A DNA stretch of 64,000 bases from Candidatus Latescibacterota bacterium (GTDB lineage: Bacteria; Latescibacterota; UBA2968; UBA8231), in the NCBI GenBank assembly GCA_965204725.1, contig OZ242005.1, positions 5,056,001-5,120,000 of the forward strand, given 5' to 3'. The notes beneath the pieces were generated by a model. The model had not been told where the DNA came from. It did no database searches and saw only the letters and a program-made list of their open reading frames with translations. Below, piece by piece: positions 1-64,000 of the stretch (the stretch's first letter is position 1; each line of letters opens with the position of its first letter). Both the position numbers and the translations under genes were made by a program.

Positions 1-2
1 AT

Positions 3-2723
3 CCCCTCACCGCGTACGAGCGGCCCCCGCGCACCCTAATCACCGTTCACCCCGGCGACCTCGAAGTCGTCAAGGGCGACGACGCCACCCTACATGTGCA
101 TTTTTCTGGCGACAAGCCGCGCCGCGCTCGCATCGTGCGCCACGCGGGCACGGCAGCACCCTACCAGAGCGAAGATCTGGTGGTCGATCGCGCCGACTCG
201 GTCGCGTACACCTTTCCCCGAGTGCAGCGGTCCTTCCGCTACGCCATTGCAGTCGGCAGCGACCGCTCGCCCGAATACGAAGTGCGCGTCATTGACCCAC
301 CGGCGGTCCAGCACGTGCGCTTGCACTACCAGTATCCTGCGTACAGCCGGCTGCCCGACCGCATCGAAGAGGGCGGCGGCGACATCGAGGGCCTGCTCGG
401 CACCCGCGTCGCCGTGGAAATTGCGGCCAACAAGCCCCTGTCGAAGGCCTCCTTAGTCCGCGACGACACCCTAGCCGCCCAGCTCGACGGCGCGACTGCC
501 CGCGTCGCCTTCCAAATTGAGCGGGCGGGTGCGTACCACATCGCCCTCACCGACCGCCAAGGGGCGACCAACCGCGACCCCATCCGCTACGCCATCCAAG
601 TGCGCGCCGACCAAAAGCCGGAAGTCGCTCTCGTCGCGCCCGGCCGCGACAGCGACCTGCCCGAGTCGCTCAAGGTGCTGCTCGAAGCCGAGGCCAGCGA
701 CGACTTTTCCGTCGAGCAAATCGACTTGGTCTATCGAGTCAACAACGGCCCCGAACAGTGCCAACCGCTGCCGATCAACCCCCAGCGCGAGGTGCTCGTC
801 AGCCACGTCTGGAACCTGTCAGCCGCCAACCTCTTGCCCGAAGACCGCGTCTTTTACCACCTAGAGGCCCTCGACAACAATCGAGTATCCGGCCCGCAAA
901 AAGGTCGCAGCCGCCAGTACGTGCTGCGCTTCCCCTCCCTGTACGAACTCTACTCAGAGGCCGACCAAGCCCAAGGCGAGCAACTATCCACCTTGGCGGA
1001 ACTGGCGGCCGATGGACAGGCGCATCAGGAGTACATCGAGCGGGTGCGCCGCGAGTTGCTCAAAAGCGAGGAGCTGAGCTGGGAACAAAAGAAGGAACTC
1101 GAAGCGACGCTGGCGGCCGAGGCCGAGCGCGCCCGCGCCGTGGAGGAGCTGGCGGCCGAATTGGAGAAAACCATCGATGCCATGCAGGCCGAGGGCACGG
1201 CCGCCGAGCAACTGCTCGACAAGCTCGACCACATCCGCGAGCTCATGGGCGCCATCGCCACCCCCGAAATGCAGCAGGCCCTCGCCGACCTGCAAAAAGC
1301 CGCGAGCAATCCAGATCCCCAAGCCCTCGCCGACGCCCTCAAGCGCTTTAGCCAAGACCAGCAAGCCTTCCAGCAACGGCTCGACCGCACCATTGCCCTG
1401 CTCGAACAGGTGCGGACCGAGCAGCAGCTACGCGCCATCGTCGAGCAAGCCGCGGAGCTCGCCCGACGCCAGCATCAGATCAACCGCGAGCTCGCGGCCG
1501 GCCAGAGCGGCCTGCGCCAGCAGCTACAGGAAGGCAGCTTGCAGCGCGACACTGAGCGGCTCGGCGAGCAGCTCGCCGAGCTAAGCGCAGCTACGGCCGA
1601 GCAAAAGCCCGCGTTTGCCGAGCAGCTCGCGCGCCGCGCCGAGCACCTAGCGCGTGCGGCCCTCGCCGAGCGAATGCGCCAGATGGTGCGCCAGATGCGC
1701 GCCCAATCCCAAGGCGCGGCCCAGCAGACCGGGCAGGCTTTGGCCGCCGACCTCGACTCGCTGGCCGAGGACTTGCAGCAGCTTCAAGACGAGTACCTCG
1801 CCGGCGAGAAGGACCAGCTCAGCCGCGCCCTGCGCCGCGCCCTGCGCGACCTCGTCCAGCTATCCCAACGCCAAGAGAGCCTGTTGGCCGAGGCCAGTGC
1901 CCAAGAGCAATTCGCGCTCCAGCAAGGCACCGGTCAGGTCGCGGAACGCGTCGCGGCTGTGGGCCGACGCACCTTGGCCCTCGCCCCTGACTTGCGCGCC
2001 ACCATGGGCTACGCCCTGCGCTATATGCACGACGCAGCCCAGCGCCTCGGCCAGCGCGATGCGCAGGGGGCGCGCAATCCCCAGCAGCAGGCCATGCGCT
2101 ATCTCAATGAGACCGTTCTACTCCTGCGCGAGAGCCTCGACAACCTCGCCAAGGCGCAGACCCCTTCGGCCTTTGCCGAGGCCATGGAGCAGTTGCTCGG
2201 CCTTTCCGAGCAGCAGAGCCAGCTCAACCAAGCATCCGAGCAGGCCATGGGCCAGCAGCTAGGCCCGGCCCGCCAGCGGCAAATCGCCCGCCTCAGTGCT
2301 CAACAGCAGGGTCTCATGCAGATGATCGGGGAGGTCGCTCGCTCGCTGCGCGGGCATCGCGGTGCCCAACAGCGGGTGCAAGCGATTGAGAAAGAGATGC
2401 GGGACGTACTCGCCGATTTGCAGCGGGGGCGGCTCACCGAGCGCACGCGGCAAAATCAGGAGCGCGTCTATCAGCGCATGCTCGACGCCAGCCGCTCCAT
2501 CCACAGCCGCGGCTTTGAGGAAAAGCGGCGCAGCATCGCGGCCACCGACCAGCCCTACGCCGGCCCAGCCACCCTGCCCGTCGATCGCGGGCAGACGCCC
2601 GACCTGTGGCGCGAAGCCCTGCGTCAAGCCCTCGCCGGCCCCTATCCCGAGGAGTACCGAGCCTTGCTCCGGCGCTACTACGACCAAATTTACCAAGACC
2701 TGCAACCGAGCGAAGCCCCATGA
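3..2723 (+). CDS. DUF4175-like large membrane/coiled-coil protein (5' partial)
   Basis: The frame is open back to the window start (PLTAYERPPRTLITVHPGDLEVVKGDD...). Ig-like segments (PPAYSRLP, DQKPEV, ASDDFSV, EALDNNRVSGPQKGRS) are followed by a long Q/E/A coiled coil ending YPEEYRALLRRYY. Confidence 0.75.
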   Translation, partial: PLTAYERPPRTLITVHPGDLEVVKGDDATLHVHFSGDKPRRARIVRHAGTAAPYQSEDLVVDRADSVAYTFPRVQRSFRYAIAVGSDRSPEYEVRVIDPPAVQHVRLHYQYPAYSRLPDRIEEGGGDIEGLLGTRVAVEIAANKPLSKASLVRDDTLAAQLDGATARVAFQIERAGAYHIALTDRQGATNRDPIRYAIQVRADQKPEVALVAPGRDSDLPESLKVLLEAEASDDFSVEQIDLVYRVNNGPEQCQPLPINPQREVLVSHVWNLSAANLLPEDRVFYHLEALDNNRVSGPQKGRSRQYVLRFPSLYELYSEADQAQGEQLSTLAELAADGQAHQEYIERVRRELLKSEELSWEQKKELEATLAAEAERARAVEELAAELEKTIDAMQAEGTAAEQLLDKLDHIRELMGAIATPEMQQALADLQKAASNPDPQALADALKRFSQDQQAFQQRLDRTIALLEQVRTEQQLRAIVEQAAELARRQHQINRELAAGQSGLRQQLQEGSLQRDTERLGEQLAELSAATAEQKPAFAEQLARRAEHLARAALAERMRQMVRQMRAQSQGAAQQTGQALAADLDSLAEDLQQLQDEYLAGEKDQLSRALRRALRDLVQLSQRQESLLAEASAQEQFALQQGTGQVAERVAAVGRRTLALAPDLRATMGYALRYMHDAAQRLGQRDAQGARNPQQQAMRYLNETVLLLRESLDNLAKAQTPSAFAEAMEQLLGLSEQQSQLNQASEQAMGQQLGPARQRQIARLSAQQQGLMQMIGEVARSLRGHRGAQQRVQAIEKEMRDVLADLQRGRLTERTRQNQERVYQRMLDASRSIHSRGFEEKRRSIAATDQPYAGPATLPVDRGQTPDLWREALRQALAGPYPEEYRALLRRYYDQIYQDLQPSEAP

Positions 2724-3547
2724 AAATACCCGCCCTGATCTGCGTCCTCGCCCTGTGGAGCGCGGCCTACGCGACCGCCGACCTGCCAGCGCACGTCGAG
2801 CAAGCGCGCCTGTTGCTAGAAGGCCATGCCGACGCCCAAGGTGCTTGTAATGCCCTGCAAGCGGTGGTCGAAGTGCCGCAACGCGAGCCGTGGACCGAGC
2901 CCGCCCTCATGGTGCTCGCCGAGTGCAGCCTGCGCCTTGGCGACCTAGACCACGCCGATCTCCTTTGGGCCGACTTGGAACAGCGCGGCGGTCCGGCAGC
3001 CTACGCAGCCCGTTATCACCGCGCCGAACTGCTCTACTTCCGCGGCGATTTTGCCGCTGCGTTTGCCGCCTTGGCCGCGCTGGCCGCCGCCGATCCGGGC
3101 CATGCCTTGGCCAACGATGGCTTGGCCCTGCTGGCTGTCGGCGAGGAGTTCACAACGTCCGATGGCCTCGCCGATCTCAGCCGCGCCCAGCTTTTAGAAC
3201 GGCAGGGGCAGAGCGCGGCGGCCGACGCCCACTGGGCGGCCCTTGAAGACCGCGCCGCCCCGGGCCTTGCCGAGTGGAGCTTGCTCCTCCGCGCCGAATT
3301 GCGCGCCCAACAGGGGCGTCTCGACGAGGCCATCGCCCTGTACCAGCGGCAAATCGCCCGCTTCCCCCAAGGCGAACACGTGGTTGCCGCCCATCTCGGC
3401 CTCGCCGCGCTCTACGAGCGCCAAGGCGCGGTTGAGCAGGCCCTCAAGGCTTGTGAGACCGCGCTCCTCCAACACCCGCTCGACGCCCGCGCCCCCGAGG
3501 CGCGCCGGCACATCGAGCGGCTCCGACCCCTGCGCGAAGGAGGCTGA
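2720..3547 (+). CDS. Secreted tetratricopeptide-repeat protein
   Basis: ATGA overlap with the upstream stop; signal-like MKIPALICVLALWSAAYA; TPR-like helices (AIALYQRQIARFPQG, CETALLQHP). Confidence 0.75.
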   Translation: MKIPALICVLALWSAAYATADLPAHVEQARLLLEGHADAQGACNALQAVVEVPQREPWTEPALMVLAECSLRLGDLDHADLLWADLEQRGGPAAYAARYHRAELLYFRGDFAAAFAALAALAAADPGHALANDGLALLAVGEEFTTSDGLADLSRAQLLERQGQSAAADAHWAALEDRAAPGLAEWSLLLRAELRAQQGRLDEAIALYQRQIARFPQGEHVVAAHLGLAALYERQGAVEQALKACETALLQHPLDARAPEARRHIERLRPLREGG

Positions 3548-3549
3548 TC

Positions 3550-4809
3550 ATGCCCATACTCTTTGCCCTAGCCCTTTGCACCCTCGCCGTTTTTCCGGCC
3601 CGCGCCGAGCAGCTCCTCGTGCCCATGGACCCTTCCCAGCGCGACCATCTCCGGGCCTACGGGCTTGCGTTCTGGACCTTGGAACGCGGCATTCCGGTGG
3701 AGTGGCTGCTCAACTATCGAGGGGGCGCGTTCCTCGTTGAAGCGCACGACCTCATCGCCAGCGAAGCCATCCTGCGCGGCGTCAGCACCGAGCGCATCTC
3801 CGCGGCCCAAGCCGCCCAGATCTACGCGGAGATCGATGCGTCCAACATGGAAGTCGTGCGCTTGGAAAAGGTGCCGAAGATCGCCGTGTACACGCCGCCC
3901 AACAAACAGCCTTGGGACGACGCGGTAACGCTGTCGCTGGAGTACGCCCAAATCGACTACGAAAAAATCTGGGACGACGAAGTGCTCCAAGGCGCGCTCG
4001 ACGAGTACGATTGGCTGCACCTGCACCACGAGGACTTCACCGGCCAGTACGGCAAGTTCTATGGCTCCTACAGCAATCAGCCTTGGTATCGCCAACAGCA
4101 GGCCGCGTACGAGCAGATGGCGCGCCGGCTCGGCTACGCCAAGGTTTCCGAACAAAAGAAGGCCGTGGTCGTCAAGATCTACGAGTACATGGCGGCGGGC
4201 GGCTTCCTCTTCGCGATGTGCTCGGCCACCGACACCTTTGACATCGCCCTCGCCGCGCTCAACGTGGATATATGCCACGCGGTCTTCGACGGCGACGCGG
4301 CCGACCCCAATGCCCAAGCCAAGCTCGACTTCAGCCGCACCGTGGCCTTTGAAAACTTTGTCCTCGAAACCAACCCGCTCGTGTACGAATTTTCAAACAT
4401 CGACACCACGCCAGCCGACATGCGCCGGATTCGCACGGCCGAGGCCGAGTATTTCACGCTGTTTGAGTTTTCGGCCAAATACGACCCCGTGCCGACGATG
4501 CTCACCCAGTGCCACACCAACATCGTCGATGGCTTTCTCGGCCAGACCACGGCCTTCCGCCAGTCGCTGATCAAGGACTCGGTCATTCTCCTCGGCAAGG
4601 AAGACGGCACTGACAGCGTCAAGTACATCCATGGCCGCGTCGGCAAGGGCACCTTTACCTTCTATGCCGGCCACGACCCGGAAGACCACCGCCACCACGT
4701 CTATGACCCGCCGACCAACCTCACCCTGCACCCCAATTCGCCCGGCTACCGGCTGATCTTAAACAACGTGCTCTTCCCGGCAGCCAAGAAAAAGGAGCGC
4801 AAGACCTGA
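3550..4809 (+). CDS. Conserved secreted protein of the family often labelled 'asparagine synthetase B' in FCB-group genomes (true function unknown)
   Basis: Signal peptide; family motifs WLLNYRGG, QPWDDAVTL, DWLHLHHEDFTGQYGKF, FAMCSATD, GHDPED, NSPGYRLILNNVLFPAA. Confidence 0.75.
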   Translation: MPILFALALCTLAVFPARAEQLLVPMDPSQRDHLRAYGLAFWTLERGIPVEWLLNYRGGAFLVEAHDLIASEAILRGVSTERISAAQAAQIYAEIDASNMEVVRLEKVPKIAVYTPPNKQPWDDAVTLSLEYAQIDYEKIWDDEVLQGALDEYDWLHLHHEDFTGQYGKFYGSYSNQPWYRQQQAAYEQMARRLGYAKVSEQKKAVVVKIYEYMAAGGFLFAMCSATDTFDIALAALNVDICHAVFDGDAADPNAQAKLDFSRTVAFENFVLETNPLVYEFSNIDTTPADMRRIRTAEAEYFTLFEFSAKYDPVPTMLTQCHTNIVDGFLGQTTAFRQSLIKDSVILLGKEDGTDSVKYIHGRVGKGTFTFYAGHDPEDHRHHVYDPPTNLTLHPNSPGYRLILNNVLFPAAKKKERKT

Positions 4810-5031
4810 GAAGCGTTCTTAACACTCCTGTTGCTTTTGGCTCGTCTTGCCTGACGACGCGAGGGGTCATTCCCGCGCAAGAACGTCACCCCGTGCCCCG
4901 ACACGGGGCGGGAATCCAGATCAGCAAAATTTTCTCACTCGTCTCTCAGGTCCGTCATTCCCGCGCACGCGGGAATCCAGAAAAGGACCCAGCCGAATCA
5001 GAAACGGAAACCTTAATTGTAAGAACGCTTC
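4810..5031. mobile_element. MITE-like element with 12-bp terminal inverted repeats and internal REP hairpins
   Basis: GAAGCGTTCTTA (4810-4821) and TAAGAACGCTTC (5020-5031) are perfect inverted repeats with TGA on both outer sides. Internal GTCATTCCCGCG...CGGGAATCCAG palindromes at 4866-4919 and 4954-4980. Confidence 0.65.
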
Positions 5032-5090
5032 TGAGTCTTGACGGGAGCAGGAGACAGCGGCGAAACCAGAGTACATTTATTTGATTGGAC

Positions 5091-5123
5091 GAAATTTCAT
5101 ATACTACTGTTGATATTTCAGGG
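5091..5123 (+). promoter_or_regulatory. Putative operator GAAAT-N19-ATTTC upstream of DUF4143 ATPase
   Basis: Same core and 19-nt spacing as the perfect palindrome at 44951-44993 upstream of the paralogue. Confidence 0.4.
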
Positions 5124-5146
5124 ATAATACCGCAGAGGAGGGCAGC

Positions 5147-6292
5147 GTGATCCCTCGCCCGAAAGATATGCAGCGTCTTGAACAACTCATGGGGCTTTTC
5201 TCCGTCACGGCGATCCTCGGTGCCCGACAGTGCGGCAAAACAACGCTAGCGCGACAATTCGCCGCGGACCACTACTTCGATTTGGAAAATCCACGGGATT
5301 TAGCCCGACTGGAGCAGCCGCAGTTAGCCCTAGAGGATTTGTCCGGGCTGATCGCCATCGACGAAATCCAGCGGGCACCAGACCTGTTCCCCGTACTGCG
5401 ATACCTAGTGGATACCCAGCCCGGCCAGAAATACCTCGTCCTAGGGAGTGCTTCCCGGGATTTGATACGCCAGAGCAGCGAATCCCTAGCGGGCCGCATC
5501 GCCTATTACCACTTGGGAGGATTGCGTCTCGACGATATCGAGCCATCCCACTGGAAACGGCTGTGGTGGCGCGGCGGTTTTCCCAGCTCCTACACCGCTC
5601 CTTCCGAGGTCGCCAGCTCTATGTGGCGCGAGCACTACATTAGCACTTTTCTCGAGCGCGATGTTCCCCAACTGGGCATCAACATCCCCGCCCCCACCTT
5701 GCGGCGGTTCTGGACCATGCTTTGCCACTACCACGCCCAAGTCGTGAACTACGCCGAGGTCGCCCGCAATTTCGGCATAGCAGATATGACGGTGCGGAGA
5801 TACATAGATATTCTCGCCGGTACGTTCATGGTGCGCGTCCTGCAGCCTTGGCACTCCAACACCAGCAAGCGGCTGGTGAAAAGGCCCAAAATTTATCTGC
5901 GGGACTCGGGTCTGTTCCACGCGCTGCTGGCGATTGATAGCATGGAGCAACTCATGGGGCACAACCGGCTAGGGGCGTCGTGGGAGGGCTTTGCCCTAGA
6001 GTGTGCGTGTCGGGCCGTGGAAAAACGCGATGAGGAGCTGTATTTCTGGCGCACCCATACCGGGGCCGAGGTTGACTTGTTCTGGCAGCAGAGCGGCCGC
6101 AACTGGGCGGTGGAGTGCAAGTTTGCGGACGCGCCCCGCGTGACCCGGTCCATGCACAGCGCCAGCGCCGAACTCGACTTAGAACACTTGTGGGTGGTGT
6201 ATCCGGGCAAAGCGCGCTATCGGCTCGACGAGCGCATTACGGCACTGCCGCTGACCGAGGTGCCAGCGGTTTTAGGTGCCAGCGGTTCTTGA
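5147..6292 (+). CDS. AAA_14 + DUF4143 ATP-binding protein
   Basis: Walker A GARQCGKT, Walker B IAIDEIQ, LGSAS, RGGFP, KRPKIYLRDSG, C-terminal EVDL...AVECK nuclease-like motif. Confidence 0.9.
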   Translation: MIPRPKDMQRLEQLMGLFSVTAILGARQCGKTTLARQFAADHYFDLENPRDLARLEQPQLALEDLSGLIAIDEIQRAPDLFPVLRYLVDTQPGQKYLVLGSASRDLIRQSSESLAGRIAYYHLGGLRLDDIEPSHWKRLWWRGGFPSSYTAPSEVASSMWREHYISTFLERDVPQLGINIPAPTLRRFWTMLCHYHAQVVNYAEVARNFGIADMTVRRYIDILAGTFMVRVLQPWHSNTSKRLVKRPKIYLRDSGLFHALLAIDSMEQLMGHNRLGASWEGFALECACRAVEKRDEELYFWRTHTGAEVDLFWQQSGRNWAVECKFADAPRVTRSMHSASAELDLEHLWVVYPGKARYRLDERITALPLTEVPAVLGASGS

Positions 6293-6321
6293 ACAACTTT
6301 TTCTAAAGGAGGAGGTCTGCC

Positions 6322-6600
6322 ATGCAATCGCTTACTTGTTTAATCAAAAAAGAAGGCAATCAGTACGCCTCGCTGTGCGTCGAACTGGATATTGCCTCTT
6401 GCGGCACAAATAAAAAAGAATCACTGGACAGCTTGAGAGACGCGGCGGAAGCCTATCTAGAGTATATGATTGCTGAGAATCGCCGCGATGAAATCTATCG
6501 GCCTGTGCCCATAGACGAACTTAAAGAGTTCTTATTTGCCGGGGACGAGATTGCCGAACAATCGTTTAAGGCGATCCCGCTGGTGCTCGAACATGCCTAA
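6322..6600 (+). CDS. hicB: HicB-family antitoxin (short, no DNA-binding domain)
   Basis: YASLCVELDIASCG...ESLDSLRDAAEAYLE motif; strong RBS; overlaps the downstream toxin. Confidence 0.75.
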   Translation: MQSLTCLIKKEGNQYASLCVELDIASCGTNKKESLDSLRDAAEAYLEYMIAENRRDEIYRPVPIDELKEFLFAGDEIAEQSFKAIPLVLEHA

Positions 6601-6823
6601 GAACCTATCCAGCAGGGATGTGGCTTGGATATTGGACCAGATCGGCATACAACTCGTCAGGCGGGGCAAGGAAGACATCTTTGAGGGAGAATACGGAGGC
6701 CGCAATCGCGTAGTCGTCGTGCCGCGCAACAAGCGCAGTATCCCCCAAGGCACATTGAGCTCGATTTGGCGTCAGGCGGGTGTCAACCGGAATATCGCAG
6801 AGGCGATCTGGAACAGGAGATAG
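6593..6823 (+). CDS. hicA: HicA-family toxin
   Basis: 76 aa MPKNLSSRDVAWIL...VVVPRNKRSIPQGTLSSIWRQAG. The usual GSH histidine is replaced (GKE). Confidence 0.7.
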   Translation: MPKNLSSRDVAWILDQIGIQLVRRGKEDIFEGEYGGRNRVVVVPRNKRSIPQGTLSSIWRQAGVNRNIAEAIWNRR

Positions 6824-6916
6824 GAACCATACTATTTGCGCCGTATCGTATATAGTTGATATGCGATTGCTCGGCTTATCGGCATACAACCAGCCCAGAC
6901 CACGCAAAGCGGCCTG

Positions 6917-8371
6917 TCATCCGGCGCCCGCTGGATCGCCCTCGAAAAGCACCTGCTTCCCCCTTGCGGTTAGGCGGTACTTCTGCTTGGGACTCCTCGG
7001 CGACTCGGGCTGCGTCCTTTCAACGAGGCCGGTATCTAAGACCGGATGCAGGTAGTTGTAGAGGAATGTTGGACGATGGTGCAACCCAAGGACGTCCATG
7101 GCCTCGCGGACGCTCAAGGGTTTGCTTTTGAGGCAGTTAAGGATGCGTTTTACTTGTTCGGTGGCTTGTTCGGTGGCTTGTTCGGTGGCTTGTTCGGTAT
7201 CTTGTTCGGCGACCTTTGGAGCCGCGATGTTCTCAGGCAACGGCACGGTAACGCGCATCCGCATCCCGATTTCCGCAATCTGTAACTCCGGTAGCCCCAG
7301 CTCTTCTGCCTCGCGGAACATGCGGGGGATGCCGCTGCCCCACTGCTCAATCAGGTTCAACTCGCGGAAGACTCGCGCAATGACGTGATTGCGAATTTTT
7401 GAGAGGCCCTGACGAATGTCGTCGAGGGTCAAACCCGGCAGGAGGATGCCGGGGTTTTCGACCTCAATGCGGTCGTCAAAAAAAGCCACCCGAATAGGCC
7501 CCCCCTTCTGCGAATAGTCGGCGTGAACCAGCGCGTTAATGACCACCTCGCGCAAAATTCCAAGGGGAATGCTCCAGCGGTCTCGGCGACGGATTGCGGA
7601 AAAGTCGGCCCCGCGCATGGCGTGTTTCTTGAGAAACAACAGGATGCTTTCGACTGCCTGCGGCAGCGGGTCGTGCAGTTCGACGTGATCGAAAATATCT
7701 GCTTTGTCCCGCCCGATAAAGCGTCCGCATTGCACCCAAGCGTCGGGAAAGTGTCTTGCCCGTTCTCTGCCGACGAGCAAAACCGCCCCTTTAGTGGGCA
7801 CTCGTCGCCCCTGCTCGTTGGTTAGCAATCTCAGGGTGAGCAACTCCCTTTCGCCGAGGTCGCGCTGGTCGTGGAATAGCTCCTCGAGCACCGCCAAGTC
7901 CAAATCGGCAATGGACAGCTCGGGCATGGGGAGTTCGTCAAAAGCAACGCCTTCGGTCGAGCGTCTCAACTCGGTGCACAATTCCCGGTCGGCCAGCCGA
8001 TTGGTGGAGCCTAAACGGACATAGACCCCGCGCTCAGGGCCTTCGGCCTGCAACCAGTGCGGCCGGGACCCGCTCAGAAACACTTCTACCACGAGCAAGG
8101 TTTTGCCGTTGACCGTGGTCATCTCGACATTCGGAACGAGGCGCGGTCGGATGGAGTCGGCGATCAGGCTGCAAAGCCGTTCCTCTTCGTCGAGTGGATT
8201 CTCTATCCCCACCAACGAGCGAGACCGATCGTCCACGCCAACGATCACCCGCCCACCCGCTGTATTGGCAAAAGCCACGAGGGTTTTCAGTAGGTTTTTA
8301 GGCGAAGACATGTCCCGCTTAAATTCCAGCGTCTTGTCTTCCTCGCGCCTGAGAAGATCAGCAATACTCAT
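6917..8371 (-). CDS. AlbA_2 (Schlafen-like) + HATPase_c_4 + C-terminal wHTH protein
   Basis: EDKTLEFK, VAFANTAGG, REVVINALVHADY, IEVENPG, RNHVIA, IEQWGSGI, SPKQKYRLT. Start set at MSIADLL because the longer ORF runs through a REP. Confidence 0.85.
   Translation of the reverse strand: MSIADLLRREEDKTLEFKRDMSSPKNLLKTLVAFANTAGGRVIVGVDDRSRSLVGIENPLDEEERLCSLIADSIRPRLVPNVEMTTVNGKTLLVVEVFLSGSRPHWLQAEGPERGVYVRLGSTNRLADRELCTELRRSTEGVAFDELPMPELSIADLDLAVLEELFHDQRDLGERELLTLRLLTNEQGRRVPTKGAVLLVGRERARHFPDAWVQCGRFIGRDKADIFDHVELHDPLPQAVESILLFLKKHAMRGADFSAIRRRDRWSIPLGILREVVINALVHADYSQKGGPIRVAFFDDRIEVENPGILLPGLTLDDIRQGLSKIRNHVIARVFRELNLIEQWGSGIPRMFREAEELGLPELQIAEIGMRMRVTVPLPENIAAPKVAEQDTEQATEQATEQATEQVKRILNCLKSKPLSVREAMDVLGLHHRPTFLYNYLHPVLDTGLVERTQPESPRSPKQKYRLTARGKQVLFEGDPAGAG
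7153..7210 (-). repeat. 12-bp tandem repeat encoding (TEQA)n linker
   Basis: CTTGTTCGGTGG repeated on the + strand; protein EQDTEQATEQATEQATEQV. Confidence 0.85.
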
Positions 8372-8418
8372 TAGCAATAGCTCTAAGTACGCGACACTTA
8401 CTTTGCGTAGCCTTTTCT

Positions 8419-8490
8419 GCGGTTCCCGTTGCGTCCGGGATCGAGGGCATCTTGCCCTCGCCGAGGGCAAGATGCCCTCGATCCTTGGAA
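8419..8490. repeat. REP-like palindrome (GAGGGCAAGATGCCCTC family), doubled
   Basis: Perfect 23-bp inverted repeat 8438-8460/8462-8484; flanks GCGGTTCCCG and CCTTGGAA are shared with 39660-39711. Confidence 0.8.
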
Positions 8491-8609
8491 GGATAGCGGC
8501 TGGCGTCGTGTAGTAAGGCAATAGCCTATAGTACCCCCCAAGTCTTTTCGTCTATATTATTTAGGATTGCGAATTCATGTCAACCGTTCATTGTCCTGAA
8601 AGGAAGTAC

Positions 8610-9599
8610 ATGTCAGACACCGAGGCCGTCGCTCAACTCGGCCAAATTAGGGACCGCATCTACGGCGAGATCGGCCAAGTCGTCATCGGTCAGAAGCAGA
8701 TCGTCGAGGAGCTGCTCATCGCCTTGCTCGCCGGCGGCCACTGCCTGCTGGTAGGCGTACCCGGCTTGGCCAAAACCACGCTCATCCAAACCCTCGCCCG
8801 TACGCTCGATCTCTCCTTTGGCCGCATCCAATTCACCCCGGATCTCATGCCCTCGGACATCACCGGCACTGAAGTACTAGAAGAAGACATCGACACCGGC
8901 CGCAAGGCATTTCGCTTCATCCGCGGGCCTTTGTTTGCCAACGTCATCCTCGCCGACGAAATCAACCGCACCCCTCCCAAGACCCAAGCGGCCCTGCTCC
9001 AAGCCATGCAGGAACACGCCGTAACCGCAGCCGGCGAGACCATGCCGCTCAGCGAGCCGTTCTTCGTGCTCGCCACGCAAAATCCCATTGAGCAGGAGGG
9101 GACCTATCCCCTCCCCGAAGCCCAGCTCGACCGCTTTGTCTTTGAGCTGTGGATCGACTATCCGAGCGACCGCGAGGAAGAGGACATCGTCCGCGCCACC
9201 ACCAGCAGTGCCCAAGCCACCGTCCGCCAAGTCGTGGATGCCCAGCAGATCGTCGAGCTACAACAACTCGTGCGCCGGGTGCCCGTGGCCGACCACTGCG
9301 TCCGCTACGCTGTCTCGCTGGTGCGTTCCTCGCGGCCCGGCGACGCCCAAGCACCGGATTACATCCGCGAAATGGTTAGCTGGGGCGCCGGACCGCGCGC
9401 CTCTCAGTACTTGGTCTTGGCAGCCAAGGCGCGGGCCATCCTCGCTGGCCGACACTCGGTCGCCATTGAGGACATCCGCGCCGTGGCCCTGCCGGTGATG
9501 CGCCACCGCATGGTCGTCAACTTCCACGCCGAAGCCCAAAACATCAGCGCGGTCGGCCTGATCCAACGCCTGCTCGCCGACGTGGCCCCAGAATCCTGA
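8610..9599 (+). CDS. moxR: MoxR-family AAA+ ATPase
   Basis: GVPGLAKT, RIQFTPDLMPSDITG, LADEINRTPPKTQAALL, ATQNPIEQEGTYPLPEAQLDRF. Confidence 0.95.
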   Translation: MSDTEAVAQLGQIRDRIYGEIGQVVIGQKQIVEELLIALLAGGHCLLVGVPGLAKTTLIQTLARTLDLSFGRIQFTPDLMPSDITGTEVLEEDIDTGRKAFRFIRGPLFANVILADEINRTPPKTQAALLQAMQEHAVTAAGETMPLSEPFFVLATQNPIEQEGTYPLPEAQLDRFVFELWIDYPSDREEEDIVRATTSSAQATVRQVVDAQQIVELQQLVRRVPVADHCVRYAVSLVRSSRPGDAQAPDYIREMVSWGAGPRASQYLVLAAKARAILAGRHSVAIEDIRAVALPVMRHRMVVNFHAEAQNISAVGLIQRLLADVAPES

Positions 9600-9600
9600 C

Positions 9601-10488
9601 GTGTCTTACCTCCACCCAGAAACCATCTCGCGCCTCTCGCGCCTCGACCTGATTGCGCGCCTCGTGGTTGAAGGCTTTATCACCGGCCTGCACCGCAGCC
9701 CGTACCACGGCTTCTCGGTCGAGTTCTCCGAGCACCGTCCCTATCTGCCGGGCGACCCGCTGCGCGATCTCGATTGGAAAGCCTACGCCAAGTCCGACCG
9801 CCTGTACGTCAAACAGTACGAGGAGGAGACCAATCTCAAAGCCTACCTGCTGCTCGACGTCTCCGGCTCCATGGATTTTGCGGCCGGCGCGCCCCTGAGC
9901 AAGTTTCGCTACGCGGCCTCTTTGGCGAGTGCGTTGGCGTATCTCATGCTCAAGCAACGCGATGCGGTGGGCCTGTTGCTCTACCACCACCAAACCGAGG
10001 CGTACGTTCCGCCGCGCTCGGTGCAAAGCCATCTCCAAGTGCTCCTCAAGACCATTGACCAAGCGAAGCCGCACAGCGAGACGACGATGGCCCCGGCCTT
10101 TCACGATCTCGCCGAGCGCATTCGCCGGCGCGGCCTCGTTATCGTGCTCTCCGACCTACTCGACGCGCCCGAGCAAGTCCTCGAAGGGCTGCGCCACTTC
10201 CGCCACCTGCGGCACGAAGTGATCGTCTTCCACTTGCTCGACCCTCGCGAGCGCGACCTCGCCTTCCGCGATCAGACCCGCTTCTACGACCTTGAAGACC
10301 CCGACCAAACCCTGACCACCCAGCCTTGGCACATCCAGCACGAATACCGCGCGCTGATGGACGATCTGATCCAGACCTATCGGCTCGGGTGCGCCGAGGC
10401 CGGCATTGACTACGCCCTGCTCGACACGGCGACCCCCTTTGACGTGGCCTTATCTCGTTACTTGGCGCAGCGCAAAAAAATGGGCTAG
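9601..10488 (+). CDS. DUF58 (VWA-like) MoxR partner
   Basis: GLHRSPYHGFSVEFSEHRPY, DWKAYAK, LLDVSGSM, VLSDLL. Confidence 0.92.
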   Translation: MSYLHPETISRLSRLDLIARLVVEGFITGLHRSPYHGFSVEFSEHRPYLPGDPLRDLDWKAYAKSDRLYVKQYEEETNLKAYLLLDVSGSMDFAAGAPLSKFRYAASLASALAYLMLKQRDAVGLLLYHHQTEAYVPPRSVQSHLQVLLKTIDQAKPHSETTMAPAFHDLAERIRRRGLVIVLSDLLDAPEQVLEGLRHFRHLRHEVIVFHLLDPRERDLAFRDQTRFYDLEDPDQTLTTQPWHIQHEYRALMDDLIQTYRLGCAEAGIDYALLDTATPFDVALSRYLAQRKKMG

Positions 10489-10505
10489 TAGCCGCCGCGC
10501 CCTGA

Positions 10506-10536
10506 AACTTGACCTTTTTGTACAGATTCCTAAGTT
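10506..10536 (+). promoter_or_regulatory. Putative sigma70-type promoter of suf operon
   Basis: TTGACC (10509) and TAAGTT (10531), upstream of the AAGGAG RBS of sufB. Confidence 0.35.
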
Positions 10537-10568
10537 CTTGAGACCGCGCCTAGATACAAGGAGCCAAT

Positions 10569-12032
10569 ATGAGCGAAAGCACCCAAACCCTAGAGCAATT
10601 TGCCAACCGCGACTACGAGTGGGGATTCGTCACCGATGTGGAGGCCGACTCGGCCCCGCCCGGCCTCAACGAAGAGACCATCCGCTTCATCTCCGCCAAA
10701 AAGGACGAGCCTGAGTTCATGCTCCAGTGGCGGCTCAAAGCCTACCGCCGCTGGCTCGCGATGGAGGACCCAACGCGCCGCAAAGAAAGCCAGCGCTGGG
10801 CCATGGTCCACTATCCCGACATCAACTACCAAGACATCGTGTACTACTCGGCCCCCAAGAAGAAACAGCTCGACAGCCTCGACGAGGTCGATCCCGAGAT
10901 TTTGGCCACCTACCAGAAGTTGGGCATCCCCCTCGAAGAGCAGAAGATGCTCGCCGGCGTGGCCGTGGACGCCGTCTTCGACAGCGTCTCGGTAGCCACC
11001 ACGTTCAAGGACAAGTTGGCCGAGTTGGGCATCGTCTTTTGCTCCATGTCCGAAGCCATACAAAATCACCCCGCGCTCGTACAAAAATACCTCGGCTCGG
11101 TCGTGCCCTATTCCGACAATTTCTTCGCCACCCTCAACTCCGCGGTCTTTACCGATGGCTCCTTCGTGTACGTGCCGCCGGGCGTGCGCTGCCCCATGGA
11201 GCTATCGACGTACTTCCGCATCAACGCGGCGAACACCGGCCAATTCGAGCGCACCTTGGTCATCGCCGACGAGGGGGCTTATGTGTCGTACTTAGAGGGC
11301 TGCACCGCGCCCATGCGCGACGAAAACCAGCTCCACGCGGCCGTCGTCGAGCTCGTGGCCCTCGGCGACGCCCAGATCAAGTACTCCACCGTGCAGAACT
11401 GGTATCCGGGCGACGAAAACGGCAAAGGCGGGATTTACAACTTCGTCACCAAGCGCGGCGCGTGTCGCGGCGACCGCGCCAAAATTTCGTGGACCCAAGT
11501 CGAGACCGGCTCGGCCATTACTTGGAAGTACCCTAGCTGCATCCTGCAGGGCGATCATTCGGTCGGCGAATTTTACTCGGTGGCCGTCACGTCCAAGCGG
11601 CAGCAGGCCGACACCGGCACCAAGATGCACCACATCGGCAAAAACACCCGCAGCACCATCGTCTCCAAGGGCATTTCTGCCCAGCGCGGCCAAAACACCT
11701 ATCGCGGCAAGGTGCAGGTGCTCAAAAACGCGGCCGGTGCCCGCAACTTCACCCAATGCGATTCCATGCTCATCGGCGACCAATGCGGCGCACACACCTT
11801 CCCCTACATTGAGGTCCGCAATCCCACCGCCCACGTTGAGCACGAGGCTTCCACTTCCAAGATCGGCGAGGACCAGATTTTCTACTGCAACCAGCGCGGG
11901 ATCTCCACCGAAGACGCCATCTCCATGATCGTCAACGGCTTCTGCAAGGAAGTCCTCGCCGAGTTGCCGATGGAGTTCGCCGTCGAGGCGCAGAAGCTGC
12001 TGGGGATTAGCTTGGAGGGGAGTGTTGGGTAG
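10569..12032 (+). CDS. sufB: Fe-S cluster assembly protein SufB
   Basis: [54 protein letters not shown]. Confidence 0.97.
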
Positions 12033-12048
12033 GTTGAAGGGTAAGCCC

Positions 12049-15000
12049 GTGAATACGACGATAGACCGCCCCAACAGAGACGCGCTCAACAAGGTGCTGG
12101 ACATCTACCGCGACGCCATGCGCCCGTTTATTGTCCGCTCTCTAAAGAGAGTGCGGGGCCAGCAGGTTGAAGGGGTGATCCGCAACGCGCTCAATGACCG
12201 CCAAGCCGAGCAGTTCAGCCAGAACCTGAGTAAGAACGGGCGCGATGCAGCGGCCTCAATAGATATTGGCGACTTTCCCCACCTCATTAGCAGAAAATGG
12301 AACGAGGTCTTCCAACAGCCATTCGGCGACGAGCGAGGGGTCCAAAACGCGCTATGGCTAATAAAGGAAGCGCGAGACAAAGCGGCTCATCCCGGCCCAC
12401 AGGACCTAGATACAGAGTTCGTCCGAACCCACCTGTTTCTCATCGCCGATGTGATTGGCAAAATCAATGCACCAAAGCAGAAGCAGGCCGTAGAAACGAT
12501 CCGGGACCAACTCGCCAGCCCTTCGAGTCAACGTGAGACCCCCGCCAAGAGCCAACCTGCAACGCCACCATCCCGTCTGACCAGCGATCTCGCTCCTTGG
12601 CGGCAGGTCATTCGTCCCAATCCCGATGTGGCCCTAGGGACCTTCCAAGAGGCCGAGTTTGCGGCCGATCTCCAACAGGTCCACGACGGACGCGCCGACG
12701 CAACTCAGTACGGCAATCCAGTCAGCTTCTTCAACCATACGTACATCACCCCGGGCATCCGCACCCTGCTAGTCAACACCTTGCAGCGGCTCAGTGGCAA
12801 CGGGGGCGATCCGGTTATCCAGACCAAAACGGGCTTTGGTGGCGGCAAGACGCACAGCCTCATCGCGCTCTATCATCTAGTGAGTAGCACCGACGCCTTG
12901 ACCAATCCGAGCGGCAATGGCCAAGCGGCGCAGACCCACAACGAGATACGCAGCATTATAGAAGAAGCCGGGCTGGACCCAACTATTGGCGTTCAGGCTC
13001 GCGTCGCCGTGCTCGACGGTACGCATCTTGCGACCACCGATGCCGCCAAAACCCTCAACGGCGATCCGCTCAACACTCTGTGGGGTATGATGGCGTACCA
13101 ACTTGGCGGCCAAGCGGCCTACGACCTAGTCGGCGAAGCGGCGCGACAGGGAACCGCGCCCGGCGGTGCTCAGCTAGACGAGCTGTTCGCACACATCGGA
13201 CCGTGCGTCATCCTCATCGACGAGTTGGTCGCATACGTGCGCAATGCCGGGAACGCACAGGACAGCATCTTAACCTTCGTCCAAGCCCTCACCCAAGCAG
13301 TCCGTAAGAACAGCAACACGGCCCTCGTCGTAACCTTGCCCGAAAGCAGCGTTGAGGCGGGAAGCGAGGCCGGTATAAAGGCCCTCAGCCAACTCGAACA
13401 CTTCCTCGGGCGCATTGAGACTGTGTGGGAACCGCTTGAGACGAACGAAGCGTTTGAAGTGGTGCGCCGCAGACTGTTTGGAAATGACATAGACGAGGCC
13501 GAAAGGGATCGCACCTGCCAAGCCTTCGCCGCTATGTACAGTAGGGCGCGAAACGAGTATCCCCGTGCGGTTGGTGAGCATCACTACCTTGAGCGGCTGC
13601 GAGCCTGCTATCCCATTCACCCGGAGATCTTTGACCGCCTCTATTTGGATTGGTCTTCTATTGCTCAGTTCCAGCGCACGCGCGGCGTCCTGCGGATGAT
13701 GGCCAACTGCGTCAGCCGCCTGTTTTTAGACAACGATTCCTCCCCGCTCATCATGCCGGCGAATCTGACCTTGAGCGATACGGCCTTGGCCAACGAGTTT
13801 GTCAGGCTGCTTGGTAGCCAATGGGGGCCAGTCCTGTCGGAGATCGATAGCAACAACTCCAGAACCGACAACATGGACCGGGCATCCCAGCGATTCAGCG
13901 AGGTCGGCGGTGCTGCTCGGCGCATAGCCCGCACAATTTTCCTCGGCAGTTCCGGCAGCGGTGCTGTCAAAGGCATTGATGCCCGTCAGATTCGCCTCGG
14001 CGTAGTACAGCCCAAACACGGAGTCTCGGTGTACAACGATGCCCTCGGCCAAATTAGCGGCGATCTCTACTACCTTTATAGTAGTGAGGGACGGTACTAC
14101 TTCCACGCCGAGGAAAACCTCAACAAGGTCGCCACGGACCGCGCTACGGCCCTGAGCGGCAGAGACATTAACGACCACATCGTCGCGCAGTTGCAAGAGG
14201 CGGTTGGACGCCGCTCAGACATCATCGTCTGCCCAGCCGATTCGCGGGCCGTGCCCGACGCCGATGCGGTGCGCCTCGTGCTTTTGCTTCCTGATAGGTC
14301 GCTGCCGAGCCGCGCCAGCGAGAAAGACGACGCCGAGCTAGCAGTGCAGCAGATGCTACAGTACTGTGGTGACTCCCTCCGGGTCCGCAGGAACACCCTG
14401 CTCTTTCTGGCGGCGAGAAAAGACGAGATTCGCGATCTGAACAACCGGGTTAAGCGGTTCCTCGCTTGGCATTCCATCGTCAACGGCGAGCGCCGCATTG
14501 AAAATCTTTCGGGCGACCGTCTCAAACAGGCTCAGAGCAGTCTCCGGGCGGCGGAAGCAGAGGTGCGAACTGCTCTGGTCGGAGCGTACCGCTGGGCCAT
14601 CGCCCCGGTCCAAGACGATCCGCAGAAGGCCGAATATCGCTTGGCGGTCTCTCAAGTTGGTGCGACCGACGGCGAGATTATTGACAATGCTTTCGACAAG
14701 TTCATCGGGGACGAGGCCCTCGTAGAGCACATAAGCCCTTCGGCGTTGGCTACCCTGTTGAAGCAGTACGTATGGAATAATCCCAACCACCAAGACCACA
14801 TTAGCATAGATGGCTTGTGGGATATGATGACCCGCTATGTGTACATGCACCGCCTGCGAAGTAGAGCGGTCCTGCAACGTTGTATCGAGCAAGGTGTGCC
14901 CGACGGAGCTTTTGGCTACGCTGAGTCCTACGATGGGGAGCAGTACGAGGGGATGCGCTTCCGCGAGCCGGTTGGGAGCGCGGCGTCGAGTGCGGGCGAG

Positions 15001-15390
15001 CGCAGCGCAACGTTGCTGGTCAATCCTGAGATGGCGGTGCTGGTAGTGGAAGAAGGTGGGGAGACTCCAGAAGACTTGGAACCCTCAACCGACGACACAG
15101 ACCCCGGCACCGCTAAACCCACTACAATCGTCGATTCCGAGACGCCGCTACCTGCATCGCATGGCCCCACGCGCATCGTCGCCAGCAAGACGACCGCAAA
15201 CGACGTATCGCTGGACGACATTAGCCAGTTGCGCGAGGAGATTATCCGCATCCTACGAGATGGCGGCAGCACGGTAACTGTTACTATTACCATCACGGCG
15301 GACAAGGCCGATGGCTTCTCCGAGAGCACGGCGCGGGCTGTGCGCGAGAACAGTGTACAGCTTGGACTGAATTTCAAGGAACTTGACTAG
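12049..15390 (+). CDS. DUF499 AAA+ ATPase with N-terminal Swt1-like HEPN domain
   Basis: N-terminal RDKAAH (Rx4H); PWRQVIRPNPDV...EFAADL; Walker A TGFGGGKTHSLIALYH; ILIDELVAY; YPIHPE; FQRTRGVLR. GTG start. Confidence 0.9.
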   Translation: MNTTIDRPNRDALNKVLDIYRDAMRPFIVRSLKRVRGQQVEGVIRNALNDRQAEQFSQNLSKNGRDAAASIDIGDFPHLISRKWNEVFQQPFGDERGVQNALWLIKEARDKAAHPGPQDLDTEFVRTHLFLIADVIGKINAPKQKQAVETIRDQLASPSSQRETPAKSQPATPPSRLTSDLAPWRQVIRPNPDVALGTFQEAEFAADLQQVHDGRADATQYGNPVSFFNHTYITPGIRTLLVNTLQRLSGNGGDPVIQTKTGFGGGKTHSLIALYHLVSSTDALTNPSGNGQAAQTHNEIRSIIEEAGLDPTIGVQARVAVLDGTHLATTDAAKTLNGDPLNTLWGMMAYQLGGQAAYDLVGEAARQGTAPGGAQLDELFAHIGPCVILIDELVAYVRNAGNAQDSILTFVQALTQAVRKNSNTALVVTLPESSVEAGSEAGIKALSQLEHFLGRIETVWEPLETNEAFEVVRRRLFGNDIDEAERDRTCQAFAAMYSRARNEYPRAVGEHHYLERLRACYPIHPEIFDRLYLDWSSIAQFQRTRGVLRMMANCVSRLFLDNDSSPLIMPANLTLSDTALANEFVRLLGSQWGPVLSEIDSNNSRTDNMDRASQRFSEVGGAARRIARTIFLGSSGSGAVKGIDARQIRLGVVQPKHGVSVYNDALGQISGDLYYLYSSEGRYYFHAEENLNKVATDRATALSGRDINDHIVAQLQEAVGRRSDIIVCPADSRAVPDADAVRLVLLLPDRSLPSRASEKDDAELAVQQMLQYCGDSLRVRRNTLLFLAARKDEIRDLNNRVKRFLAWHSIVNGERRIENLSGDRLKQAQSSLRAAEAEVRTALVGAYRWAIAPVQDDPQKAEYRLAVSQVGATDGEIIDNAFDKFIGDEALVEHISPSALATLLKQYVWNNPNHQDHISIDGLWDMMTRYVYMHRLRSRAVLQRCIEQGVPDGAFGYAESYDGEQYEGMRFREPVGSAASSAGERSATLLVNPEMAVLVVEEGGETPEDLEPSTDDTDPGTAKPTTIVDSETPLPASHGPTRIVASKTTANDVSLDDISQLREEIIRILRDGGSTVTVTITITADKADGFSESTARAVRENSVQLGLNFKELD

Positions 15391-15399
15391 GAACACGCC

Positions 15400-15909
15400 A
15401 TGACAACCGCACAACAAGCCCAAGCTCCTCTTTGGCAGGACCGGATCGTCAAAGACCCGCTGATACTCGGTGGCAAGCCCATTGTGAAAGGGACCCGGCT
15501 CTCGGTTGAATTCATAACCAGCGAACTCGAACGGGGTCGCACCGAAGCCGACCTCCTCTGCGACTACTCGCCGCGCCTGACCGCGGAAGATGTCGAGGCA
15601 TGTCGCCAGTACAAGGCTACAGGTGCCAAGCTATCCTACACCACTTGGGCGATGCAGGACGCCTTGATGGATGGCGACATTACCGCAGAGGAATTTGAGG
15701 CCCTGAAAAAGGAACAAATCACTTGGGAGGAACTGCACACTCTGAAGGGCGGCGGTGTCACTTGGGCACAACTCGACGCGCTAAGAGAAGGCAAGATCAC
15801 TTGGGCGCAACTGGACGACCTGAGAGCGGGTAAGATCGGTTGGGAGGAACTCGACGCCGCAATGGGTGGCCGATACAAGATGATCTGGCAAAACGGCGAA
15901 AGACCATGA
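15400..15909 (+). CDS. DUF433 antitoxin-like protein with C-terminal 13-aa repeats
   Basis: DPLILGGKPIVKGTRLSVEFI...LTAEDVEAC, followed by ITWxxLxxLxxGx repeats. Confidence 0.85.
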   Translation: MTTAQQAQAPLWQDRIVKDPLILGGKPIVKGTRLSVEFITSELERGRTEADLLCDYSPRLTAEDVEACRQYKATGAKLSYTTWAMQDALMDGDITAEEFEALKKEQITWEELHTLKGGGVTWAQLDALREGKITWAQLDDLRAGKIGWEELDAAMGGRYKMIWQNGERP

Positions 15910-16250
15910 GAATACTGGCCGACGAAAATATATCGGGGCACATCGTCACCCGTCTGCGCGGAGTCGGCCACGATCTGCGATGGGCTAAAGAAAGCGACCC
16001 AAGCGAAGCCGACGCTAACCTGCTGATGCTGGCGAATCGCCAAAGACGCACTCTAATAACTTACGATACGGACTTCGGGGAACTGGTCCATCGGCACGAC
16101 ATGACAGCCCCGTATGGTGTCATCCAGTTCCGCATACATAAGAAAGTGCCGGGCGAGGTAGAACGGGAGTTCGTCTTCAACACCGTCAATATGTGGGATC
16201 GCTGGCCGCCTGGAGTGTGGAACATCCAGATACGACATCGTCCAACCTGA
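15906..16250 (+). CDS. DUF5615 PIN-like toxin
   Basis: MRILADENI, GHD, D..LL..A, LITYDTDFGEL; ATGA overlap with the DUF433 gene. Confidence 0.85.
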   Translation: MRILADENISGHIVTRLRGVGHDLRWAKESDPSEADANLLMLANRQRRTLITYDTDFGELVHRHDMTAPYGVIQFRIHKKVPGEVEREFVFNTVNMWDRWPPGVWNIQIRHRPT

Positions 16251-16285
16251 CCTTTTAATTTCCTGTCAACGAGAGCCGCCGGTAC

Positions 16286-19108
16286 ATGACCGCTCAAACT
16301 CCATATCGTCGCAAGCTCATTGAGGTGGACTTGCCCCTTGACGACATCAACTACGAGTCTGTCCGCGAGAAGTCCATTCGGCACGGTCATCCTTCGACTC
16401 TGCATTTGTGGTGGTCACGAAAGCCATTGGCGGTGTGCCGCGCCGTCATTTTCGCCAGTATGGTGGACGACCCGGTTGACTGTTCCGACGAGTTTCCTAC
16501 TGAGGCGGCCCAACGTGCGGAACGCGAGCGGCTGCACGACATCATCCGGGAGCTTGTGAAGTGGGAGAACACCGACGAAAGTAAGACCGCAAGTAGGGAA
16601 CTCTTGGCGGAAGCGCGATGCGAAATTGCTCGCTCGATGGCGCGTACACGCGGCGAAACTGCGCCCACTGATCCGGCAGAAGTGCTGCGCTATCTCAACG
16701 ATAAGGTCCGTCCGGTTTACGATCCCTTTGCGGGTGGCGGCTCCATACCGCTCGAAGCGCAACGACTTGGGCTGCGAGCGGTCGCCTCTGATCTCAACCC
16801 GGTGGCCGTTCTTATTAACAAGGCATTGATCGAGTTGCCGCCGAAATTCAGCGGCCAATCCCCGATCAACCCGGATGCCGACCGGATGGGTATGACTGTT
16901 GGCAAGGGCAAGAAGCGGCGCGTTCCGTGGCGCGGTGCGGCGGGGCTGGCCGACGACATTCGTTACTATGGTCGCTGGATGCGCGAGGAAGCGTTCAAGC
17001 GGATAGGGCATCTGTATCCGCAGGTGAAACTGCCCGATGGAACGAATGCCACTGTAATTGCGTGGCTGTGGGTGCGCACCGTGCCTTGTCCAAATCCGGC
17101 GTGTCGCATTGCCATGCCGCTGATGGCCACGTTTCAATTGTCGAAGAAGAAAGGCAACGAACACTGGACTAAGCCCGTCATTGACCGCGAGAAAAATAGC
17201 ATCTCCTTTGTGGTACAGAACCACAACGCCGACATTCCCGAAAGCGGCACGGTGAACCGCAACGGCGCGACCTGTCTCGGCTGCGGCGGTGTGGTGAAAC
17301 TACCCTACGTGCGCGAGCAAGGGCGAGCAGGCAACATGGGAGAGGTTATGAAGGCGATTGTCGTCGAGGGAAACCGCAGGCGGCTGTTTCTTTCTCCCAC
17401 CGAAGAACACATCGAGGTTGCACAGGAAGCTATACCTGCTTGGCGACCCAACGGCAGCTTGCCTGAGCGAGCATTGAGCATCAGGGCGCAGATCTACGGG
17501 CTCACGGAGTGGCATAAACTTTTTACGGAACGTCAGCTAACCGCGCTGACCACGTTTAGCGACCTGTTGGGAGAGGTTCGCTCCTTAATTCTCGAACACG
17601 GAGCGTCTGAGGAATATGCTGACGCGGTTTGCACCTACCTTGCGCTTGCCGTTGGCAGAATCTCCGAAAGCGGTTGCAGTTTTGCCAGATGGCATACTTC
17701 CCGTGACCTCGTAACCGGGGTTTTTGGTCGCCAAGGAATTGGAATGGTTTGGGATTTCGCAGAAGGGAATCGTTTCTGTAGTTCATCAGGTAACTGGACG
17801 GGCCAAATCGAGTGGATAGCTAAAGCCGTCGATCACCTGCCCGCCGATGTAAACGGCGGAGAAGCGCATCAGGCCGACGCATCTACAACTATTCACGCTC
17901 AGGACGGTCCCGTCATCGTCACCGACCCGCCCTACTACGATAACATACACTATGCCGATTCATCCGACTTTTTCTATGTCTGGCTGCGCCCCCTGCTCCG
18001 CAACACATACCCCGATCTGTTTGCTGGCATCCTGACCCCCAAAAACGAGGAAATGGTTGCCAATCGATTCCGTTTTGAAAATTACAGCCAACATTTTGAG
18101 CAACAGCTAAGCAAGACGTTGCGGTTGATACGGGAACGCTGCTCGGCTGAGTTCCCATCGTCCATTTTCTACGCCTACAAACAACAGGAGGAGGAACGCG
18201 CAGGTAGAGCCTCGACCGGCTGGGAAACTATGCTATCCGCCGTTGTCTCGGCTGGCTTTCAGATAATCGGCACTTGGCCTATGCGAACTGAGATGGGGAA
18301 CCGATCCAATGCAATGAATACGAACGCCCTCGCCTCGTCCGTCGTCCTCGTCTGCCGTCCGCGCCCCAAAGATGCGCCCATTGCCACGCGCCGCCAATTC
18401 CTTGACGCGCTGGCGAAAGAGCTGCCCGAGGCTCTCGATCAACTCACCCGCGAAAGCCACATCGCCCCGACCGATCTAGCGCAAGCCGCTATCAGCCCCG
18501 GCATGCAAATCTACTCGCGCTACGCACGGGTCGAGACCATCAGCGGCGAGCCGGTGCCAGTGCGCGAGGCCCTAGCGGCCATTAACCGAGCCATCGCCGA
18601 TTACGACGAGCGACAGGAAGGCGACTTGGATGCAGAGAGCCGCTTCTGCCTCGACTGGCTCAAACAGCACGACTACGGAGAAGGCCAGTACGGCGAGGCC
18701 GAGACGCTAGCCCGCGCCAAAAACGTAGCCATCAGCAAACTGCAAAATCTGGACGGCCTACTCACGGCCGAAGGGGGCCGGGTAAAGCTGCTGCCACTTG
18801 ATGAATTTGGCGACAGTCGTCCGTTGAGCCTCGGCAATGGGACCGCGTGGGAAGGATGCTTTCGCATGGCGTACCACCTAAACCGCGAGGAAGGCCGAGG
18901 GATCGAGGGTGCGGGTATGGTTGCGCGGGAAATGGATGGCAACGTCGAATCCGTTGAGCGCTTGGCGCGCATTCTCTACAACCACTACGACCGCAAAGGC
19001 GACGCACAAAACGCGGTCGTCTTCAACAATCTCGTCACCGAGTGGCAAAATATCCATTCTGCCCTCTCAAGGATGAGAGAAGATGCACAGAGTCAGCTAT
19101 TCCAATAA
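16286..19108 (+). CDS. DUF1156-containing amino (adenine) DNA methyltransferase
   Basis: KLIEVDLPL...HLWWSRKPL; motif I YDPFAGGGSIPLEA; CPNPAC/CLGC zinc ribbon; motif IV TDPPYYDNI. Confidence 0.92.
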   Translation: MTAQTPYRRKLIEVDLPLDDINYESVREKSIRHGHPSTLHLWWSRKPLAVCRAVIFASMVDDPVDCSDEFPTEAAQRAERERLHDIIRELVKWENTDESKTASRELLAEARCEIARSMARTRGETAPTDPAEVLRYLNDKVRPVYDPFAGGGSIPLEAQRLGLRAVASDLNPVAVLINKALIELPPKFSGQSPINPDADRMGMTVGKGKKRRVPWRGAAGLADDIRYYGRWMREEAFKRIGHLYPQVKLPDGTNATVIAWLWVRTVPCPNPACRIAMPLMATFQLSKKKGNEHWTKPVIDREKNSISFVVQNHNADIPESGTVNRNGATCLGCGGVVKLPYVREQGRAGNMGEVMKAIVVEGNRRRLFLSPTEEHIEVAQEAIPAWRPNGSLPERALSIRAQIYGLTEWHKLFTERQLTALTTFSDLLGEVRSLILEHGASEEYADAVCTYLALAVGRISESGCSFARWHTSRDLVTGVFGRQGIGMVWDFAEGNRFCSSSGNWTGQIEWIAKAVDHLPADVNGGEAHQADASTTIHAQDGPVIVTDPPYYDNIHYADSSDFFYVWLRPLLRNTYPDLFAGILTPKNEEMVANRFRFENYSQHFEQQLSKTLRLIRERCSAEFPSSIFYAYKQQEEERAGRASTGWETMLSAVVSAGFQIIGTWPMRTEMGNRSNAMNTNALASSVVLVCRPRPKDAPIATRRQFLDALAKELPEALDQLTRESHIAPTDLAQAAISPGMQIYSRYARVETISGEPVPVREALAAINRAIADYDERQEGDLDAESRFCLDWLKQHDYGEGQYGEAETLARAKNVAISKLQNLDGLLTAEGGRVKLLPLDEFGDSRPLSLGNGTAWEGCFRMAYHLNREEGRGIEGAGMVAREMDGNVESVERLARILYNHYDRKGDAQNAVVFNNLVTEWQNIHSALSRMREDAQSQLFQ

Positions 19109-19451
19109 TTTGTTCGCCAAGAAGTATCAGCTAGAGAACAACCTGCGCCCATTCAACCGAGAGGAGGTGCAAACGCTACCAAGGGACTGTTGCGGCCTAT
19201 ATGCCCTGTGGCTGCCCGAAGAAAGTGCCCACGAACGGCTCTACATCGGCATGTCCGCAACTTGCGTCCGCCGCCGCCTGCTGGAGCACCTAGCAAACGA
19301 GACCAATCCCGAACTTCGACGCCAACTCCGCATGTTCCCCTACCTAGTAGAGTTCTCGGTAACATTCACCAAAAGCGAAGAGGAAACTCGCGAGTTAGAG
19401 GCCGCCATCATCCGCGCTTGGCAACCCGAAACCAACCGCAACTTACGGTAG
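19083..19451 (+). CDS. Small GIY-YIG nuclease
   Basis: GLYALW...LYIGMS...RRRLLEH...ELEAAII...PETN. Start codon uncertain. Confidence 0.75.
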   Translation: MHRVSYSNNLFAKKYQLENNLRPFNREEVQTLPRDCCGLYALWLPEESAHERLYIGMSATCVRRRLLEHLANETNPELRRQLRMFPYLVEFSVTFTKSEEETRELEAAIIRAWQPETNRNLR

Positions 19452-19470
19452 CAGAGATTGCATCTGTAGA

Positions 19471-19959
19471 ATGGCTATGAATAGAAAGCGACGATTGCTT
19501 ATTCTATCGTGCTCACAGCGCAAACACGCTTCGCACGAGCCTTTACCGGCGATTGACAGATACAACGGCCCGTTATTCTTCGTATTACGTCGTTTTCTTC
19601 GCGAACGTCCCCATCAGGCAAGTCTGCTTGATGTGTACATCTTATCCGCAGTATATGGGCTTATTCCGGGCGATTTCTCAACCGCACTGTATGACCGAAA
19701 GATGAATACAGCGCGTATCGCTGAATTACAGCCTCAAATCACCACAGCATTTTCAGGTATTCGACGCGACAACTACATTTCAGTCTGTTTTGTACTGGGT
19801 AAAGCCTATCTGAAGGCATTGGAGGGATTACAAGCCCATAAGAAAGCAATTGTTGCTTACGGTCCGATAGGCAAAAAGCAGACGCAACTTAAAAAGTGGC
19901 TGTGGGGCGAAGATTCCTACACTCTTGACGAAAGGAACCTCGATGAAACTGGAAGTTAA
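19471..19959 (+). CDS. DUF6884 / YaaA-like protein
   Basis: ILSCSQRK...PAIDRYNGPLF...YILSAVYGLI...YDRKM...LGKAY...IGKK. Confidence 0.75.
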   Translation: MAMNRKRRLLILSCSQRKHASHEPLPAIDRYNGPLFFVLRRFLRERPHQASLLDVYILSAVYGLIPGDFSTALYDRKMNTARIAELQPQITTAFSGIRRDNYISVCFVLGKAYLKALEGLQAHKKAIVAYGPIGKKQTQLKKWLWGEDSYTLDERNLDETGS

Positions 19960-20377
19960 AGTTATCAATCGCTCGACAGATGAGCCAATCGCAACCTACT
20001 CTGTACCAGATTTCTCAATGCTTGACTTTCAGGAATGGAAAGAGAAAAGTGAGGTTACGATTAAATTGGACTGTCTTTCAGATAAAGTGGCTGATCTGGA
20101 CTCAAATGATCCTGAAATACAGAAGCCGGTATCTAATCCAAGGAAGGTTGATTTTTATTTGCCTGATTCAATAGAAAATCAGATGGTTTTTCAATTCGCA
20201 AAATTGAAAACAGACACGGAGGAATCTACCGATCAGTCTGTGGATAACAACGAAGTATCCGAACGGGTTTCTACACCGAATTTAAAATCAAGTACCATTT
20301 TATCCGCTATCGTAACAGAGATCTTACAGAACCACCATCCGCATTCTGATTACCAAGTGAAAATCTCTGATGGATAG
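19943..20377 (+). CDS. Hypothetical protein
   Basis: AAGGA RBS; overlaps both neighbours; no recognisable motif. Confidence 0.55.
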   Translation: MKLEVKVINRSTDEPIATYSVPDFSMLDFQEWKEKSEVTIKLDCLSDKVADLDSNDPEIQKPVSNPRKVDFYLPDSIENQMVFQFAKLKTDTEESTDQSVDNNEVSERVSTPNLKSSTILSAIVTEILQNHHPHSDYQVKISDG

Positions 20378-21476
20378 CCGATCACTCAAGTTAGATGTGT
20401 TCATTGCTGAATACCCACTTTGGGGTAGTGAATGGGAAGTTTCTTATACAGATGGTACACACCTGCCTGAAAAAGAATATGTGAAACTTGGCGATATCGC
20501 AATTGATGAAGATGAGGAAATTGCACGACGCTATCCGATTTTACCTTTTTCTTTTTCGCCTGTGTCGGATAAAAAAATCAAAAGTCGTTTCTCTGAGTTG
20601 TCCAAAGATAACGGAATGAAACAAGCGGATCGAGCATCAAAAATCATACGTGATCAACTCGCCGACAGCATGGTACGGACTGGACTTCTACGCCCGGAAT
20701 TTTGCCTAATGGAAGACCAAGGTGTCAAGATGGAGTTTCGGAAAGTAATGAAAAAACTCTCAGAACATGGTTACTTAATACTTGTCGCTGATACAAGCAC
20801 CTTGCGACGGGCAGTGATCTCTTTCTTGCACAAAACCCTATCCGACGTGTTGATTTGGACGGTTGTTCCCGTTTTCGTGATGACTGAGCTCCAACGGCAA
20901 GTAAATGAATTGAATAGGAAACGGAGAGAAAGTGACCAAGGTAGAAAGCCTCAGCTTGGAAGGTGTAACGTGCTTGAGATGCGTCCACAGGTCTCAGTCA
21001 TTAGTCGAGAATTGAATCACATCCGCCAGTGGCGTCCCTTGGAAATGCTAACAACGCTTCCTGAACACTTAGGTCAGTCCAAAGGGAACTCCAGAGGGAA
21101 CCCAACAATTGACCGGCTGATTATTGAAAGCGTGAAGAACCTCAAGCGAGATCGAGGATTACACCAAGGTGTCTATCTCATCACCGGGGATAAGGATATG
21201 GCTTCACTTGCGACTTTAGAAAACCAAGGAAGCCTCCACCTAGGCGTTCCATCACTACCCCCAGAAATTCCAGAACTTAGCTCCGTTCGATACGACTCTC
21301 ATAACAACAGGTTCGTCCTAACTCCTGTACATTACCTACTGTGGGATTTGGCTCAGGTCTTCAGTACGATTCGTTTTAAGAACAAGGAACTTGACCGCAC
21401 ATACGAACTTGTTTATTACTCACAAGCGCGTGGAGGATTCTTTTCTTACGACGTGATGGAAATACGGGAGTTCTGA
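20370..21476 (+). CDS. PIN-domain nuclease with N- and C-terminal extensions
   Basis: Acidic PIN residues in LVADTS, VMTELQ, IDRLII, LITGDKD. Confidence 0.75.
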   Translation: MDSRSLKLDVFIAEYPLWGSEWEVSYTDGTHLPEKEYVKLGDIAIDEDEEIARRYPILPFSFSPVSDKKIKSRFSELSKDNGMKQADRASKIIRDQLADSMVRTGLLRPEFCLMEDQGVKMEFRKVMKKLSEHGYLILVADTSTLRRAVISFLHKTLSDVLIWTVVPVFVMTELQRQVNELNRKRRESDQGRKPQLGRCNVLEMRPQVSVISRELNHIRQWRPLEMLTTLPEHLGQSKGNSRGNPTIDRLIIESVKNLKRDRGLHQGVYLITGDKDMASLATLENQGSLHLGVPSLPPEIPELSSVRYDSHNNRFVLTPVHYLLWDLAQVFSTIRFKNKELDRTYELVYYSQARGGFFSYDVMEIREF

Positions 21477-21479
21477 GGA

Positions 21480-22409
21480 TTGGATCCGATCACTATAAAT
21501 AAATTGCTGTCTGTTGCTGATAGCATTGAGACGCAGCGTACTGAAAGTCAACTCTCGCTGGATACATTTTACAAGATCGTCGAGAGTCAAGGACAAGTAA
21601 AACACCCCGTACGACGAGTGCGAGACATATTGCGAGTCTTTGAAGCATCGAATTGGTTAGTTCAAAGCGAGCAAGATCAGGATATGTTGTGTTTAACCGA
21701 AGATTTCCATAATTTTATTTGCACTTGGAACGCTGGAGACTATTTATTGCCGATGAATCAAGGATTGAAAAATTATCCACCTTATGCACGTTTTCTTCAC
21801 TGTCTAGAGCGCGAGAAAAAGATTGAATTTCCCCAACGTCAGGATAAGGAAGCTCGAAGGAATTTGGGGCATAGATTAAAACAGAAATATAATATAACCT
21901 TCGTTGCCTTTGATACATTCTGGACATGGGCAGTATCCGTAGGACACGCATACCGTTCGCCTTTTGAAGAAATTCTCTATTGGGGCGGAGAGTGGGATGA
22001 AAAGCGGCCATCCTTAGAGTGCTTCAAAATAGCTTGCCGGGATAGTTATTGCCAGACAGACAAAACATCTTGTTATGCGAACTTGGGTAGTTTAGCACAT
22101 ATTGTTTGTAAGGAACTGAGTATCTCTTTTCAGGCTTTTGAGATGAAGATGAACGAGTTTGTAAAAACCTATCCAAGAGAAATTAGGCTCGCACCAGCGA
22201 CGATTCGACGAGAAGTTTCTGGACATCTACGAATCACCTCGATACGGCCAAGAAAAGAGATTCTTAAAGAACGGCTTTCCGCGAAACTGCAAGGTATGAA
22301 GTCGTCAAAACCACAGAAACCACAGTGGTTTGAACACCGCTATTTGGAGGATGGGATGCGAGTGAACGGCAAACTGGTCAAACTAATTCGATGGGAGGTA
22401 GCAAAATGA
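21480..22409 (+). CDS. Hypothetical protein, possibly tandem winged-helix
   Basis: TTG start 3 nt after the PIN stop. VRDILRVFEASNWL...LCLTED and W.VSVG segments resemble wHTH recognition helices and wings (weak). Confidence 0.6.
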   Translation: MDPITINKLLSVADSIETQRTESQLSLDTFYKIVESQGQVKHPVRRVRDILRVFEASNWLVQSEQDQDMLCLTEDFHNFICTWNAGDYLLPMNQGLKNYPPYARFLHCLEREKKIEFPQRQDKEARRNLGHRLKQKYNITFVAFDTFWTWAVSVGHAYRSPFEEILYWGGEWDEKRPSLECFKIACRDSYCQTDKTSCYANLGSLAHIVCKELSISFQAFEMKMNEFVKTYPREIRLAPATIRREVSGHLRITSIRPRKEILKERLSAKLQGMKSSKPQKPQWFEHRYLEDGMRVNGKLVKLIRWEVAK

Positions 22410-23581
22410 CACTAATGAAAGACCTTTCTTTGTTTAGAGTTGAGCCCCAGGAACTCAATCCATACGAAAAGTATTTTCTCCTTGGGAATCCATTTCCGGG
22501 ACATGGGGACACTAGCTCTGATGTCTGTACAGACCAAGACGAGTTAAAAAAAGAATTTGTCTATAGCTTGCAGAACTTTTCCTCAGACGCCAAGCGATTG
22601 CGTATTAATGGAGAAAGTGGTGCAGGCAAGACAAATATCTTGCGGTACTTTGAAAGACTGACTGACGAAGCAAGAGAAAATAAACTTATTAAAAATATAC
22701 ATCCAATCTATGTTTTTGCTCCTGGAGAGAGTTACTACGACATTCATGGACAAATTATTGATAAACTGTCTGAGTTATTCTTAGGTGATCTGTTTGAGCA
22801 GCTAAAATCAAATCCGAAAAAAATTGATACTCTTTCGGAAGATATTCGACCTGCATTCGAGCTCCTAGCAGTTATTAAAACACTAGTCGAGTCTAATAGT
22901 CTATTCACTATTTACAGTGAGCGGCATAAAGATGCCTTAATTCGCTGGTTGAAAGTGCAAAAGCTCTCGGCAGCAGACAAAAAATTATTAACTAGAATTG
23001 GAGAAAAACCCATCTCCGATATTACTAGTCTGTCGCTCGCCATGCGGTTCTTGAGTGGATTGCTCGCCGTGCTGAAAGAACTCGGTCTGTGCGATGGAAT
23101 CGTTTTGCTATTTGACGAATTTGAGGAGATTTTTGAAGGATTGTCCCGTCCACGCCAATCCCGATACGCACAAGACCTTCGGCATCTTTTCGATACGTTA
23201 AAGGAATCCGTTTTCTTTGTCATTGCAACCGTTCCAGAACCGAAAGACCTAGCACAATATCCTGCAATTGAGCGACGCTTAGGTAATGCGGTCGTGCTCC
23301 AGCCCATAGATAGTCTCGAACTTGCCGTTGAATACGTATCGGACTACTTGACCAGCGGACGAGACAAGTATGAACGGTATCTCAAAGAACATGAAAAGCA
23401 ATCCCAACAAGATCGTCCCAAACATTTAGAACCTCTGAAACCGCAAATTGTTGAAGAGGAGTACGGTCTATTAAAAAAAGAAGTTGAGGAAGCGAAACTC
23501 GATATTTTACCGGGATATTTTTTACCTCGCATGAAAGAACGAATAAAACGAGAAGTCGAGTTACCTAATGAACAAAAATGA
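22406..23581 (+). CDS. P-loop ATPase (Orc1/Cdc6- or BrxD-like)
   Basis: N-terminal NPY..LGNPFP; Walker A GESGAGKT; Walker B LLFDEFEE; AIERRL arginine finger. Confidence 0.8.
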   Translation: MTLMKDLSLFRVEPQELNPYEKYFLLGNPFPGHGDTSSDVCTDQDELKKEFVYSLQNFSSDAKRLRINGESGAGKTNILRYFERLTDEARENKLIKNIHPIYVFAPGESYYDIHGQIIDKLSELFLGDLFEQLKSNPKKIDTLSEDIRPAFELLAVIKTLVESNSLFTIYSERHKDALIRWLKVQKLSAADKKLLTRIGEKPISDITSLSLAMRFLSGLLAVLKELGLCDGIVLLFDEFEEIFEGLSRPRQSRYAQDLRHLFDTLKESVFFVIATVPEPKDLAQYPAIERRLGNAVVLQPIDSLELAVEYVSDYLTSGRDKYERYLKEHEKQSQQDRPKHLEPLKPQIVEEEYGLLKKEVEEAKLDILPGYFLPRMKERIKREVELPNEQK

Positions 23582-24761
23582 TACACAAAACGCTGTCTCT
23601 GTAGGATTTTTGGAGACACCCAACCTGTTTGCCAGCTATCGCATACACGACTATCCACGTGCGGGCCTACGTTGCCATCCATGGAAGATGACCGATACCC
23701 AAGCGATTCTGCTCAACGCCTTTGATCTGCTAGCGAATAGACGAACACATAAGTTCACTGAAGAAATCCGAAATATGAAAGGCAAGCTGCACGAATACGT
23801 CGAATTTGATGGTCCACTTATGCTCGATTCTGGTGCCTTTAATTTTCTACAACATGCTGAAATCAGTATTACACCTCTTGACGTCCTGTCGATTGGGATT
23901 GAGTTAGGGGCTGATATGTCGGTTGTGCTTGACCATCCCTTCATGCCTAAATCTGATCCGAAAGAGATAGATGTACGTTGGTCAAATACTGTGGAGAACA
24001 CCCGTAAAATGTTTGAGGCTCTAAAAGAGTCTGACGCCTCGCATCGCCCAAAACTCATACCTGTTCTTCACGGCCATAATGAAAAAACACTCTCCCGTGC
24101 TTTAGATGCTATTGTCAAAATATGGGGTCAAGAGCCTGCCATCGTCGGCATTGGAAGTTTGGCACCTCTTGCTCTCAATGGAAGCAAGCGCACAGTAGTT
24201 GATGTTATTCTCACGGTACGGAAACTGCTCCCCAAAACTCATATTCACTGTTTCTCTTTGGGATCTGCCCTGCTGATGCTATTCGCCTTTTACTGCGGTG
24301 CAGATACCGTCGATTCACAGACTTGGATTATGAGTGCTGCCTTCAAACAAGTGCAGTTGCCCGGCGTTCACTTGACCCGCTTTTCTCGCCGTGAAGCTGA
24401 AAAAGATCCCGCCAAATATGAACAAAGCCGTCGTGCCTTTGCTCAGCATTTGCTGCGATTGACTACTGAAGAGAAATTTGCTGTCAAAGACTGGGATGAT
24501 GGGACAGACTGGTCAATCTGTGATGAACGCGCTGCGCTTTCTTACTTAGACTATCTTGAAGACCGTGATGGGATAAACCACGTTCATCGCCGGGCCTGCC
24601 ACAATCTATACGCATTCAACTTTGAGGCGAGGCGAGTGCGCCATCAAAAGAAGGCTGACACACTCGAAACCTTTGTTCATAGCCGAATGAACAGCACTGT
24701 TTACCGAAAGGTATTTGAGTATGCAACTGAAAAAACCACAACCAGTAGAACTCAGCTATGA
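23568..24761 (+). CDS. TGT-family guanine transglycosylase (archaeal-TGT/DpdA-like, not the housekeeping Tgt)
   Basis: LETP, LMLDSGAF, VLDHP, IPVLHG, GIGSLAP, IHCFSLG, GADTVDS, HNL motifs. Confidence 0.85.
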   Translation: MNKNDTQNAVSVGFLETPNLFASYRIHDYPRAGLRCHPWKMTDTQAILLNAFDLLANRRTHKFTEEIRNMKGKLHEYVEFDGPLMLDSGAFNFLQHAEISITPLDVLSIGIELGADMSVVLDHPFMPKSDPKEIDVRWSNTVENTRKMFEALKESDASHRPKLIPVLHGHNEKTLSRALDAIVKIWGQEPAIVGIGSLAPLALNGSKRTVVDVILTVRKLLPKTHIHCFSLGSALLMLFAFYCGADTVDSQTWIMSAAFKQVQLPGVHLTRFSRREAEKDPAKYEQSRRAFAQHLLRLTTEEKFAVKDWDDGTDWSICDERAALSYLDYLEDRDGINHVHRRACHNLYAFNFEARRVRHQKKADTLETFVHSRMNSTVYRKVFEYATEKTTTSRTQL

Positions 24762-26278
24762 CTACGACATCTAAAACAAAGCCCCTTGAGCTAACGGTCG
24801 CCAACTTCGGCCCCGTCGCCAAGGCGAATATCGAACTGCGCCCAATGTCCGTATTCGTGGGGCCGAGCAACACCGGCAAGTCCTATATGGCCGTGCTGAT
24901 TTACGCACTGCATAAGTTTTTCAGTGCCTACCCTTATCGGCGATATGTGAGACTCGATTTGTCGAGAAAAAACGTTGCAACCACTTTAGCTTGGGCAAGG
25001 GAAACGCATTCAAACTTGCAAAGAGCAAAACGCGAGCAGTCTTCTCTAATTGAACTACCGGAGTCTATTGAGGCATTGGTACGCTCTTTTCTTCCTCGCA
25101 TCGTCAAAAATTCAGGGGACGTTTTGGAGAGCGAACTTGTCAGGTGCTTTGGGGTGGACAAATCCAAAGACTTAATTCGTCATTCAAGTGATAGCCACAC
25201 TTTATTTTCCTTTTGGAGCAATTTCTCGGAAGCTGGACGCAACGATCTATTTCGCTACAATGTTGCATTGACCAAGCGTGGAAGCAAAATAACTGCTTCG
25301 ACTCCGAACACCCTACCTCGGCAACTTAGAGAAGATAGCACATTACCTCTCTATGACTGGATAGACGGAAGCATAGACGAAGAGCGGGCTGCCGAAGGAT
25401 TGTTGGTCGAGCTTGCCAATGCCGTTGTTTCCAATATGGTTGCTTCCTTGAGTCATCCTGCGTATTACTTTCCCGCTGACCGCGCTGGTGTCATGCACGC
25501 GCATCAAGTAGCCGTGCGGGGTTTAATCGCAAGTGCCTCGCGCACCGGACTGCGACGCGATTCGCCCATGCCCGTACTTTCCGGGGTTTTGGGCGATTTT
25601 CTGGAACAGCTTGTTGAATTGGCGGAACCATGGCGGAGATACAAGAGCGACAATGATCTCGCTCTACGCTTAGAACAGGCCCTTCTTAAGGGAACTGTCC
25701 GCGTCGAACAGTCCCAGATTGACTATCCCTCGTTTGTCTATAGGCCAGACGGTTGGAAGCAGGATCTGCCCTTGATGAGTGCGTCGTCCATGGTGTCGGA
25801 ATTGGCACCTGTAGTGCTGTACCTGCGTCACGTCGTTCAGCCGGGCGATCTGCTCATCATTGAAGAGCCCGAGTCGCATCTGCATCCGGCCATGCAGGTG
25901 GAGTTTACCCGCCAGCTCGCGGCCGCAGTACAAGCAGGCGTCCGCATCCTCATTACCACTCACAGCGAATGGGTGTTGGAAGAATTGGCCAATCTGGTTC
26001 GCTTGTCAGAGCTGCCCAAGGAGCGGCGCACGGGAATCGATGACGAGGATGTAGTGCTCACTCCCGACCAAGTAGGCGCGTGGTTTTTCGAGCCGAACTC
26101 GGAAGGTAGCGGTTCTGTGGTGCGGGAAATTGCACTCGATACCGAGTCAGCAACCTTCCCGGCTGGTTTTGGACTGGTCACTGAATCACTCTATAACCGA
26201 TGGTCGGAAATTTCCACCCGGATTGAGGAGGGAAGGTGCCAGAGTCGATTAAACTGGTGCGGTGCGGCTCGCCGCTGA
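24758..26278 (+). CDS. AAA_15/AAA_21 ABC-type ATPase
   Basis: NFGPV, GPSNTGKS, FPADRAG, ASSMVSELAP, IIEEPESHLHP, ITTHS. Confidence 0.88.
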   Translation: MTTTSKTKPLELTVANFGPVAKANIELRPMSVFVGPSNTGKSYMAVLIYALHKFFSAYPYRRYVRLDLSRKNVATTLAWARETHSNLQRAKREQSSLIELPESIEALVRSFLPRIVKNSGDVLESELVRCFGVDKSKDLIRHSSDSHTLFSFWSNFSEAGRNDLFRYNVALTKRGSKITASTPNTLPRQLREDSTLPLYDWIDGSIDEERAAEGLLVELANAVVSNMVASLSHPAYYFPADRAGVMHAHQVAVRGLIASASRTGLRRDSPMPVLSGVLGDFLEQLVELAEPWRRYKSDNDLALRLEQALLKGTVRVEQSQIDYPSFVYRPDGWKQDLPLMSASSMVSELAPVVLYLRHVVQPGDLLIIEEPESHLHPAMQVEFTRQLAAAVQAGVRILITTHSEWVLEELANLVRLSELPKERRTGIDDEDVVLTPDQVGAWFFEPNSEGSGSVVREIALDTESATFPAGFGLVTESLYNRWSEISTRIEEGRCQSRLNWCGAARR

Positions 26279-26298
26279 CAAAAGCATTGAAGGGCTAA
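26236..26298 (+). pseudogene. Collapsed remnant of ABC-ATPase partner gene
   Basis: GAGGAGG RBS plus GTG opens a 20-codon ORF VPESIKLVRCGSPLTKALKG*. Confidence 0.35.
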
Positions 26299-26336
26299 AC
26301 GAACCCATACCATACAACCCTAACCGAAAGCACGTC

Positions 26337-27086
26337 ATGCTCCACATTGAAAACCTCCACGTCGCCGTTGAAGACACTCCCATCCTGCGCGGCGTCAATC
26401 TGAAAGTAGAACCCGGCGAAATCCACGCCATCATGGGGCCTAACGGCTCGGGCAAAAGCACCCTCGCGCAAGTCTTAGCCGGTAGGGAGGGCTACGACAT
26501 CACCGCAGGGTCGGTTGCGTACTGCGGCCAAGACCTGCTCGAACTCGCGCCGGAAGAACGGGCGCACGCCGGAATGTTCCTCGCCTTCCAGTATCCGGTG
26601 GAAATCCCCGGCGTCAACTCCACGTACTTCCTCCGCCAAAGCTACAACGAAATCCGCAAGCAACGCGGCGAGGAAGAACTCGACGCCATCGACTTTCTCG
26701 GGCTAATCCGCGAGAGGCTCGCCTTGGTGGAAATGGACGAGAACTTCCTCAAGCGGTCGGTCAACGAAGGCTTTTCCGGCGGCGAGAAAAAGCGCCACGA
26801 AATTTTGCAGATGGCCGTGTTGGAACCCAAGCTGTCGATCCTCGACGAGACCGACTCCGGCCTCGACATCGACGCGCTGCGGATCGTCGCCCAAGGCGTC
26901 AATCAACTCCACGCCCCAGACAAAGCCGTCGTCGTGGTCACCCACTATCAGCGCCTGCTCAACTACATAGCCCCCGACTTCGTCCACGTGCTCTACGAGG
27001 GACGCATCGTCCAGTCGGGTGGCAAAGAACTGGCACTGACGCTGGAGGAAAAGGGCTACGACTGGGTCAAGGAGTCCGTCCAATGA
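26337..27086 (+). CDS. sufC: Fe-S cluster assembly ATPase SufC
   Basis: GPNGSGKSTL, FQYPVEIPGV, VNEGFSGGEKKR, LDETDSGLDIDAL, THYQRLL. Confidence 0.97.
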   Translation: MLHIENLHVAVEDTPILRGVNLKVEPGEIHAIMGPNGSGKSTLAQVLAGREGYDITAGSVAYCGQDLLELAPEERAHAGMFLAFQYPVEIPGVNSTYFLRQSYNEIRKQRGEEELDAIDFLGLIRERLALVEMDENFLKRSVNEGFSGGEKKRHEILQMAVLEPKLSILDETDSGLDIDALRIVAQGVNQLHAPDKAVVVVTHYQRLLNYIAPDFVHVLYEGRIVQSGGKELALTLEEKGYDWVKESVQ

Positions 27087-28366
27087 GCGGCGTTGCCTAT
27101 TACCAGTCCTGCTTCAACGACCTCGTCAGCACCGACGCGCTGGGGCCGCTGCGACAAAAGGCCATTGAGCACTTCGCCGCTGCTGGCTTTCCCACGACCC
27201 AAGACGAGGAGTGGGCCTTTACGAACATCGCCCCGCTAACCCGGAACAACTTCGAGTTGGCCGAGTCCACGCCAGTTCCTGCCGTTGTCGAAGACTACCG
27301 CTACGGCCTCAAGGGGCTGGTCTTTGTCGATGGCCACTTCGCCGGCGCACATTCCGACCTCAACGGCCTGCCCAACGACGTGTTCATCGAGCGTTTGAGC
27401 ATCGCCGCAGGCACCATCATCGTCGCCGCCCTAGGCCGCGCCGCTTCCACCGAAGGCGAGGCGTTTACCGCGCTCAACACCGCCTTTTGGCAAGACGGTG
27501 CGATCGTTCATATAACCTCAGGAGTCGTCGTTGAGCAGCCCATCCACTTGCTGTTTGTTTCAACCGGCCAACGCGCCCACGTCGTTTCCCATCCGCGCGT
27601 CCTCGTGGTCGCCGGACCCAACTCCCAAGCCACCGTAGTCGAAAGCTACGTCGGCTTAGGGGCGGAACCGTATCTGACCAATAGCGTCAGCGAACTCTTC
27701 CTCGGGCACGACGCCGTGCTCGATCACTATCGGGTCCAGCGCGAGTCGGCCGCGGCCTTCCACGTCGCGGCAACCCACGTGTATGAGGAACGCGCCTCCC
27801 AATTCCGCTCGACCTCCATCAATTTGGGAGGACGCCTGACCCGCCACCACGTCCACACTGCCCTCGCGGGCGAAGGCGTGGACTCCACGCTCAACGGCCT
27901 CTACATCGCGGACGGGGGCCAACACGTCGATAACCATACGCTCATCGAACACGCCGAGCCGAACTGCCAGAGCCATGAATTCTACAAGGGCATCCTCGGC
28001 GGGCGAGCCACCGGCGTCTTCCGCGGCAAAATCCACGTTCACCAAGCCGCGCAAAAAACCGACGCCTATCAAGCCAACCAAAACCTCCTGCTCTCGGCGA
28101 TGGCGCAAATCAACACCAAGCCCCAACTCGAAATCTACGCCGACGACGTCAAGTGTTCGCACGGAGCCACCATCGGCCAACTCGACGCGGACGCTCTCTT
28201 TTACTTGCGCTCCCGCGGCATGGGCCACCGCGAGGCCGTCCGAGTGCTGACGCGCGCCTTTGCCGGCGAAGTCCTCGACCGCGTGCGCATCCCCGTTCTC
28301 AAAGACTCGCTGAACCAGCTCGTAGATCGGCGGCTGGACCAAGCGGCGGCCGGAGTTGCCCTATGA
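27083..28366 (+). CDS. sufD: Fe-S cluster assembly protein SufD
   Basis: EEWAFT, ALNTAF, NTKPQLEIYADDVKCSHGATIG, LFYLRSRG. Confidence 0.95.
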   Translation: MSGVAYYQSCFNDLVSTDALGPLRQKAIEHFAAAGFPTTQDEEWAFTNIAPLTRNNFELAESTPVPAVVEDYRYGLKGLVFVDGHFAGAHSDLNGLPNDVFIERLSIAAGTIIVAALGRAASTEGEAFTALNTAFWQDGAIVHITSGVVVEQPIHLLFVSTGQRAHVVSHPRVLVVAGPNSQATVVESYVGLGAEPYLTNSVSELFLGHDAVLDHYRVQRESAAAFHVAATHVYEERASQFRSTSINLGGRLTRHHVHTALAGEGVDSTLNGLYIADGGQHVDNHTLIEHAEPNCQSHEFYKGILGGRATGVFRGKIHVHQAAQKTDAYQANQNLLLSAMAQINTKPQLEIYADDVKCSHGATIGQLDADALFYLRSRGMGHREAVRVLTRAFAGEVLDRVRIPVLKDSLNQLVDRRLDQAAAGVAL

Positions 28367-29592
28367 CCGCTTCCTTTGATGTAGCCAAGGTCCGCCGCGA
28401 CTTCCCAGTACTCGGCGAGAAAATCCGCGGCAAGGATCTGATCTACTTCGACAACGGCGCGACCACCCAAAAGCCGCTGACGGTCCTCTACGCGCTCCAA
28501 CGCTACTACGCCCGCGAAAACGCCAATATCCACCGCGGCGTCCACTTCCTCAGCCAGCAGGCGACCTTTGCGTACGAGCGCGCGCGCGGCCGGGTCGGCC
28601 AGTTTATCAATGCCCGCGAGAGCAGCGAGGTCGTCTTCCTGCGCGGCACCACCGAGGCGATCAATCTCGTCGCCCACAGCTACGGCCGGCCACAGGTAAG
28701 CCCCGGCGACGAGGTCATCGTCTCCCAGCTAGAGCACCACTCCAACATCGTGCCGTGGCAAATGCTGTGCGAGGAAAAGGGCGCGCACCTGCGGGTCGTC
28801 CCCATCAGCCCAACGGGCGAGTTCCTCTTCGACGAATACGAGCGTCTGCTGTCCGAGCGCACCCGCATTGTGGCCGTCGCCCACGCTTCCAACGCCCTCG
28901 GCACCATCCTGCCGGTACAGGAAATCGCCGCCTTGGCCCATCAGCACGGTGCCATCGTCGTCGTTGATGGCGCGCAAGGAGTGCCCCACCTGCCGGTAGA
29001 TGTGCAGGCCCTCGACTGCGACTTCTACGCCTTTTCCGGGCACAAGCTCTTTGGCCCCACTGGTATCGGCGTGCTCTACGGCAAGCAGGCCCTGCTAAAC
29101 GCCATGCCACCATACCAAGGCGGCGGCTCCATGATCGAGAAGGTGAGTTTTGCCGGCACCACGTATGCCACTCCGCCGGCTCGCTTTGAGGCTGGTACGC
29201 CGCACATTGCCGGCGGCATTGGCTTGGAAGCCGCCATTGATTACGTCAACTCCATAGGCCGGGAGCAGATCGCCGCGTACGAGGCCGACTTGCTCGCGTA
29301 CGCAGACGCAGCCCTCGCCACCATCCCGGGCCTGCGCCTGATAGGCACGGCCCGCGAGCGCGTGGCCGTGCTTTCCTTCGCGCTCGGCGACATCCATCCG
29401 CACGACATCGGCACCGTCCTCGACACCGAGGGCATTGCCGTGCGCGCCGGCCACCACTGCGCCCAGCCGATCATGCAGTTTTACCAAGTGCCGGCTACGG
29501 TGCGCGCCTCGTTGGCTTTTTACAACACGCGAGAGGAAATAGATGCCCTCGTCGCGGCGTTATATAAGGTCAAGAAGGTGTTTGGGGGGTGA
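28363..29592 (+). CDS. sufS: Cysteine desulfurase SufS
   Basis: YFDNGATTQKP, EHHSNIVPW, DGAQ, FSGHK, FEAGTP, RAGHHCAQP. Confidence 0.97.
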   Translation: MTASFDVAKVRRDFPVLGEKIRGKDLIYFDNGATTQKPLTVLYALQRYYARENANIHRGVHFLSQQATFAYERARGRVGQFINARESSEVVFLRGTTEAINLVAHSYGRPQVSPGDEVIVSQLEHHSNIVPWQMLCEEKGAHLRVVPISPTGEFLFDEYERLLSERTRIVAVAHASNALGTILPVQEIAALAHQHGAIVVVDGAQGVPHLPVDVQALDCDFYAFSGHKLFGPTGIGVLYGKQALLNAMPPYQGGGSMIEKVSFAGTTYATPPARFEAGTPHIAGGIGLEAAIDYVNSIGREQIAAYEADLLAYADAALATIPGLRLIGTARERVAVLSFALGDIHPHDIGTVLDTEGIAVRAGHHCAQPIMQFYQVPATVRASLAFYNTREEIDALVAALYKVKKVFGG

Positions 29593-29602
29593 GGAGTGGA
29601 GG

Positions 29603-29629
29603 GCCACAAGAGGCACAGAAGGCACAGAG
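29603..29629 (+). repeat. Short CACAGAGG-type ~9-bp tandem repeat
   Basis: GCCACAAGAGGCACAGAAGGCACAGAG between sufS and sufU. Confidence 0.4.
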
Positions 29630-29663
29630 GGATGGTTCACAACATTAACGAGGTACTTTGACT

Positions 29664-30116
29664 ATGACTGAGCTTCGCGATCTGTATCAGCAGATCATTC
29701 TCGATCACAACAAAAATCCGCGCAACTTCGGCAAGCTGCCCGAGGCCAATCGCATACAAGAGGGGTACAATCCCCTGTGCGGCGATCACCTGCACGTCTA
29801 TCTCTACGTGGCCGATGAGCGCATTGCCGACATTCGTTTTGAGGGGTCGGGGTGCGCCATTTCCAAAGCCTCGGCTTCGCTGATGACCACCGCCCTCAAG
29901 GGCAAGCGTCCCGACGAGGCGGTCGAGCTGTTTGAGCAGTTCCAGCAGATGGTGACTGCCGAGCCGGACGCGCCCGTTGCGCACCAAGCCTTGGGCAAGA
30001 TGGCCGTTTTTGCCGGGGTGCGCGAGTTTCCCATGCGCGTCAAGTGCGCGACCCTCGCTTGGCACGCCGCCAAAGCGGCCATCGAACAAGACCCGTCTCC
30101 CGCATCCACCGAATAG
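29664..30116 (+). CDS. sufU: SUF system NifU-like protein SufU
   Basis: LYQQIILDH, NPLCGD, GCAISKASAS, PMRVKCATLAW. Confidence 0.95.
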   Translation: MTELRDLYQQIILDHNKNPRNFGKLPEANRIQEGYNPLCGDHLHVYLYVADERIADIRFEGSGCAISKASASLMTTALKGKRPDEAVELFEQFQQMVTAEPDAPVAHQALGKMAVFAGVREFPMRVKCATLAWHAAKAAIEQDPSPASTE

Positions 30117-30158
30117 TGGCTGCTGACTCAACGACGGTCACGTCCAAAGGAGATTCTC

Positions 30159-30497
30159 ATGGAACTGTTGCACGAAAAAACTTTCCCCCCCGACTCGACC
30201 GAGGCCAAAGTGGTGGCCGTGCTCAAGACCTGCTACGACCCCGAGATCCCGGTTGACATCTTTGCCCTCGGCCTGATTTACGACATTGAGGTCAGCGACT
30301 CGCAGGACGTCCACGTGACCATGACCTTGACCTCGCCCGCCTGTCCAGTCGCTGGTACGCTGCCGCCGGAAATCGAGCACAGGATCAAGGCGCATGTCTC
30401 GGGCGTTGCCACGGCCTCGGTCGAGGTCGTCTGGGATCCGCCGTGGACGATAGACATGATGACCGAAGGAGCCAAACTCGAACTAGGCATGATGTAA
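30159..30497 (+). CDS. sufT: DUF59 Fe-S assembly protein (SufT)
   Basis: YDPEIPVDIFALGLIY, MTLTSPACP, VWDPPW. Confidence 0.9.
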   Translation: MELLHEKTFPPDSTEAKVVAVLKTCYDPEIPVDIFALGLIYDIEVSDSQDVHVTMTLTSPACPVAGTLPPEIEHRIKAHVSGVATASVEVVWDPPWTIDMMTEGAKLELGMM

Positions 30498-30498
30498 C

Positions 30499-30960
30499 AT
30501 GAAACTCAGCTCGCGCGAAGAATACGGTTTGCGCTGCCTGTTGCAACTGGCGCGCCAGACTTCCGGCCGCAGTCTGACCATCCCGGAAATCAGCCGAGCC
30601 GAGGGGATCACGCATCACAACGTCGCCAAGCTGTTGCGCATTCTGCGGCAAGGCGGCTTTGTGGCAAGTGCCCGCGGCCAGCAAGGCGGCTACGCCCTCG
30701 CCAGACCCCCCCACCAAATCGCCGTGGCCGACGCGCTCGCCACGCTGGGCGGTCGCCTCTTCGACGACGACTTCTGCGATCACTTTTCCGGTAGCGCGGA
30801 TTGCTGTACGCACTCGCTTACTGCGTGTTCGGTGCGTGCGCTGTGGGGGCAAGTGCAGCAGGCCGTCGATCAAGTTTTATCGCGCACAACCCTCGCCGAC
30901 CTACTCGAACAAGGCTATGCCTTGGCCGACGAAGAGGCCCTGCTCGATATATCGGCTTGA
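30499..30960 (+). CDS. Rrf2-family regulator with Cys ligands
   Basis: EYGLRCLLQLA, SARGQQGGYALAR, C..CC..C, TTLADL. Confidence 0.92.
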   Translation: MKLSSREEYGLRCLLQLARQTSGRSLTIPEISRAEGITHHNVAKLLRILRQGGFVASARGQQGGYALARPPHQIAVADALATLGGRLFDDDFCDHFSGSADCCTHSLTACSVRALWGQVQQAVDQVLSRTTLADLLEQGYALADEEALLDISA

Positions 30961-31172
30961 ATGGATGGCGTACCCTTGAACGGTCTTGACCACATAAGTC
31001 TGATTGGGACAAGCCACTGTTGGAGCATGAGGACGTAAGCGTGATACTTAAAATGCTGGCTGGGGGCAAATGAGAATAGGTCCTTGCTAGCCAGTTCTTT
31101 TTTGCCTTAGTTATCTATCAATATGAAAAAACAGACTAATACTATGTCCATTTTAATTGAGAGCTCTATATT

Positions 31173-32252
31173 ATGACAAACATGCCTTCGTCGGATAGCT
31201 ACTTTAGAGATGCCTATCAAAATCGCCTCGAAATTACCGATTCTTATCTCGCTTTAGGCGACATCCCTGACCTTGCAGGAGTATCAGTCGAAAACGAAAA
31301 GGGGATCATCCAAGACGTACGCCGCCTCCTCGAACAGGATGGCGGCGGTATTTCAAATATCTCTAATCTTGCCCAATCCTTGCGTCAAGAAGCACGGGAT
31401 CTTTACCAAGAAGATCGGATTGTAGCTATTGACGGAACAGACGCCATCTCTCCCCTCCGATTCGTCTCGGACACCCTTTACGCAGCAGGCATCGTCGCCG
31501 TCACGCCTCGTTCTCGTCACCAACCTCGAGCAAGGGTCACACGTACGCGTGCGTCATCTTATGTTTCTACCCAAGACTTCACCATGACATGGGAGGATAA
31601 CATTCGTATATGGGGTGAGTACCTCCGGGGGGCAAGGGAACAAGAAATGTCGTGGGTAAGCACGTTCCGGGAGTACGAGGAACGCGAACTCGCGGAAGAA
31701 TGGTTACAGGAGAACGACCAACGGTTAGTGCTAATAGACGGACCTGTTCTGACACAGAATCTACTCTCTCAAGTGACAGCGCGGGGTCTCCTCAAAAGGC
31801 TGATTGCCGACGGGAGGGTAATCGGATTTATCAAAGACCTCTCGGCAAACCCGCTACTAGTGGCAATTGGATGTGCTCTAGAACCAGGTGAAGTTTTTGT
31901 TCTCTCCCATTGGTCGGATCTTCTCAGCAAACGGTTTCGACGCGGACAGGAGGCGATCTCGTCTTGGATTGATAAAGAAGCTAGAGATATAGTTCGAGCC
32001 ATCTACAAACTCAACCGAAAGGCATATGGTATCGAGTGCATACGGGAGCAAGTGCCGCTAGCATTCGCCATCCTCAAGCAAGATCCAGGTGGTTCCGCAG
32101 ACCACGACATCCCTATGCTACTACAGATCGCCGACGCCCATGTGCGCTCACGATTCAACGGGGCGACCGCACGGGATGAAGTCCTAGTAAGGTATTCGCT
32201 TAATGATCCCTCACAATTCCTTAATCTAGTGAAAGAACGGAACTTACGATGA
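31173..32252 (+). CDS. NurA-like (RNase H fold) nuclease
   Basis: IVAIDGT, EYEE, VLIDGP, IGFIK, IPMLLQIADAHV; coupled to HerA by ATGA. Confidence 0.75.
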   Translation: MTNMPSSDSYFRDAYQNRLEITDSYLALGDIPDLAGVSVENEKGIIQDVRRLLEQDGGGISNISNLAQSLRQEARDLYQEDRIVAIDGTDAISPLRFVSDTLYAAGIVAVTPRSRHQPRARVTRTRASSYVSTQDFTMTWEDNIRIWGEYLRGAREQEMSWVSTFREYEERELAEEWLQENDQRLVLIDGPVLTQNLLSQVTARGLLKRLIADGRVIGFIKDLSANPLLVAIGCALEPGEVFVLSHWSDLLSKRFRRGQEAISSWIDKEARDIVRAIYKLNRKAYGIECIREQVPLAFAILKQDPGGSADHDIPMLLQIADAHVRSRFNGATARDEVLVRYSLNDPSQFLNLVKERNLR

Positions 32253-33868
32253 CTAAGCTTGTACAGATCGCTGATGATCAAGGAACAGATACGGACATTA
32301 TCCGCCTCGTCGGGACCGGAGAGGATGACCTTGTTCCTTTGTTTACTTACTTGATTTCGGAGGATGACAATGAGAGATTTTTCCTCCAAGTATCATCCCC
32401 GAACCGCAATCTCAGCCGTTTCTCCCCCCACCCTTTCGACACAATCGCGCTCAGCCAAATGCTCGCGCTCATCGAGAATCGGGGATATGAGAAGGATGCT
32501 CTTGTCTCTCATATACGGTTTTACGAGGCCGAAATTATCGCCCAAATTGATGAGAATGGGAAGCCCAAAACATCCTTTACTCGTCCGTCTACGGGCGCAA
32601 TCTCCCGGCCGGCTGAGGCTGAGTTAATTGTTGACTGTCTCCGCCTACCCATGGTTCCAGAAGCAAAGTCCAGTAAACTCCGGGTCGGAACGCTTGCACG
32701 AAGTGGAGATACTATTGTGCCGATCTTCGCCAACGAGAACATCCTAAACCACCATATTCTTGTTGCAGGGGCAACGGGTTCTGGTAAATCGCATCTCCTC
32801 GCCAACTTAGCGCATGTAGCCGATACCATGGATCGATGTATCATCTTGTTTGACCACAAACCGGACCACCAGGACCATCATTGTGAAAATCCCGATGCTG
32901 AGATCAAACGTGCATTCCAACTCGATGAAAATGGGACAGGTGGTTCTGGTTCCGTTCGCTACTGGACTTTGGATTCGGACGATCCGAACAAAGGAGCCAA
33001 ACTCCTTGGGCTTCCAGCCCGTGAACTAGATCCTGAGATCCTCGCAGGCACGATCTTTCACCGTGCAAGCGAGGAAAACCAAGCCGAGACGTTCGCCGCC
33101 ATCGCTTCAGCGTTCTCCGAGACTAAAGAAGGTACGGAGTGGACAATTCAAGAACTCGTCAACTATGTCAATACTCATAACAAAGCTACCATCGAAAAGA
33201 GCCTGTTTAGCGACGCGGAAATAAATCTACACCAAGCCACTTTGCAAGCGATAAAGCGCAAACTCCGTTTCGGCGGAAGTCGAATCCCCAAGTTCATAGA
33301 TCCTGAACCCCCGATGACTGCTTTAGGAAAGCCCAAGCGCGATATTGGGAAAATTGATGACGTTTTTTTTCCAGGTCTTAACGTGATCAGGATCAGCGAG
33401 GACGATGCAAGGGGCTACGCTCTTTTTCTTTCGCACTTGCTCCGACGTGCTGCTGAAATCCGAGCACATTCGATTCAAAGCGGCAACAACACTCCTGAGA
33501 TGCTCATGATAGTCGACGAGGCCGCCGACATCTTCAAGGCCGACTCAAGATACCTAAGAAACGCCGCCACGGGCATGCTCGCCGAACGTATCCGCAAGGG
33601 ACGTTCGCTTCGCATCGGATACGTGATAGCAGTACAGAATGCAGGGGACGTCCCAGAGAACATCCGGCACAATCTTAACACAACCATCGTCGGTCGCCAT
33701 CGGCATCTCGGTACTCTACGGGAAGCACTTCCGACTGTCCGTGAAGGTCTGCTCTCCAATGCCGACAGGCTTGATCCTGGCGAGATGCTAGTCGATCTGT
33801 TCGGAGTGCCTTCTCTTCTGCTTGTCAAAATGGATATGTCACGATCTAAACTTACTGTCGCTACTTAG
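32249..33868 (+). CDS. HerA/FtsK-family ATPase
   Basis: HILVAGATGSGKS, LFDHK, IVDEAA, RKGRS arginine finger, IAVQ, NLNT. Confidence 0.85.
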   Translation: MTKLVQIADDQGTDTDIIRLVGTGEDDLVPLFTYLISEDDNERFFLQVSSPNRNLSRFSPHPFDTIALSQMLALIENRGYEKDALVSHIRFYEAEIIAQIDENGKPKTSFTRPSTGAISRPAEAELIVDCLRLPMVPEAKSSKLRVGTLARSGDTIVPIFANENILNHHILVAGATGSGKSHLLANLAHVADTMDRCIILFDHKPDHQDHHCENPDAEIKRAFQLDENGTGGSGSVRYWTLDSDDPNKGAKLLGLPARELDPEILAGTIFHRASEENQAETFAAIASAFSETKEGTEWTIQELVNYVNTHNKATIEKSLFSDAEINLHQATLQAIKRKLRFGGSRIPKFIDPEPPMTALGKPKRDIGKIDDVFFPGLNVIRISEDDARGYALFLSHLLRRAAEIRAHSIQSGNNTPEMLMIVDEAADIFKADSRYLRNAATGMLAERIRKGRSLRIGYVIAVQNAGDVPENIRHNLNTTIVGRHRHLGTLREALPTVREGLLSNADRLDPGEMLVDLFGVPSLLLVKMDMSRSKLTVAT

Positions 33869-33874
33869 ATTCAC

Positions 33875-34969
33875 ATGCCCCGCGATTGGACACGCTACCT
33901 TGCGAATACACGTACCGATGCCGGACGGGCACTTGTCGAGCAGGGAAACCGTATTGACGAGGCGCGGCGTACACTCTCTGCCGACGTGTACCAACGTCTC
34001 CTTGCCGCTGCTGGCATTACCGCCCGTGATGCACGACTCCTCGCGACGGTCGGTCGACGCCTTAGGCATCTGCTGGATCTCAAACCAGAACTGCGGCTAC
34101 CAATTCGAATCCGTACCTTGGCCGCACTCTCCGAACTATCGACTGAAACTCTGAGAAGAGCGACCGACGATGGCCGAGTACATGTGGCCATGACCGAGGC
34201 CGACGTACGTTCGCTTCGTGGTCCTACAACAGCATCTTCGAAGTCGATCATCCGACCAACGGACAACTGGAGTTTCTCGACTCTACGTTGGCCTCGCATT
34301 GATGGTTGGGATGGGCATGGATATATTCCTGGTGATCTCTACGCCAACTGCCTCTGGTACTATGCCCACAACGGGGACACGGTCGTCGATCCAATGGCGG
34401 GCTCCGGCATGCTGCTCCGGGTCTGGGAAGATCGTGCCACATGGTTTGATGGTAAGCATTGGAACCTCGATATCGTTCTGTCGGACCTTATTTCACGTGG
34501 CCCCTATGATGGCCAAATTCTCCCCTGCGACCTTCTCGAAGAATTCCCTACCGAAAGGGCCGACTACATCATCATTGATCCTCCCTATTGTGGACTAGTC
34601 AACGGTCAGTATTCGGAGCTTCCGAATGACCTCGCCAATATGGATGCCATACGCTGGACCGAAGCTATGGAAGGCATCGCTCATCGGTTCCGATCTGTCC
34701 AGATTCAAGGAGGACGCTGCACCGTCATTGTGCCAAACAATCGCATAATAACCACTGGTGAACGCTTACTTTTCCCACAGGTTGTACGGCGGATATTCTG
34801 TCAGGCTGGTTACGAGCTCTATGACGTAACCTACGCCTCTAGAAGGACTCAGCAGAAGCAAGGACGACAAATGGGTGTTCTCAACAACCGCGCACGACGG
34901 GATCGGGTTCCGCTGTCGGATATCTCTGAAGTACTTACTTTTATCACCCCTCATACACCGAAAAACTAG
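33875..34969 (+). CDS. Amino DNA methyltransferase with N-terminal helical extension
   Basis: VVDPMAGSG (motif I), IIDPPY (motif IV), HGYIP. Confidence 0.8.
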   Translation: MPRDWTRYLANTRTDAGRALVEQGNRIDEARRTLSADVYQRLLAAAGITARDARLLATVGRRLRHLLDLKPELRLPIRIRTLAALSELSTETLRRATDDGRVHVAMTEADVRSLRGPTTASSKSIIRPTDNWSFSTLRWPRIDGWDGHGYIPGDLYANCLWYYAHNGDTVVDPMAGSGMLLRVWEDRATWFDGKHWNLDIVLSDLISRGPYDGQILPCDLLEEFPTERADYIIIDPPYCGLVNGQYSELPNDLANMDAIRWTEAMEGIAHRFRSVQIQGGRCTVIVPNNRIITTGERLLFPQVVRRIFCQAGYELYDVTYASRRTQQKQGRQMGVLNNRARRDRVPLSDISEVLTFITPHTPKN

Positions 34970-34984
34970 AAAGAGGACTTCGAC

Positions 34985-35947
34985 ATGTCACAAGCATTTG
35001 TATTGAGAATGAAACTAGGAGGAGGCGATAGAGTCCCCGAAGCATTAGAATGCAATCAGATATTCATCGGATGGTCAGACTTGGAAGGCCTCCTCAACTA
35101 TGAACTGTCTTGGGAGGAATTTAGAGCTCTTGTCAAAAATATGTTTCACCCTGATGATCCGAACCAGAGAAAGGCTGGTGCCAACAGCGGTCACCTTTGG
35201 CGCTTTATCCGAGAGATGGAAAAGGGTGACTTAGTAGTAGTACCACATGGCTCAGATTTCTATGTAGCCAAGATTGTAGGAGATGCGACGTACGACCCCA
35301 CAAAGGTATCAAATGACACTGCACACCGCCGTAACGTAATTTGGCAAAACAACAAAAAAGCAATCCCGAGAACCTCGGCTCGTTCTGCGCTTATCGGAAG
35401 AATGAGAAGCCAAGGAACTTGTACTAGGGCATCTGACCTGATCGATGATATACAGGAATGCCTGCACAATGCCGCTTCTGACCATGAGCCAACTTTCCAT
35501 AATGATCTTCAAGAAGCTCTCATAGAAAAAACGCTAGAGAGACTTCAAAGTGGTTACATTGATAATAATAGTTTTGAGTCGCTGATATGCGAGATGATGA
35601 AAGGGCTTGGCTCATCCGATGCACGAGTCGTGGCTAGAAACAAAGATAAAGGTGCTGACGTTTTGGCCACATTCCGAATAGCTGGCGTATTTCGCCAATT
35701 AGTAGCGATTCAAGCGAAGTACTTTAGACCGGAACCACCGGTAAGCCCAAAAGCAGTAGAGCAGTTGATACAAGGCATCGAATCAGAGGAAGCGAACTTG
35801 GGTATAGTGATAACTTCCGGTACGATCTCTAGTGAAGCAGAGGAAGCAGCCAAGCACTACTACGAGGAAAGCGGCATAAGAATCGAATTGATTGATGGCT
35901 ATCAGTTAGCAAAGCTGATTGTGGAGCATGGCGTGTCATCGAACTAA
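34985..35947 (+). CDS. Mrr-family restriction endonuclease
   Basis: N-terminal IGW...RFIREMEKGDLVVVP...RRNVIW sensor domain; C-terminal FESLI...DKGAD...IQAK...IELIDG. Confidence 0.88.
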   Translation: MSQAFVLRMKLGGGDRVPEALECNQIFIGWSDLEGLLNYELSWEEFRALVKNMFHPDDPNQRKAGANSGHLWRFIREMEKGDLVVVPHGSDFYVAKIVGDATYDPTKVSNDTAHRRNVIWQNNKKAIPRTSARSALIGRMRSQGTCTRASDLIDDIQECLHNAASDHEPTFHNDLQEALIEKTLERLQSGYIDNNSFESLICEMMKGLGSSDARVVARNKDKGADVLATFRIAGVFRQLVAIQAKYFRPEPPVSPKAVEQLIQGIESEEANLGIVITSGTISSEAEEAAKHYYEESGIRIELIDGYQLAKLIVEHGVSSN

Positions 35948-36789
35948 GCGATTCCCGGTTTATTCATCTCCCCCTCGGCCCGATGCCGATAGAGCAGCTT
36001 AACCGCCTCCGGCAGGGCCTCGTAGGTCGCCCGCGGCACAATCGCATTGTTGCGCCCGCCAAATTCCACGCTCAACCACCACGGACAATAGCGCGTAATG
36101 ATCGCCACCCTCGGCTCCGGGCTGGGATTGGCCGCGGTCGAATGCCAGATCCGGCTGTCCATCACCAGCGCACTGCCCGCCGGGCCGACGACTTGGACCT
36201 CCCCGCGAATCGGCTTGAACTGATCGATCCGCTCTTGTAGCCCTTCGGGCGTCTGGTGCATTCGCGGGTTGAGCAGGTCGCGGTGACTGCGCGGCACCAC
36301 CCACGTCCCGCCGGTCGCTGGACCAAACGGCGACAGCATCCACAGCACCGATAGCTGCATGGTCGCGTCCGGGAAGGGCTGCGCCACCCGGCCGGCCAAA
36401 TCCCGGTCGGTCAGGTCGTGCGGCCAATCCGAATGAAAGCCGCGCCAATCCAAGTCCGTGCGGTTGGGTGCTTGCGTCTTAAACTCTGTCTGCGCGATCC
36501 GCACATGCTCCCCAAAAATCGCTCGCGCCACCCCCAACAACCGCTCGTCGCCTAAATAGGGCGCGAACTCCGGCAAATACGCGATCAGGCAAACGCCCGG
36601 CTCGCCGTTGGGGCCGGTCTGCCGCCCGATGTTCCCGCCCATGGCCTCATAGTCCTGCCGCGCCGTTTCGTGCGCTTCTCGCACATGCGCCCGCACTCGG
36701 TCTATGGCGTCGGCCGGAATAATCCGCTCCAACACGCACCAACCCTCGCGGCGCAACTGATCCACTTTCTCGTCGATACCAGCGTCCAT
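35944..36789 (-). CDS. Phytanoyl-CoA dioxygenase (PhyH) family protein
   Basis: GFHSDWP, GGTWVVPRSH, GSALVMDSRIWH, N....PR. Confidence 0.9.
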   Translation of the reverse strand: MDAGIDEKVDQLRREGWCVLERIIPADAIDRVRAHVREAHETARQDYEAMGGNIGRQTGPNGEPGVCLIAYLPEFAPYLGDERLLGVARAIFGEHVRIAQTEFKTQAPNRTDLDWRGFHSDWPHDLTDRDLAGRVAQPFPDATMQLSVLWMLSPFGPATGGTWVVPRSHRDLLNPRMHQTPEGLQERIDQFKPIRGEVQVVGPAGSALVMDSRIWHSTAANPSPEPRVAIITRYCPWWLSVEFGGRNNAIVPRATYEALPEAVKLLYRHRAEGEMNKPGIA

Positions 36790-36831
36790 AAGACCTCCCG
36801 CTTCTCGGTTGCTCAAGCCATTGCGTACTGC

Positions 36832-36999
36832 TATAGCCGTCCTACATCCTTCATAATGGCGTGTTGGGTATGAGATACTTCGCTGCGCTCAGTATGACAA
36901 GGGCTGGGGCACGAAGCCCCCGGCTCGGTGTCATGCTGAGCGCAGCGCGGCGCAGTCGAAGCATCTCTACATGCTTGCAAGTCATGTAGGACTGCTATA
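36832..36999. mobile_element. MITE with TATAGC-type 16-bp terminal inverted repeats and an inverted REP pair
   Basis: TATAGCCGTCCTACAT ... ATGTAGGACTGCTATA (1 mismatch). Internal AGATACTTCGCTGCGCTCAGTATGACA and TGTCATGCTGAGCGCAGC...GAAGCATCT. Confidence 0.75.
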
Positions 37000-37087
37000 T
37001 ACTAGAGCCAATTGCGACTGCAACGCCGTACATCCTAGTAGTCCACGCGGACAACGCCCGACGGCCCTTTATAAGAAAGAACGCTAA

Positions 37088-37915
37088 ATGAACCAAGACG
37101 AAAAGTATTTCTTCGACCTCAACGGCTACCTAGTCGTTCCCAACGTCTTGTCGGCCGAGGACATCGCGCTGGCCAACGAGGCCATTGATCGCCATGCCGA
37201 CCAGATCCACGAGCGCACCGGCGAGTTGTCGCTATCGGCGGGATCCAAGGCCCTTGAAGGGAGCACTGGACGCGGCGATCTGGGCGGCGCGCTCTCATGG
37301 CCCGACCCTTATGGCCGCCCCTTCCGCGACATGCTGGTCAACCCCAAGGTGGTGCCCTATCTACACGAGATGTTGGGCACGGGCTTCCGCCTCGACCACA
37401 ATCTCGGCATCATCACCATGCGTAAAGGGGCCGAAGGGCACCTGCTACACGGATCGTCCGGCCCCGGGTTTGACCGCCACCAGTACTACATCTTCAAAGA
37501 CAGCAAAATGCACAACGGCCTGACCGTGGCCGCCTATCAGCTCGCGGATGTCCGCGCGGGTGACGGGGGCTTGTGCCTAATCCCAGGCAGCCACAAGAGC
37601 AACTATCCCTGCCCGATGGCACTTCGACGCGGCGAGGCGTATCGCGAGTCCATCAAGCAGATTGCCTGCAACGCCGGCGACTGCGTCCTATTCACCGAGG
37701 CCACCACGCACGGGACCCTGCCTTGGACCGCCGACCACGACCGCCGCACCGCCCTCTTCCGCTTCTCACCGGGCAATCTCGCTTATGTGGCCCACGACTG
37801 GTCCGCAGACATGCTCGCCCTAATGACCGACGAGCAACGCAAAGTCCTCGAACCGCCTTATCATGCGCGATTGGACCGCCCCGTATTGGAACCTTCAACA
37901 AAACCCACAGCGTAG
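37088..37915 (+). CDS. PhyH-family 2OG-Fe(II) dioxygenase
   Basis: YFFDLNGYL, RLDH, LHG, GGLCLIPGSHKSN, LFTEATTHGTLPW. Confidence 0.9.
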   Translation: MNQDEKYFFDLNGYLVVPNVLSAEDIALANEAIDRHADQIHERTGELSLSAGSKALEGSTGRGDLGGALSWPDPYGRPFRDMLVNPKVVPYLHEMLGTGFRLDHNLGIITMRKGAEGHLLHGSSGPGFDRHQYYIFKDSKMHNGLTVAAYQLADVRAGDGGLCLIPGSHKSNYPCPMALRRGEAYRESIKQIACNAGDCVLFTEATTHGTLPWTADHDRRTALFRFSPGNLAYVAHDWSADMLALMTDEQRKVLEPPYHARLDRPVLEPSTKPTA

Positions 37916-37924
37916 GGAAACCTC

Positions 37925-38218
37925 ATGTCCAAACGCAAAATCGTCGTCACCGGGGCCGCCGGGTACGTGGCCGGTCGCATGTTGCCGGCCCTAAAGGAAC
38001 GCTACGAAACCGTTCTGCTCGATGTGAAAACGAGCAATCGCCAAGGCGAAGCGGTCGCCGGAGTTCGCATCGCCGATCTGCTAGAGAAGGACCGCGATAC
38101 CTACCGGTTCTGGAGCTTGGCCAATGCCCGGCGCGAGATCGGGTACGCGCCCCAAGACGACAGCCAAGTGCGCTTTGCCGACAAAATCGCGGTCATCACG
38201 CGGGCGGCGCACGACTAG
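37925..38218 (+). pseudogene. NAD-dependent epimerase/dehydratase collapsed by in-frame internal deletion
   Basis: Rossmann start VVTGAAGYVAG joined directly to the family C-terminus RFWSLANARREIGYAPQDDS. No YxxxK motif; 97 aa. Confidence 0.75.
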
Positions 38219-38266
38219 ACTATTCGAGTCTCTTTTGCGTTGAGACTTTTCATTGAGGAGGGAACC

Positions 38267-39640
38267 ATGGCCAATAAGGTGACGATTTTTGGCGCGGGCA
38301 GCGTAGTATTTTCGCTCGGCCTAGTCAAGGATTTGTGTCTGACCAAGGAGTTGAACGGCAGCCACGTTTGTTTTATGGACATCAACGAGGAAGTGCTCGA
38401 TGTCGTTTGCGAACTCGGGCGGCGGTATGCCGAGGATTTGGGCGCAGACCTGACGTTTGCGAAAACCACGGATCGGGAAGCCGCGCTAAAAGACGCTGAT
38501 TTTGTGATCAATACGGCAACGGTGACACACAACGAATACTTCATGCAGCGTCGGCGCAAAATGACGGCCAAACTCGGTTATTTTTACGACCGAACCGGGA
38601 TGCCCGAATACCACAATCTGCAACTGATGCTGGACGTGGCACAGGACATGGAGAAGCTGTGTCCGGCTGCGTGGATTTTGCTGGCGGGCAATCCGGTCTT
38701 TGCCGGAACGACGTTGCTGACGCGGGAGACGCAGATTAAGGTGTGTGGTTTGTGTCACGGGCATTATGGCTATGCCGAGGTGGCGCGTACACTGGGCTTA
38801 AATGCGGCGGCGGTGACGTGGCAGGCACCGGGATTGAATCACAATATCTGGTTGACGGATTTCATCTATGAAAACGAAGACGTGTATCCAAAACTAAATC
38901 GGTGGATTGCCGAGGAGAGCGAGGCGTATTGGGAGCAGCGGACCCGAGCCGGCCAAGCAATTCCCACGCAGATGTCGCGTGCGGCCATTCATCAATACAA
39001 GATGTATGGCCTGATGCCCATTGGCGATACGCCTCGGCGAGGCGGCTGGTGGTATCACACGGATTTGGCGGCGCGGAAATACTGGTACGATCCCAACGGC
39101 GGCAAAGACACGCCCGCCGGGCGCGACGCAGTGCTGGCCGGCAAGGCCAAAAAATACGAGCAGATGAAGGCCGCGGCCTACGACGAGAACATTCGGCCAG
39201 TTGACCTGTTTGGCGACCGGATGACGCACGAGCAGCACATTCCCATTATGAATGGGCTGCTCAACAATGTGGAAGGTCAGTTTCAGGTGAACGTGCCCAA
39301 CTGCGGCGCCCTGCCGGGCATTCCCGACGACGTGGCCGTAGAGGTCCCCGCGATTGTAAACAAGAAGGGCATTCAGCCGTTGCGCGTACCGCCCTTGCCC
39401 AAGAAAATCATGCTGGAGTGCATCTATCCCGATTGGCTCGACATGGAGCGCACCCTCGAAGCGGTCTTGTCAGGCGATAAATCGATGATGCTGTTTGGTG
39501 TGCTCGAAAGCAAAGAGACAAAATGTTATGAGCACGGGCTGGAGGTGCTGGACGCGCTGTTTAATATGGAACCCAACGAGCCGATGCAGTACGTGGAAGA
39601 TATCAACGCGCACTTTTCTTGGCCCAAGAATTGGTCGTAG
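38267..39640 (+). CDS. Glycoside hydrolase family 4 (alpha-glucosidase/galactosidase)
   Basis: IFGAGSVVF, MDI, ADFVINT, GNPV, GLCHG, GLNH, VNVPN.G, VEVPA. Confidence 0.93.
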   Translation: MANKVTIFGAGSVVFSLGLVKDLCLTKELNGSHVCFMDINEEVLDVVCELGRRYAEDLGADLTFAKTTDREAALKDADFVINTATVTHNEYFMQRRRKMTAKLGYFYDRTGMPEYHNLQLMLDVAQDMEKLCPAAWILLAGNPVFAGTTLLTRETQIKVCGLCHGHYGYAEVARTLGLNAAAVTWQAPGLNHNIWLTDFIYENEDVYPKLNRWIAEESEAYWEQRTRAGQAIPTQMSRAAIHQYKMYGLMPIGDTPRRGGWWYHTDLAARKYWYDPNGGKDTPAGRDAVLAGKAKKYEQMKAAAYDENIRPVDLFGDRMTHEQHIPIMNGLLNNVEGQFQVNVPNCGALPGIPDDVAVEVPAIVNKKGIQPLRVPPLPKKIMLECIYPDWLDMERTLEAVLSGDKSMMLFGVLESKETKCYEHGLEVLDALFNMEPNEPMQYVEDINAHFSWPKNWS

Positions 39641-39659
39641 GGTAATACGCGACCCCTAC

Positions 39660-39711
39660 GCGGTTCCCGCTCCGTCCGGGGTCGAGGGCAAGATGCCCTC
39701 GACCCTTGGAA
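39660..39711. repeat. REP-like palindrome, single-hairpin copy between convergent genes
   Basis: GGGTCGAGGGCA-AGA-TGCCCTCGACCC with the same flanks as 8419-8490. Confidence 0.8.
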
Positions 39712-39713
39712 AA

Positions 39714-42053
39714 TTAGTAGATGACCGCGACCGAGCGCACAGCCGCGTCCTCGCCGGCCGCAGCCCCGAGATCGATGTGGCACAAATACAGCCCCGGAGG
39801 CACCAGCGCCCCTTGGGCATCGCGCCCGGACCAAGTGTACGAGGCAACGTCGCCGCTCATCCCGGCCAACTCAACCACCACCCGCCCGGCCAAGTCGAGG
39901 ATCCGCACTTGCGGCATGGCGTCCTCGACCTTAAAAACCACGAACCGAATATGCACCTGATCGTGGATGCCGTCGCCGTTGGGCGTGAAGGCGACGGGAG
40001 ACACCTCCAAATCGCCGATGAGTCGGTCGCTGCCGGTCAGGGCCGGCAGGAGCACCACGTTGGCGCGCCGAAAAGCGGCCTCGACCGACTGCCAAAGGCC
40101 CGGCCGGTCTTGGTGGCCAAGCTCCGCGCTAAAGACCGCGGCATTGCGCCATAGGCGGGCGGTGAAATGGACTGCTAGCGAGTCGCCGCCGACGGGCTGG
40201 GCCAAAGTCACCAATAGCGAGTCGCCCCGCTGCGAGACCTCGGCTGGGACGATGGCCTCGCCCGCGAGATCCACCTCCACCGCTGTGGCCTTCAGCCAGC
40301 CGCCGGGGGCGATGAGCCGCAGCTGGTCGAAGCCGCTGTCGTCCTCAGTCGCGGCCGGCCACAGCGTATAGGTAAAGCGCGTGTCCTCGTTGGGCTGGGC
40401 CTCGCGCGGCCAGATCTGGCCCTTGGCCTCGGTCACCAAGGCGTCCTCAAACTCGATCGCTAGGGAACGCAACACGGGAGCAACCCGCGGATCCTCGGTT
40501 GACAGCAAAGCCTCTAGCTGGACGAAGCGCCGCGGGCTATCCGACTGGAAGGCTTCGCCCGAAAGCTGATAGACATTGCTCCACGCGCCCCAATCTTCGC
40601 CTACGACCAGCGTAGTATCGACCCGGCCGCGCAGCACCTTGGGCGAGCTAAGCCATTTCTCTTCGGTGACCGCTTCGCCGATCTTGTTGTGATATGCGTA
40701 CTCCTCGCTGAGGACCGCGCCCGAGCGGGAGCGCAGTTGCATCCGCGTCCCCACGGGCAAATCCGCCTCCCACGACAGGTTCCTAATGGCCTTGGGGCGG
40801 CCGTCGCCAACGATCTGGCCCAAGTCGATAAAGCCCGAGCGCAGCACGACTTGCGCCGGGTAGCCGGGCGAAAAAAGCATGAGTTCGGCCGCGCGGGCGT
40901 GCCACTCTTGCTCGGTGAGAAAGCCGTGCCAGAATAGGTAGCGCACCTTGCGCGGCTCGAATAGGTAGCGATAGTGCCGCTCGGGAGTGGTCGCGGGGTT
41001 TTGCTCGTTGCCGTGGGCCACCAGTCTGTCGTAATCCACCTCGCCCGCGGTCGTGCGCCGACCGTCCGAGACCAAAAAGGCGAATCCCGTGCCCCCGTTG
41101 CGCACCGACGAGCCGGAAGCCCCTTCGCCTCGGTCGTTGAAGTAGAGGAAGATTTCGTCAATCCAGAACTGGGCGCCTAGATCCAACTCCCACCACAGCC
41201 CTTCGTTGCGCCAGCCAGAGGTCGCTCGATAGGTCGTGAACTTATTGGCATAAGTATTCATGTCGCCGTCGATCAAGCCCTCCACGTCTCGCACGACGAG
41301 GCCGGTTGCAAAGACCCCACCGCGCTCTAGGACCCCGAGGCTGAGGTTGTCGCCGACCGCGCGGATCTCGACTTCGGCGAGGGCCGCGCCCGCACTCTGC
41401 TCATCGACGCCGATGCGAATGTACTGGATGACCCGGAAGCGCGCCGCGTCCTCCAGCACCGCGTCCAAGCCGGGGTCTAAGACCCGCGTGGTGTCGTTGC
41501 GCCCGTTTAGCCCGATGCGGATCTCGGTCTGTTCGTTGGGCAAGGTCGTCTGATACACCGACTCAAAGCGGAAAAGATCCTTCCGGGGGTCGATCGTCGC
41601 CCCGGTCGATACATAGACGGTAAACTGCCGCAGGGGGCGGGCGCCTTCTTGGTTGGGGAAGCGCAAGAGCAGCTCTTGGGCCAACACCGCCCGGCCCAAG
41701 TCGATCTCGACTTCCCACTTGGCCAGCGGATCGGCCGGATCGGGCTGCCAGAACGTGTCGGCGTCGCCGTCGATGATCTTAAAGGCGTCGCTCGGATTGG
41801 ACCCAGCCCGAAAGATGCCGCCCTGCACGGCTTTCCGCTCCATTGTATCGTGGAAAAATTCACCCGCATTGCCTACGGGATCGATGTCCTTGCGGAACTT
41901 GACCAGTTCTAGGGCACCAGTTGGGCTAAGTTGCACCAGCCCTTGCGGGAGCTGCCAAGTTTGCCACTTTTCCGCGCTGTCGAAGGTAAAAACCTCGGCA
42001 GCGAGGGGGCTGGCCCACGAGCAGAACATCGCACAGAAGAGAAAAGCCGCCAT
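39714..42053 (-). CDS. Secreted protein with discoidin-like domains and C-terminal FlgD-Ig/CHU_C-like domain
   Basis: Signal peptide; IDGDADTFW, EIDLGR, ELDLG; C-terminal FTPNGDGIHD...ILDLAG...WSGRD..G..VPPGLY. Confidence 0.8.
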   Translation of the reverse strand: MAAFLFCAMFCSWASPLAAEVFTFDSAEKWQTWQLPQGLVQLSPTGALELVKFRKDIDPVGNAGEFFHDTMERKAVQGGIFRAGSNPSDAFKIIDGDADTFWQPDPADPLAKWEVEIDLGRAVLAQELLLRFPNQEGARPLRQFTVYVSTGATIDPRKDLFRFESVYQTTLPNEQTEIRIGLNGRNDTTRVLDPGLDAVLEDAARFRVIQYIRIGVDEQSAGAALAEVEIRAVGDNLSLGVLERGGVFATGLVVRDVEGLIDGDMNTYANKFTTYRATSGWRNEGLWWELDLGAQFWIDEIFLYFNDRGEGASGSSVRNGGTGFAFLVSDGRRTTAGEVDYDRLVAHGNEQNPATTPERHYRYLFEPRKVRYLFWHGFLTEQEWHARAAELMLFSPGYPAQVVLRSGFIDLGQIVGDGRPKAIRNLSWEADLPVGTRMQLRSRSGAVLSEEYAYHNKIGEAVTEEKWLSSPKVLRGRVDTTLVVGEDWGAWSNVYQLSGEAFQSDSPRRFVQLEALLSTEDPRVAPVLRSLAIEFEDALVTEAKGQIWPREAQPNEDTRFTYTLWPAATEDDSGFDQLRLIAPGGWLKATAVEVDLAGEAIVPAEVSQRGDSLLVTLAQPVGGDSLAVHFTARLWRNAAVFSAELGHQDRPGLWQSVEAAFRRANVVLLPALTGSDRLIGDLEVSPVAFTPNGDGIHDQVHIRFVVFKVEDAMPQVRILDLAGRVVVELAGMSGDVASYTWSGRDAQGALVPPGLYLCHIDLGAAAGEDAAVRSVAVIY

Positions 42054-42062
42054 GCGTTGCGC

Positions 42063-44057
42063 TCAATAGGCCAAGCCAACGGGCTGGAGCGTGCGCCCGC
42101 GCTCGGCCTCGGTCTTTAGAGTCAAATCCAATAAGTACAGGCCCGGGGGCAGGAGCACCCCCTGCTCGTCGCGGCCGTCCCAAAAGGCCCGCTGCGGCCC
42201 CGTGCCCTGCACACCGACCACCACGTGGGCGCGGCGGTTGCCTGCTAAGTCGTACACATCAAGCACCACCGGTACGGGCGCGGGCAGCAGAAAGAGCGAG
42301 TACTCTAGGACTGAGCGGTCGTTGACCCCGTCGCCGTTGGGCGTGACGACCCCGCTCGACAAGCGCACGCGCCGGACGATGTCCGAGGCCGTATCCGCAG
42401 TGCCGAGCACCCGCAGGCTATTGGTGGAGACCGCGACGCTGGCGTCGCCCGGCTCAATCGGCTGCGGCAGGCGGCTGTCGTCCTCGGTCAATACCTCGCC
42501 GGTAAAGGTCGTCGCCCGCGCAAAAATTTCCGCGGCAAAAACGACGCGCAACGGCTCGTTGGACTCGGCAGTTACCCTGTGCGGCAGGAGCACCTCCAAG
42601 CTGGCGTCGCCTTCGACTACGGCCTGCGGCTCGATGGCTGCGAGCGGCTCGCCCATTTCCAAGCGCGCAAACTCGGGCGCAATCCCCGTGTGGATCCGCA
42701 CCCGGTCAAAGCCTCCTTCAGCCGCGTTGGCAAACGAGGCGCGCACGTCGTACACAAACGTCTCCCGCGCCCCCAGCTCAACTTGGACAAAACCTAGGGC
42801 GGGCTGTAGGTCGGCGGCGCGTGCAATCTCGCCGACGACTTGATCGGCCAGCGGCGGCGAGGTTTCAATCCACAGCGAATCGAGCACCACCCAGTCGTCA
42901 AAAGCTCGGCTTTGCAGGGTGATTTGGACCTGCAAGTGCGAGCCGTTGCGCAAGTCGAGCCAAGTGCCGGATTCCGCGATGGGGCTGGACCAAAAAGACC
43001 AGTTCTCGCTATCGTACCCAATGGAAGCGCGGATGCCGGGCTGGCGGTCAATTTGCAGGATTCCCTCGGTTTCGGGCAGGCGCAATTCGCCTTCGTAGCG
43101 CGCGCGGGTCACCGCAAACTCCCGGCCCGAGTCCGTGTACTCGTAGTAGATGTTGGGGTCGCCATCGCGGCCGGTTCGCACCTCCACCTCCACCCACGCC
43201 TCGGCGTCGGGCGCGGCCACGGCCTCTTCGCCAACCATCCGCATATTGCGGGCGGCCCACGCCAAGCGGCCAAAATTGACCTCGGCCCCCAAGTCGATGA
43301 TCTTGCTGCGATAGATCGCCCGCTTGGGGACGCCGCGGCCGGTGAGCACAAACTCGGCGATGGTGCCGCGCACCGTGTTGCTGTCGGTGGTGCGCTGCTC
43401 GTCCAGCGCGGATGCTTTGCGCTGGTAGCGCACAAAGCGCACGTATTGTTGGGGAAAATCGATCGCGACCTCTGAATCGAAGTTGACCGGCACGTCGGCG
43501 ATGAGGGTGTTTAAGCGGTGATAGTCCTTTTGCGCGAGGATGTCGCTGGCCTCGGCGGCGATGCTCACCTCAAAGGCCGGCACGGGGTCTTGGTTGAGCG
43601 GTACGCCGTCGGAGCGAACTCCCTCGGTCGGCGTGGCAAACCCAAAGCGCGTGGCCGGCACGGGGACGCCGATGTCTATGGTCCACCAGCCGTCGCGGGC
43701 CGTGTTGTACGTGCTCCGCAGCCCATCCACGTAGAGCGGGCTGTCGTAGTACGAGGTCTGATTGACGTTGGTGCCGTCGCCGTACCACAACCGCGGCTGA
43801 TGGCCGTTGATGTAGCCCAACTCGCGCGGGGCGATCAGTTCGGACCAACCCGCTACCGACAGGAACATGTTGTCGCCAGCGGCAAAATACACGGGCTGAA
43901 TGCGCTCGGCGTTGATGTCCATGATGACCCGCGTGGTGTCGCTTTCTTCCCACGCCAGCCCGGCCCCGCCGATTTGCCACAGCGATATTCGCGCTTCTGC
44001 CGAGGAGCCCAGCACCAGCGCGATCAGTGCAATGCTGTACATCGGTGCGCGTACCAT
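42063..44057 (-). CDS. Secreted protein with C-terminal FlgD-Ig/CHU_C-like domain (paralogue of neighbour)
   Basis: Signal peptide; YRSKIIDLG, WSFWS, GGFDRV; TPNGDGVND...VYDLAG...WDGRD..G..LPPGLY. Confidence 0.8.
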   Translation of the reverse strand: MVRAPMYSIALIALVLGSSAEARISLWQIGGAGLAWEESDTTRVIMDINAERIQPVYFAAGDNMFLSVAGWSELIAPRELGYINGHQPRLWYGDGTNVNQTSYYDSPLYVDGLRSTYNTARDGWWTIDIGVPVPATRFGFATPTEGVRSDGVPLNQDPVPAFEVSIAAEASDILAQKDYHRLNTLIADVPVNFDSEVAIDFPQQYVRFVRYQRKASALDEQRTTDSNTVRGTIAEFVLTGRGVPKRAIYRSKIIDLGAEVNFGRLAWAARNMRMVGEEAVAAPDAEAWVEVEVRTGRDGDPNIYYEYTDSGREFAVTRARYEGELRLPETEGILQIDRQPGIRASIGYDSENWSFWSSPIAESGTWLDLRNGSHLQVQITLQSRAFDDWVVLDSLWIETSPPLADQVVGEIARAADLQPALGFVQVELGARETFVYDVRASFANAAEGGFDRVRIHTGIAPEFARLEMGEPLAAIEPQAVVEGDASLEVLLPHRVTAESNEPLRVVFAAEIFARATTFTGEVLTEDDSRLPQPIEPGDASVAVSTNSLRVLGTADTASDIVRRVRLSSGVVTPNGDGVNDRSVLEYSLFLLPAPVPVVLDVYDLAGNRRAHVVVGVQGTGPQRAFWDGRDEQGVLLPPGLYLLDLTLKTEAERGRTLQPVGLAY

Positions 44058-44177
44058 CACGCCCTCCCAGTTGAACGGCACTCAATATAACGCAACGCGC
44101 CAAGGCAAGCTATTGACGCGAGCGCGTCTCGCTCCCTTTATATGCCCATCTTTCCAACCCCAACAAGGAGCTTTTCC

Positions 44178-44903
44178 ATGGGCAAATCAGGGTACGACGA
44201 TACCCCCCTGCTCCCCAACTCTCCCTATTGCGTCCACGATCACCGGCGACCGGCCCCAGCGGTCGTGACACCCGGCCGCGACAACAGCCCCCCCGCCGAC
44301 GCGGTCGTCCTTTTCGACGGGTCCCATCTCGATAGCTGGCAGAGTGCCAACGGCGGCGACGCCTCTTGGCGGGTGGCCGACGGATACATGGAGGTCGCGC
44401 CCCGCACCGGCGACATCGTGAGTACGGTGCGCTTTGGCGATGTCCAGTACCACCTCGAATTCGCTTGTCCCAGCGAGGTCAAAGGCGACAGCCAAGGGCG
44501 CGGCAACAGCGGCGTCTTTCTCATGAGCCGATACGAGATCCAAGTCCTCGACGGGTACGACAACCCCACGTACGCCGACGGCACCACGGCCGCCGTCTAT
44601 GGCGAGTACCCACCGCTGGTCAACGCCTGCCGCCCGCCCGGCGAATGGCAGACCTACGACATCTTCTGGCAGGCCCCGCGCTTCAACGGCACCGAGTTGG
44701 TCAGCCCGGCCTATCTCACTTTGGTCCACAACGGCGTCTTGGTCCACCACCACGTCGAGGTTTTAGGCCCCACCGGCCACCGCGGCGTCTATCGCTACGA
44801 AGCGCACCCTCCCACCGGCCCGCTCCGCTTGCAAGACCACGGCGATTTAGTGCGCTATCGAAATATCTGGGCGCGGCCCGTCAAGGGGTACGACGAAGGC
44901 TGA
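44178..44903 (+). CDS. DUF1080 (3-keto-disaccharide hydrolase-like) protein
   Basis: VLFDG, GNSGVF, YEIQVLD, GEWQTYDI, LQDHG, YRNIW. Confidence 0.92.
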   Translation: MGKSGYDDTPLLPNSPYCVHDHRRPAPAVVTPGRDNSPPADAVVLFDGSHLDSWQSANGGDASWRVADGYMEVAPRTGDIVSTVRFGDVQYHLEFACPSEVKGDSQGRGNSGVFLMSRYEIQVLDGYDNPTYADGTTAAVYGEYPPLVNACRPPGEWQTYDIFWQAPRFNGTELVSPAYLTLVHNGVLVHHHVEVLGPTGHRGVYRYEAHPPTGPLRLQDHGDLVRYRNIWARPVKGYDEG

Positions 44904-44950
44904 TGGATCGTTGGGGTCGCTGACGCGGGCGTTTGTAACCCAGTAAACGG

Positions 44951-44993
44951 ATACCTTGAAATCTGTGCGGCGATCGCTCATATTTCAAGGTAT
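44951..44993 (+). promoter_or_regulatory. Perfect 12-bp inverted repeat (19-nt spacer) overlapping the start codon; putative operator
   Basis: ATACCTTGAAAT-N19-ATTTCAAGGTAT. Confidence 0.55.
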
Positions 44994-46152
44994 GCAGATT
45001 GCTCGCCAACATCACTTGCGTCGAGTGAAGCGGCTCTTGCGGGAGTTTCCCGTCGTCGCACTCTTGGGAGCCCGGCAAGTCGGCAAATCTACCCTCGCTC
45101 GCCAGATCGTGGCTTCGCGCCGCGCTCCGGCTACTTGGTTTGACTTGGAGAACCCGGCCGATCTCGCGCGCTTGGCCGATCCCGGCCTCGAACTGCGTCC
45201 CCTCCGGGGACTCGTCGTCTTAGACGAAATCCACCGGCTCCCCGATGTGTTCCCGCTGCTGCGCGTCCTCGCGGACCGGCCGCGGACGCCGGCCCGATTT
45301 CTCGTGCTGGGCAGTGCCTCTCCCGACTTACTCCGGCAGACCTCCGAGACGCTTGCCGGGCGCGTGGCCTTCCACGAGTTGGAAGGCTTTGGACTGCGCG
45401 AGGTCGGCGATCTAGAGCGGCTCTGGCTGCGCGGCGGCTTCCCGCTTTCTTATCTGGCGCGATCCGCTCCGGCGAGCCGACGCTGGCTCGACAACTTCAT
45501 CCGCACTTTCCTCGAACGCGATGTCCTCGCATTCGACAATTTGGTCCCATCGGCGACCTTGCGTCGCTTCTGGACCATGCTCGCCCACTGGCACGGCCAA
45601 CTGTGGAATGGCACTGAGTTTGGGCGGGCGTTTGGCGTGTCTCATACTACGATCCGGCGCTATCTCGATCTGATGACTTCGGTCTTTGTGGTTCGGCAGC
45701 TCCAGCCTTGGTACGAAAACATCGGCAAGCGACAGGTGCGCTCGCCTAAGATATACATTGGCGACTCGGGCGTCCTACACGCCCTGCTGGGCCTGACCAC
45801 CCGCGAGCAAATCGTTTCGCATCCCAAGGTGGGGGCCTCTTGGGAGGGATTCGTCGTGCAACAAATCATCCACCTGCTCGCCGCCCACCCCGAGCAATGC
45901 TTCCACTGGTCCACCCACTCCGGCGCCCAACTCGATTTGCTCGTCGTCGCTGGCAACCGACGCTACGGCTTTGAGATCAAGCGGACTGAGGCCCCGCGCC
46001 GGACGCCCTCAATGCGCTCGGCGGTCGAGACTTTGGGGCTGGAGCGTCTCGATGTGGTCCACGCCGGGCCGGACCGCTACGCGCTAGCCCCACACATCCG
46101 CGCTCTGCCCGCTGCCCAGCTCGTGCGAGAGCTTAGACCGTTGCGCGGCTGA
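44992..46152 (+). CDS. AAA_14 + DUF4143 ATP-binding protein (paralogue of 5147-6292)
   Basis: GARQVGKS, DLENPADLARL, LDEIH, LGSAS, RGGFP, SPKIYIGDSG, GFEIK. Confidence 0.9.
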   Translation: MQIARQHHLRRVKRLLREFPVVALLGARQVGKSTLARQIVASRRAPATWFDLENPADLARLADPGLELRPLRGLVVLDEIHRLPDVFPLLRVLADRPRTPARFLVLGSASPDLLRQTSETLAGRVAFHELEGFGLREVGDLERLWLRGGFPLSYLARSAPASRRWLDNFIRTFLERDVLAFDNLVPSATLRRFWTMLAHWHGQLWNGTEFGRAFGVSHTTIRRYLDLMTSVFVVRQLQPWYENIGKRQVRSPKIYIGDSGVLHALLGLTTREQIVSHPKVGASWEGFVVQQIIHLLAAHPEQCFHWSTHSGAQLDLLVVAGNRRYGFEIKRTEAPRRTPSMRSAVETLGLERLDVVHAGPDRYALAPHIRALPAAQLVRELRPLRG

Positions 46153-46193
46153 TTATCCGCCGAGTACACTCGCTCCACCGCACCGCGCCCTAG

Positions 46194-48095
46194 TCAGCCC
46201 ACCAAAACCCGCACATCTCCCCGCCGCACCGTCAGGCCCTCGGCGTCAAAATAGCCCAAAAGCGCCATGGCGCATTTGCGGTTGCTGCCGATCAGGGTGC
46301 GGAATTCAGCGACCGCAATCTCGCCATCGCGCTCGAGAACGTCGCTCAGCAACGTCCGAGCACGGGCGAGGGCCTCGCAGTAAATCAGCAAGCCTCCCTC
46401 CAACGAGACGACCTCCCCCAGTGCTTGCAGCGCTTGCAGCATATCCGCCACTTCGGCCCGCGGGGCGTCGAGGGCTTGGGCTAGCTCGGCCAGCGTCGGC
46501 AAGTCGGCGAAATTCGCGGTGTTGAGCCGCGCCTCCACGGCCGCTTTAAGCACCTCTTGCTGCGGGGTGAAGCATATTCGGTGCGACGCGGCCCGCACTA
46601 CGGCTCCGTCCAGCACGACCCGCCCGGCTTCCGCCAAGTAGCGCAACACGCAGTCGAACAATTCGGGCTGGACGTAGCGCGCGCTCAAATTGCGTAGCTC
46701 CTCGCGCGGCAATCCCAACTTGAGCGGCTGGGCGCGGTGAAAGCGGGCGAGCGCGGCCTCGATCTGCGCCCCCCAGTGCTCGCACACGTCGAGATGCAAA
46801 ACGTGCGTTTGCCCCTCCGACGCCACGCGCACGGCGCGGCCCGCCGCTACGAGCGCGTCCGTCCAACGCGCCAACCGCTCCACGCCGAGGCCCAGCTCGC
46901 CGGCCAACGCCTGCTCGCTCTTGAGCCGGTGGTCCGCACAGCGGAGCCAGCACTCCACGACTGCGGGCAGGTCGTCTTGGGTCAACGCCTGCAAATGCGC
47001 GAGCAACGCTGGCTCGAAGCGCCGGTGCTTGGCTGGGTGCGGGTTGAGCACACGGCCGCCGCCAATCGTCAGGGCTGGCGAGTACCGGCGCAGCACAAAG
47101 CGGTCGCCCCACGCCGCCACGACCGGAGCCTCCAAGCGAAGCTGGGCGAAACCCTCCTGCCCGGGCGTCAAGGGCCTAGCAGCGGGGAGGACGACCCGCG
47201 CCATGATCTCCCGCGTCCCCAAGTGTAGGCGTACGCGGGTGCGCGATGCCATGGGCATGGGGCTTGAGGCGAGGAGCTGCACTTGGGCGTCTAGCATCTG
47301 CGTAGGGCGAAAAAACCCGGGCGCGACCAGCGAGTGACCGCGCGTGAGTTGGCCCTGCTCCACGCCGGCTAAATTGATCGCAGCGCGGTCGCCGGCCCGC
47401 ACCGCTTGGACCGCGGCACCGTGCTGTTGCAAGCGGCGCACACGCGCCAATGGCCCTTCGGGCGCGACCTCGACGCGGTCGCCCTCGGCTAAGGCACCGG
47501 CCTGCACCGTGCCCGTACAGACCAGACCAAAGCCCTTGACCCCAAAGGCCCGATCTACGGGCAGGCGGAACGGCGCGTCGGTGCGCTTGGCTGCGGTGTC
47601 CTCGCCGAGGGCCAACAGCCGCTGCCGCAGCCGGTCAATGCCCGCGCCGCTGAGCGCGGAGACGCGAAAAATTTCGGCCGACGCCAAAAAAGTCCCGCCG
47701 ACAAACTCGCGCACCTCTTCCTCCACCAAGTCCAACCACTCCGCTTCCACCAAATCGGCCTTGTTGATCACCACCACCCCGCGCTCAACCCCCAAGAGCC
47801 GCAACACGTCGAGATGCTCCCGCGACTGCGGCATCACCCCGTCGTCTGCGGCAATGACCAGCATGGCCACGTCAATGGTGCTGACGCCCGCGACCATGGT
47901 CTTGACGAAGCGCTCGTGCCCGGGCACGTCGATGATCGTGGCTTGGTCTCCCAAAAAGGCAAAGCCGAGTTCAATGGTAATCCCGCGCACCCGCTCTTCT
48001 GGGGCTTGGTCGGTATCCATGCCGGTCAGGGCCTTGACCAACCGGGTTTTGCCGTGGTCAATGTGCCCGGCCGTGCCAATCACTGTATGCGCCAT
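46194..48095 (-). CDS. selB: Selenocysteine-specific elongation factor SelB
   Basis: [38 protein letters not shown]-terminal w[17 protein letters not shown]. Confidence 0.95.
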
Positions 48096-48174
48096 CTGTT
48101 CAATGTCCTCGCTTGACGTGCTCTTCCTTGCCTATATTATGTCCAATTCCGCGGCCCCAACAAGGAGCTTCTCC

Positions 48175-48909
48175 ATGTACCTCAAGCACCTGCGTCCCTA
48201 CCAACTCACCAATGCGGTGGCCCAAGGGCATCCCCTGCTCGTGCCGGCCGGCTGCATCGAGACCCACGGCCCACACATGGCCATCGGCCACGACACCCTT
48301 ATCGTCGAGGCGATCTGCGACCGCGTGGCCGCACGCACTCCGTGCGCCATTGCCCCGTCGTTTGACTACGGCCCCACCGGCTATGCCCTCGGCGGCCCGG
48401 CCGACGGGACCATCGACCCGGACTACGACGCCTTTGGCCGCTTGGTCAAGAGCATCCTGCGCAACTTTCTCGAGATGGGCTTTCGCAAGACCTATGTCAT
48501 CATCATGCACCAAGGCATGGGCGGTCCCCTCGCCTTGGCCTTTAGCAAGGCCGCGGCCGAGCTGGCGTTTGAGCAGGTGCTCGCCGCGGGGCATCCACGC
48601 GGCTGGTGGGGCGACCGCGCCGCGCTCGACCGGGCCGGCTCTTGGGGCGGGCGCATTGAGGTCCAGCCCATGATCCTCCCGGAATCGAGCCCGCCGGCCG
48701 GGGGCGATCACGCCGGATACAACGAGACCTCCTTCCTGCTTGCGGCCCGCCCCGAGCTGGTGGAGCAAGACCGCCTCGGCGACGCGCCGCCTTGGTACTG
48801 CCAGCAAGACGAAGCGCGCAACAGCTACACGGCCAACGCCGAGCACGGCCAAGCCATGATCGAGGCCGTCGTCGAGGCGTGGGTCGCCAAAATTGACGAG
48901 GAGCGCTAA
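48175..48909 (+). CDS. Creatininase-family protein
   Basis: [29 protein letters not shown]. Confidence 0.85.
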
Positions 48910-48910
48910 G

Positions 48911-49534
48911 ATGGCCCCAGTCCTAACCGTGCATCCCGACCGCCTCAAAGGCCGCCACATCGAGCGTGCCGCCGAGGTGTTGCGCCAAGGCGGCGTTCTC
49001 GTCTATCCCACCGATACGATCTACGGCCTCGGCTGCGACATCACCAACAAGCAGGCGATTGAGCGCGTGCAGCGCATCAAGGGGCGCGACAAAAAGAAGC
49101 CCATGTCCTTTGTGTGCGCCGACCTGACCCACATCAGCGACTACGCTCGCGTCTCCAACTACGCCCACCGCATCCTCAAGCAGTGCCTGCCGGGGGCGTA
49201 CACCTTTGTGTTGCCCGCTACCCGCCAGACGCCGCGCATCCTCCAAACCAAACAGAAGACGGTCGGCCTGCGGATTCCCGACCACCCGGTGCCGCTGGCC
49301 TTGGTCCGCGCCCTCGGCCAACCCATCCTGAGCACCAGCGCGAACTACGCCGATCAAGAAGTGCTGACCGAGCCTTGGGCTTTGGAGGAAGAGTTGGGGC
49401 CGCAAGTGGATTTGATCTTGGAGTGCGGGCCGCTGCCCGTGGAGGCTTCGAGCGTGGTGTCGTTGGTCGGGGATCGCGCCGAGGTGTTGCGGGCGGGCAA
49501 AGGGGATTTGCGCTTGTTTGTCGAGGGAAATTAG
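48911..49534 (+). CDS. Sua5/YciO/TsaC family threonylcarbamoyl-AMP synthase
   Basis: YPTDTIYGLGC, IKGR, PGAYTF, GLRIPD, STSAN. Confidence 0.92.
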   Translation: MAPVLTVHPDRLKGRHIERAAEVLRQGGVLVYPTDTIYGLGCDITNKQAIERVQRIKGRDKKKPMSFVCADLTHISDYARVSNYAHRILKQCLPGAYTFVLPATRQTPRILQTKQKTVGLRIPDHPVPLALVRALGQPILSTSANYADQEVLTEPWALEEELGPQVDLILECGPLPVEASSVVSLVGDRAEVLRAGKGDLRLFVEGN

Positions 49535-50109
49535 CGGTGCGTTCTTGGGCGACACACGGAGAAAGGCAGATCGGAATTGAGTTATCTCAATGCCTGTGTT
49601 ACTTAACTTTCGTCATCGATAGGGAGCGTCCGCAGTCACTTCATCAACGATGGCAAGAACCAAATTCGCTTATCAATCAGGAGGCCGCGGTTTTTCTCGA
49701 TTCAGATAGCCGGTGAAAGCCGCTTGTTTCAAGCCCCGTGCGGCCCTGTCGCTCGCGCCTTGTAGCTTGGTAGTTTACCTTGTTATACGCGGCAAGCGAC
49801 AAGAGGCTTGTACAAGGCGCAAGCGGCAAGCAACACGTAACGAAGAAACGGAGACACGTCATGGATACGAGCGGCAAGGACGTTAGAAACGTCGAGAGCG
49901 TCGTCGAGATCTTTAAGCACCCCCAAGAGTACTACCTGAATACGTTTGCGTGGCCCGACGAGCGGTTCTACGAGCGCGGCTTTTACTGGTGGCGTGGATC
50001 CAAGTGGCGAGCCGCACGGGCCGTATGCCACTGTCGACAAGGCGCGGCAAGCGGCGGAGAGGCACTTGCCGCAAGTGAAAGAAGTGTCTTCTAACCCCAA
50101 GGCAGGGAA

Positions 50110-51684
50110 ATGAACAGTATTGAAACTGATAAGGTATGCAAATTGATTTGCGAAATAAAAGACAAGGCCAAGGAAAAAGGTTATGACCTTTACCGCGGGG
50201 AGCCTAATAGTGAATACCCCAGCGTGTCCCCAAGTCTCTGTCGTAAACTATTGTCATTTGGGCACGAGAAATTTGGCCCCGACAACGAAGAATTTAATCT
50301 TGGGCTTGACTGGTTCTATCCTAGTCAATTTCAAGAAACAATCACAGAAAGAGCGATGACTCATTTGGAGCGTGATGACGAAAGGAGGATTATTATAGAT
50401 ATTCAGCATCAAGGTGGGATATCTTTCTTGATTGATTTCACCAACGATCTTTATATAGCACTGTTCTTTGCCTGTAATAAACTTGCTAGCAAAAATGGAA
50501 GGGTTATCTTGGCAAAGAAATTAAACTATTCACAAGATCAACTTTTTGTTCCTCCAGATTCACATGGTCGAGGAAAAAGTCAGAGCAGTGTTTTGATTTG
50601 TCCTGAAAAAGGTGCCATGGATGAGAGTGAATATGAAGAAATTGAAATTCCCCAAGAATATAAACTCCCAATCCTTATGTACTTAAGGGATCGCGGAATA
50701 TCAGTGAAAAAAGTGTATCCAGATATTCAGGGGTTTATCGATGCGGAGAAGTCTTATTGGGATGCCTTTGCTAAGAAACTGGCGGGAGGACAGGCTTGGG
50801 CTATGGGATACACCTATCAAGCCATTAAGTTTTACAAGGAGGCAACAGACATTAAGACCGACTACAAGGAGGCATATCACGCACTCAATTCCATATATTT
50901 AACTCGCGCCCACAGGTCTCGATTTCCGCGTAAAGAAATAGCAAAGGCCGAGGAGAATCTTGTTGCTGTTCAATCGTTTAATCCATATTGCACTTTCATG
51001 GGTAGTTTTAATCCCGATCCCGCTTGTGACTCAGGGTTGACTATCCGGGAAGCAGAATTAAACAGTGGCGATTCTTTTGATTATCTCTGGCTGGACGGGG
51101 AAATAAGGGATGTGATGTTTAAGTATGGAGAGCTTGACGTGGAGTCTGAGCAAGAATGGGGAAGGATGAGAGCCGATGATCACAATAAGGTAATAAAGTG
51201 GCTTTCTGCTCGTGACTTGATAGGGAAACTCATCCCCAACAAGACGATAAATCTCAGGTCTGGTCATGTTGTTGTTTGCTATGACTCGGGTATGCTTTAC
51301 CTGTGTCTTGGGCTTCCTAGAGGTAAAAGCCAATTTGTCCCAGCGATAAAATTTCTAAATACGGCAATATGTCGTATTCCAGATTTTATCTTTGCCTACG
51401 CTTTACGCGCCAAGATTTACAAGGCAATGAACAAAAACAGCGATGCCAACCGGGACATTGTTGTGGCGAACAAGATCAATAGAAGGAAAAGGTATCCAAT
51501 TCCTGTTGATTACCTTCGGTCATTCATAAGCGATCCTCTCCCTGAGTACCCAAAATGGATATACGATACTCCACGGGAAGGCTCGTATAGTCAAACCCTT
51601 TATGCACCCAGGGACACGGAGAATCTCCCCTTTTGGCTTTACGCAGAATCATCCGAGCCTATAAAGGGAGACTTAGACACATAA
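50110..51684 (+). CDS. FRG-domain protein with TPR-like C-terminal region
   Basis: LYRGE, IQHQGG.S.LIDFT....ALFFAC, R..SQSSV; TPR-like AIKFYKEA, AYALRAKIY; AT-rich. Confidence 0.8.
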   Translation: MNSIETDKVCKLICEIKDKAKEKGYDLYRGEPNSEYPSVSPSLCRKLLSFGHEKFGPDNEEFNLGLDWFYPSQFQETITERAMTHLERDDERRIIIDIQHQGGISFLIDFTNDLYIALFFACNKLASKNGRVILAKKLNYSQDQLFVPPDSHGRGKSQSSVLICPEKGAMDESEYEEIEIPQEYKLPILMYLRDRGISVKKVYPDIQGFIDAEKSYWDAFAKKLAGGQAWAMGYTYQAIKFYKEATDIKTDYKEAYHALNSIYLTRAHRSRFPRKEIAKAEENLVAVQSFNPYCTFMGSFNPDPACDSGLTIREAELNSGDSFDYLWLDGEIRDVMFKYGELDVESEQEWGRMRADDHNKVIKWLSARDLIGKLIPNKTINLRSGHVVVCYDSGMLYLCLGLPRGKSQFVPAIKFLNTAICRIPDFIFAYALRAKIYKAMNKNSDANRDIVVANKINRRKRYPIPVDYLRSFISDPLPEYPKWIYDTPREGSYSQTLYAPRDTENLPFWLYAESSEPIKGDLDT

Positions 51685-51747
51685 TCATCCACCGAAAAGT
51701 CATGTGAGCTAGTTTCTTTTTAACAATGTACGATCGGAGAATCCCTC

Positions 51748-52077
51748 ATGCCCAAACGAAAAGCAGGCAAAACCATCGAGAGCACGTTTAACGAGGCGTT
51801 AGGCTTGGCTCTTGCCTCGACGACGGCCCGCTGGCGATCCGACTCTAGCATTATTCAAAAGGACAACCGCGGCAAGCACCCGGATATTTTAATCGCGGAT
51901 CCCTTGTCGCCGCTGGTGATCATCGAGACGTCCTTTATCAAAGCGGACACGGACAGAGACGCCGCCGAGCGGCTTGGCGCACGGGATAATCAATTACTCA
52001 ACCACTATCAGAAAGGCTATTCAAATGATAGAACGGCTGATAGAACGACTAAAAGAATTCGATGCGCTGCGCGATGA
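51748..52077 (+). pseudogene. Truncated N-terminal PD-(D/E)XK-like domain of a larger restriction-modification protein
   Basis: ESTFNEALG...HPDILI...VIIETSF...DAAERLG, then the sequence degenerates into the helicase leader. Confidence 0.5.
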
Positions 52078-54271
52078 CGATAAAATAAAAACAGGTACTG
52101 TTGATTGCATCGAACCACAATATGCAGACGAGTGGCCTGATCAGCTACACCCGTCCGTTCGCGATGCACTAACCACTATTCGGCCATATCGTCATCAGGC
52201 CGACGCCATCATCAGGTCGCTGAGTGGCGTAGACGTAGTTATGGAATCGCCTACCGCTAGTGGAAAGACACTGGCGTTCGCCGCACCAATGCTCGACGCC
52301 TTGATGCGAAACAGGGGGTCTCATGCGTTGATGGTCTACCCCATGAAGGCGTTAGCTTTTGATCAAAGGGAGCAAATTCGGAAAGTCTGCGAACCTCTTG
52401 GGATCGACTCGTGGCCCTACGATGGTGACACCGAAGAGCAACACAAAACCTTGCTAAGAAGAGACCCGCCGCAAATTTTGTTGACCAACCCCGAATACCT
52501 GAATATGTCATTTCTGGGGTATCGAGAACAATGGGAAAGATTCCTGCAAAACCTACAGTATATAGTCATTGACGAAATGCACGAATACCGGGGCTTTTTC
52601 GGCGGCAACATGGCACTTTTGCTGAGGCGATTCTTTCTGCACCTAGAGCGGATTGGCGCATCTCCCCATGTGTTCCTCTCAACGGCAACCTGTGCCAACC
52701 CTTCTGAGCACGCCAAGAGGCTCACAGGCCGGGACGTGGAAGTCGTATCAGCGAGAGGAGTATTGCGTCCGAAAAGACATTTCATATTTGTCAATCCTGA
52801 TAATATTCCCGACTTCAGGTATAGAGAGATTCTCCAATTGCGTGTTGAGCAAACCGCGCTGACCGTTCTTGCCGAGAGACTACAGGCACTGGTATTTTGC
52901 CCGACAAAGCGATTCCTTGAAGACGCCTTTCGTAACTGCCAGCGCAAGGCCGAAGAACTCGGGCTAGACCGCGAGAGAATATCTGCGTTCCACGCCGACT
53001 TAAAGAACGAAGATCGGCAGGATATACAGCAGAAAATCAAATTGGGCCACATCAGTGTGGTGTTTACGACCAACGCCTTGGAACTTGGATTGGACATTGG
53101 CGGATTGGATGGAATTATACTGGCCGGATTTCCGTCCAATATTATGTCCGCTTGGCAGCAAATCGGGCGGGCTGGACGAGGTTGGAACAAGGAGGCATTT
53201 GTGTTGTTTTATGCCATGAACGATCCGATTGACCGCTTTTTCGTAGGTAACTTGGACGCTTTTCTGAATAAGCCCTTTGACGAACTGGTGGTCGACCCGG
53301 AGAACGAACAACTGATTGAAAACCACCTTGCCACACTCATAGCAGAAACCGACGGAGAATTGCATCCCTCGGACGAATCCATCCTCGGCAGCGCATTCTA
53401 CAACAAAGCGAAAGAGAACGGCGGAAGGCCTCCCCGAGGTAGTTATAATCCACACCCTCGTCTGAATATGCGCGGCGGAATCGGTCCGTCTTTTAAGTTG
53501 AAACGCGGTAATGAGGAAGTGGGGCAGATCTCGGCAATGCGGCGGTTCCGCGAAGCCTACATCGGTGCCATATTTACCTTTTTTGGACAGAAGTACCTCG
53601 TGCATTCCCACGAACAGGAAGCCGTTGTCTTGGCCGAGGCTGAGCCTAATCTGAGAACTGATGCCGGTTTTTTTACAGTACTGTCTCCAAAGGACATTTT
53701 CAAAGGATATGCTTATGGAGACATTGAGGTCTATTATGGCTCGCTGAATCTCGTGGTAAACTTCACTGGCTACAAGTTGGTGGACGAGCACACGGGAGAA
53801 GAGAGAGATTCTGTCCGCTCTAGCGAGGCACATTACGAAAATAACCTGCACTCCTTCTGGATAGACTTTCCGGCAGATGGATGTTCCACTGCTGGAATTG
53901 GCGCACTAGAACACATGATCCGGGTTGGTGCCATGTTTGTGATTCCGGCTGACCGGTTTGACACCAGTACTTACTCAAAGACTAACGACAATCCCACAGC
54001 TTATTATTACGAAAATTATTCCGGCGGTATTGGCGTTGCCAAAAAACTGTTCGAGGTATGGCAACAGGCCCTGGGAAAAGGGATTGAGATTGCCCGCAAT
54101 TGCGAATGCGGGTTGGGATGCCAGAATTGTATTGAGCCGGCCAAGTCCTACAATATCAGCAATGAGGATATTGACAAAGTGCGCGGCATTGAACTGGCAA
54201 ACAATCTTCTTGCAGCAGTGGACCGCGGCCCCAGCTACCAATTCCGCAATGGACGAATGGTTCCATTGTAA
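52025..54271 (+). CDS. DEAD/DEAH helicase with DUF1998 (MrfA/YprA/Hrq1-like)
   Basis: PYRHQ, PTASGKT, YPMKALAFDQ, DEMH, STAT, TNALELGLDIG, QQIGRAGR, GGIG, CECGLGCQNC. Confidence 0.92.
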   Translation: MIERLIERLKEFDALRDDDKIKTGTVDCIEPQYADEWPDQLHPSVRDALTTIRPYRHQADAIIRSLSGVDVVMESPTASGKTLAFAAPMLDALMRNRGSHALMVYPMKALAFDQREQIRKVCEPLGIDSWPYDGDTEEQHKTLLRRDPPQILLTNPEYLNMSFLGYREQWERFLQNLQYIVIDEMHEYRGFFGGNMALLLRRFFLHLERIGASPHVFLSTATCANPSEHAKRLTGRDVEVVSARGVLRPKRHFIFVNPDNIPDFRYREILQLRVEQTALTVLAERLQALVFCPTKRFLEDAFRNCQRKAEELGLDRERISAFHADLKNEDRQDIQQKIKLGHISVVFTTNALELGLDIGGLDGIILAGFPSNIMSAWQQIGRAGRGWNKEAFVLFYAMNDPIDRFFVGNLDAFLNKPFDELVVDPENEQLIENHLATLIAETDGELHPSDESILGSAFYNKAKENGGRPPRGSYNPHPRLNMRGGIGPSFKLKRGNEEVGQISAMRRFREAYIGAIFTFFGQKYLVHSHEQEAVVLAEAEPNLRTDAGFFTVLSPKDIFKGYAYGDIEVYYGSLNLVVNFTGYKLVDEHTGEERDSVRSSEAHYENNLHSFWIDFPADGCSTAGIGALEHMIRVGAMFVIPADRFDTSTYSKTNDNPTAYYYENYSGGIGVAKKLFEVWQQALGKGIEIARNCECGLGCQNCIEPAKSYNISNEDIDKVRGIELANNLLAAVDRGPSYQFRNGRMVPL

Positions 54272-54343
54272 CAGTATCGGTGTGTCCCGCCCAATCCAGT
54301 ACATCCAAACCATCATTCCTCCACTCACTATCAGGACTAAAGA

Positions 54344-54851
54344 ATGATTGCCGCCTTCGCCCTGTGCGTCTTCCTTGCTGCCAGCAGTGCCCACACGGAA
54401 TACGCCGAGCGCGGGAAATTCGTGCTCGCCCCTTCCGGTGCGCTCGACATCGGCCTCTACGGATACGCCAATCCCGCGTTGCTCAGCTATGTCGAAGGCT
54501 TAGAGCAGGGCGTTGCTTGGTCGGACAGCAGCTCGGTCCATCGCGCCGGACTCGGTCGAAGTTATTGCCCAAGGCCGAGTCTGGAGCGGCCAACGCGCCG
54601 TGCAGTTCGGCCTCGCCGACCGAATCGGGGCCTCGAAGCGGCCATCGCGCTAGCCAAAGAAAAAATCGGGCTGTCGGCGGACGCGATCGTCGAACTGATG
54701 GAGCGCCCTCGGCCCAAGCTGTTTTCGCCCGCGTTTTTTCGCCCGCGCCTGTTGGGCCTCGCCGCACAGCCCACCCCCGAACTCGACTACCTGCAATTTC
54801 GTCTCCAGCACAATGGGTTGCCTTTGTTGCTGGTTCCCGCCCACCATGTAG
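54344..54851 (+). pseudogene. sppA: SppA (signal peptide peptidase) remnant: N-terminus joined to C-terminus, frameshifted
   Basis: An alternate frame at ~54544-54630 reads APDSVEVIAQGRVWSGQRAVQFGLADRIG, then shifts to GLEAAIALAKEKIGL. The catalytic core is absent. Confidence 0.75.
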
Positions 54852-54865
54852 CACGGAGAAAAACC

Positions 54866-55978
54866 ATGAGTAAGGAAGCCCGCGCCCTGTACGCGGATAT
54901 GGGGGCGACGCCCGTGATCAACGCCCTCGGTCCGCGCACCCTCTTAGGGGGATCGTCCCCCCACCCGGACCTTATCGCCGCTATGGAACTGGCTGGCCGG
55001 TACTACGTTGACATGGATGCCTTCTTGGCGAGTACGGGGCGGATCGTCGCCGACCTGCTCGGGGCCGAGGCCGCGCTGATTACCCCGGGCTGCGCGGCCG
55101 CGTTGGTCCTCGGCACGGCCGCTTGCCTAACCGGCGCAGACCCCAAGAAAATGGCCCGCCTGCCCGATGCGACCGGGATGCCCAACCAAGTGGTCATCCA
55201 AAAGGCCCAGCGCTACAAATACGACCGCATGGTGCGCCTGCCCGGCGGCATTCTCGTGGAGGCGGGCACCGAGCAAGGCACCACAGCCGACGAGCTCGCC
55301 GCGGCTTTCGGCCCCCAAACGGCCGCCCTCCTCTACCCGGCCATCGACAACCCCGCCGCCATCGTCCCGCTGGCCACGGCCATTGACATCGCCCATGCCC
55401 ACGACGTGCCGGTCTTCGTGGATGCGGCTTTCCGCGTCTATCCCCTAGATGGCTTAACCCAATACATCGCGGCCGGGGCCGATTTAGTCGGCTACGGGGC
55501 CAAGTACGTGGGTGCGCCCAATTCTTCGGGCATCCTCTGCGGCCGCGCCGACTTAATCGAAGCCGCCCACTTGCACAGCTTCGCCTGCTTTGAAACCCGC
55601 GACCTAGAAGGGGTTGGCCGCCCGCTCAAAATCGACCGCCAAGAGGTCGTCGGCGTGGTCGTGGCCCTGCGTCGCTGGCTGGCCATGGACCACGACGCCC
55701 GCAATCGAGGCGACGCCCGCCGCGCCGAGACCGTGCGTCAGTGCCTAGGCCAACTCCCCCACGTGCAAAGCTCGGTCCATGGCGCGTCCCTGACCCTGAC
55801 CTTGGACGAACAAGCCCTCGGCCGCACCGCTGCCGACCTAGAAGAAGCCCTGCGCAACGGCAATCCCGCAGTCTGGCTCTCAGCCGCCCCGGGCCAGCTT
55901 CACTTGTCCATGCCCACAGTAGCCGACGGCGACGAGGAGCTTTTGGCTGCACAACTGAAGAAGGCGTTAAGTAGTTAG
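54866..55978 (+). CDS. SelA-like / DgaE-like PLP-dependent enzyme
   Basis: Own GGAG RBS; VINALGPRTLLGGS, ITPGCAAAL, VFVDAA, GAKYVGAP, GRPLKIDRQE. Confidence 0.85.
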   Translation: MSKEARALYADMGATPVINALGPRTLLGGSSPHPDLIAAMELAGRYYVDMDAFLASTGRIVADLLGAEAALITPGCAAALVLGTAACLTGADPKKMARLPDATGMPNQVVIQKAQRYKYDRMVRLPGGILVEAGTEQGTTADELAAAFGPQTAALLYPAIDNPAAIVPLATAIDIAHAHDVPVFVDAAFRVYPLDGLTQYIAAGADLVGYGAKYVGAPNSSGILCGRADLIEAAHLHSFACFETRDLEGVGRPLKIDRQEVVGVVVALRRWLAMDHDARNRGDARRAETVRQCLGQLPHVQSSVHGASLTLTLDEQALGRTAADLEEALRNGNPAVWLSAAPGQLHLSMPTVADGDEELLAAQLKKALSS

Positions 55979-55987
55979 TGGGCTGGG

Positions 55988-57757
55988 ATGAGCACGGCAC
56001 AACAACAAGCCGAGGGGCTCGCGGCCGGGCTGTATGCCCATCAGGTCGAGGGCGTCGCCTTTTTGTTGGGTCGTCAGCGGGCGATCCTCGCCGACGACAT
56101 GGGGCTGGGCAAGACTCGGCAGTCCGTGCTGGCCATGCGCCAAGCCCGACCCGAGGGGCCGTATCTAGTCGTCTGCCCGGCCGCGGTCAAGACCAACTGG
56201 GCGCGCGAGATCGAACTGGTGCTGCCAGCGACCGAGGTCGCCATCGTCGGCCCCGCACCCGCGCCGACGCCCGGTTATAGCGGCTGGGTCGTCATCAACT
56301 ACGACATCCTCGCCAAACACCCGCTGGCAGCCCACGCTTGGAGCGGCTTAGTCTTCGACGAGGCCCACTATCTCAAGAACTACCGCAGCCAGCGACATCG
56401 CCTGTCGCTGGACTTGGTTAAGGCCGTTGGCGACGAGGCGGTGGTCCACCTTTTGACCGGCACACCGCTGACGAGTCGACCGCGCGATCTCTTTCCCTTG
56501 TTGCAGTTGGTGCGCCATGCGCTCGGGCGTTCATTCGTCTCGTTTGCCAAACGCTACTGCGACGGGTACAAAGGCGACTACGGCTGGGTCGCCGATGGGG
56601 CCTCCAATATCGAGGAGTTGACCGTGCAGTTGCACGGCATCATGCTGCGCCGCACCAAGGCCGAGGTGCTCGACCTACCGCCCAAGATCCGCAGTTGGCT
56701 CGACGTGGCGGTCGCCAGCCGGGTGGCGTGCGAGATGAGCGAGGTGGTGATGGAGCTGTTGCACACCATCTCGCGCCGGGGCCAAGCCGAGCTCGTCGGC
56801 GAGACCGAGGCGGAGCGTCGCTCTCGCCAAGGCTGGGTCATGGGCCAGTTGACCACGGCGCGCAACCGCTTGGCCATCGCCAAGGTCCGCAGTACGATTC
56901 CCTTTGTCGAAAACGCGCTCGAACAGGGCGAGAAGGTGCTGGTCTTCTCGTGTTTTCTGGCGCCGGTCAACACGCTGCGCAAGCACTTTGGTCAGAAGGC
57001 CGTAGCCATCACCGGCGAGGTGCCAGCGAGCGCACGGCAATCACTAGCCGACCGCTTTCAGCAGGACGACTCCGTGCAGGTGCTGGCCGCGCAGATTACC
57101 GCCGGGGGCGTCGGGCTCAACCTCACGGCAGCGCGGCAAGTGATCTTCAACGATCTCGACTGGGTGCCAATTAATCACTGGCAGGCCGAGGACCGGGCCT
57201 ACCGCATTGGGCAACGGCAAGCCGTCAACGTCACCTATATGGTCGGCCGCGGCACAATCGACGAATTCGTCAAGACGGTCCTCGAGACCAAGTCCGCGCT
57301 GATCGACCAACTCGTCGAAGGCAGTGCCTTGCCCGAACACTTCCAGCGCGACGTGATGGACGAGTTGCGGCGAGTGATGGATGTGCTACCCGCCCCATCC
57401 ATCGGCGCGATGGACGAGCGGCAAGTGGTGGAACTGTTGCGCGAGGCCGAGGCGGCTTTTGTTGCCGCACAGCCCGCCGTTGATAAGCCGGCCCAGTCGC
57501 GCTTGCCGTCGGCCGAGGCGGTGCGGGTGTTGGCGCGGGTGTTGGCAGGGCCGGAACGAGCGTTGTACCGGGTGGATAGCTCGTCGAAGCCGGGGGCGTT
57601 CTACGAGTTGGAGGTGGAGGGAAACGATATAAGTTGCAGTTGTAAGGGGTTTGCTTATCGGGGGATTTGCCAACATGCGCGGGCCTTGAAGGAGGCGTTG
57701 GTCAAGGGGGCGCGCTTGCCGGAGAAATTTGTCGCCGTGCGTCAAGCCCCCGCTTAG
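55988..57757 (+). CDS. SNF2-family (HARP/SMARCAL1-like) helicase with C-terminal SWIM zinc finger
   Basis: LADDMGLGKT, DEAH, LTGTP, GVGLNLT, QAEDRAYRIGQ; CSCKGF....CQH. Confidence 0.9.
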   Translation: MSTAQQQAEGLAAGLYAHQVEGVAFLLGRQRAILADDMGLGKTRQSVLAMRQARPEGPYLVVCPAAVKTNWAREIELVLPATEVAIVGPAPAPTPGYSGWVVINYDILAKHPLAAHAWSGLVFDEAHYLKNYRSQRHRLSLDLVKAVGDEAVVHLLTGTPLTSRPRDLFPLLQLVRHALGRSFVSFAKRYCDGYKGDYGWVADGASNIEELTVQLHGIMLRRTKAEVLDLPPKIRSWLDVAVASRVACEMSEVVMELLHTISRRGQAELVGETEAERRSRQGWVMGQLTTARNRLAIAKVRSTIPFVENALEQGEKVLVFSCFLAPVNTLRKHFGQKAVAITGEVPASARQSLADRFQQDDSVQVLAAQITAGGVGLNLTAARQVIFNDLDWVPINHWQAEDRAYRIGQRQAVNVTYMVGRGTIDEFVKTVLETKSALIDQLVEGSALPEHFQRDVMDELRRVMDVLPAPSIGAMDERQVVELLREAEAAFVAAQPAVDKPAQSRLPSAEAVRVLARVLAGPERALYRVDSSSKPGAFYELEVEGNDISCSCKGFAYRGICQHARALKEALVKGARLPEKFVAVRQAPA

Positions 57758-57859
57758 CGGTTTACAAGAGACCCGCGATTGCTCATGGTTAATGTATTCC
57801 TGCCCTATCAACGCCGCTGTCCCGAAAGGCATAGCGCAGAAGAGCTGAGAGGAGACCGC

Positions 57860-58576
57860 ATGACAAGCCGCCGCTGGCGCAAAGCCCAAGCCAGCGAACG
57901 GGACTGGTGGGAGTCCCGCGCCGCCGACATGACCCTAGATTTCTACGCGGCCTTCGCCCAAGCCCTGCGCCGGGAGCTCAACGGTATGCTCACCGTGACG
58001 GCCGACACCCGCATCTTGGAAATCGGCAGTGGTGCGGCCGGTATCCTCACCCATCTCAGCGAGAGCAACTACCGCCACGCCGTTGATCCGCTAGAGGATT
58101 TTTACGCCTCCATCGAACGCTTTCGGGCTTTCCGCGACCCGGCCGTGCAGTACCACGCGGGCGCGGGCGAAAAACTCGACTTCCCGGCCGACCACTTCGA
58201 CTTAGTCATCATGGACAATGTCCTCGACCATTGCGCCGACCCCGAGCAAGTCCTCTTGGAAATGCACCGCGTGCTCAAGCCGGATGGCACGGCCTACTTT
58301 CGCCAGAACACCTACCATTTTTGGGGTCGCTTGGTGCGCGGGCTGATGGAGTGCTTTCAGATAGACCGGGGGCATCCCCATACCTTTTCAAAGCGATACT
58401 TACGGCGTCGCTTCACTCGGCTAGGGCTAACGGTGCGCCGCTTTGAGCGGGGCGGCTATTGGGCCACTTGGCGCGAAGAAATCCGCTCATCCCGCCCGCT
58501 AGACCGGATCAAAGCCCTGCTCTTAGCCACCCGCGATCGCACCCTGTACATCCTACAAAAATCAGCGACTCCCTGA
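57860..58576 (+). CDS. Class I SAM-dependent methyltransferase
   Basis: ILEIGSGAAG, VDPL, FDLV...NVLDH, RVLKPDG. Confidence 0.9.
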   Translation: MTSRRWRKAQASERDWWESRAADMTLDFYAAFAQALRRELNGMLTVTADTRILEIGSGAAGILTHLSESNYRHAVDPLEDFYASIERFRAFRDPAVQYHAGAGEKLDFPADHFDLVIMDNVLDHCADPEQVLLEMHRVLKPDGTAYFRQNTYHFWGRLVRGLMECFQIDRGHPHTFSKRYLRRRFTRLGLTVRRFERGGYWATWREEIRSSRPLDRIKALLLATRDRTLYILQKSATP

Positions 58577-58701
58577 CGTTCCGAGCAGCCCGGGACGGGG
58601 AGACGGCCGAGCCGCTATCCGCCAGACGCTACGCGACATAACGCTTGCCAACGAAACATTGCAGTGGACTCGATAATTCACTCTTAGCAAGGAGCCTACA
58701 G

Positions 58702-59346
58702 ATGGCCTTTGAAATTTTCGACTTTCGCCGGGACGAGCACATCAAAAACCTGCTCGTCACCCCCCACATCCGCTCCCGCTTTCTCCGCATGCAGCCGGGC
58801 GCGGTGGCCGACCTGCACAGCCACGATCTCGGCCACGAGATTTTCCTCATCCTGCAAGGCCGCTGCGTCTTTCACATCGCCGGCAGCGAACAGGAGCTAG
58901 GCGCAGGCCAGCTCTGCGTCGCCCTCGCCGATGAGATTCATCAGGTGCGGGCTATCGGCGACGAGCCCATGGTCATGTACCTATCGGTAACGCCCCACAT
59001 CCAGCCGACCCACACCGGCCGCGACCCCGACGGCACTCGCCACCCGACCCGCTTCCAGCCCTCTGGCGCGTACGACGTGGAGACGGATACCGACACGCCC
59101 ATCGACGAACTCATCGACAAATTTACGGCCGCGGCCGACGACTTGGCCCGTGTGGCCGGCGACCAAGCGGCCGCACAACGAGCAAGGAGCGACCAACTCA
59201 AGGCGGCCCTCGCGGCCGGCGACCAAGCACAGGCCACCGAGCTGCGCGAGGCGATATGGCAAGACGTGTATCAGAGCTTCAAGCGGGCCTACGCCTTGGC
59301 CGATCTCTGGAACGACCTGACGCCCCGCGTCGGAAAGGTGGGATAA
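58702..59346 (+). CDS. Cupin-domain protein
   Basis: HSHDLGHEIFLILQG, EIHQV; helical C-terminus. Confidence 0.85.
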   Translation: MAFEIFDFRRDEHIKNLLVTPHIRSRFLRMQPGAVADLHSHDLGHEIFLILQGRCVFHIAGSEQELGAGQLCVALADEIHQVRAIGDEPMVMYLSVTPHIQPTHTGRDPDGTRHPTRFQPSGAYDVETDTDTPIDELIDKFTAAADDLARVAGDQAAAQRARSDQLKAALAAGDQAQATELREAIWQDVYQSFKRAYALADLWNDLTPRVGKVG

Positions 59347-59425
59347 GTCAGGGACGGGAGAGTAGCGGCGGATGATTAAGAAAGTGGAAGCGGAATGGCG
59401 ATTCAGGTAATTGATAACTTCGAGG

Positions 59426-60313
59426 CTATGAGGCCAAAGGCCCGAATATGTCGTAGCCTTTGTTTCGTTTAGACCACATCCTCGCGTCTGCATATAACTT
59501 CGTCTGGTGAAAATCTTTGCTGTCATACGCGAGACGGAGCGCAATGCCTAGTACCTCAGGACCCGCAGTTTTCGATGACCGGCTTCCTAAAATTTTTCTC
59601 AAGGCAATGCCAAAGATCTCAATGAAGTCGTGCCCGCAGCAGATTTGATAGGGATCATCATTCATCTCATCTACAAGTTCCGACAATCTATTACTAACGT
59701 CTTTCTTATCTAAACACCGATTGCTAGTCAAAGCAAAAATATTACTTAGCATTTTGTCCTGATCTATTTCTAACGAATTGCGGTCAATGAAACGGTCAAA
59801 ATGAAGCCCTTCAAAGCGCAGGTGAAGGTTATCTGTCATAGACAAGTAGCGAAGATGACCTATAATCAAGGTTTTCTGTATCAGATCATCGCGTATTTCA
59901 CCTTCTTGATTTCGAAACTCACGAATTTTCTTTTCTGAACCTAGTTCAAGCAAAACTGCATCAAATGCCTTGGTTTTAATAATCATCATTTCGACGTCAT
60001 GATAGTCAGTGACAATCACATTTTGCGACTCCGGTAACGAACCGTCAATATGTCCAAAGTCTGCATCAACGATTCCCATAAAACCCTGTACACCGTTATA
60101 TGTCTCAAGAATCGCAACGGCGTTAAGGACTTTCTCCTTACCTCCAGCAGGAATAATCGGCATTTCTGAATTTTTAACAAATCGGTAGAAAAATCTTTCG
60201 TCCTTACTTCCTTCGAGGAGGAGGATAGGTCCCTTGTATTTGGCGCGTATAAGAAGAACTTCATTGGCTATTTCGTCGCCTGTCTGATCCATAATGTTAG
60301 AACTATCCTCCAC
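59426..60313 (-). CDS. DUF4435 TOPRIM-like protein (PARIS AriB-like)
   Basis: LLLEGSKD, GGKEKV, GIVDADF, TDYHDVE, CCGHD. Confidence 0.85.
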   Translation of the reverse strand: MEDSSNIMDQTGDEIANEVLLIRAKYKGPILLLEGSKDERFFYRFVKNSEMPIIPAGGKEKVLNAVAILETYNGVQGFMGIVDADFGHIDGSLPESQNVIVTDYHDVEMMIIKTKAFDAVLLELGSEKKIREFRNQEGEIRDDLIQKTLIIGHLRYLSMTDNLHLRFEGLHFDRFIDRNSLEIDQDKMLSNIFALTSNRCLDKKDVSNRLSELVDEMNDDPYQICCGHDFIEIFGIALRKILGSRSSKTAGPEVLGIALRLAYDSKDFHQTKLYADARMWSKRNKGYDIFGPLAS

Positions 60314-61634
60314 CTAATAGATCGACCATGAGATCTCGCCGATCGTGAATGATCGATGGAGAATGAGTAGCTATAAGAAAATCAAGATCTGCTAACTCCG
60401 ATATTTTAGCAATATCCTCAAGAAATTTTCGCTGCCATGTGACATGAAGAGATAGTTCAGGTTCATCAATAAAAATCAGGGAACCCGGCTGTGCCTTGAA
60501 CAAAAGTTCGTACGTCAGGACAATTTCGTGCTGCTCACCAGAAGACAGTGCCCTTGGAGGCACAATAGACTCATCGTGAGCCGATTCAAAGATGAAACCC
60601 TTCTCTCTATCTACTTCAAATTTCTTATATGAGAAGCGTGAGTTGACAATATCTTTGAACAATTCCACTCGAAGGAGAAGCCAGTCGAAAACTTGTAGTT
60701 TCTTCTTAACATCGTCTAGATACGCCCATAAAACCTTTCGTTCACTATCTTCCAAATTTTCGGGATGGAGAGGAACAGGTGCCCCAGGAGCAATAAGACC
60801 AGACTGCATCAATCGATCTCTATATTTTGACTGACCATTATATTCTTCCCTTATGTGCTTTTCCGTCGCTTTCTTAGGAAGTTCCAGCTTCAAAAGTCGT
60901 CGAGGGAAAGAGCTATCTAAAGACGCTCCAAGTTCACCGGATTCTCGTTGGTACTTTTCTATTTGGGAGATCATATCCTCCGAGTATTGCTCTACCGTCA
61001 TCCGCTGTTGCACACGAACTCTTCTTCTATATCGAGGCACAGGTTCTTCGTCTTCTTCCTTATACCCTGTAAAGAGTCTCTGGGTTTCAAGAACCACAAT
61101 ATTAGTTTGTTCTAATAGATTTTCTATATTTTCTGGAATCGGGGTGATAGACTCACGAATATCAGAAGGTAGAAGATGTCCATAGGAGAGGATGACCTCG
61201 GCTAAAGACATTCTTCTGTCGGTTTTTTCATCGTACCATTCAGATAGACCAATTCGTTCTACATTGTCAATCATATCGTCTATCCTATTTTTTAGGTATC
61301 CGAGAGGATATTCCCTGAGTATTTTCTTATCTTCTAGCGATAGTGTATATTTGGTCCGTTTTTGCCCAAAATGGTAGATAAATTTCAACTCTTCTTTGGC
61401 TCGAATAACTGTCAGGCTACCTTTAGGCTTGAAGCGGATCACAATACGGTCAAAAGGAGTAACAAGCATTGAGAGAAACTGACGTTTGAAGAGATCGGAT
61501 ATAAGACGGAGAACCGTCGTCTTGCCGACTCCATTCGGTCCGTGGATTATCGTAATACGGTCATCTGTCTTCAGAGGTATCTTGTGATCAAAATACCCGA
61601 ACAGGGATCGAATTTCTATTTCCTTTATTTTCAT
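60303..61634 (-). CDS. AAA_21 ABC ATPase (PARIS AriA-like)
   Basis: HGPNGVGKTT, LSSGEQH, IDEPELSLHVTWQ, IATHSP; overlaps the DUF4435 gene. Confidence 0.88.
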   Translation of the reverse strand: MKIKEIEIRSLFGYFDHKIPLKTDDRITIIHGPNGVGKTTVLRLISDLFKRQFLSMLVTPFDRIVIRFKPKGSLTVIRAKEELKFIYHFGQKRTKYTLSLEDKKILREYPLGYLKNRIDDMIDNVERIGLSEWYDEKTDRRMSLAEVILSYGHLLPSDIRESITPIPENIENLLEQTNIVVLETQRLFTGYKEEDEEPVPRYRRRVRVQQRMTVEQYSEDMISQIEKYQRESGELGASLDSSFPRRLLKLELPKKATEKHIREEYNGQSKYRDRLMQSGLIAPGAPVPLHPENLEDSERKVLWAYLDDVKKKLQVFDWLLLRVELFKDIVNSRFSYKKFEVDREKGFIFESAHDESIVPPRALSSGEQHEIVLTYELLFKAQPGSLIFIDEPELSLHVTWQRKFLEDIAKISELADLDFLIATHSPSIIHDRRDLMVDLLGGG

Positions 61635-61702
61635 GTCTGCCTCCGCATAAGTATACTCTATTTCCCTTCTTTTTACAAATCCCTCCACTCCTCCTCTATC
61701 CC

Positions 61703-61980
61703 TCACACCTGAACATCTTCATCACCTCGGACCTCAATATGATTGATCGCCTTCACGGCGAATGCAGCCGACTTCGGCTTGGCGAATGGACGGGATGCGT
61801 CGCTTCTGAGGTCACCGGGCTTCGCGGCTAACTTCGGCTTTTAGCGTCGTCTTTAGCGACTTGTACGATCTCGCTGTCTCTTGAGCGACTGTCCACCCTC
61901 GTCAGATCCCAATGCTTGACCGAGCACTCGTATGACGAGTTGAGGACAGGTTGGTTAAAGACTAGATTCGTCAGAGTCAT
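61703..61980 (-). pseudogene. Collapsed type III restriction-modification relic (Res N-terminus + Mod C-terminus)
   Basis: MTLTNLVFNQPVLNSSYECSVKHWDL, followed in shifting frames by YKSLKTTLKAEVSREA...LRSDASRPFAKPKSAAFAVKAINH...EVMKMFR. Confidence 0.7.
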
Positions 61981-62124
61981 ACACCTCCTACGACGGCATA
62001 GCAAAGATACGTCGTCCAAGCTGGCTATCAAGGCACTTTTGCCTTGTAGCAGGAGAGCAGCCGCACTATTTTTAACTATACTGAACACCAATACTCCCTT
62101 CCATCCAACCGTAGCACACCGCTT

Positions 62125-63213
62125 ATGAAAAATCCCATCCGCATCGGCGTCGTCGGCTGCGGTGCCGTCGCCCAAGTCCAGCACCTGCCCAACCTCACCG
62201 CGCTCAAGGACCTGTTTTCCGTAGAGATGGTCTGCGACCTCTCGCCGCGCTTGGCGCAGACGGTGGCGCGGGAGTTTTACGTGCCGCACCACACCAGCGA
62301 CTGGCGGGCGCTGCTCGCCGCAGACCTCGACGCCGTGCTCTTGTGCCACACCGACCCTAAGACCGAGATCGCGGTCGCCGCTTTTGAGGCCGGCAAGCAT
62401 GTCTTTATCGAAAAGCCGGTCTGCTTCTCGCTGCCAGAAGCCGACCGGATCATGGTCGCTCGGCAGGCGGCGGGCACGGTGGGCTTGGCCGGTTATATGA
62501 AGGTGTACGATCCGGCCTTTGAGGCGGCCGCTCGCGCAACCGCCGACATGGCCGCGATCCGCTTTGTGCAGATCCACCACCTGCACACCAACAACGCGCA
62601 TCACCTCGCGCACTTCCGCCTGCACCGCGCTGACGACCTGCCCGTTGATGCCGTTGAGCAGACGCGCATGGCACGTGCGGCGGCCGTGCGCGAAGCCATC
62701 GGCGAGGTCTCCGCCGATGTGCAGGCTGCCTTTGGCCACCTCGCCGGCAGCATGATTCACGACCTCTACGGCCTGCGCGCCATCATGGGCGTACCCGAGC
62801 GGGTCGCCAGCACTGAAATCTGGTACGAAGGCTGGGGCGTCAGCACCGTGCTCGTTTATGCAAACGGTGCGCGATGTGCGGCCACTTGGGTTGAGCTGAA
62901 GGATGTGCGCGATTTCAAGGAGACTCTCGAAGTTTGCGGTGACGACTGCCGCGTCCTGCTTTCTTATCCGACCGGCTTTTCGCGGGGGATCCTCTCCACC
63001 TTGGAGATTCAGACCCTCGACGAGGCCGGGGAGGCCATCGTCCACCGCCCGGCCATCGCGTGGGAAGGCCCCTTCGTCCGCGAGTTAAAGCACTTCTACG
63101 CCTGCATCGCCGAGGGAGCGAAGCCGCGTACTCCCTTGGAAGAGGCCCGCTACGACATCGCCCTAATCATCGACATCGTCAAAGCCTATAGGGGAAGGGA
63201 TATACTGAGTTAG
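62125..63213 (+). CDS. Gfo/Idh/MocA oxidoreductase
   Basis: IGVVGCG, GKHVFIEKP, GYMKVYDP, IHDL. Confidence 0.93.
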   Translation: MKNPIRIGVVGCGAVAQVQHLPNLTALKDLFSVEMVCDLSPRLAQTVAREFYVPHHTSDWRALLAADLDAVLLCHTDPKTEIAVAAFEAGKHVFIEKPVCFSLPEADRIMVARQAAGTVGLAGYMKVYDPAFEAAARATADMAAIRFVQIHHLHTNNAHHLAHFRLHRADDLPVDAVEQTRMARAAAVREAIGEVSADVQAAFGHLAGSMIHDLYGLRAIMGVPERVASTEIWYEGWGVSTVLVYANGARCAATWVELKDVRDFKETLEVCGDDCRVLLSYPTGFSRGILSTLEIQTLDEAGEAIVHRPAIAWEGPFVRELKHFYACIAEGAKPRTPLEEARYDIALIIDIVKAYRGRDILS

Positions 63214-63257
63214 TTAGCAGATTTTCCGGGACACTCTTAACAAGGCGTTCATGCGAT

Positions 63258-63728
63258 ATGACTTCTGAAACACAGTCTATTGGCGCTCTGACCAAGAGCA
63301 GCCTGCTGCCCGCTTGGCAGCCCCAGATCGAGAGCGCGAGTACGCACGAGGCGATCACTGCCGTCTTCCGATCGTTTGGACTCGATGCGATCGCGGACCG
63401 GCTCAATTACCTCCGACAGCTTGTCGAGGACGACCCTGACGAGTCGCCCATGGCGATTGAATCGTTGAGAGCGATGGCCCTTTTTCTTATGAGCGAACGA
63501 CAATTAGCCGCTCCACAAATCGGCGTCACCCCGGACGGATTGGCGCAAATTGAGTGGCGGTTCCCAACCAACGGTATTCTGGCCATGGAGTTCCTGTCCT
63601 CTGGTCTGATCCGGTTCGCCGCCATCTCTGCGCCGGCCCGACCCGGAGTCGAACGGCTGAGCGTCAATGGGACGTTGCCTAAAGATGCGGCCTTGGAAGC
63701 GATCCGGCCGTTCACCGCACGTCTATAG
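63258..63728 (+). CDS. Hypothetical protein (possible antitoxin/immunity-like)
   Basis: 156 aa with a PQIGVTPDGLAQIEW...LAMEF strand-rich segment; 5 nt from the next ORF. Confidence 0.6.
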   Translation: MTSETQSIGALTKSSLLPAWQPQIESASTHEAITAVFRSFGLDAIADRLNYLRQLVEDDPDESPMAIESLRAMALFLMSERQLAAPQIGVTPDGLAQIEWRFPTNGILAMEFLSSGLIRFAAISAPARPGVERLSVNGTLPKDAALEAIRPFTARL

Positions 63729-63733
63729 CTTCG

Positions 63734-64000
63734 ATGATGGCCCAACCGCTTCCCGACGACGACCACATATCACGGTACTGCAAGCCATCGGCTATCAATG
63801 AGAGTGGCATGCCCATGGTGAACGCCTTCAGCCTACGACAGGGAGAAGAGCACCTCTCGGTCAACTGGCTTGAGTACTTCGATGAGACCGACTTGAACGC
63901 CGCCGTTGAGCGGGTTCGAGAGGTGTTTCGTAGCAAGGATTTCCAAGTACGACCGAATGGCCGATTTGCGGTGCTAAACGTCGGGGTTGTAAAGACAGCT
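63734..64000 (+). CDS. Hypothetical protein, 3' partial (possible ART/RES-like fold)
   Basis: Not in the ORF track because it has no stop in the window: MMAQPLPDDDHISRYCKP...AFSLRQGEEHLSVNWLEYF...FAVLNVG. Confidence 0.6.
   Translation, partial: MMAQPLPDDDHISRYCKPSAINESGMPMVNAFSLRQGEEHLSVNWLEYFDETDLNAAVERVREVFRSKDFQVRPNGRFAVLNVGVVKTA

What the first reader, a model, noticed from the sequence alone, without database searches (positions are those of the whole stretch)
19471..24761. Candidate undescribed system: DUF6884/YaaA-like + unknown + PIN nuclease + wHTH-like + P-loop ATPase + TGT-family transglycosylase
Seen: six co-oriented genes that overlap or sit 3 nt apart, forming a block visibly more AT-rich than both the host and the DUF499/DUF1156 genes. 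It therefore looks like one acquired unit. The last gene has the TGT barrel motifs, including both catalytic aspartate motifs (LDSGAF, TVDS). Established: TGT paralogues (DpdA) exchange guanine for 7-deazaguanines in DNA in Dpd systems; PIN domains are nucleases, often toxins; BREX, Ssp and Dpd pair a modifying enzyme with an ATPase and helical accessory proteins. I recognise no DpdB (DndB-like), DpdC, Dpd helicases or que genes here, so the content does not match Dpd or QatABCD. Inference: a compact base-exchange modification/defence system, with the ATPase and wHTH-like protein as loader, DUF6884 as accessory or reader, and PIN as effector. Alternatively the TGT acts as a glycosylase-like weapon against modified phage DNA or on tRNA.
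Basis: partly seen in the sequence, partly recalled or inferred. Interest (0 to 1): 0.9.

Follow-up and report, generated by a model that had tools for sequence, protein, structure and literature searches.

The report
Compact deazaguanine DNA-marking defence cassette
Six tightly packed genes form a horizontally moving bacterial cassette that most likely tags the cell's own DNA with a queuosine-precursor base and cuts untagged invader DNA; it looks like a slimmed-down, so far unnamed relative of the Dpd restriction-modification system.

Summary
Six intact, co-oriented, overlapping genes lie at 19471-24761, at GC 0.44 against 0.59 for the flanks. They encode a DUF6884 protein, a small acidic protein, a PIN nuclease, a triple winged-helix protein, an AAA+ ATPase and a TGT. 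The same order recurs in 38 of 69 related loci from four phyla, always in variable defence-island settings.

The invariant core is DUF6884 + TGT. These two are fused in one natural protein and in two DpdA-annotated plasmid proteins. The core is often preceded by a YhhQ-family importer, or once by queC-queE-queD. It pairs with three alternative nuclease modules (PIN/WH/ATPase, DruE-like, NurA-like/HerA) that recombine independently of it.

Best reading (confidence 0.6): a DpdB-less, Dpd-like 7-deazaguanine DNA modification-restriction system. The TGT belongs to a new clade that fails the DpdA, bacterial Tgt and archaeal TGT model cut-offs and lacks the CxCxxC zinc motif.

I rate it a new variant of a known kind. 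No name for it turned up in PADLOC, NCBIfam or six literature searches. Nothing here is biochemically shown.

The parts
19471..19959 (+). gene 1: DUF6884 / YaaA-like, DpdC-like protein (162 aa). Carries the CxxxK (C14, K18) and LSAxxG (S59, A60, G63) motifs.
   Evidence: PF21818 at 35.8 bits and PADLOC PDC-M57A at 5.5e-8. The motif residues are conserved in 46-49 of 49 family members. The motifs were named by the Pfam paper. The family is fused to the TGT in P0125 and in L079/L080.
19925..20377 (+). gene 2: small acidic protein (150 aa from the TTG start; the conserved start is probably M7 at 19943). No known family. Predicted subunit of the PIN protein.
   Evidence: No Pfam, NCBIfam or PHROG match. 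Net charge is -4 to -19 in 17 homologues of two subtypes. Complex prediction with gene 3 gave ipSAE 0.87 against a best control of 0.00.
20370..21476 (+). gene 3: PIN-domain nuclease (368 aa) with extra N- and C-terminal domains.
   Evidence: Invariant D141, E173, D248, D274. AF2 pLDDT 85.8. Foldseek matches to PIN structures 5f4h, 3ix7, SMG6 and Nmd4.
21480..22409 (+). gene 4: protein of three winged-helix units (309 aa), no known family.
   Evidence: AF2 pLDDT 89.7. Only generic winged-helix matches were found: MukF Z 10.0, MarR, kleisin WH, FokI recognition domain. Its profile hits only cassette-bearing genomes, 6 of 168.
22391..23581 (+). gene 5: AAA+ ATPase of BrxC/BrxD / TniB / AAA_16 type (396 aa).
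   Evidence: Pfam BrxC_BrxD 4.8e-7 and NCBIfam BrxD 8.1e-8, far below its cut-off. Invariant Walker A G74-T81, Walker B D242 E243, and R295 R296.
23568..24761 (+). gene 6: TGT-family transglycosylase (397 aa). Catalytic domain only, in a new clade without the CxCxxC motif.
   Evidence: PF01702 at 83.5 bits. Best solved relative is the archaeosine TGT 1iq8, E 1.7e-17, with D87/D122/F229/D249/H345 aligned to D95/D130/F229/D249/H307. It falls below the cut-offs of TIGR00432, TIGR00430 and DpdA NF041059. The clade has SH-aLRT 99. None of the 8 closest full-length representatives (at 50% clustering) has CxCxxC.

Best explanation
The cassette is a compact, DpdB-less relative of the Dpd system, built from two modules.

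Writer module (genes 1 and 6). [quoted passage not shown] The base comes from the host queC pathway or, in hosts without queC, through a YhhQ-family importer gene linked to the cassette. The DpdC-like DUF6884 protein then acts on the inserted base in DNA. By analogy with DpdC this would be nitrile to amide, giving dADG, possibly through the invariant Cys of CxxxK.

Reader/effector module (genes 2-5). A PIN nuclease bound to the small acidic protein, a triple winged-helix DNA binder and an AAA+ ATPase detect DNA that lacks the mark and degrade it.

Shown here: gene content, intact catalytic motifs, conservation, co-occurrence, modular exchange, the link to preQ0 supply genes, and a predicted gene 2-gene 3 complex.

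Inferred: DNA as the substrate, the identity of the base, the chemistry of gene 1, discrimination of self from non-self, and anti-phage function.
For: 1. TGT chemistry is intact. D87, D122, G194/G196, F229 and D249 are invariant in 23 sequences. They align to D95, D130, F229 and D249 of archaeosine TGT 1iq8.

2. It is not the tRNA enzyme. The genome has a separate Tgt. The cassette TGT is 397 aa against 582 aa for 1iq8, so it lacks the C-terminal domains.

3. Gene 1 belongs to the family of DpdC. It is fused to this TGT clade in P0125 and to DpdA-annotated TGTs on Nostoc and Paenibacillus plasmids.

4. Link to base supply. A YhhQ/Vut_1 gene abuts the core in 17 of 69 loci. L047 reads QueC-QueE-QueD-DUF6884-TGT. 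Of 22 host genomes, 18 have QueC. The 4 without all have YhhQ, and in 3 of those it sits directly upstream of gene 1. None of the 18 QueC-positive genomes has a cassette-linked YhhQ.

5. The DUF6884+TGT core combines with three DNA-directed modules: PIN/WH/ATPase (38 loci), a DruE-like helicase-DUF1998-PLD protein with PADLOC DruE 8e-134 (9 loci), and NurA-like + HerA (15 loci alone, 7 more downstream of type I).

6. Modules recombine. Between subtypes A and B the TGT is 62% and gene 1 is 52% identical, the same as within subtypes. PIN, WH and ATPase drop to 31, 30 and 33% between subtypes, against 56-63% within. The subtypes are intermixed in the TGT tree.

7. Defence-island setting and mobility. 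Flanks hold RM enzymes, DndB, Cas6, HNH, HerA, ParE and transposases. Cassette GC is below flank GC in all 24 loci. The TGT profile hits 6 of 168 genomes of the phylum, 4 of 31 in the genus counting the window's own.

8. Precedent (abstract and passages of PMC10164549): DpdA inserts preQ0 into DNA, and DpdC converts dPreQ0 to dADG independently of DpdA/B.

9. The gene 2-gene 3 complex model gave ipSAE 0.87 against a best control of 0.00. That mark was reached by 116 of 157 solved complexes and 2 of 215 mismatched pairs. The three runs agree in at least 95% of contacts and partner pLDDT is at least 81. The model supports binding; it does not show it.
Against: No biochemistry or phenotype exists for any member.

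The TGT scores only 24.4 bits on NCBIfam DpdA (cut-off 200) and gives no Pfam DpdA match at E <= 0.01.

DpdB, which S. Montevideo DpdA needs for insertion, is absent from the cassette and no DndB-family gene was found in the whole genome, which is 94% complete.

The clade lacks the CxCxxC motif kept by its next relatives, so substrate binding may be remodelled.

Gene 1 is about half the length of the PADLOC DpdC models (162 aa against about 310 positions). The window copy gave no DpdC hit even at E <= 10.

Most characterised PIN domains are RNases (recalled).

Every bacterium that makes queuosine has QueC or YhhQ, so their mere presence is weak evidence; only the adjacency counts. The three genome-level YhhQ-linked loci are all from Chloroflexota and are not independent.

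No RNA evidence could be obtained.
Confidence: 0.6

Rival explanations
1. Modification-directed defence (type IV-like). The TGT and DUF6884 recognise or excise 7-deazaguanines that phages put in their own DNA. The PIN/WH/ATPase proteins then destroy the damaged DNA. The host DNA stays unmodified.
For: Glycosylases that attack 7-deazaguanine-modified phage DNA have been reported as defences (passages of bioRxiv 10.1101/2025.10.29.685425). The TGT pocket residues are intact. DUF6884 is predicted to flip bases.
Against: Excision would not need an importer or a synthesis operon for the free base, yet YhhQ abuts the core in 17 of 69 loci and queC-queE-queD in one. The homologous DpdA/DpdC pair writes the mark.
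Confidence: 0.12
2. The TGT conjugates a deazaguanine base to a protein or makes a soluble product that regulates the nuclease, as Cap10 does in type IV CBASS or as proposed for TIM-B domains.
For: There is precedent for TGT-family enzymes remodelled to act on a protein (listing and abstract of bioRxiv 10.1101/2025.04.06.647259; passages of 10.64898/2026.10.19.760177). The clade has lost CxCxxC and carries its own insert at residues 259-335.
Against: There is no QueC-like Cap9 partner and no CBASS or Qat hit. The TGT does not co-vary with any effector module and serves three unrelated ones, which argues for a universal substrate. Its constant partner is a DNA-binding-type fold.
Confidence: 0.1
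3. The block is two independent neighbouring systems rather than one: a DUF6884+TGT modification pair, and a PIN/WH/ATPase abortive-infection or toxin-like system.
For: The two gene sets have different evolutionary histories. The DUF6884-TGT pair occurs without PIN/WH/ATPase in types II and III.
Against: Genes 2-5 are sandwiched between gene 1 and the TGT with overlapping reading frames. The PIN and WH profiles were found in no genome lacking the TGT, 0 of 162. The alternative modules are sandwiched in the same way (L023, L055-L066).
Confidence: 0.08
4. The TGT is a second tRNA-modifying enzyme, or a tRNA-directed effector, with no action on DNA.
For: Its best family scores are to tRNA enzymes: TIGR00432 at 81.7 bits and 1iq8. 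Public annotations call its relatives 'queuine/archaeosine tRNA-ribosyltransferase'. PIN domains often cut RNA (recalled).
Against: It falls below every tRNA-TGT cut-off and has no PUA or C-terminal domains. A housekeeping Tgt is present. Its partners in other loci are DNA helicase-nuclease and translocase modules.
Confidence: 0.05

Closest known systems
Dpd restriction-modification system (dpdA-K; Salmonella Montevideo)
   Same: It has a TGT-family enzyme plus a DUF6884/YaaA-like protein (DpdA + DpdC), depends on preQ0 supply with que or YhhQ genes nearby, sits in defence islands, and has separate modification and restriction parts.
   Different: There is no DpdB. The TGT is outside the DpdA models (24.4 bits against a cut-off of 200) and lies in a separate clade from DpdA-annotated proteins. 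Gene 1 is half the size of DpdC. The restriction part is PIN + 3xWH + AAA+ + acidic protein instead of the dpdD-K helicases and PLD. The cassette is six genes in 5.3 kb.
Archaeosine tRNA-guanine transglycosylase (P. horikoshii ArcTGT, PDB 1iq8)
   Same: It is the best solved sequence relative (E 1.7e-17), with the catalytic and pocket residues aligned.
   Different: The cassette TGT has no C-terminal tRNA-binding domains, no CxCxxC motif, and scores 81.7 bits against a cut-off of 350.
BRC (BREX-related capture) systems with GNAT/TGT (NAR 2026, PMC12839542)
   Same: A TGT is proposed to mark self DNA without DpdB or DpdC, inside a multi-component defence system with an ORC/Cdc6-type ATPase (passages).
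   Different: BRC is built on HerA, PglZ, DUF6079, STAND and DUF4007. None of these is in the cassette. A GNAT-TGT fusion of that kind lies elsewhere in this genome.
BRIGADE / Dpd-like YprA-helicase systems (bioRxiv 10.1101/2025.09.15.676423)
   Same: These are Dpd-like systems with a 7-deazaguanine cluster plus YprA-family helicases and PLD nucleases. They resemble the type II relatives L023, L045 and L054.
   Different: The window's type I cassette has no helicase and no PLD. I read only passages of that preprint, and its supplementary tables were not open to me.
PADLOC candidate PDC-M57 (model PDC-M57A)
   Same: Gene 1 matches PDC-M57A at 5.5e-8.
   Different: Only that one model matches and no other cassette gene hits a PDC model. 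A literature search for the name found no paper, so the make-up of PDC-M57 is unknown to me.

Membership tests
Dpd system | DpdA-type transglycosylase (NCBIfam NF041059, cut-off 200 bits; Pfam PF23859) | tested here: not met
   The TGT scores 24.4 bits on NF041059, PADLOC DpdA gives 1.3e-4, and there is no PF23859 match at E <= 0.01. In a quick tree it sits in a separate clade from DpdA-annotated proteins.
Dpd system | TGT fold with the two catalytic aspartates and the deazaguanine pocket | tested here: met
   D87, D122, F229 and D249 are invariant and align to 1iq8 D95, D130, F229 and D249. The roles of the 1iq8 residues are recalled.
Dpd system | DpdB (DndB/ParB-like ATPase) | tested here: not met
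   There is no DndB domain in the cassette and no PF14072 match in the 94%-complete genome. NF041060 found nothing in five other host genomes, but its control rang nowhere.
Dpd system | DpdC (DUF6884 / YaaA-like protein) | tested here: inconclusive
   The Pfam family is met (PF21818, 35.8 bits over a cut-off of 30). The window copy gave no PADLOC DpdC hit at E <= 10, while relatives reach 1.1e-4. The gene-1 profile hits the N-terminal domain of DpdA-annotated fusions at 2.5e-11. The protein is about half the length of DpdC.
Dpd system | dpdD-K restriction genes (helicases, PLD, DpdG/H) | tested here: not met
   No Dpd restriction model matched the cassette proteins. DpdG NF041064 gave no match at E <= 10, but its control rang nowhere.
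Dpd system | dPreQ0/dADG present in host DNA | not testable with these tools
   This needs LC-MS/MS or raw long-read signal.
tRNA-guanine transglycosylases (bacterial Tgt, archaeal TgtA) | Score over the equivalog cut-offs, the CxCxxC...H zinc site, and (archaeal) C-terminal and PUA domains | tested here: not met
   TIGR00430 gives 31.4 bits against 306.75, and TIGR00432 gives 81.7 against 350. The clade has no CxCxxC. The protein is 397 aa, catalytic domain only.
PIN-domain nucleases | PIN fold with the conserved acidic residues | tested here: met
   D141, E173, D248 and D274 are invariant. Foldseek gives probability 1.0 to PIN structures. Pfam PIN_4 scores 20.8 bits, just under its 21.9 cut-off.
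Hma (DUF499/DUF1156) system next door | Co-occurrence of the six genes with HmaB/HmaC | tested here: not met
   HmaB/HmaC accompany the locus only in L003 and L025, 2 of 24 genome loci. L025 keeps Hma but has lost the cassette.
QatABCD / type IV CBASS | QueC-like QatC/Cap9 with its partner genes | tested here: not met
   No Qat or CBASS model matched any of the 15 proteins scanned.

The most novel reading that the evidence does not exclude
The DUF6884+TGT pair is a self-sufficient, DpdB-independent writer of a 7-deazaguanine mark in DNA, possibly a derivative other than dPreQ0 or dADG. It works as a portable 'self-label' that plugs into at least three unrelated nuclease modules. The window's module (acidic protein-PIN complex, triple winged-helix protein, AAA+ ATPase) would then be a new class of restriction complex that reads the absence of that mark.
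Probability: 0.35. Interest if true: 0.8.

Novelty: new variant of a known kind. Interest (0 to 1): 0.7.

Why it matters
If the reading is right, guanine-to-deazaguanine DNA marking is not confined to the large Dpd islands. It would also exist as a two-gene writer that needs no DpdB and swaps between nuclease partners. That would offer a minimal system for studying how a TGT is aimed at DNA. It would widen the known range of non-methyl epigenetic marks in uncultured lineages (Poribacteria, Latescibacterota, Chloroflexota, Acidobacteriota by record titles). It would also add a compact PIN-based restriction module to the catalogue of defence systems. In addition, the link between loss of queC and a cassette-borne importer suggests the system competes for, or depends on, the queuosine precursor pool.

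Tried and rejected
- Viral contigs: none of 48 candidate stretches encodes a relative. In the phage collection only 5 archaeal-virus records gave weak hits, E 8e-8 or worse.
- Expression: no RNA holder was listed.
- Gene 2 as a duplicate of the gene 3 N-terminus: BLASTP E 18, rejected. An earlier single-linkage cluster that joined them was an artefact.
- Gene 4 as DpdG-like: this was an Atlas lead at 0.81 only. The DpdG model found nothing at E <= 10, but its control rang nowhere. Foldseek and VIA-align gave only generic winged-helix matches.
- DndB-like genes next to the cassette in L004 and L020 as a stand-in for DpdB: the DpdB model found nothing in those genomes. They more likely belong to a neighbouring PAPS-reductase/HNH gene set.
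- Guessed accession numbers: PDLC02809 turned out to be a further DpdA model and NF041061 is DpdD. Neither was informative.
- The careful tree did not finish in 300 s, so only the quick IQ-TREE result is reported.
- I fetched no canonical Salmonella-type DpdA/B/C sequences. The DpdA references used are two PGAP-annotated plasmid proteins.
Only one complex job was allowed, so TGT-ATPase and WH-ATPase contacts remain untested.
- Literature searches for a name: 'DUF6884', 'DpdA/7-deazaguanine/defense', 'DpdC+YaaA' (0 papers), 'PDC-M57' (0 papers), 'transglycosylase/PIN/deazaguanine/defense island' and 'TGT-like/DNA modification/phage defense'. None describes this gene set. Supplementary tables of the bioRxiv preprints were not open and could list it.

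Full report
**What is at the coordinates**

Six + strand ORFs lie at 19471-19959 (162 aa), 19925-20377 (150 aa), 20370-21476 (368 aa), 21480-22409 (309 aa), 22391-23581 (396 aa) and 23568-24761 (397 aa). They overlap by 8-35 nt or are 3 nt apart. The block has GC 0.438, against 0.589 for the rest of the window and 0.580 for the DUF499/DUF1156 genes upstream.

The block lies in a 14-kb island. The island holds HmaC with an N-terminal HEPN, a DUF433 gene, HmaB, a GIY-YIG gene, the six genes and an AAA_15 ATPase. It sits between sufB (10569-12032) and sufC (26262-27086).

**The proteins**

- Gene 1 is DUF6884 (35.8 bits, cut-off 30). It has the CxxxK and LSAxxG motifs named by the Pfam paper (passages). 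C14, K18, S59, A60 and G63 are conserved in 46-49 of 49 family members.
- Gene 2 has no family. It is acidic, with net charge -4 to -19 in 17 homologues.
- Gene 3 is a PIN nuclease. D141, E173, D248 and D274 are invariant. Its AF2 model has pLDDT 85.8 and Foldseek matches PIN structures at probability 1.0.
- Gene 4 folds with pLDDT 89.7 into three winged-helix units. It gave only generic winged-helix matches.
- Gene 5 is an AAA+ ATPase of BrxC/BrxD-TniB type with intact Walker A, Walker B and an Arg pair.
- Gene 6 is a TGT catalytic domain. D87, D122, F229, D249 and H345 align to D95, D130, F229, D249 and H307 of archaeosine TGT 1iq8, E 1.7e-17.

The TGT is below the cut-offs of the archaeal (81.7 against 350), bacterial (31.4 against 306.75) and DpdA (24.4 against 200) models. 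The genome has a separate housekeeping Tgt at 556 bits. All eight closest full-length representatives at 50% clustering lack the CxCxxC motif. Of the next 52 full-length representatives checked, 49 have it.

In a quick IQ-TREE tree, the 23 cassette TGTs plus six clade representatives form one group (SH-aLRT 99). That group is apart from two DpdA-annotated plasmid proteins, the genome's own Tgt and the CxCxxC-bearing relatives. The careful search did not finish and long branches are present.

**Conservation**

A genome-collection scan gave 24 loci and a metagenome scan 44. None came from viral contigs. Profile mapping of all 69 loci, window included, gave these classes:

| Class | Content | Loci |
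|---|---|---|
| Type I | PIN/WH/ATPase set | 38 |
| Type II | DruE-like helicase/PLD + unknown protein | 9 |
| Type III | NurA-like + HerA only | 15 |
| Unclassifiable | too short or otherwise | 7 |

- Of the 38 type I loci, 31 hold all six genes in the same order. Five of the other seven (L007, L036, L041, L048, L075) are cut short upstream by a contig end, L005 lacks genes 1 and 2, and L050 has a fragmented TGT.
- Record titles place type I in Latescibacterota, Poribacteria, Chloroflexota and Acidobacteriota.
- In the window's phylum the TGT, gene-4 and PIN profiles each hit the same 6 of 168 genomes. Counting the window's own genome, that is 4 of 31 species in its genus.
- The cassette is more AT-rich than its flanks in all 24 genome loci.
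- Flanking genes differ from locus to locus. They include RM enzymes, DndB, Cas6, HNH, HerA, Macro, ParE and transposases.
- Hma and the AAA_15 gene accompany the locus only in L003 and L025.
- In L025, a sister genome at the same suf site, the interior of the cassette has been replaced by a GHKL ATPase, an unknown gene and a C5 methylase. About 70 nt of gene 1 and 200 nt of the TGT remain.

DUF6884 is the domain a genome-mining preprint finds in DpdC (passages). A 2026 paper files DpdC under the related YaaA family and states that it hydrolyses dPreQ0 to dADG (passages).

Relatives of gene 1 give weak PADLOC DpdC hits (1.1e-4 for L023), though the window copy gives none. The gene-1 profile matches the N-terminal part of two PGAP-annotated 'DpdA' ORFs on Nostoc and Paenibacillus plasmids (E 2.5e-11 and 8e-10). 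The C-terminal part of those ORFs matches the TGT profile. One member of the cassette TGT clade, P0125, is itself a TGT-DUF6884 fusion. So genes 1 and 6 correspond to a DpdC-like and DpdA-like pair.

**Link to the base**

A YhhQ/Vut_1 gene, of the queuosine-precursor transporter family, abuts the core in 17 of 69 loci. L047 reads QueC-QueE-QueD-DUF6884-TGT.

Of the 22 genomes behind the genome loci, 18 have QueC. The four without it all have YhhQ, and in three of them (L010, L015, L023) a copy lies directly upstream of gene 1. None of the 18 QueC-positive genomes has a cassette-linked YhhQ. The three linked genomes are all Chloroflexota by title, so they are not independent.

The window's genome has two QueC copies and no YhhQ.

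**Two modules**

The type I loci fall into two subtypes.

| Protein | Identity between subtypes | Identity within subtypes |
|---|---|---|
| PIN | 31% | 59-63% |
| WH | 30% | 56-59% |
| ATPase | 33% | 57-62% |
| TGT | 62% | 63-64% |
| Gene 1 | 52% | 48-55% |

The subtypes are intermixed in the TGT tree.

Gene 2 has a counterpart of similar size, charge and C-terminal helix in the second subtype. One Poribacteria chromosome carries both subtypes, L008 and L019.

The same DUF6884+TGT core also combines with other modules. One is a 1804-aa DruE-like helicase-DUF1998-PLD protein (PADLOC DruE 8e-134) plus an unknown 426-440 aa protein. The other is a pair of a roughly 615-aa protein with a weak NurA match (8.6e-4) and a HerA ATPase.

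This is the pattern of a constant writer with exchangeable nuclease modules. It also puts the ATPase and the winged-helix protein with the nuclease rather than with the TGT.

A complex model supports binding of gene 2 to the non-PIN domains of gene 3. It gave ipSAE 0.87 against a best control of 0.00. That mark was reached by 116 of 157 solved complexes and 2 of 215 mismatched pairs. The runs agree in at least 95% of contacts and partner pLDDT is at least 81. This supports binding but does not show it.

**Decay**

The PIN gene is interrupted or reduced in L006 and L011 (transposase insertions), in L009 (fragments) and in L016 (remnant). That is 4 of 22 genome-level type I loci. The ATPase is broken in 2 of 22, gene 1 in 2, the TGT in 1 and the WH gene in 0. 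The numbers are too small to test.

**Reading**

The most likely reading (0.6) is a Dpd-like system without DpdB:
- the TGT puts preQ0 or a near relative into host DNA;
- the DUF6884 protein processes it there;
- the PIN complex, with its DNA binder and ATPase, attacks unmarked DNA.

The established basis is the in vitro work on S. Montevideo DpdA/B/C (abstract and passages).

Against this reading:
- DpdB is absent, and no DndB family gene was found in the genome.
- The TGT is distant from DpdA.
- The zinc motif is lost.
- Gene 1 is half the size of DpdC.
- PIN domains usually act on RNA (recalled).
- There are no experiments.

Rivals are a type IV-like attack on modified phage DNA (0.12), protein conjugation or regulation as for Cap10 and TIM-B (0.10), two unrelated neighbouring systems (0.08) and a tRNA role (0.05).

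**Novelty**

No PADLOC or NCBIfam system model matches. Only PDC-M57A matches, on gene 1. Public names for the 433 TGT clusters at E <= 1e-20 are 'hypothetical' or tRNA-enzyme labels, and none of the 266 gene-1 clusters is named.

Six literature searches and passages of the nearest papers on BRC, BRIGADE and TIM-B describe other TGT-bearing systems but not this gene set. Supplements of the preprints were not open to me.

I file it as a new variant of a known kind, Dpd-type 7-deazaguanine restriction-modification. It has a new TGT clade and a new PIN-based module.

Noticed in passing
window 12022-26278: The whole 14-kb defence island (Hma-like genes, the six-gene cassette and an AAA_15 gene) is inserted inside the suf operon, between sufB (10569-12032) and sufC (26262-27086), with all genes co-oriented. 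The same site is used in L003 and L025.
   Followed up: partly
window 12022-19451: This is an Hma-type DUF499/DUF1156 pair (PADLOC HmaC 5e-246, HmaB 1.6e-300) with no HmaA helicase in view. HmaC has an N-terminal Swt1-like HEPN domain, and small DUF433 and GIY-YIG genes are interleaved.
   Followed up: no
window 24758-26278: An AAA_15/AAA_21 ATPase (PD-T4-4_A-like, 9.8e-37) overlaps the TGT stop by 4 nt. No partner gene lies before sufC. It is kept in L003 and L025 but absent from the other cassette loci.
   Followed up: partly
L025:5617-10198: In a sister genome the interior of the cassette was swapped for a GHKL ATPase (718 aa), an unknown 340-aa protein and a C5 cytosine methylase. Near-identical stubs of gene 1 and of the TGT remain.
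   Followed up: yes
L029:634-2274 (own genome, C1 about 4.42 Mb): A 546-aa GNAT-TGT fusion protein lies here. This is the kind of fusion reported for BRC (BREX-related capture) systems, so the genome may hold a second TGT-based defence system.
   Followed up: partly
L047:6250-10176: QueC, a radical-SAM QueE-like gene, QueD, DUF6884 and the TGT lie in one co-oriented row. The contig ends 169 nt after the TGT.
   Followed up: partly
L023:1233-11137; L045; L054; L069-L073: In this variant the DUF6884+TGT core goes with a DruE-like helicase-DUF1998-PLD giant protein and an unknown 426-440 aa protein, often with YhhQ and DUF3800. It may overlap the 'BRIGADE'/Dpd-like systems of a 2025 preprint.
   Followed up: partly
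L055:5230-8949; L015:6480-10150 and 20 further loci: A pair of a roughly 615-aa protein (weak NurA match) and a roughly 610-aa HerA ATPase lies between DUF6884 and the TGT (15 loci) or just downstream of complete type I cassettes (7 loci).
   Followed up: partly
L008 and L019 (same chromosome, about 66 kb apart): One Poribacteria genome carries both subtypes of the cassette. In the subtype A copy, gene 1 is split by an IS element.
   Followed up: partly
L017:27-5723; L020:8-5688; L022:406-5729; L004:4827-5792 and 11206-12444: A recurrent neighbour set sits beside the cassette in five loci: an unknown protein of about 800-960 aa, a PAPS-reductase-like protein, a DndB-family protein and an HNH_2 endonuclease. 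It may be a separate Dnd-like system.
   Followed up: no
L037:2893-4080 and L038:2777-3964: In two metagenome contigs the PIN gene is read as two consecutive open frames in the same frame, separated by a single stop codon.
   Followed up: no
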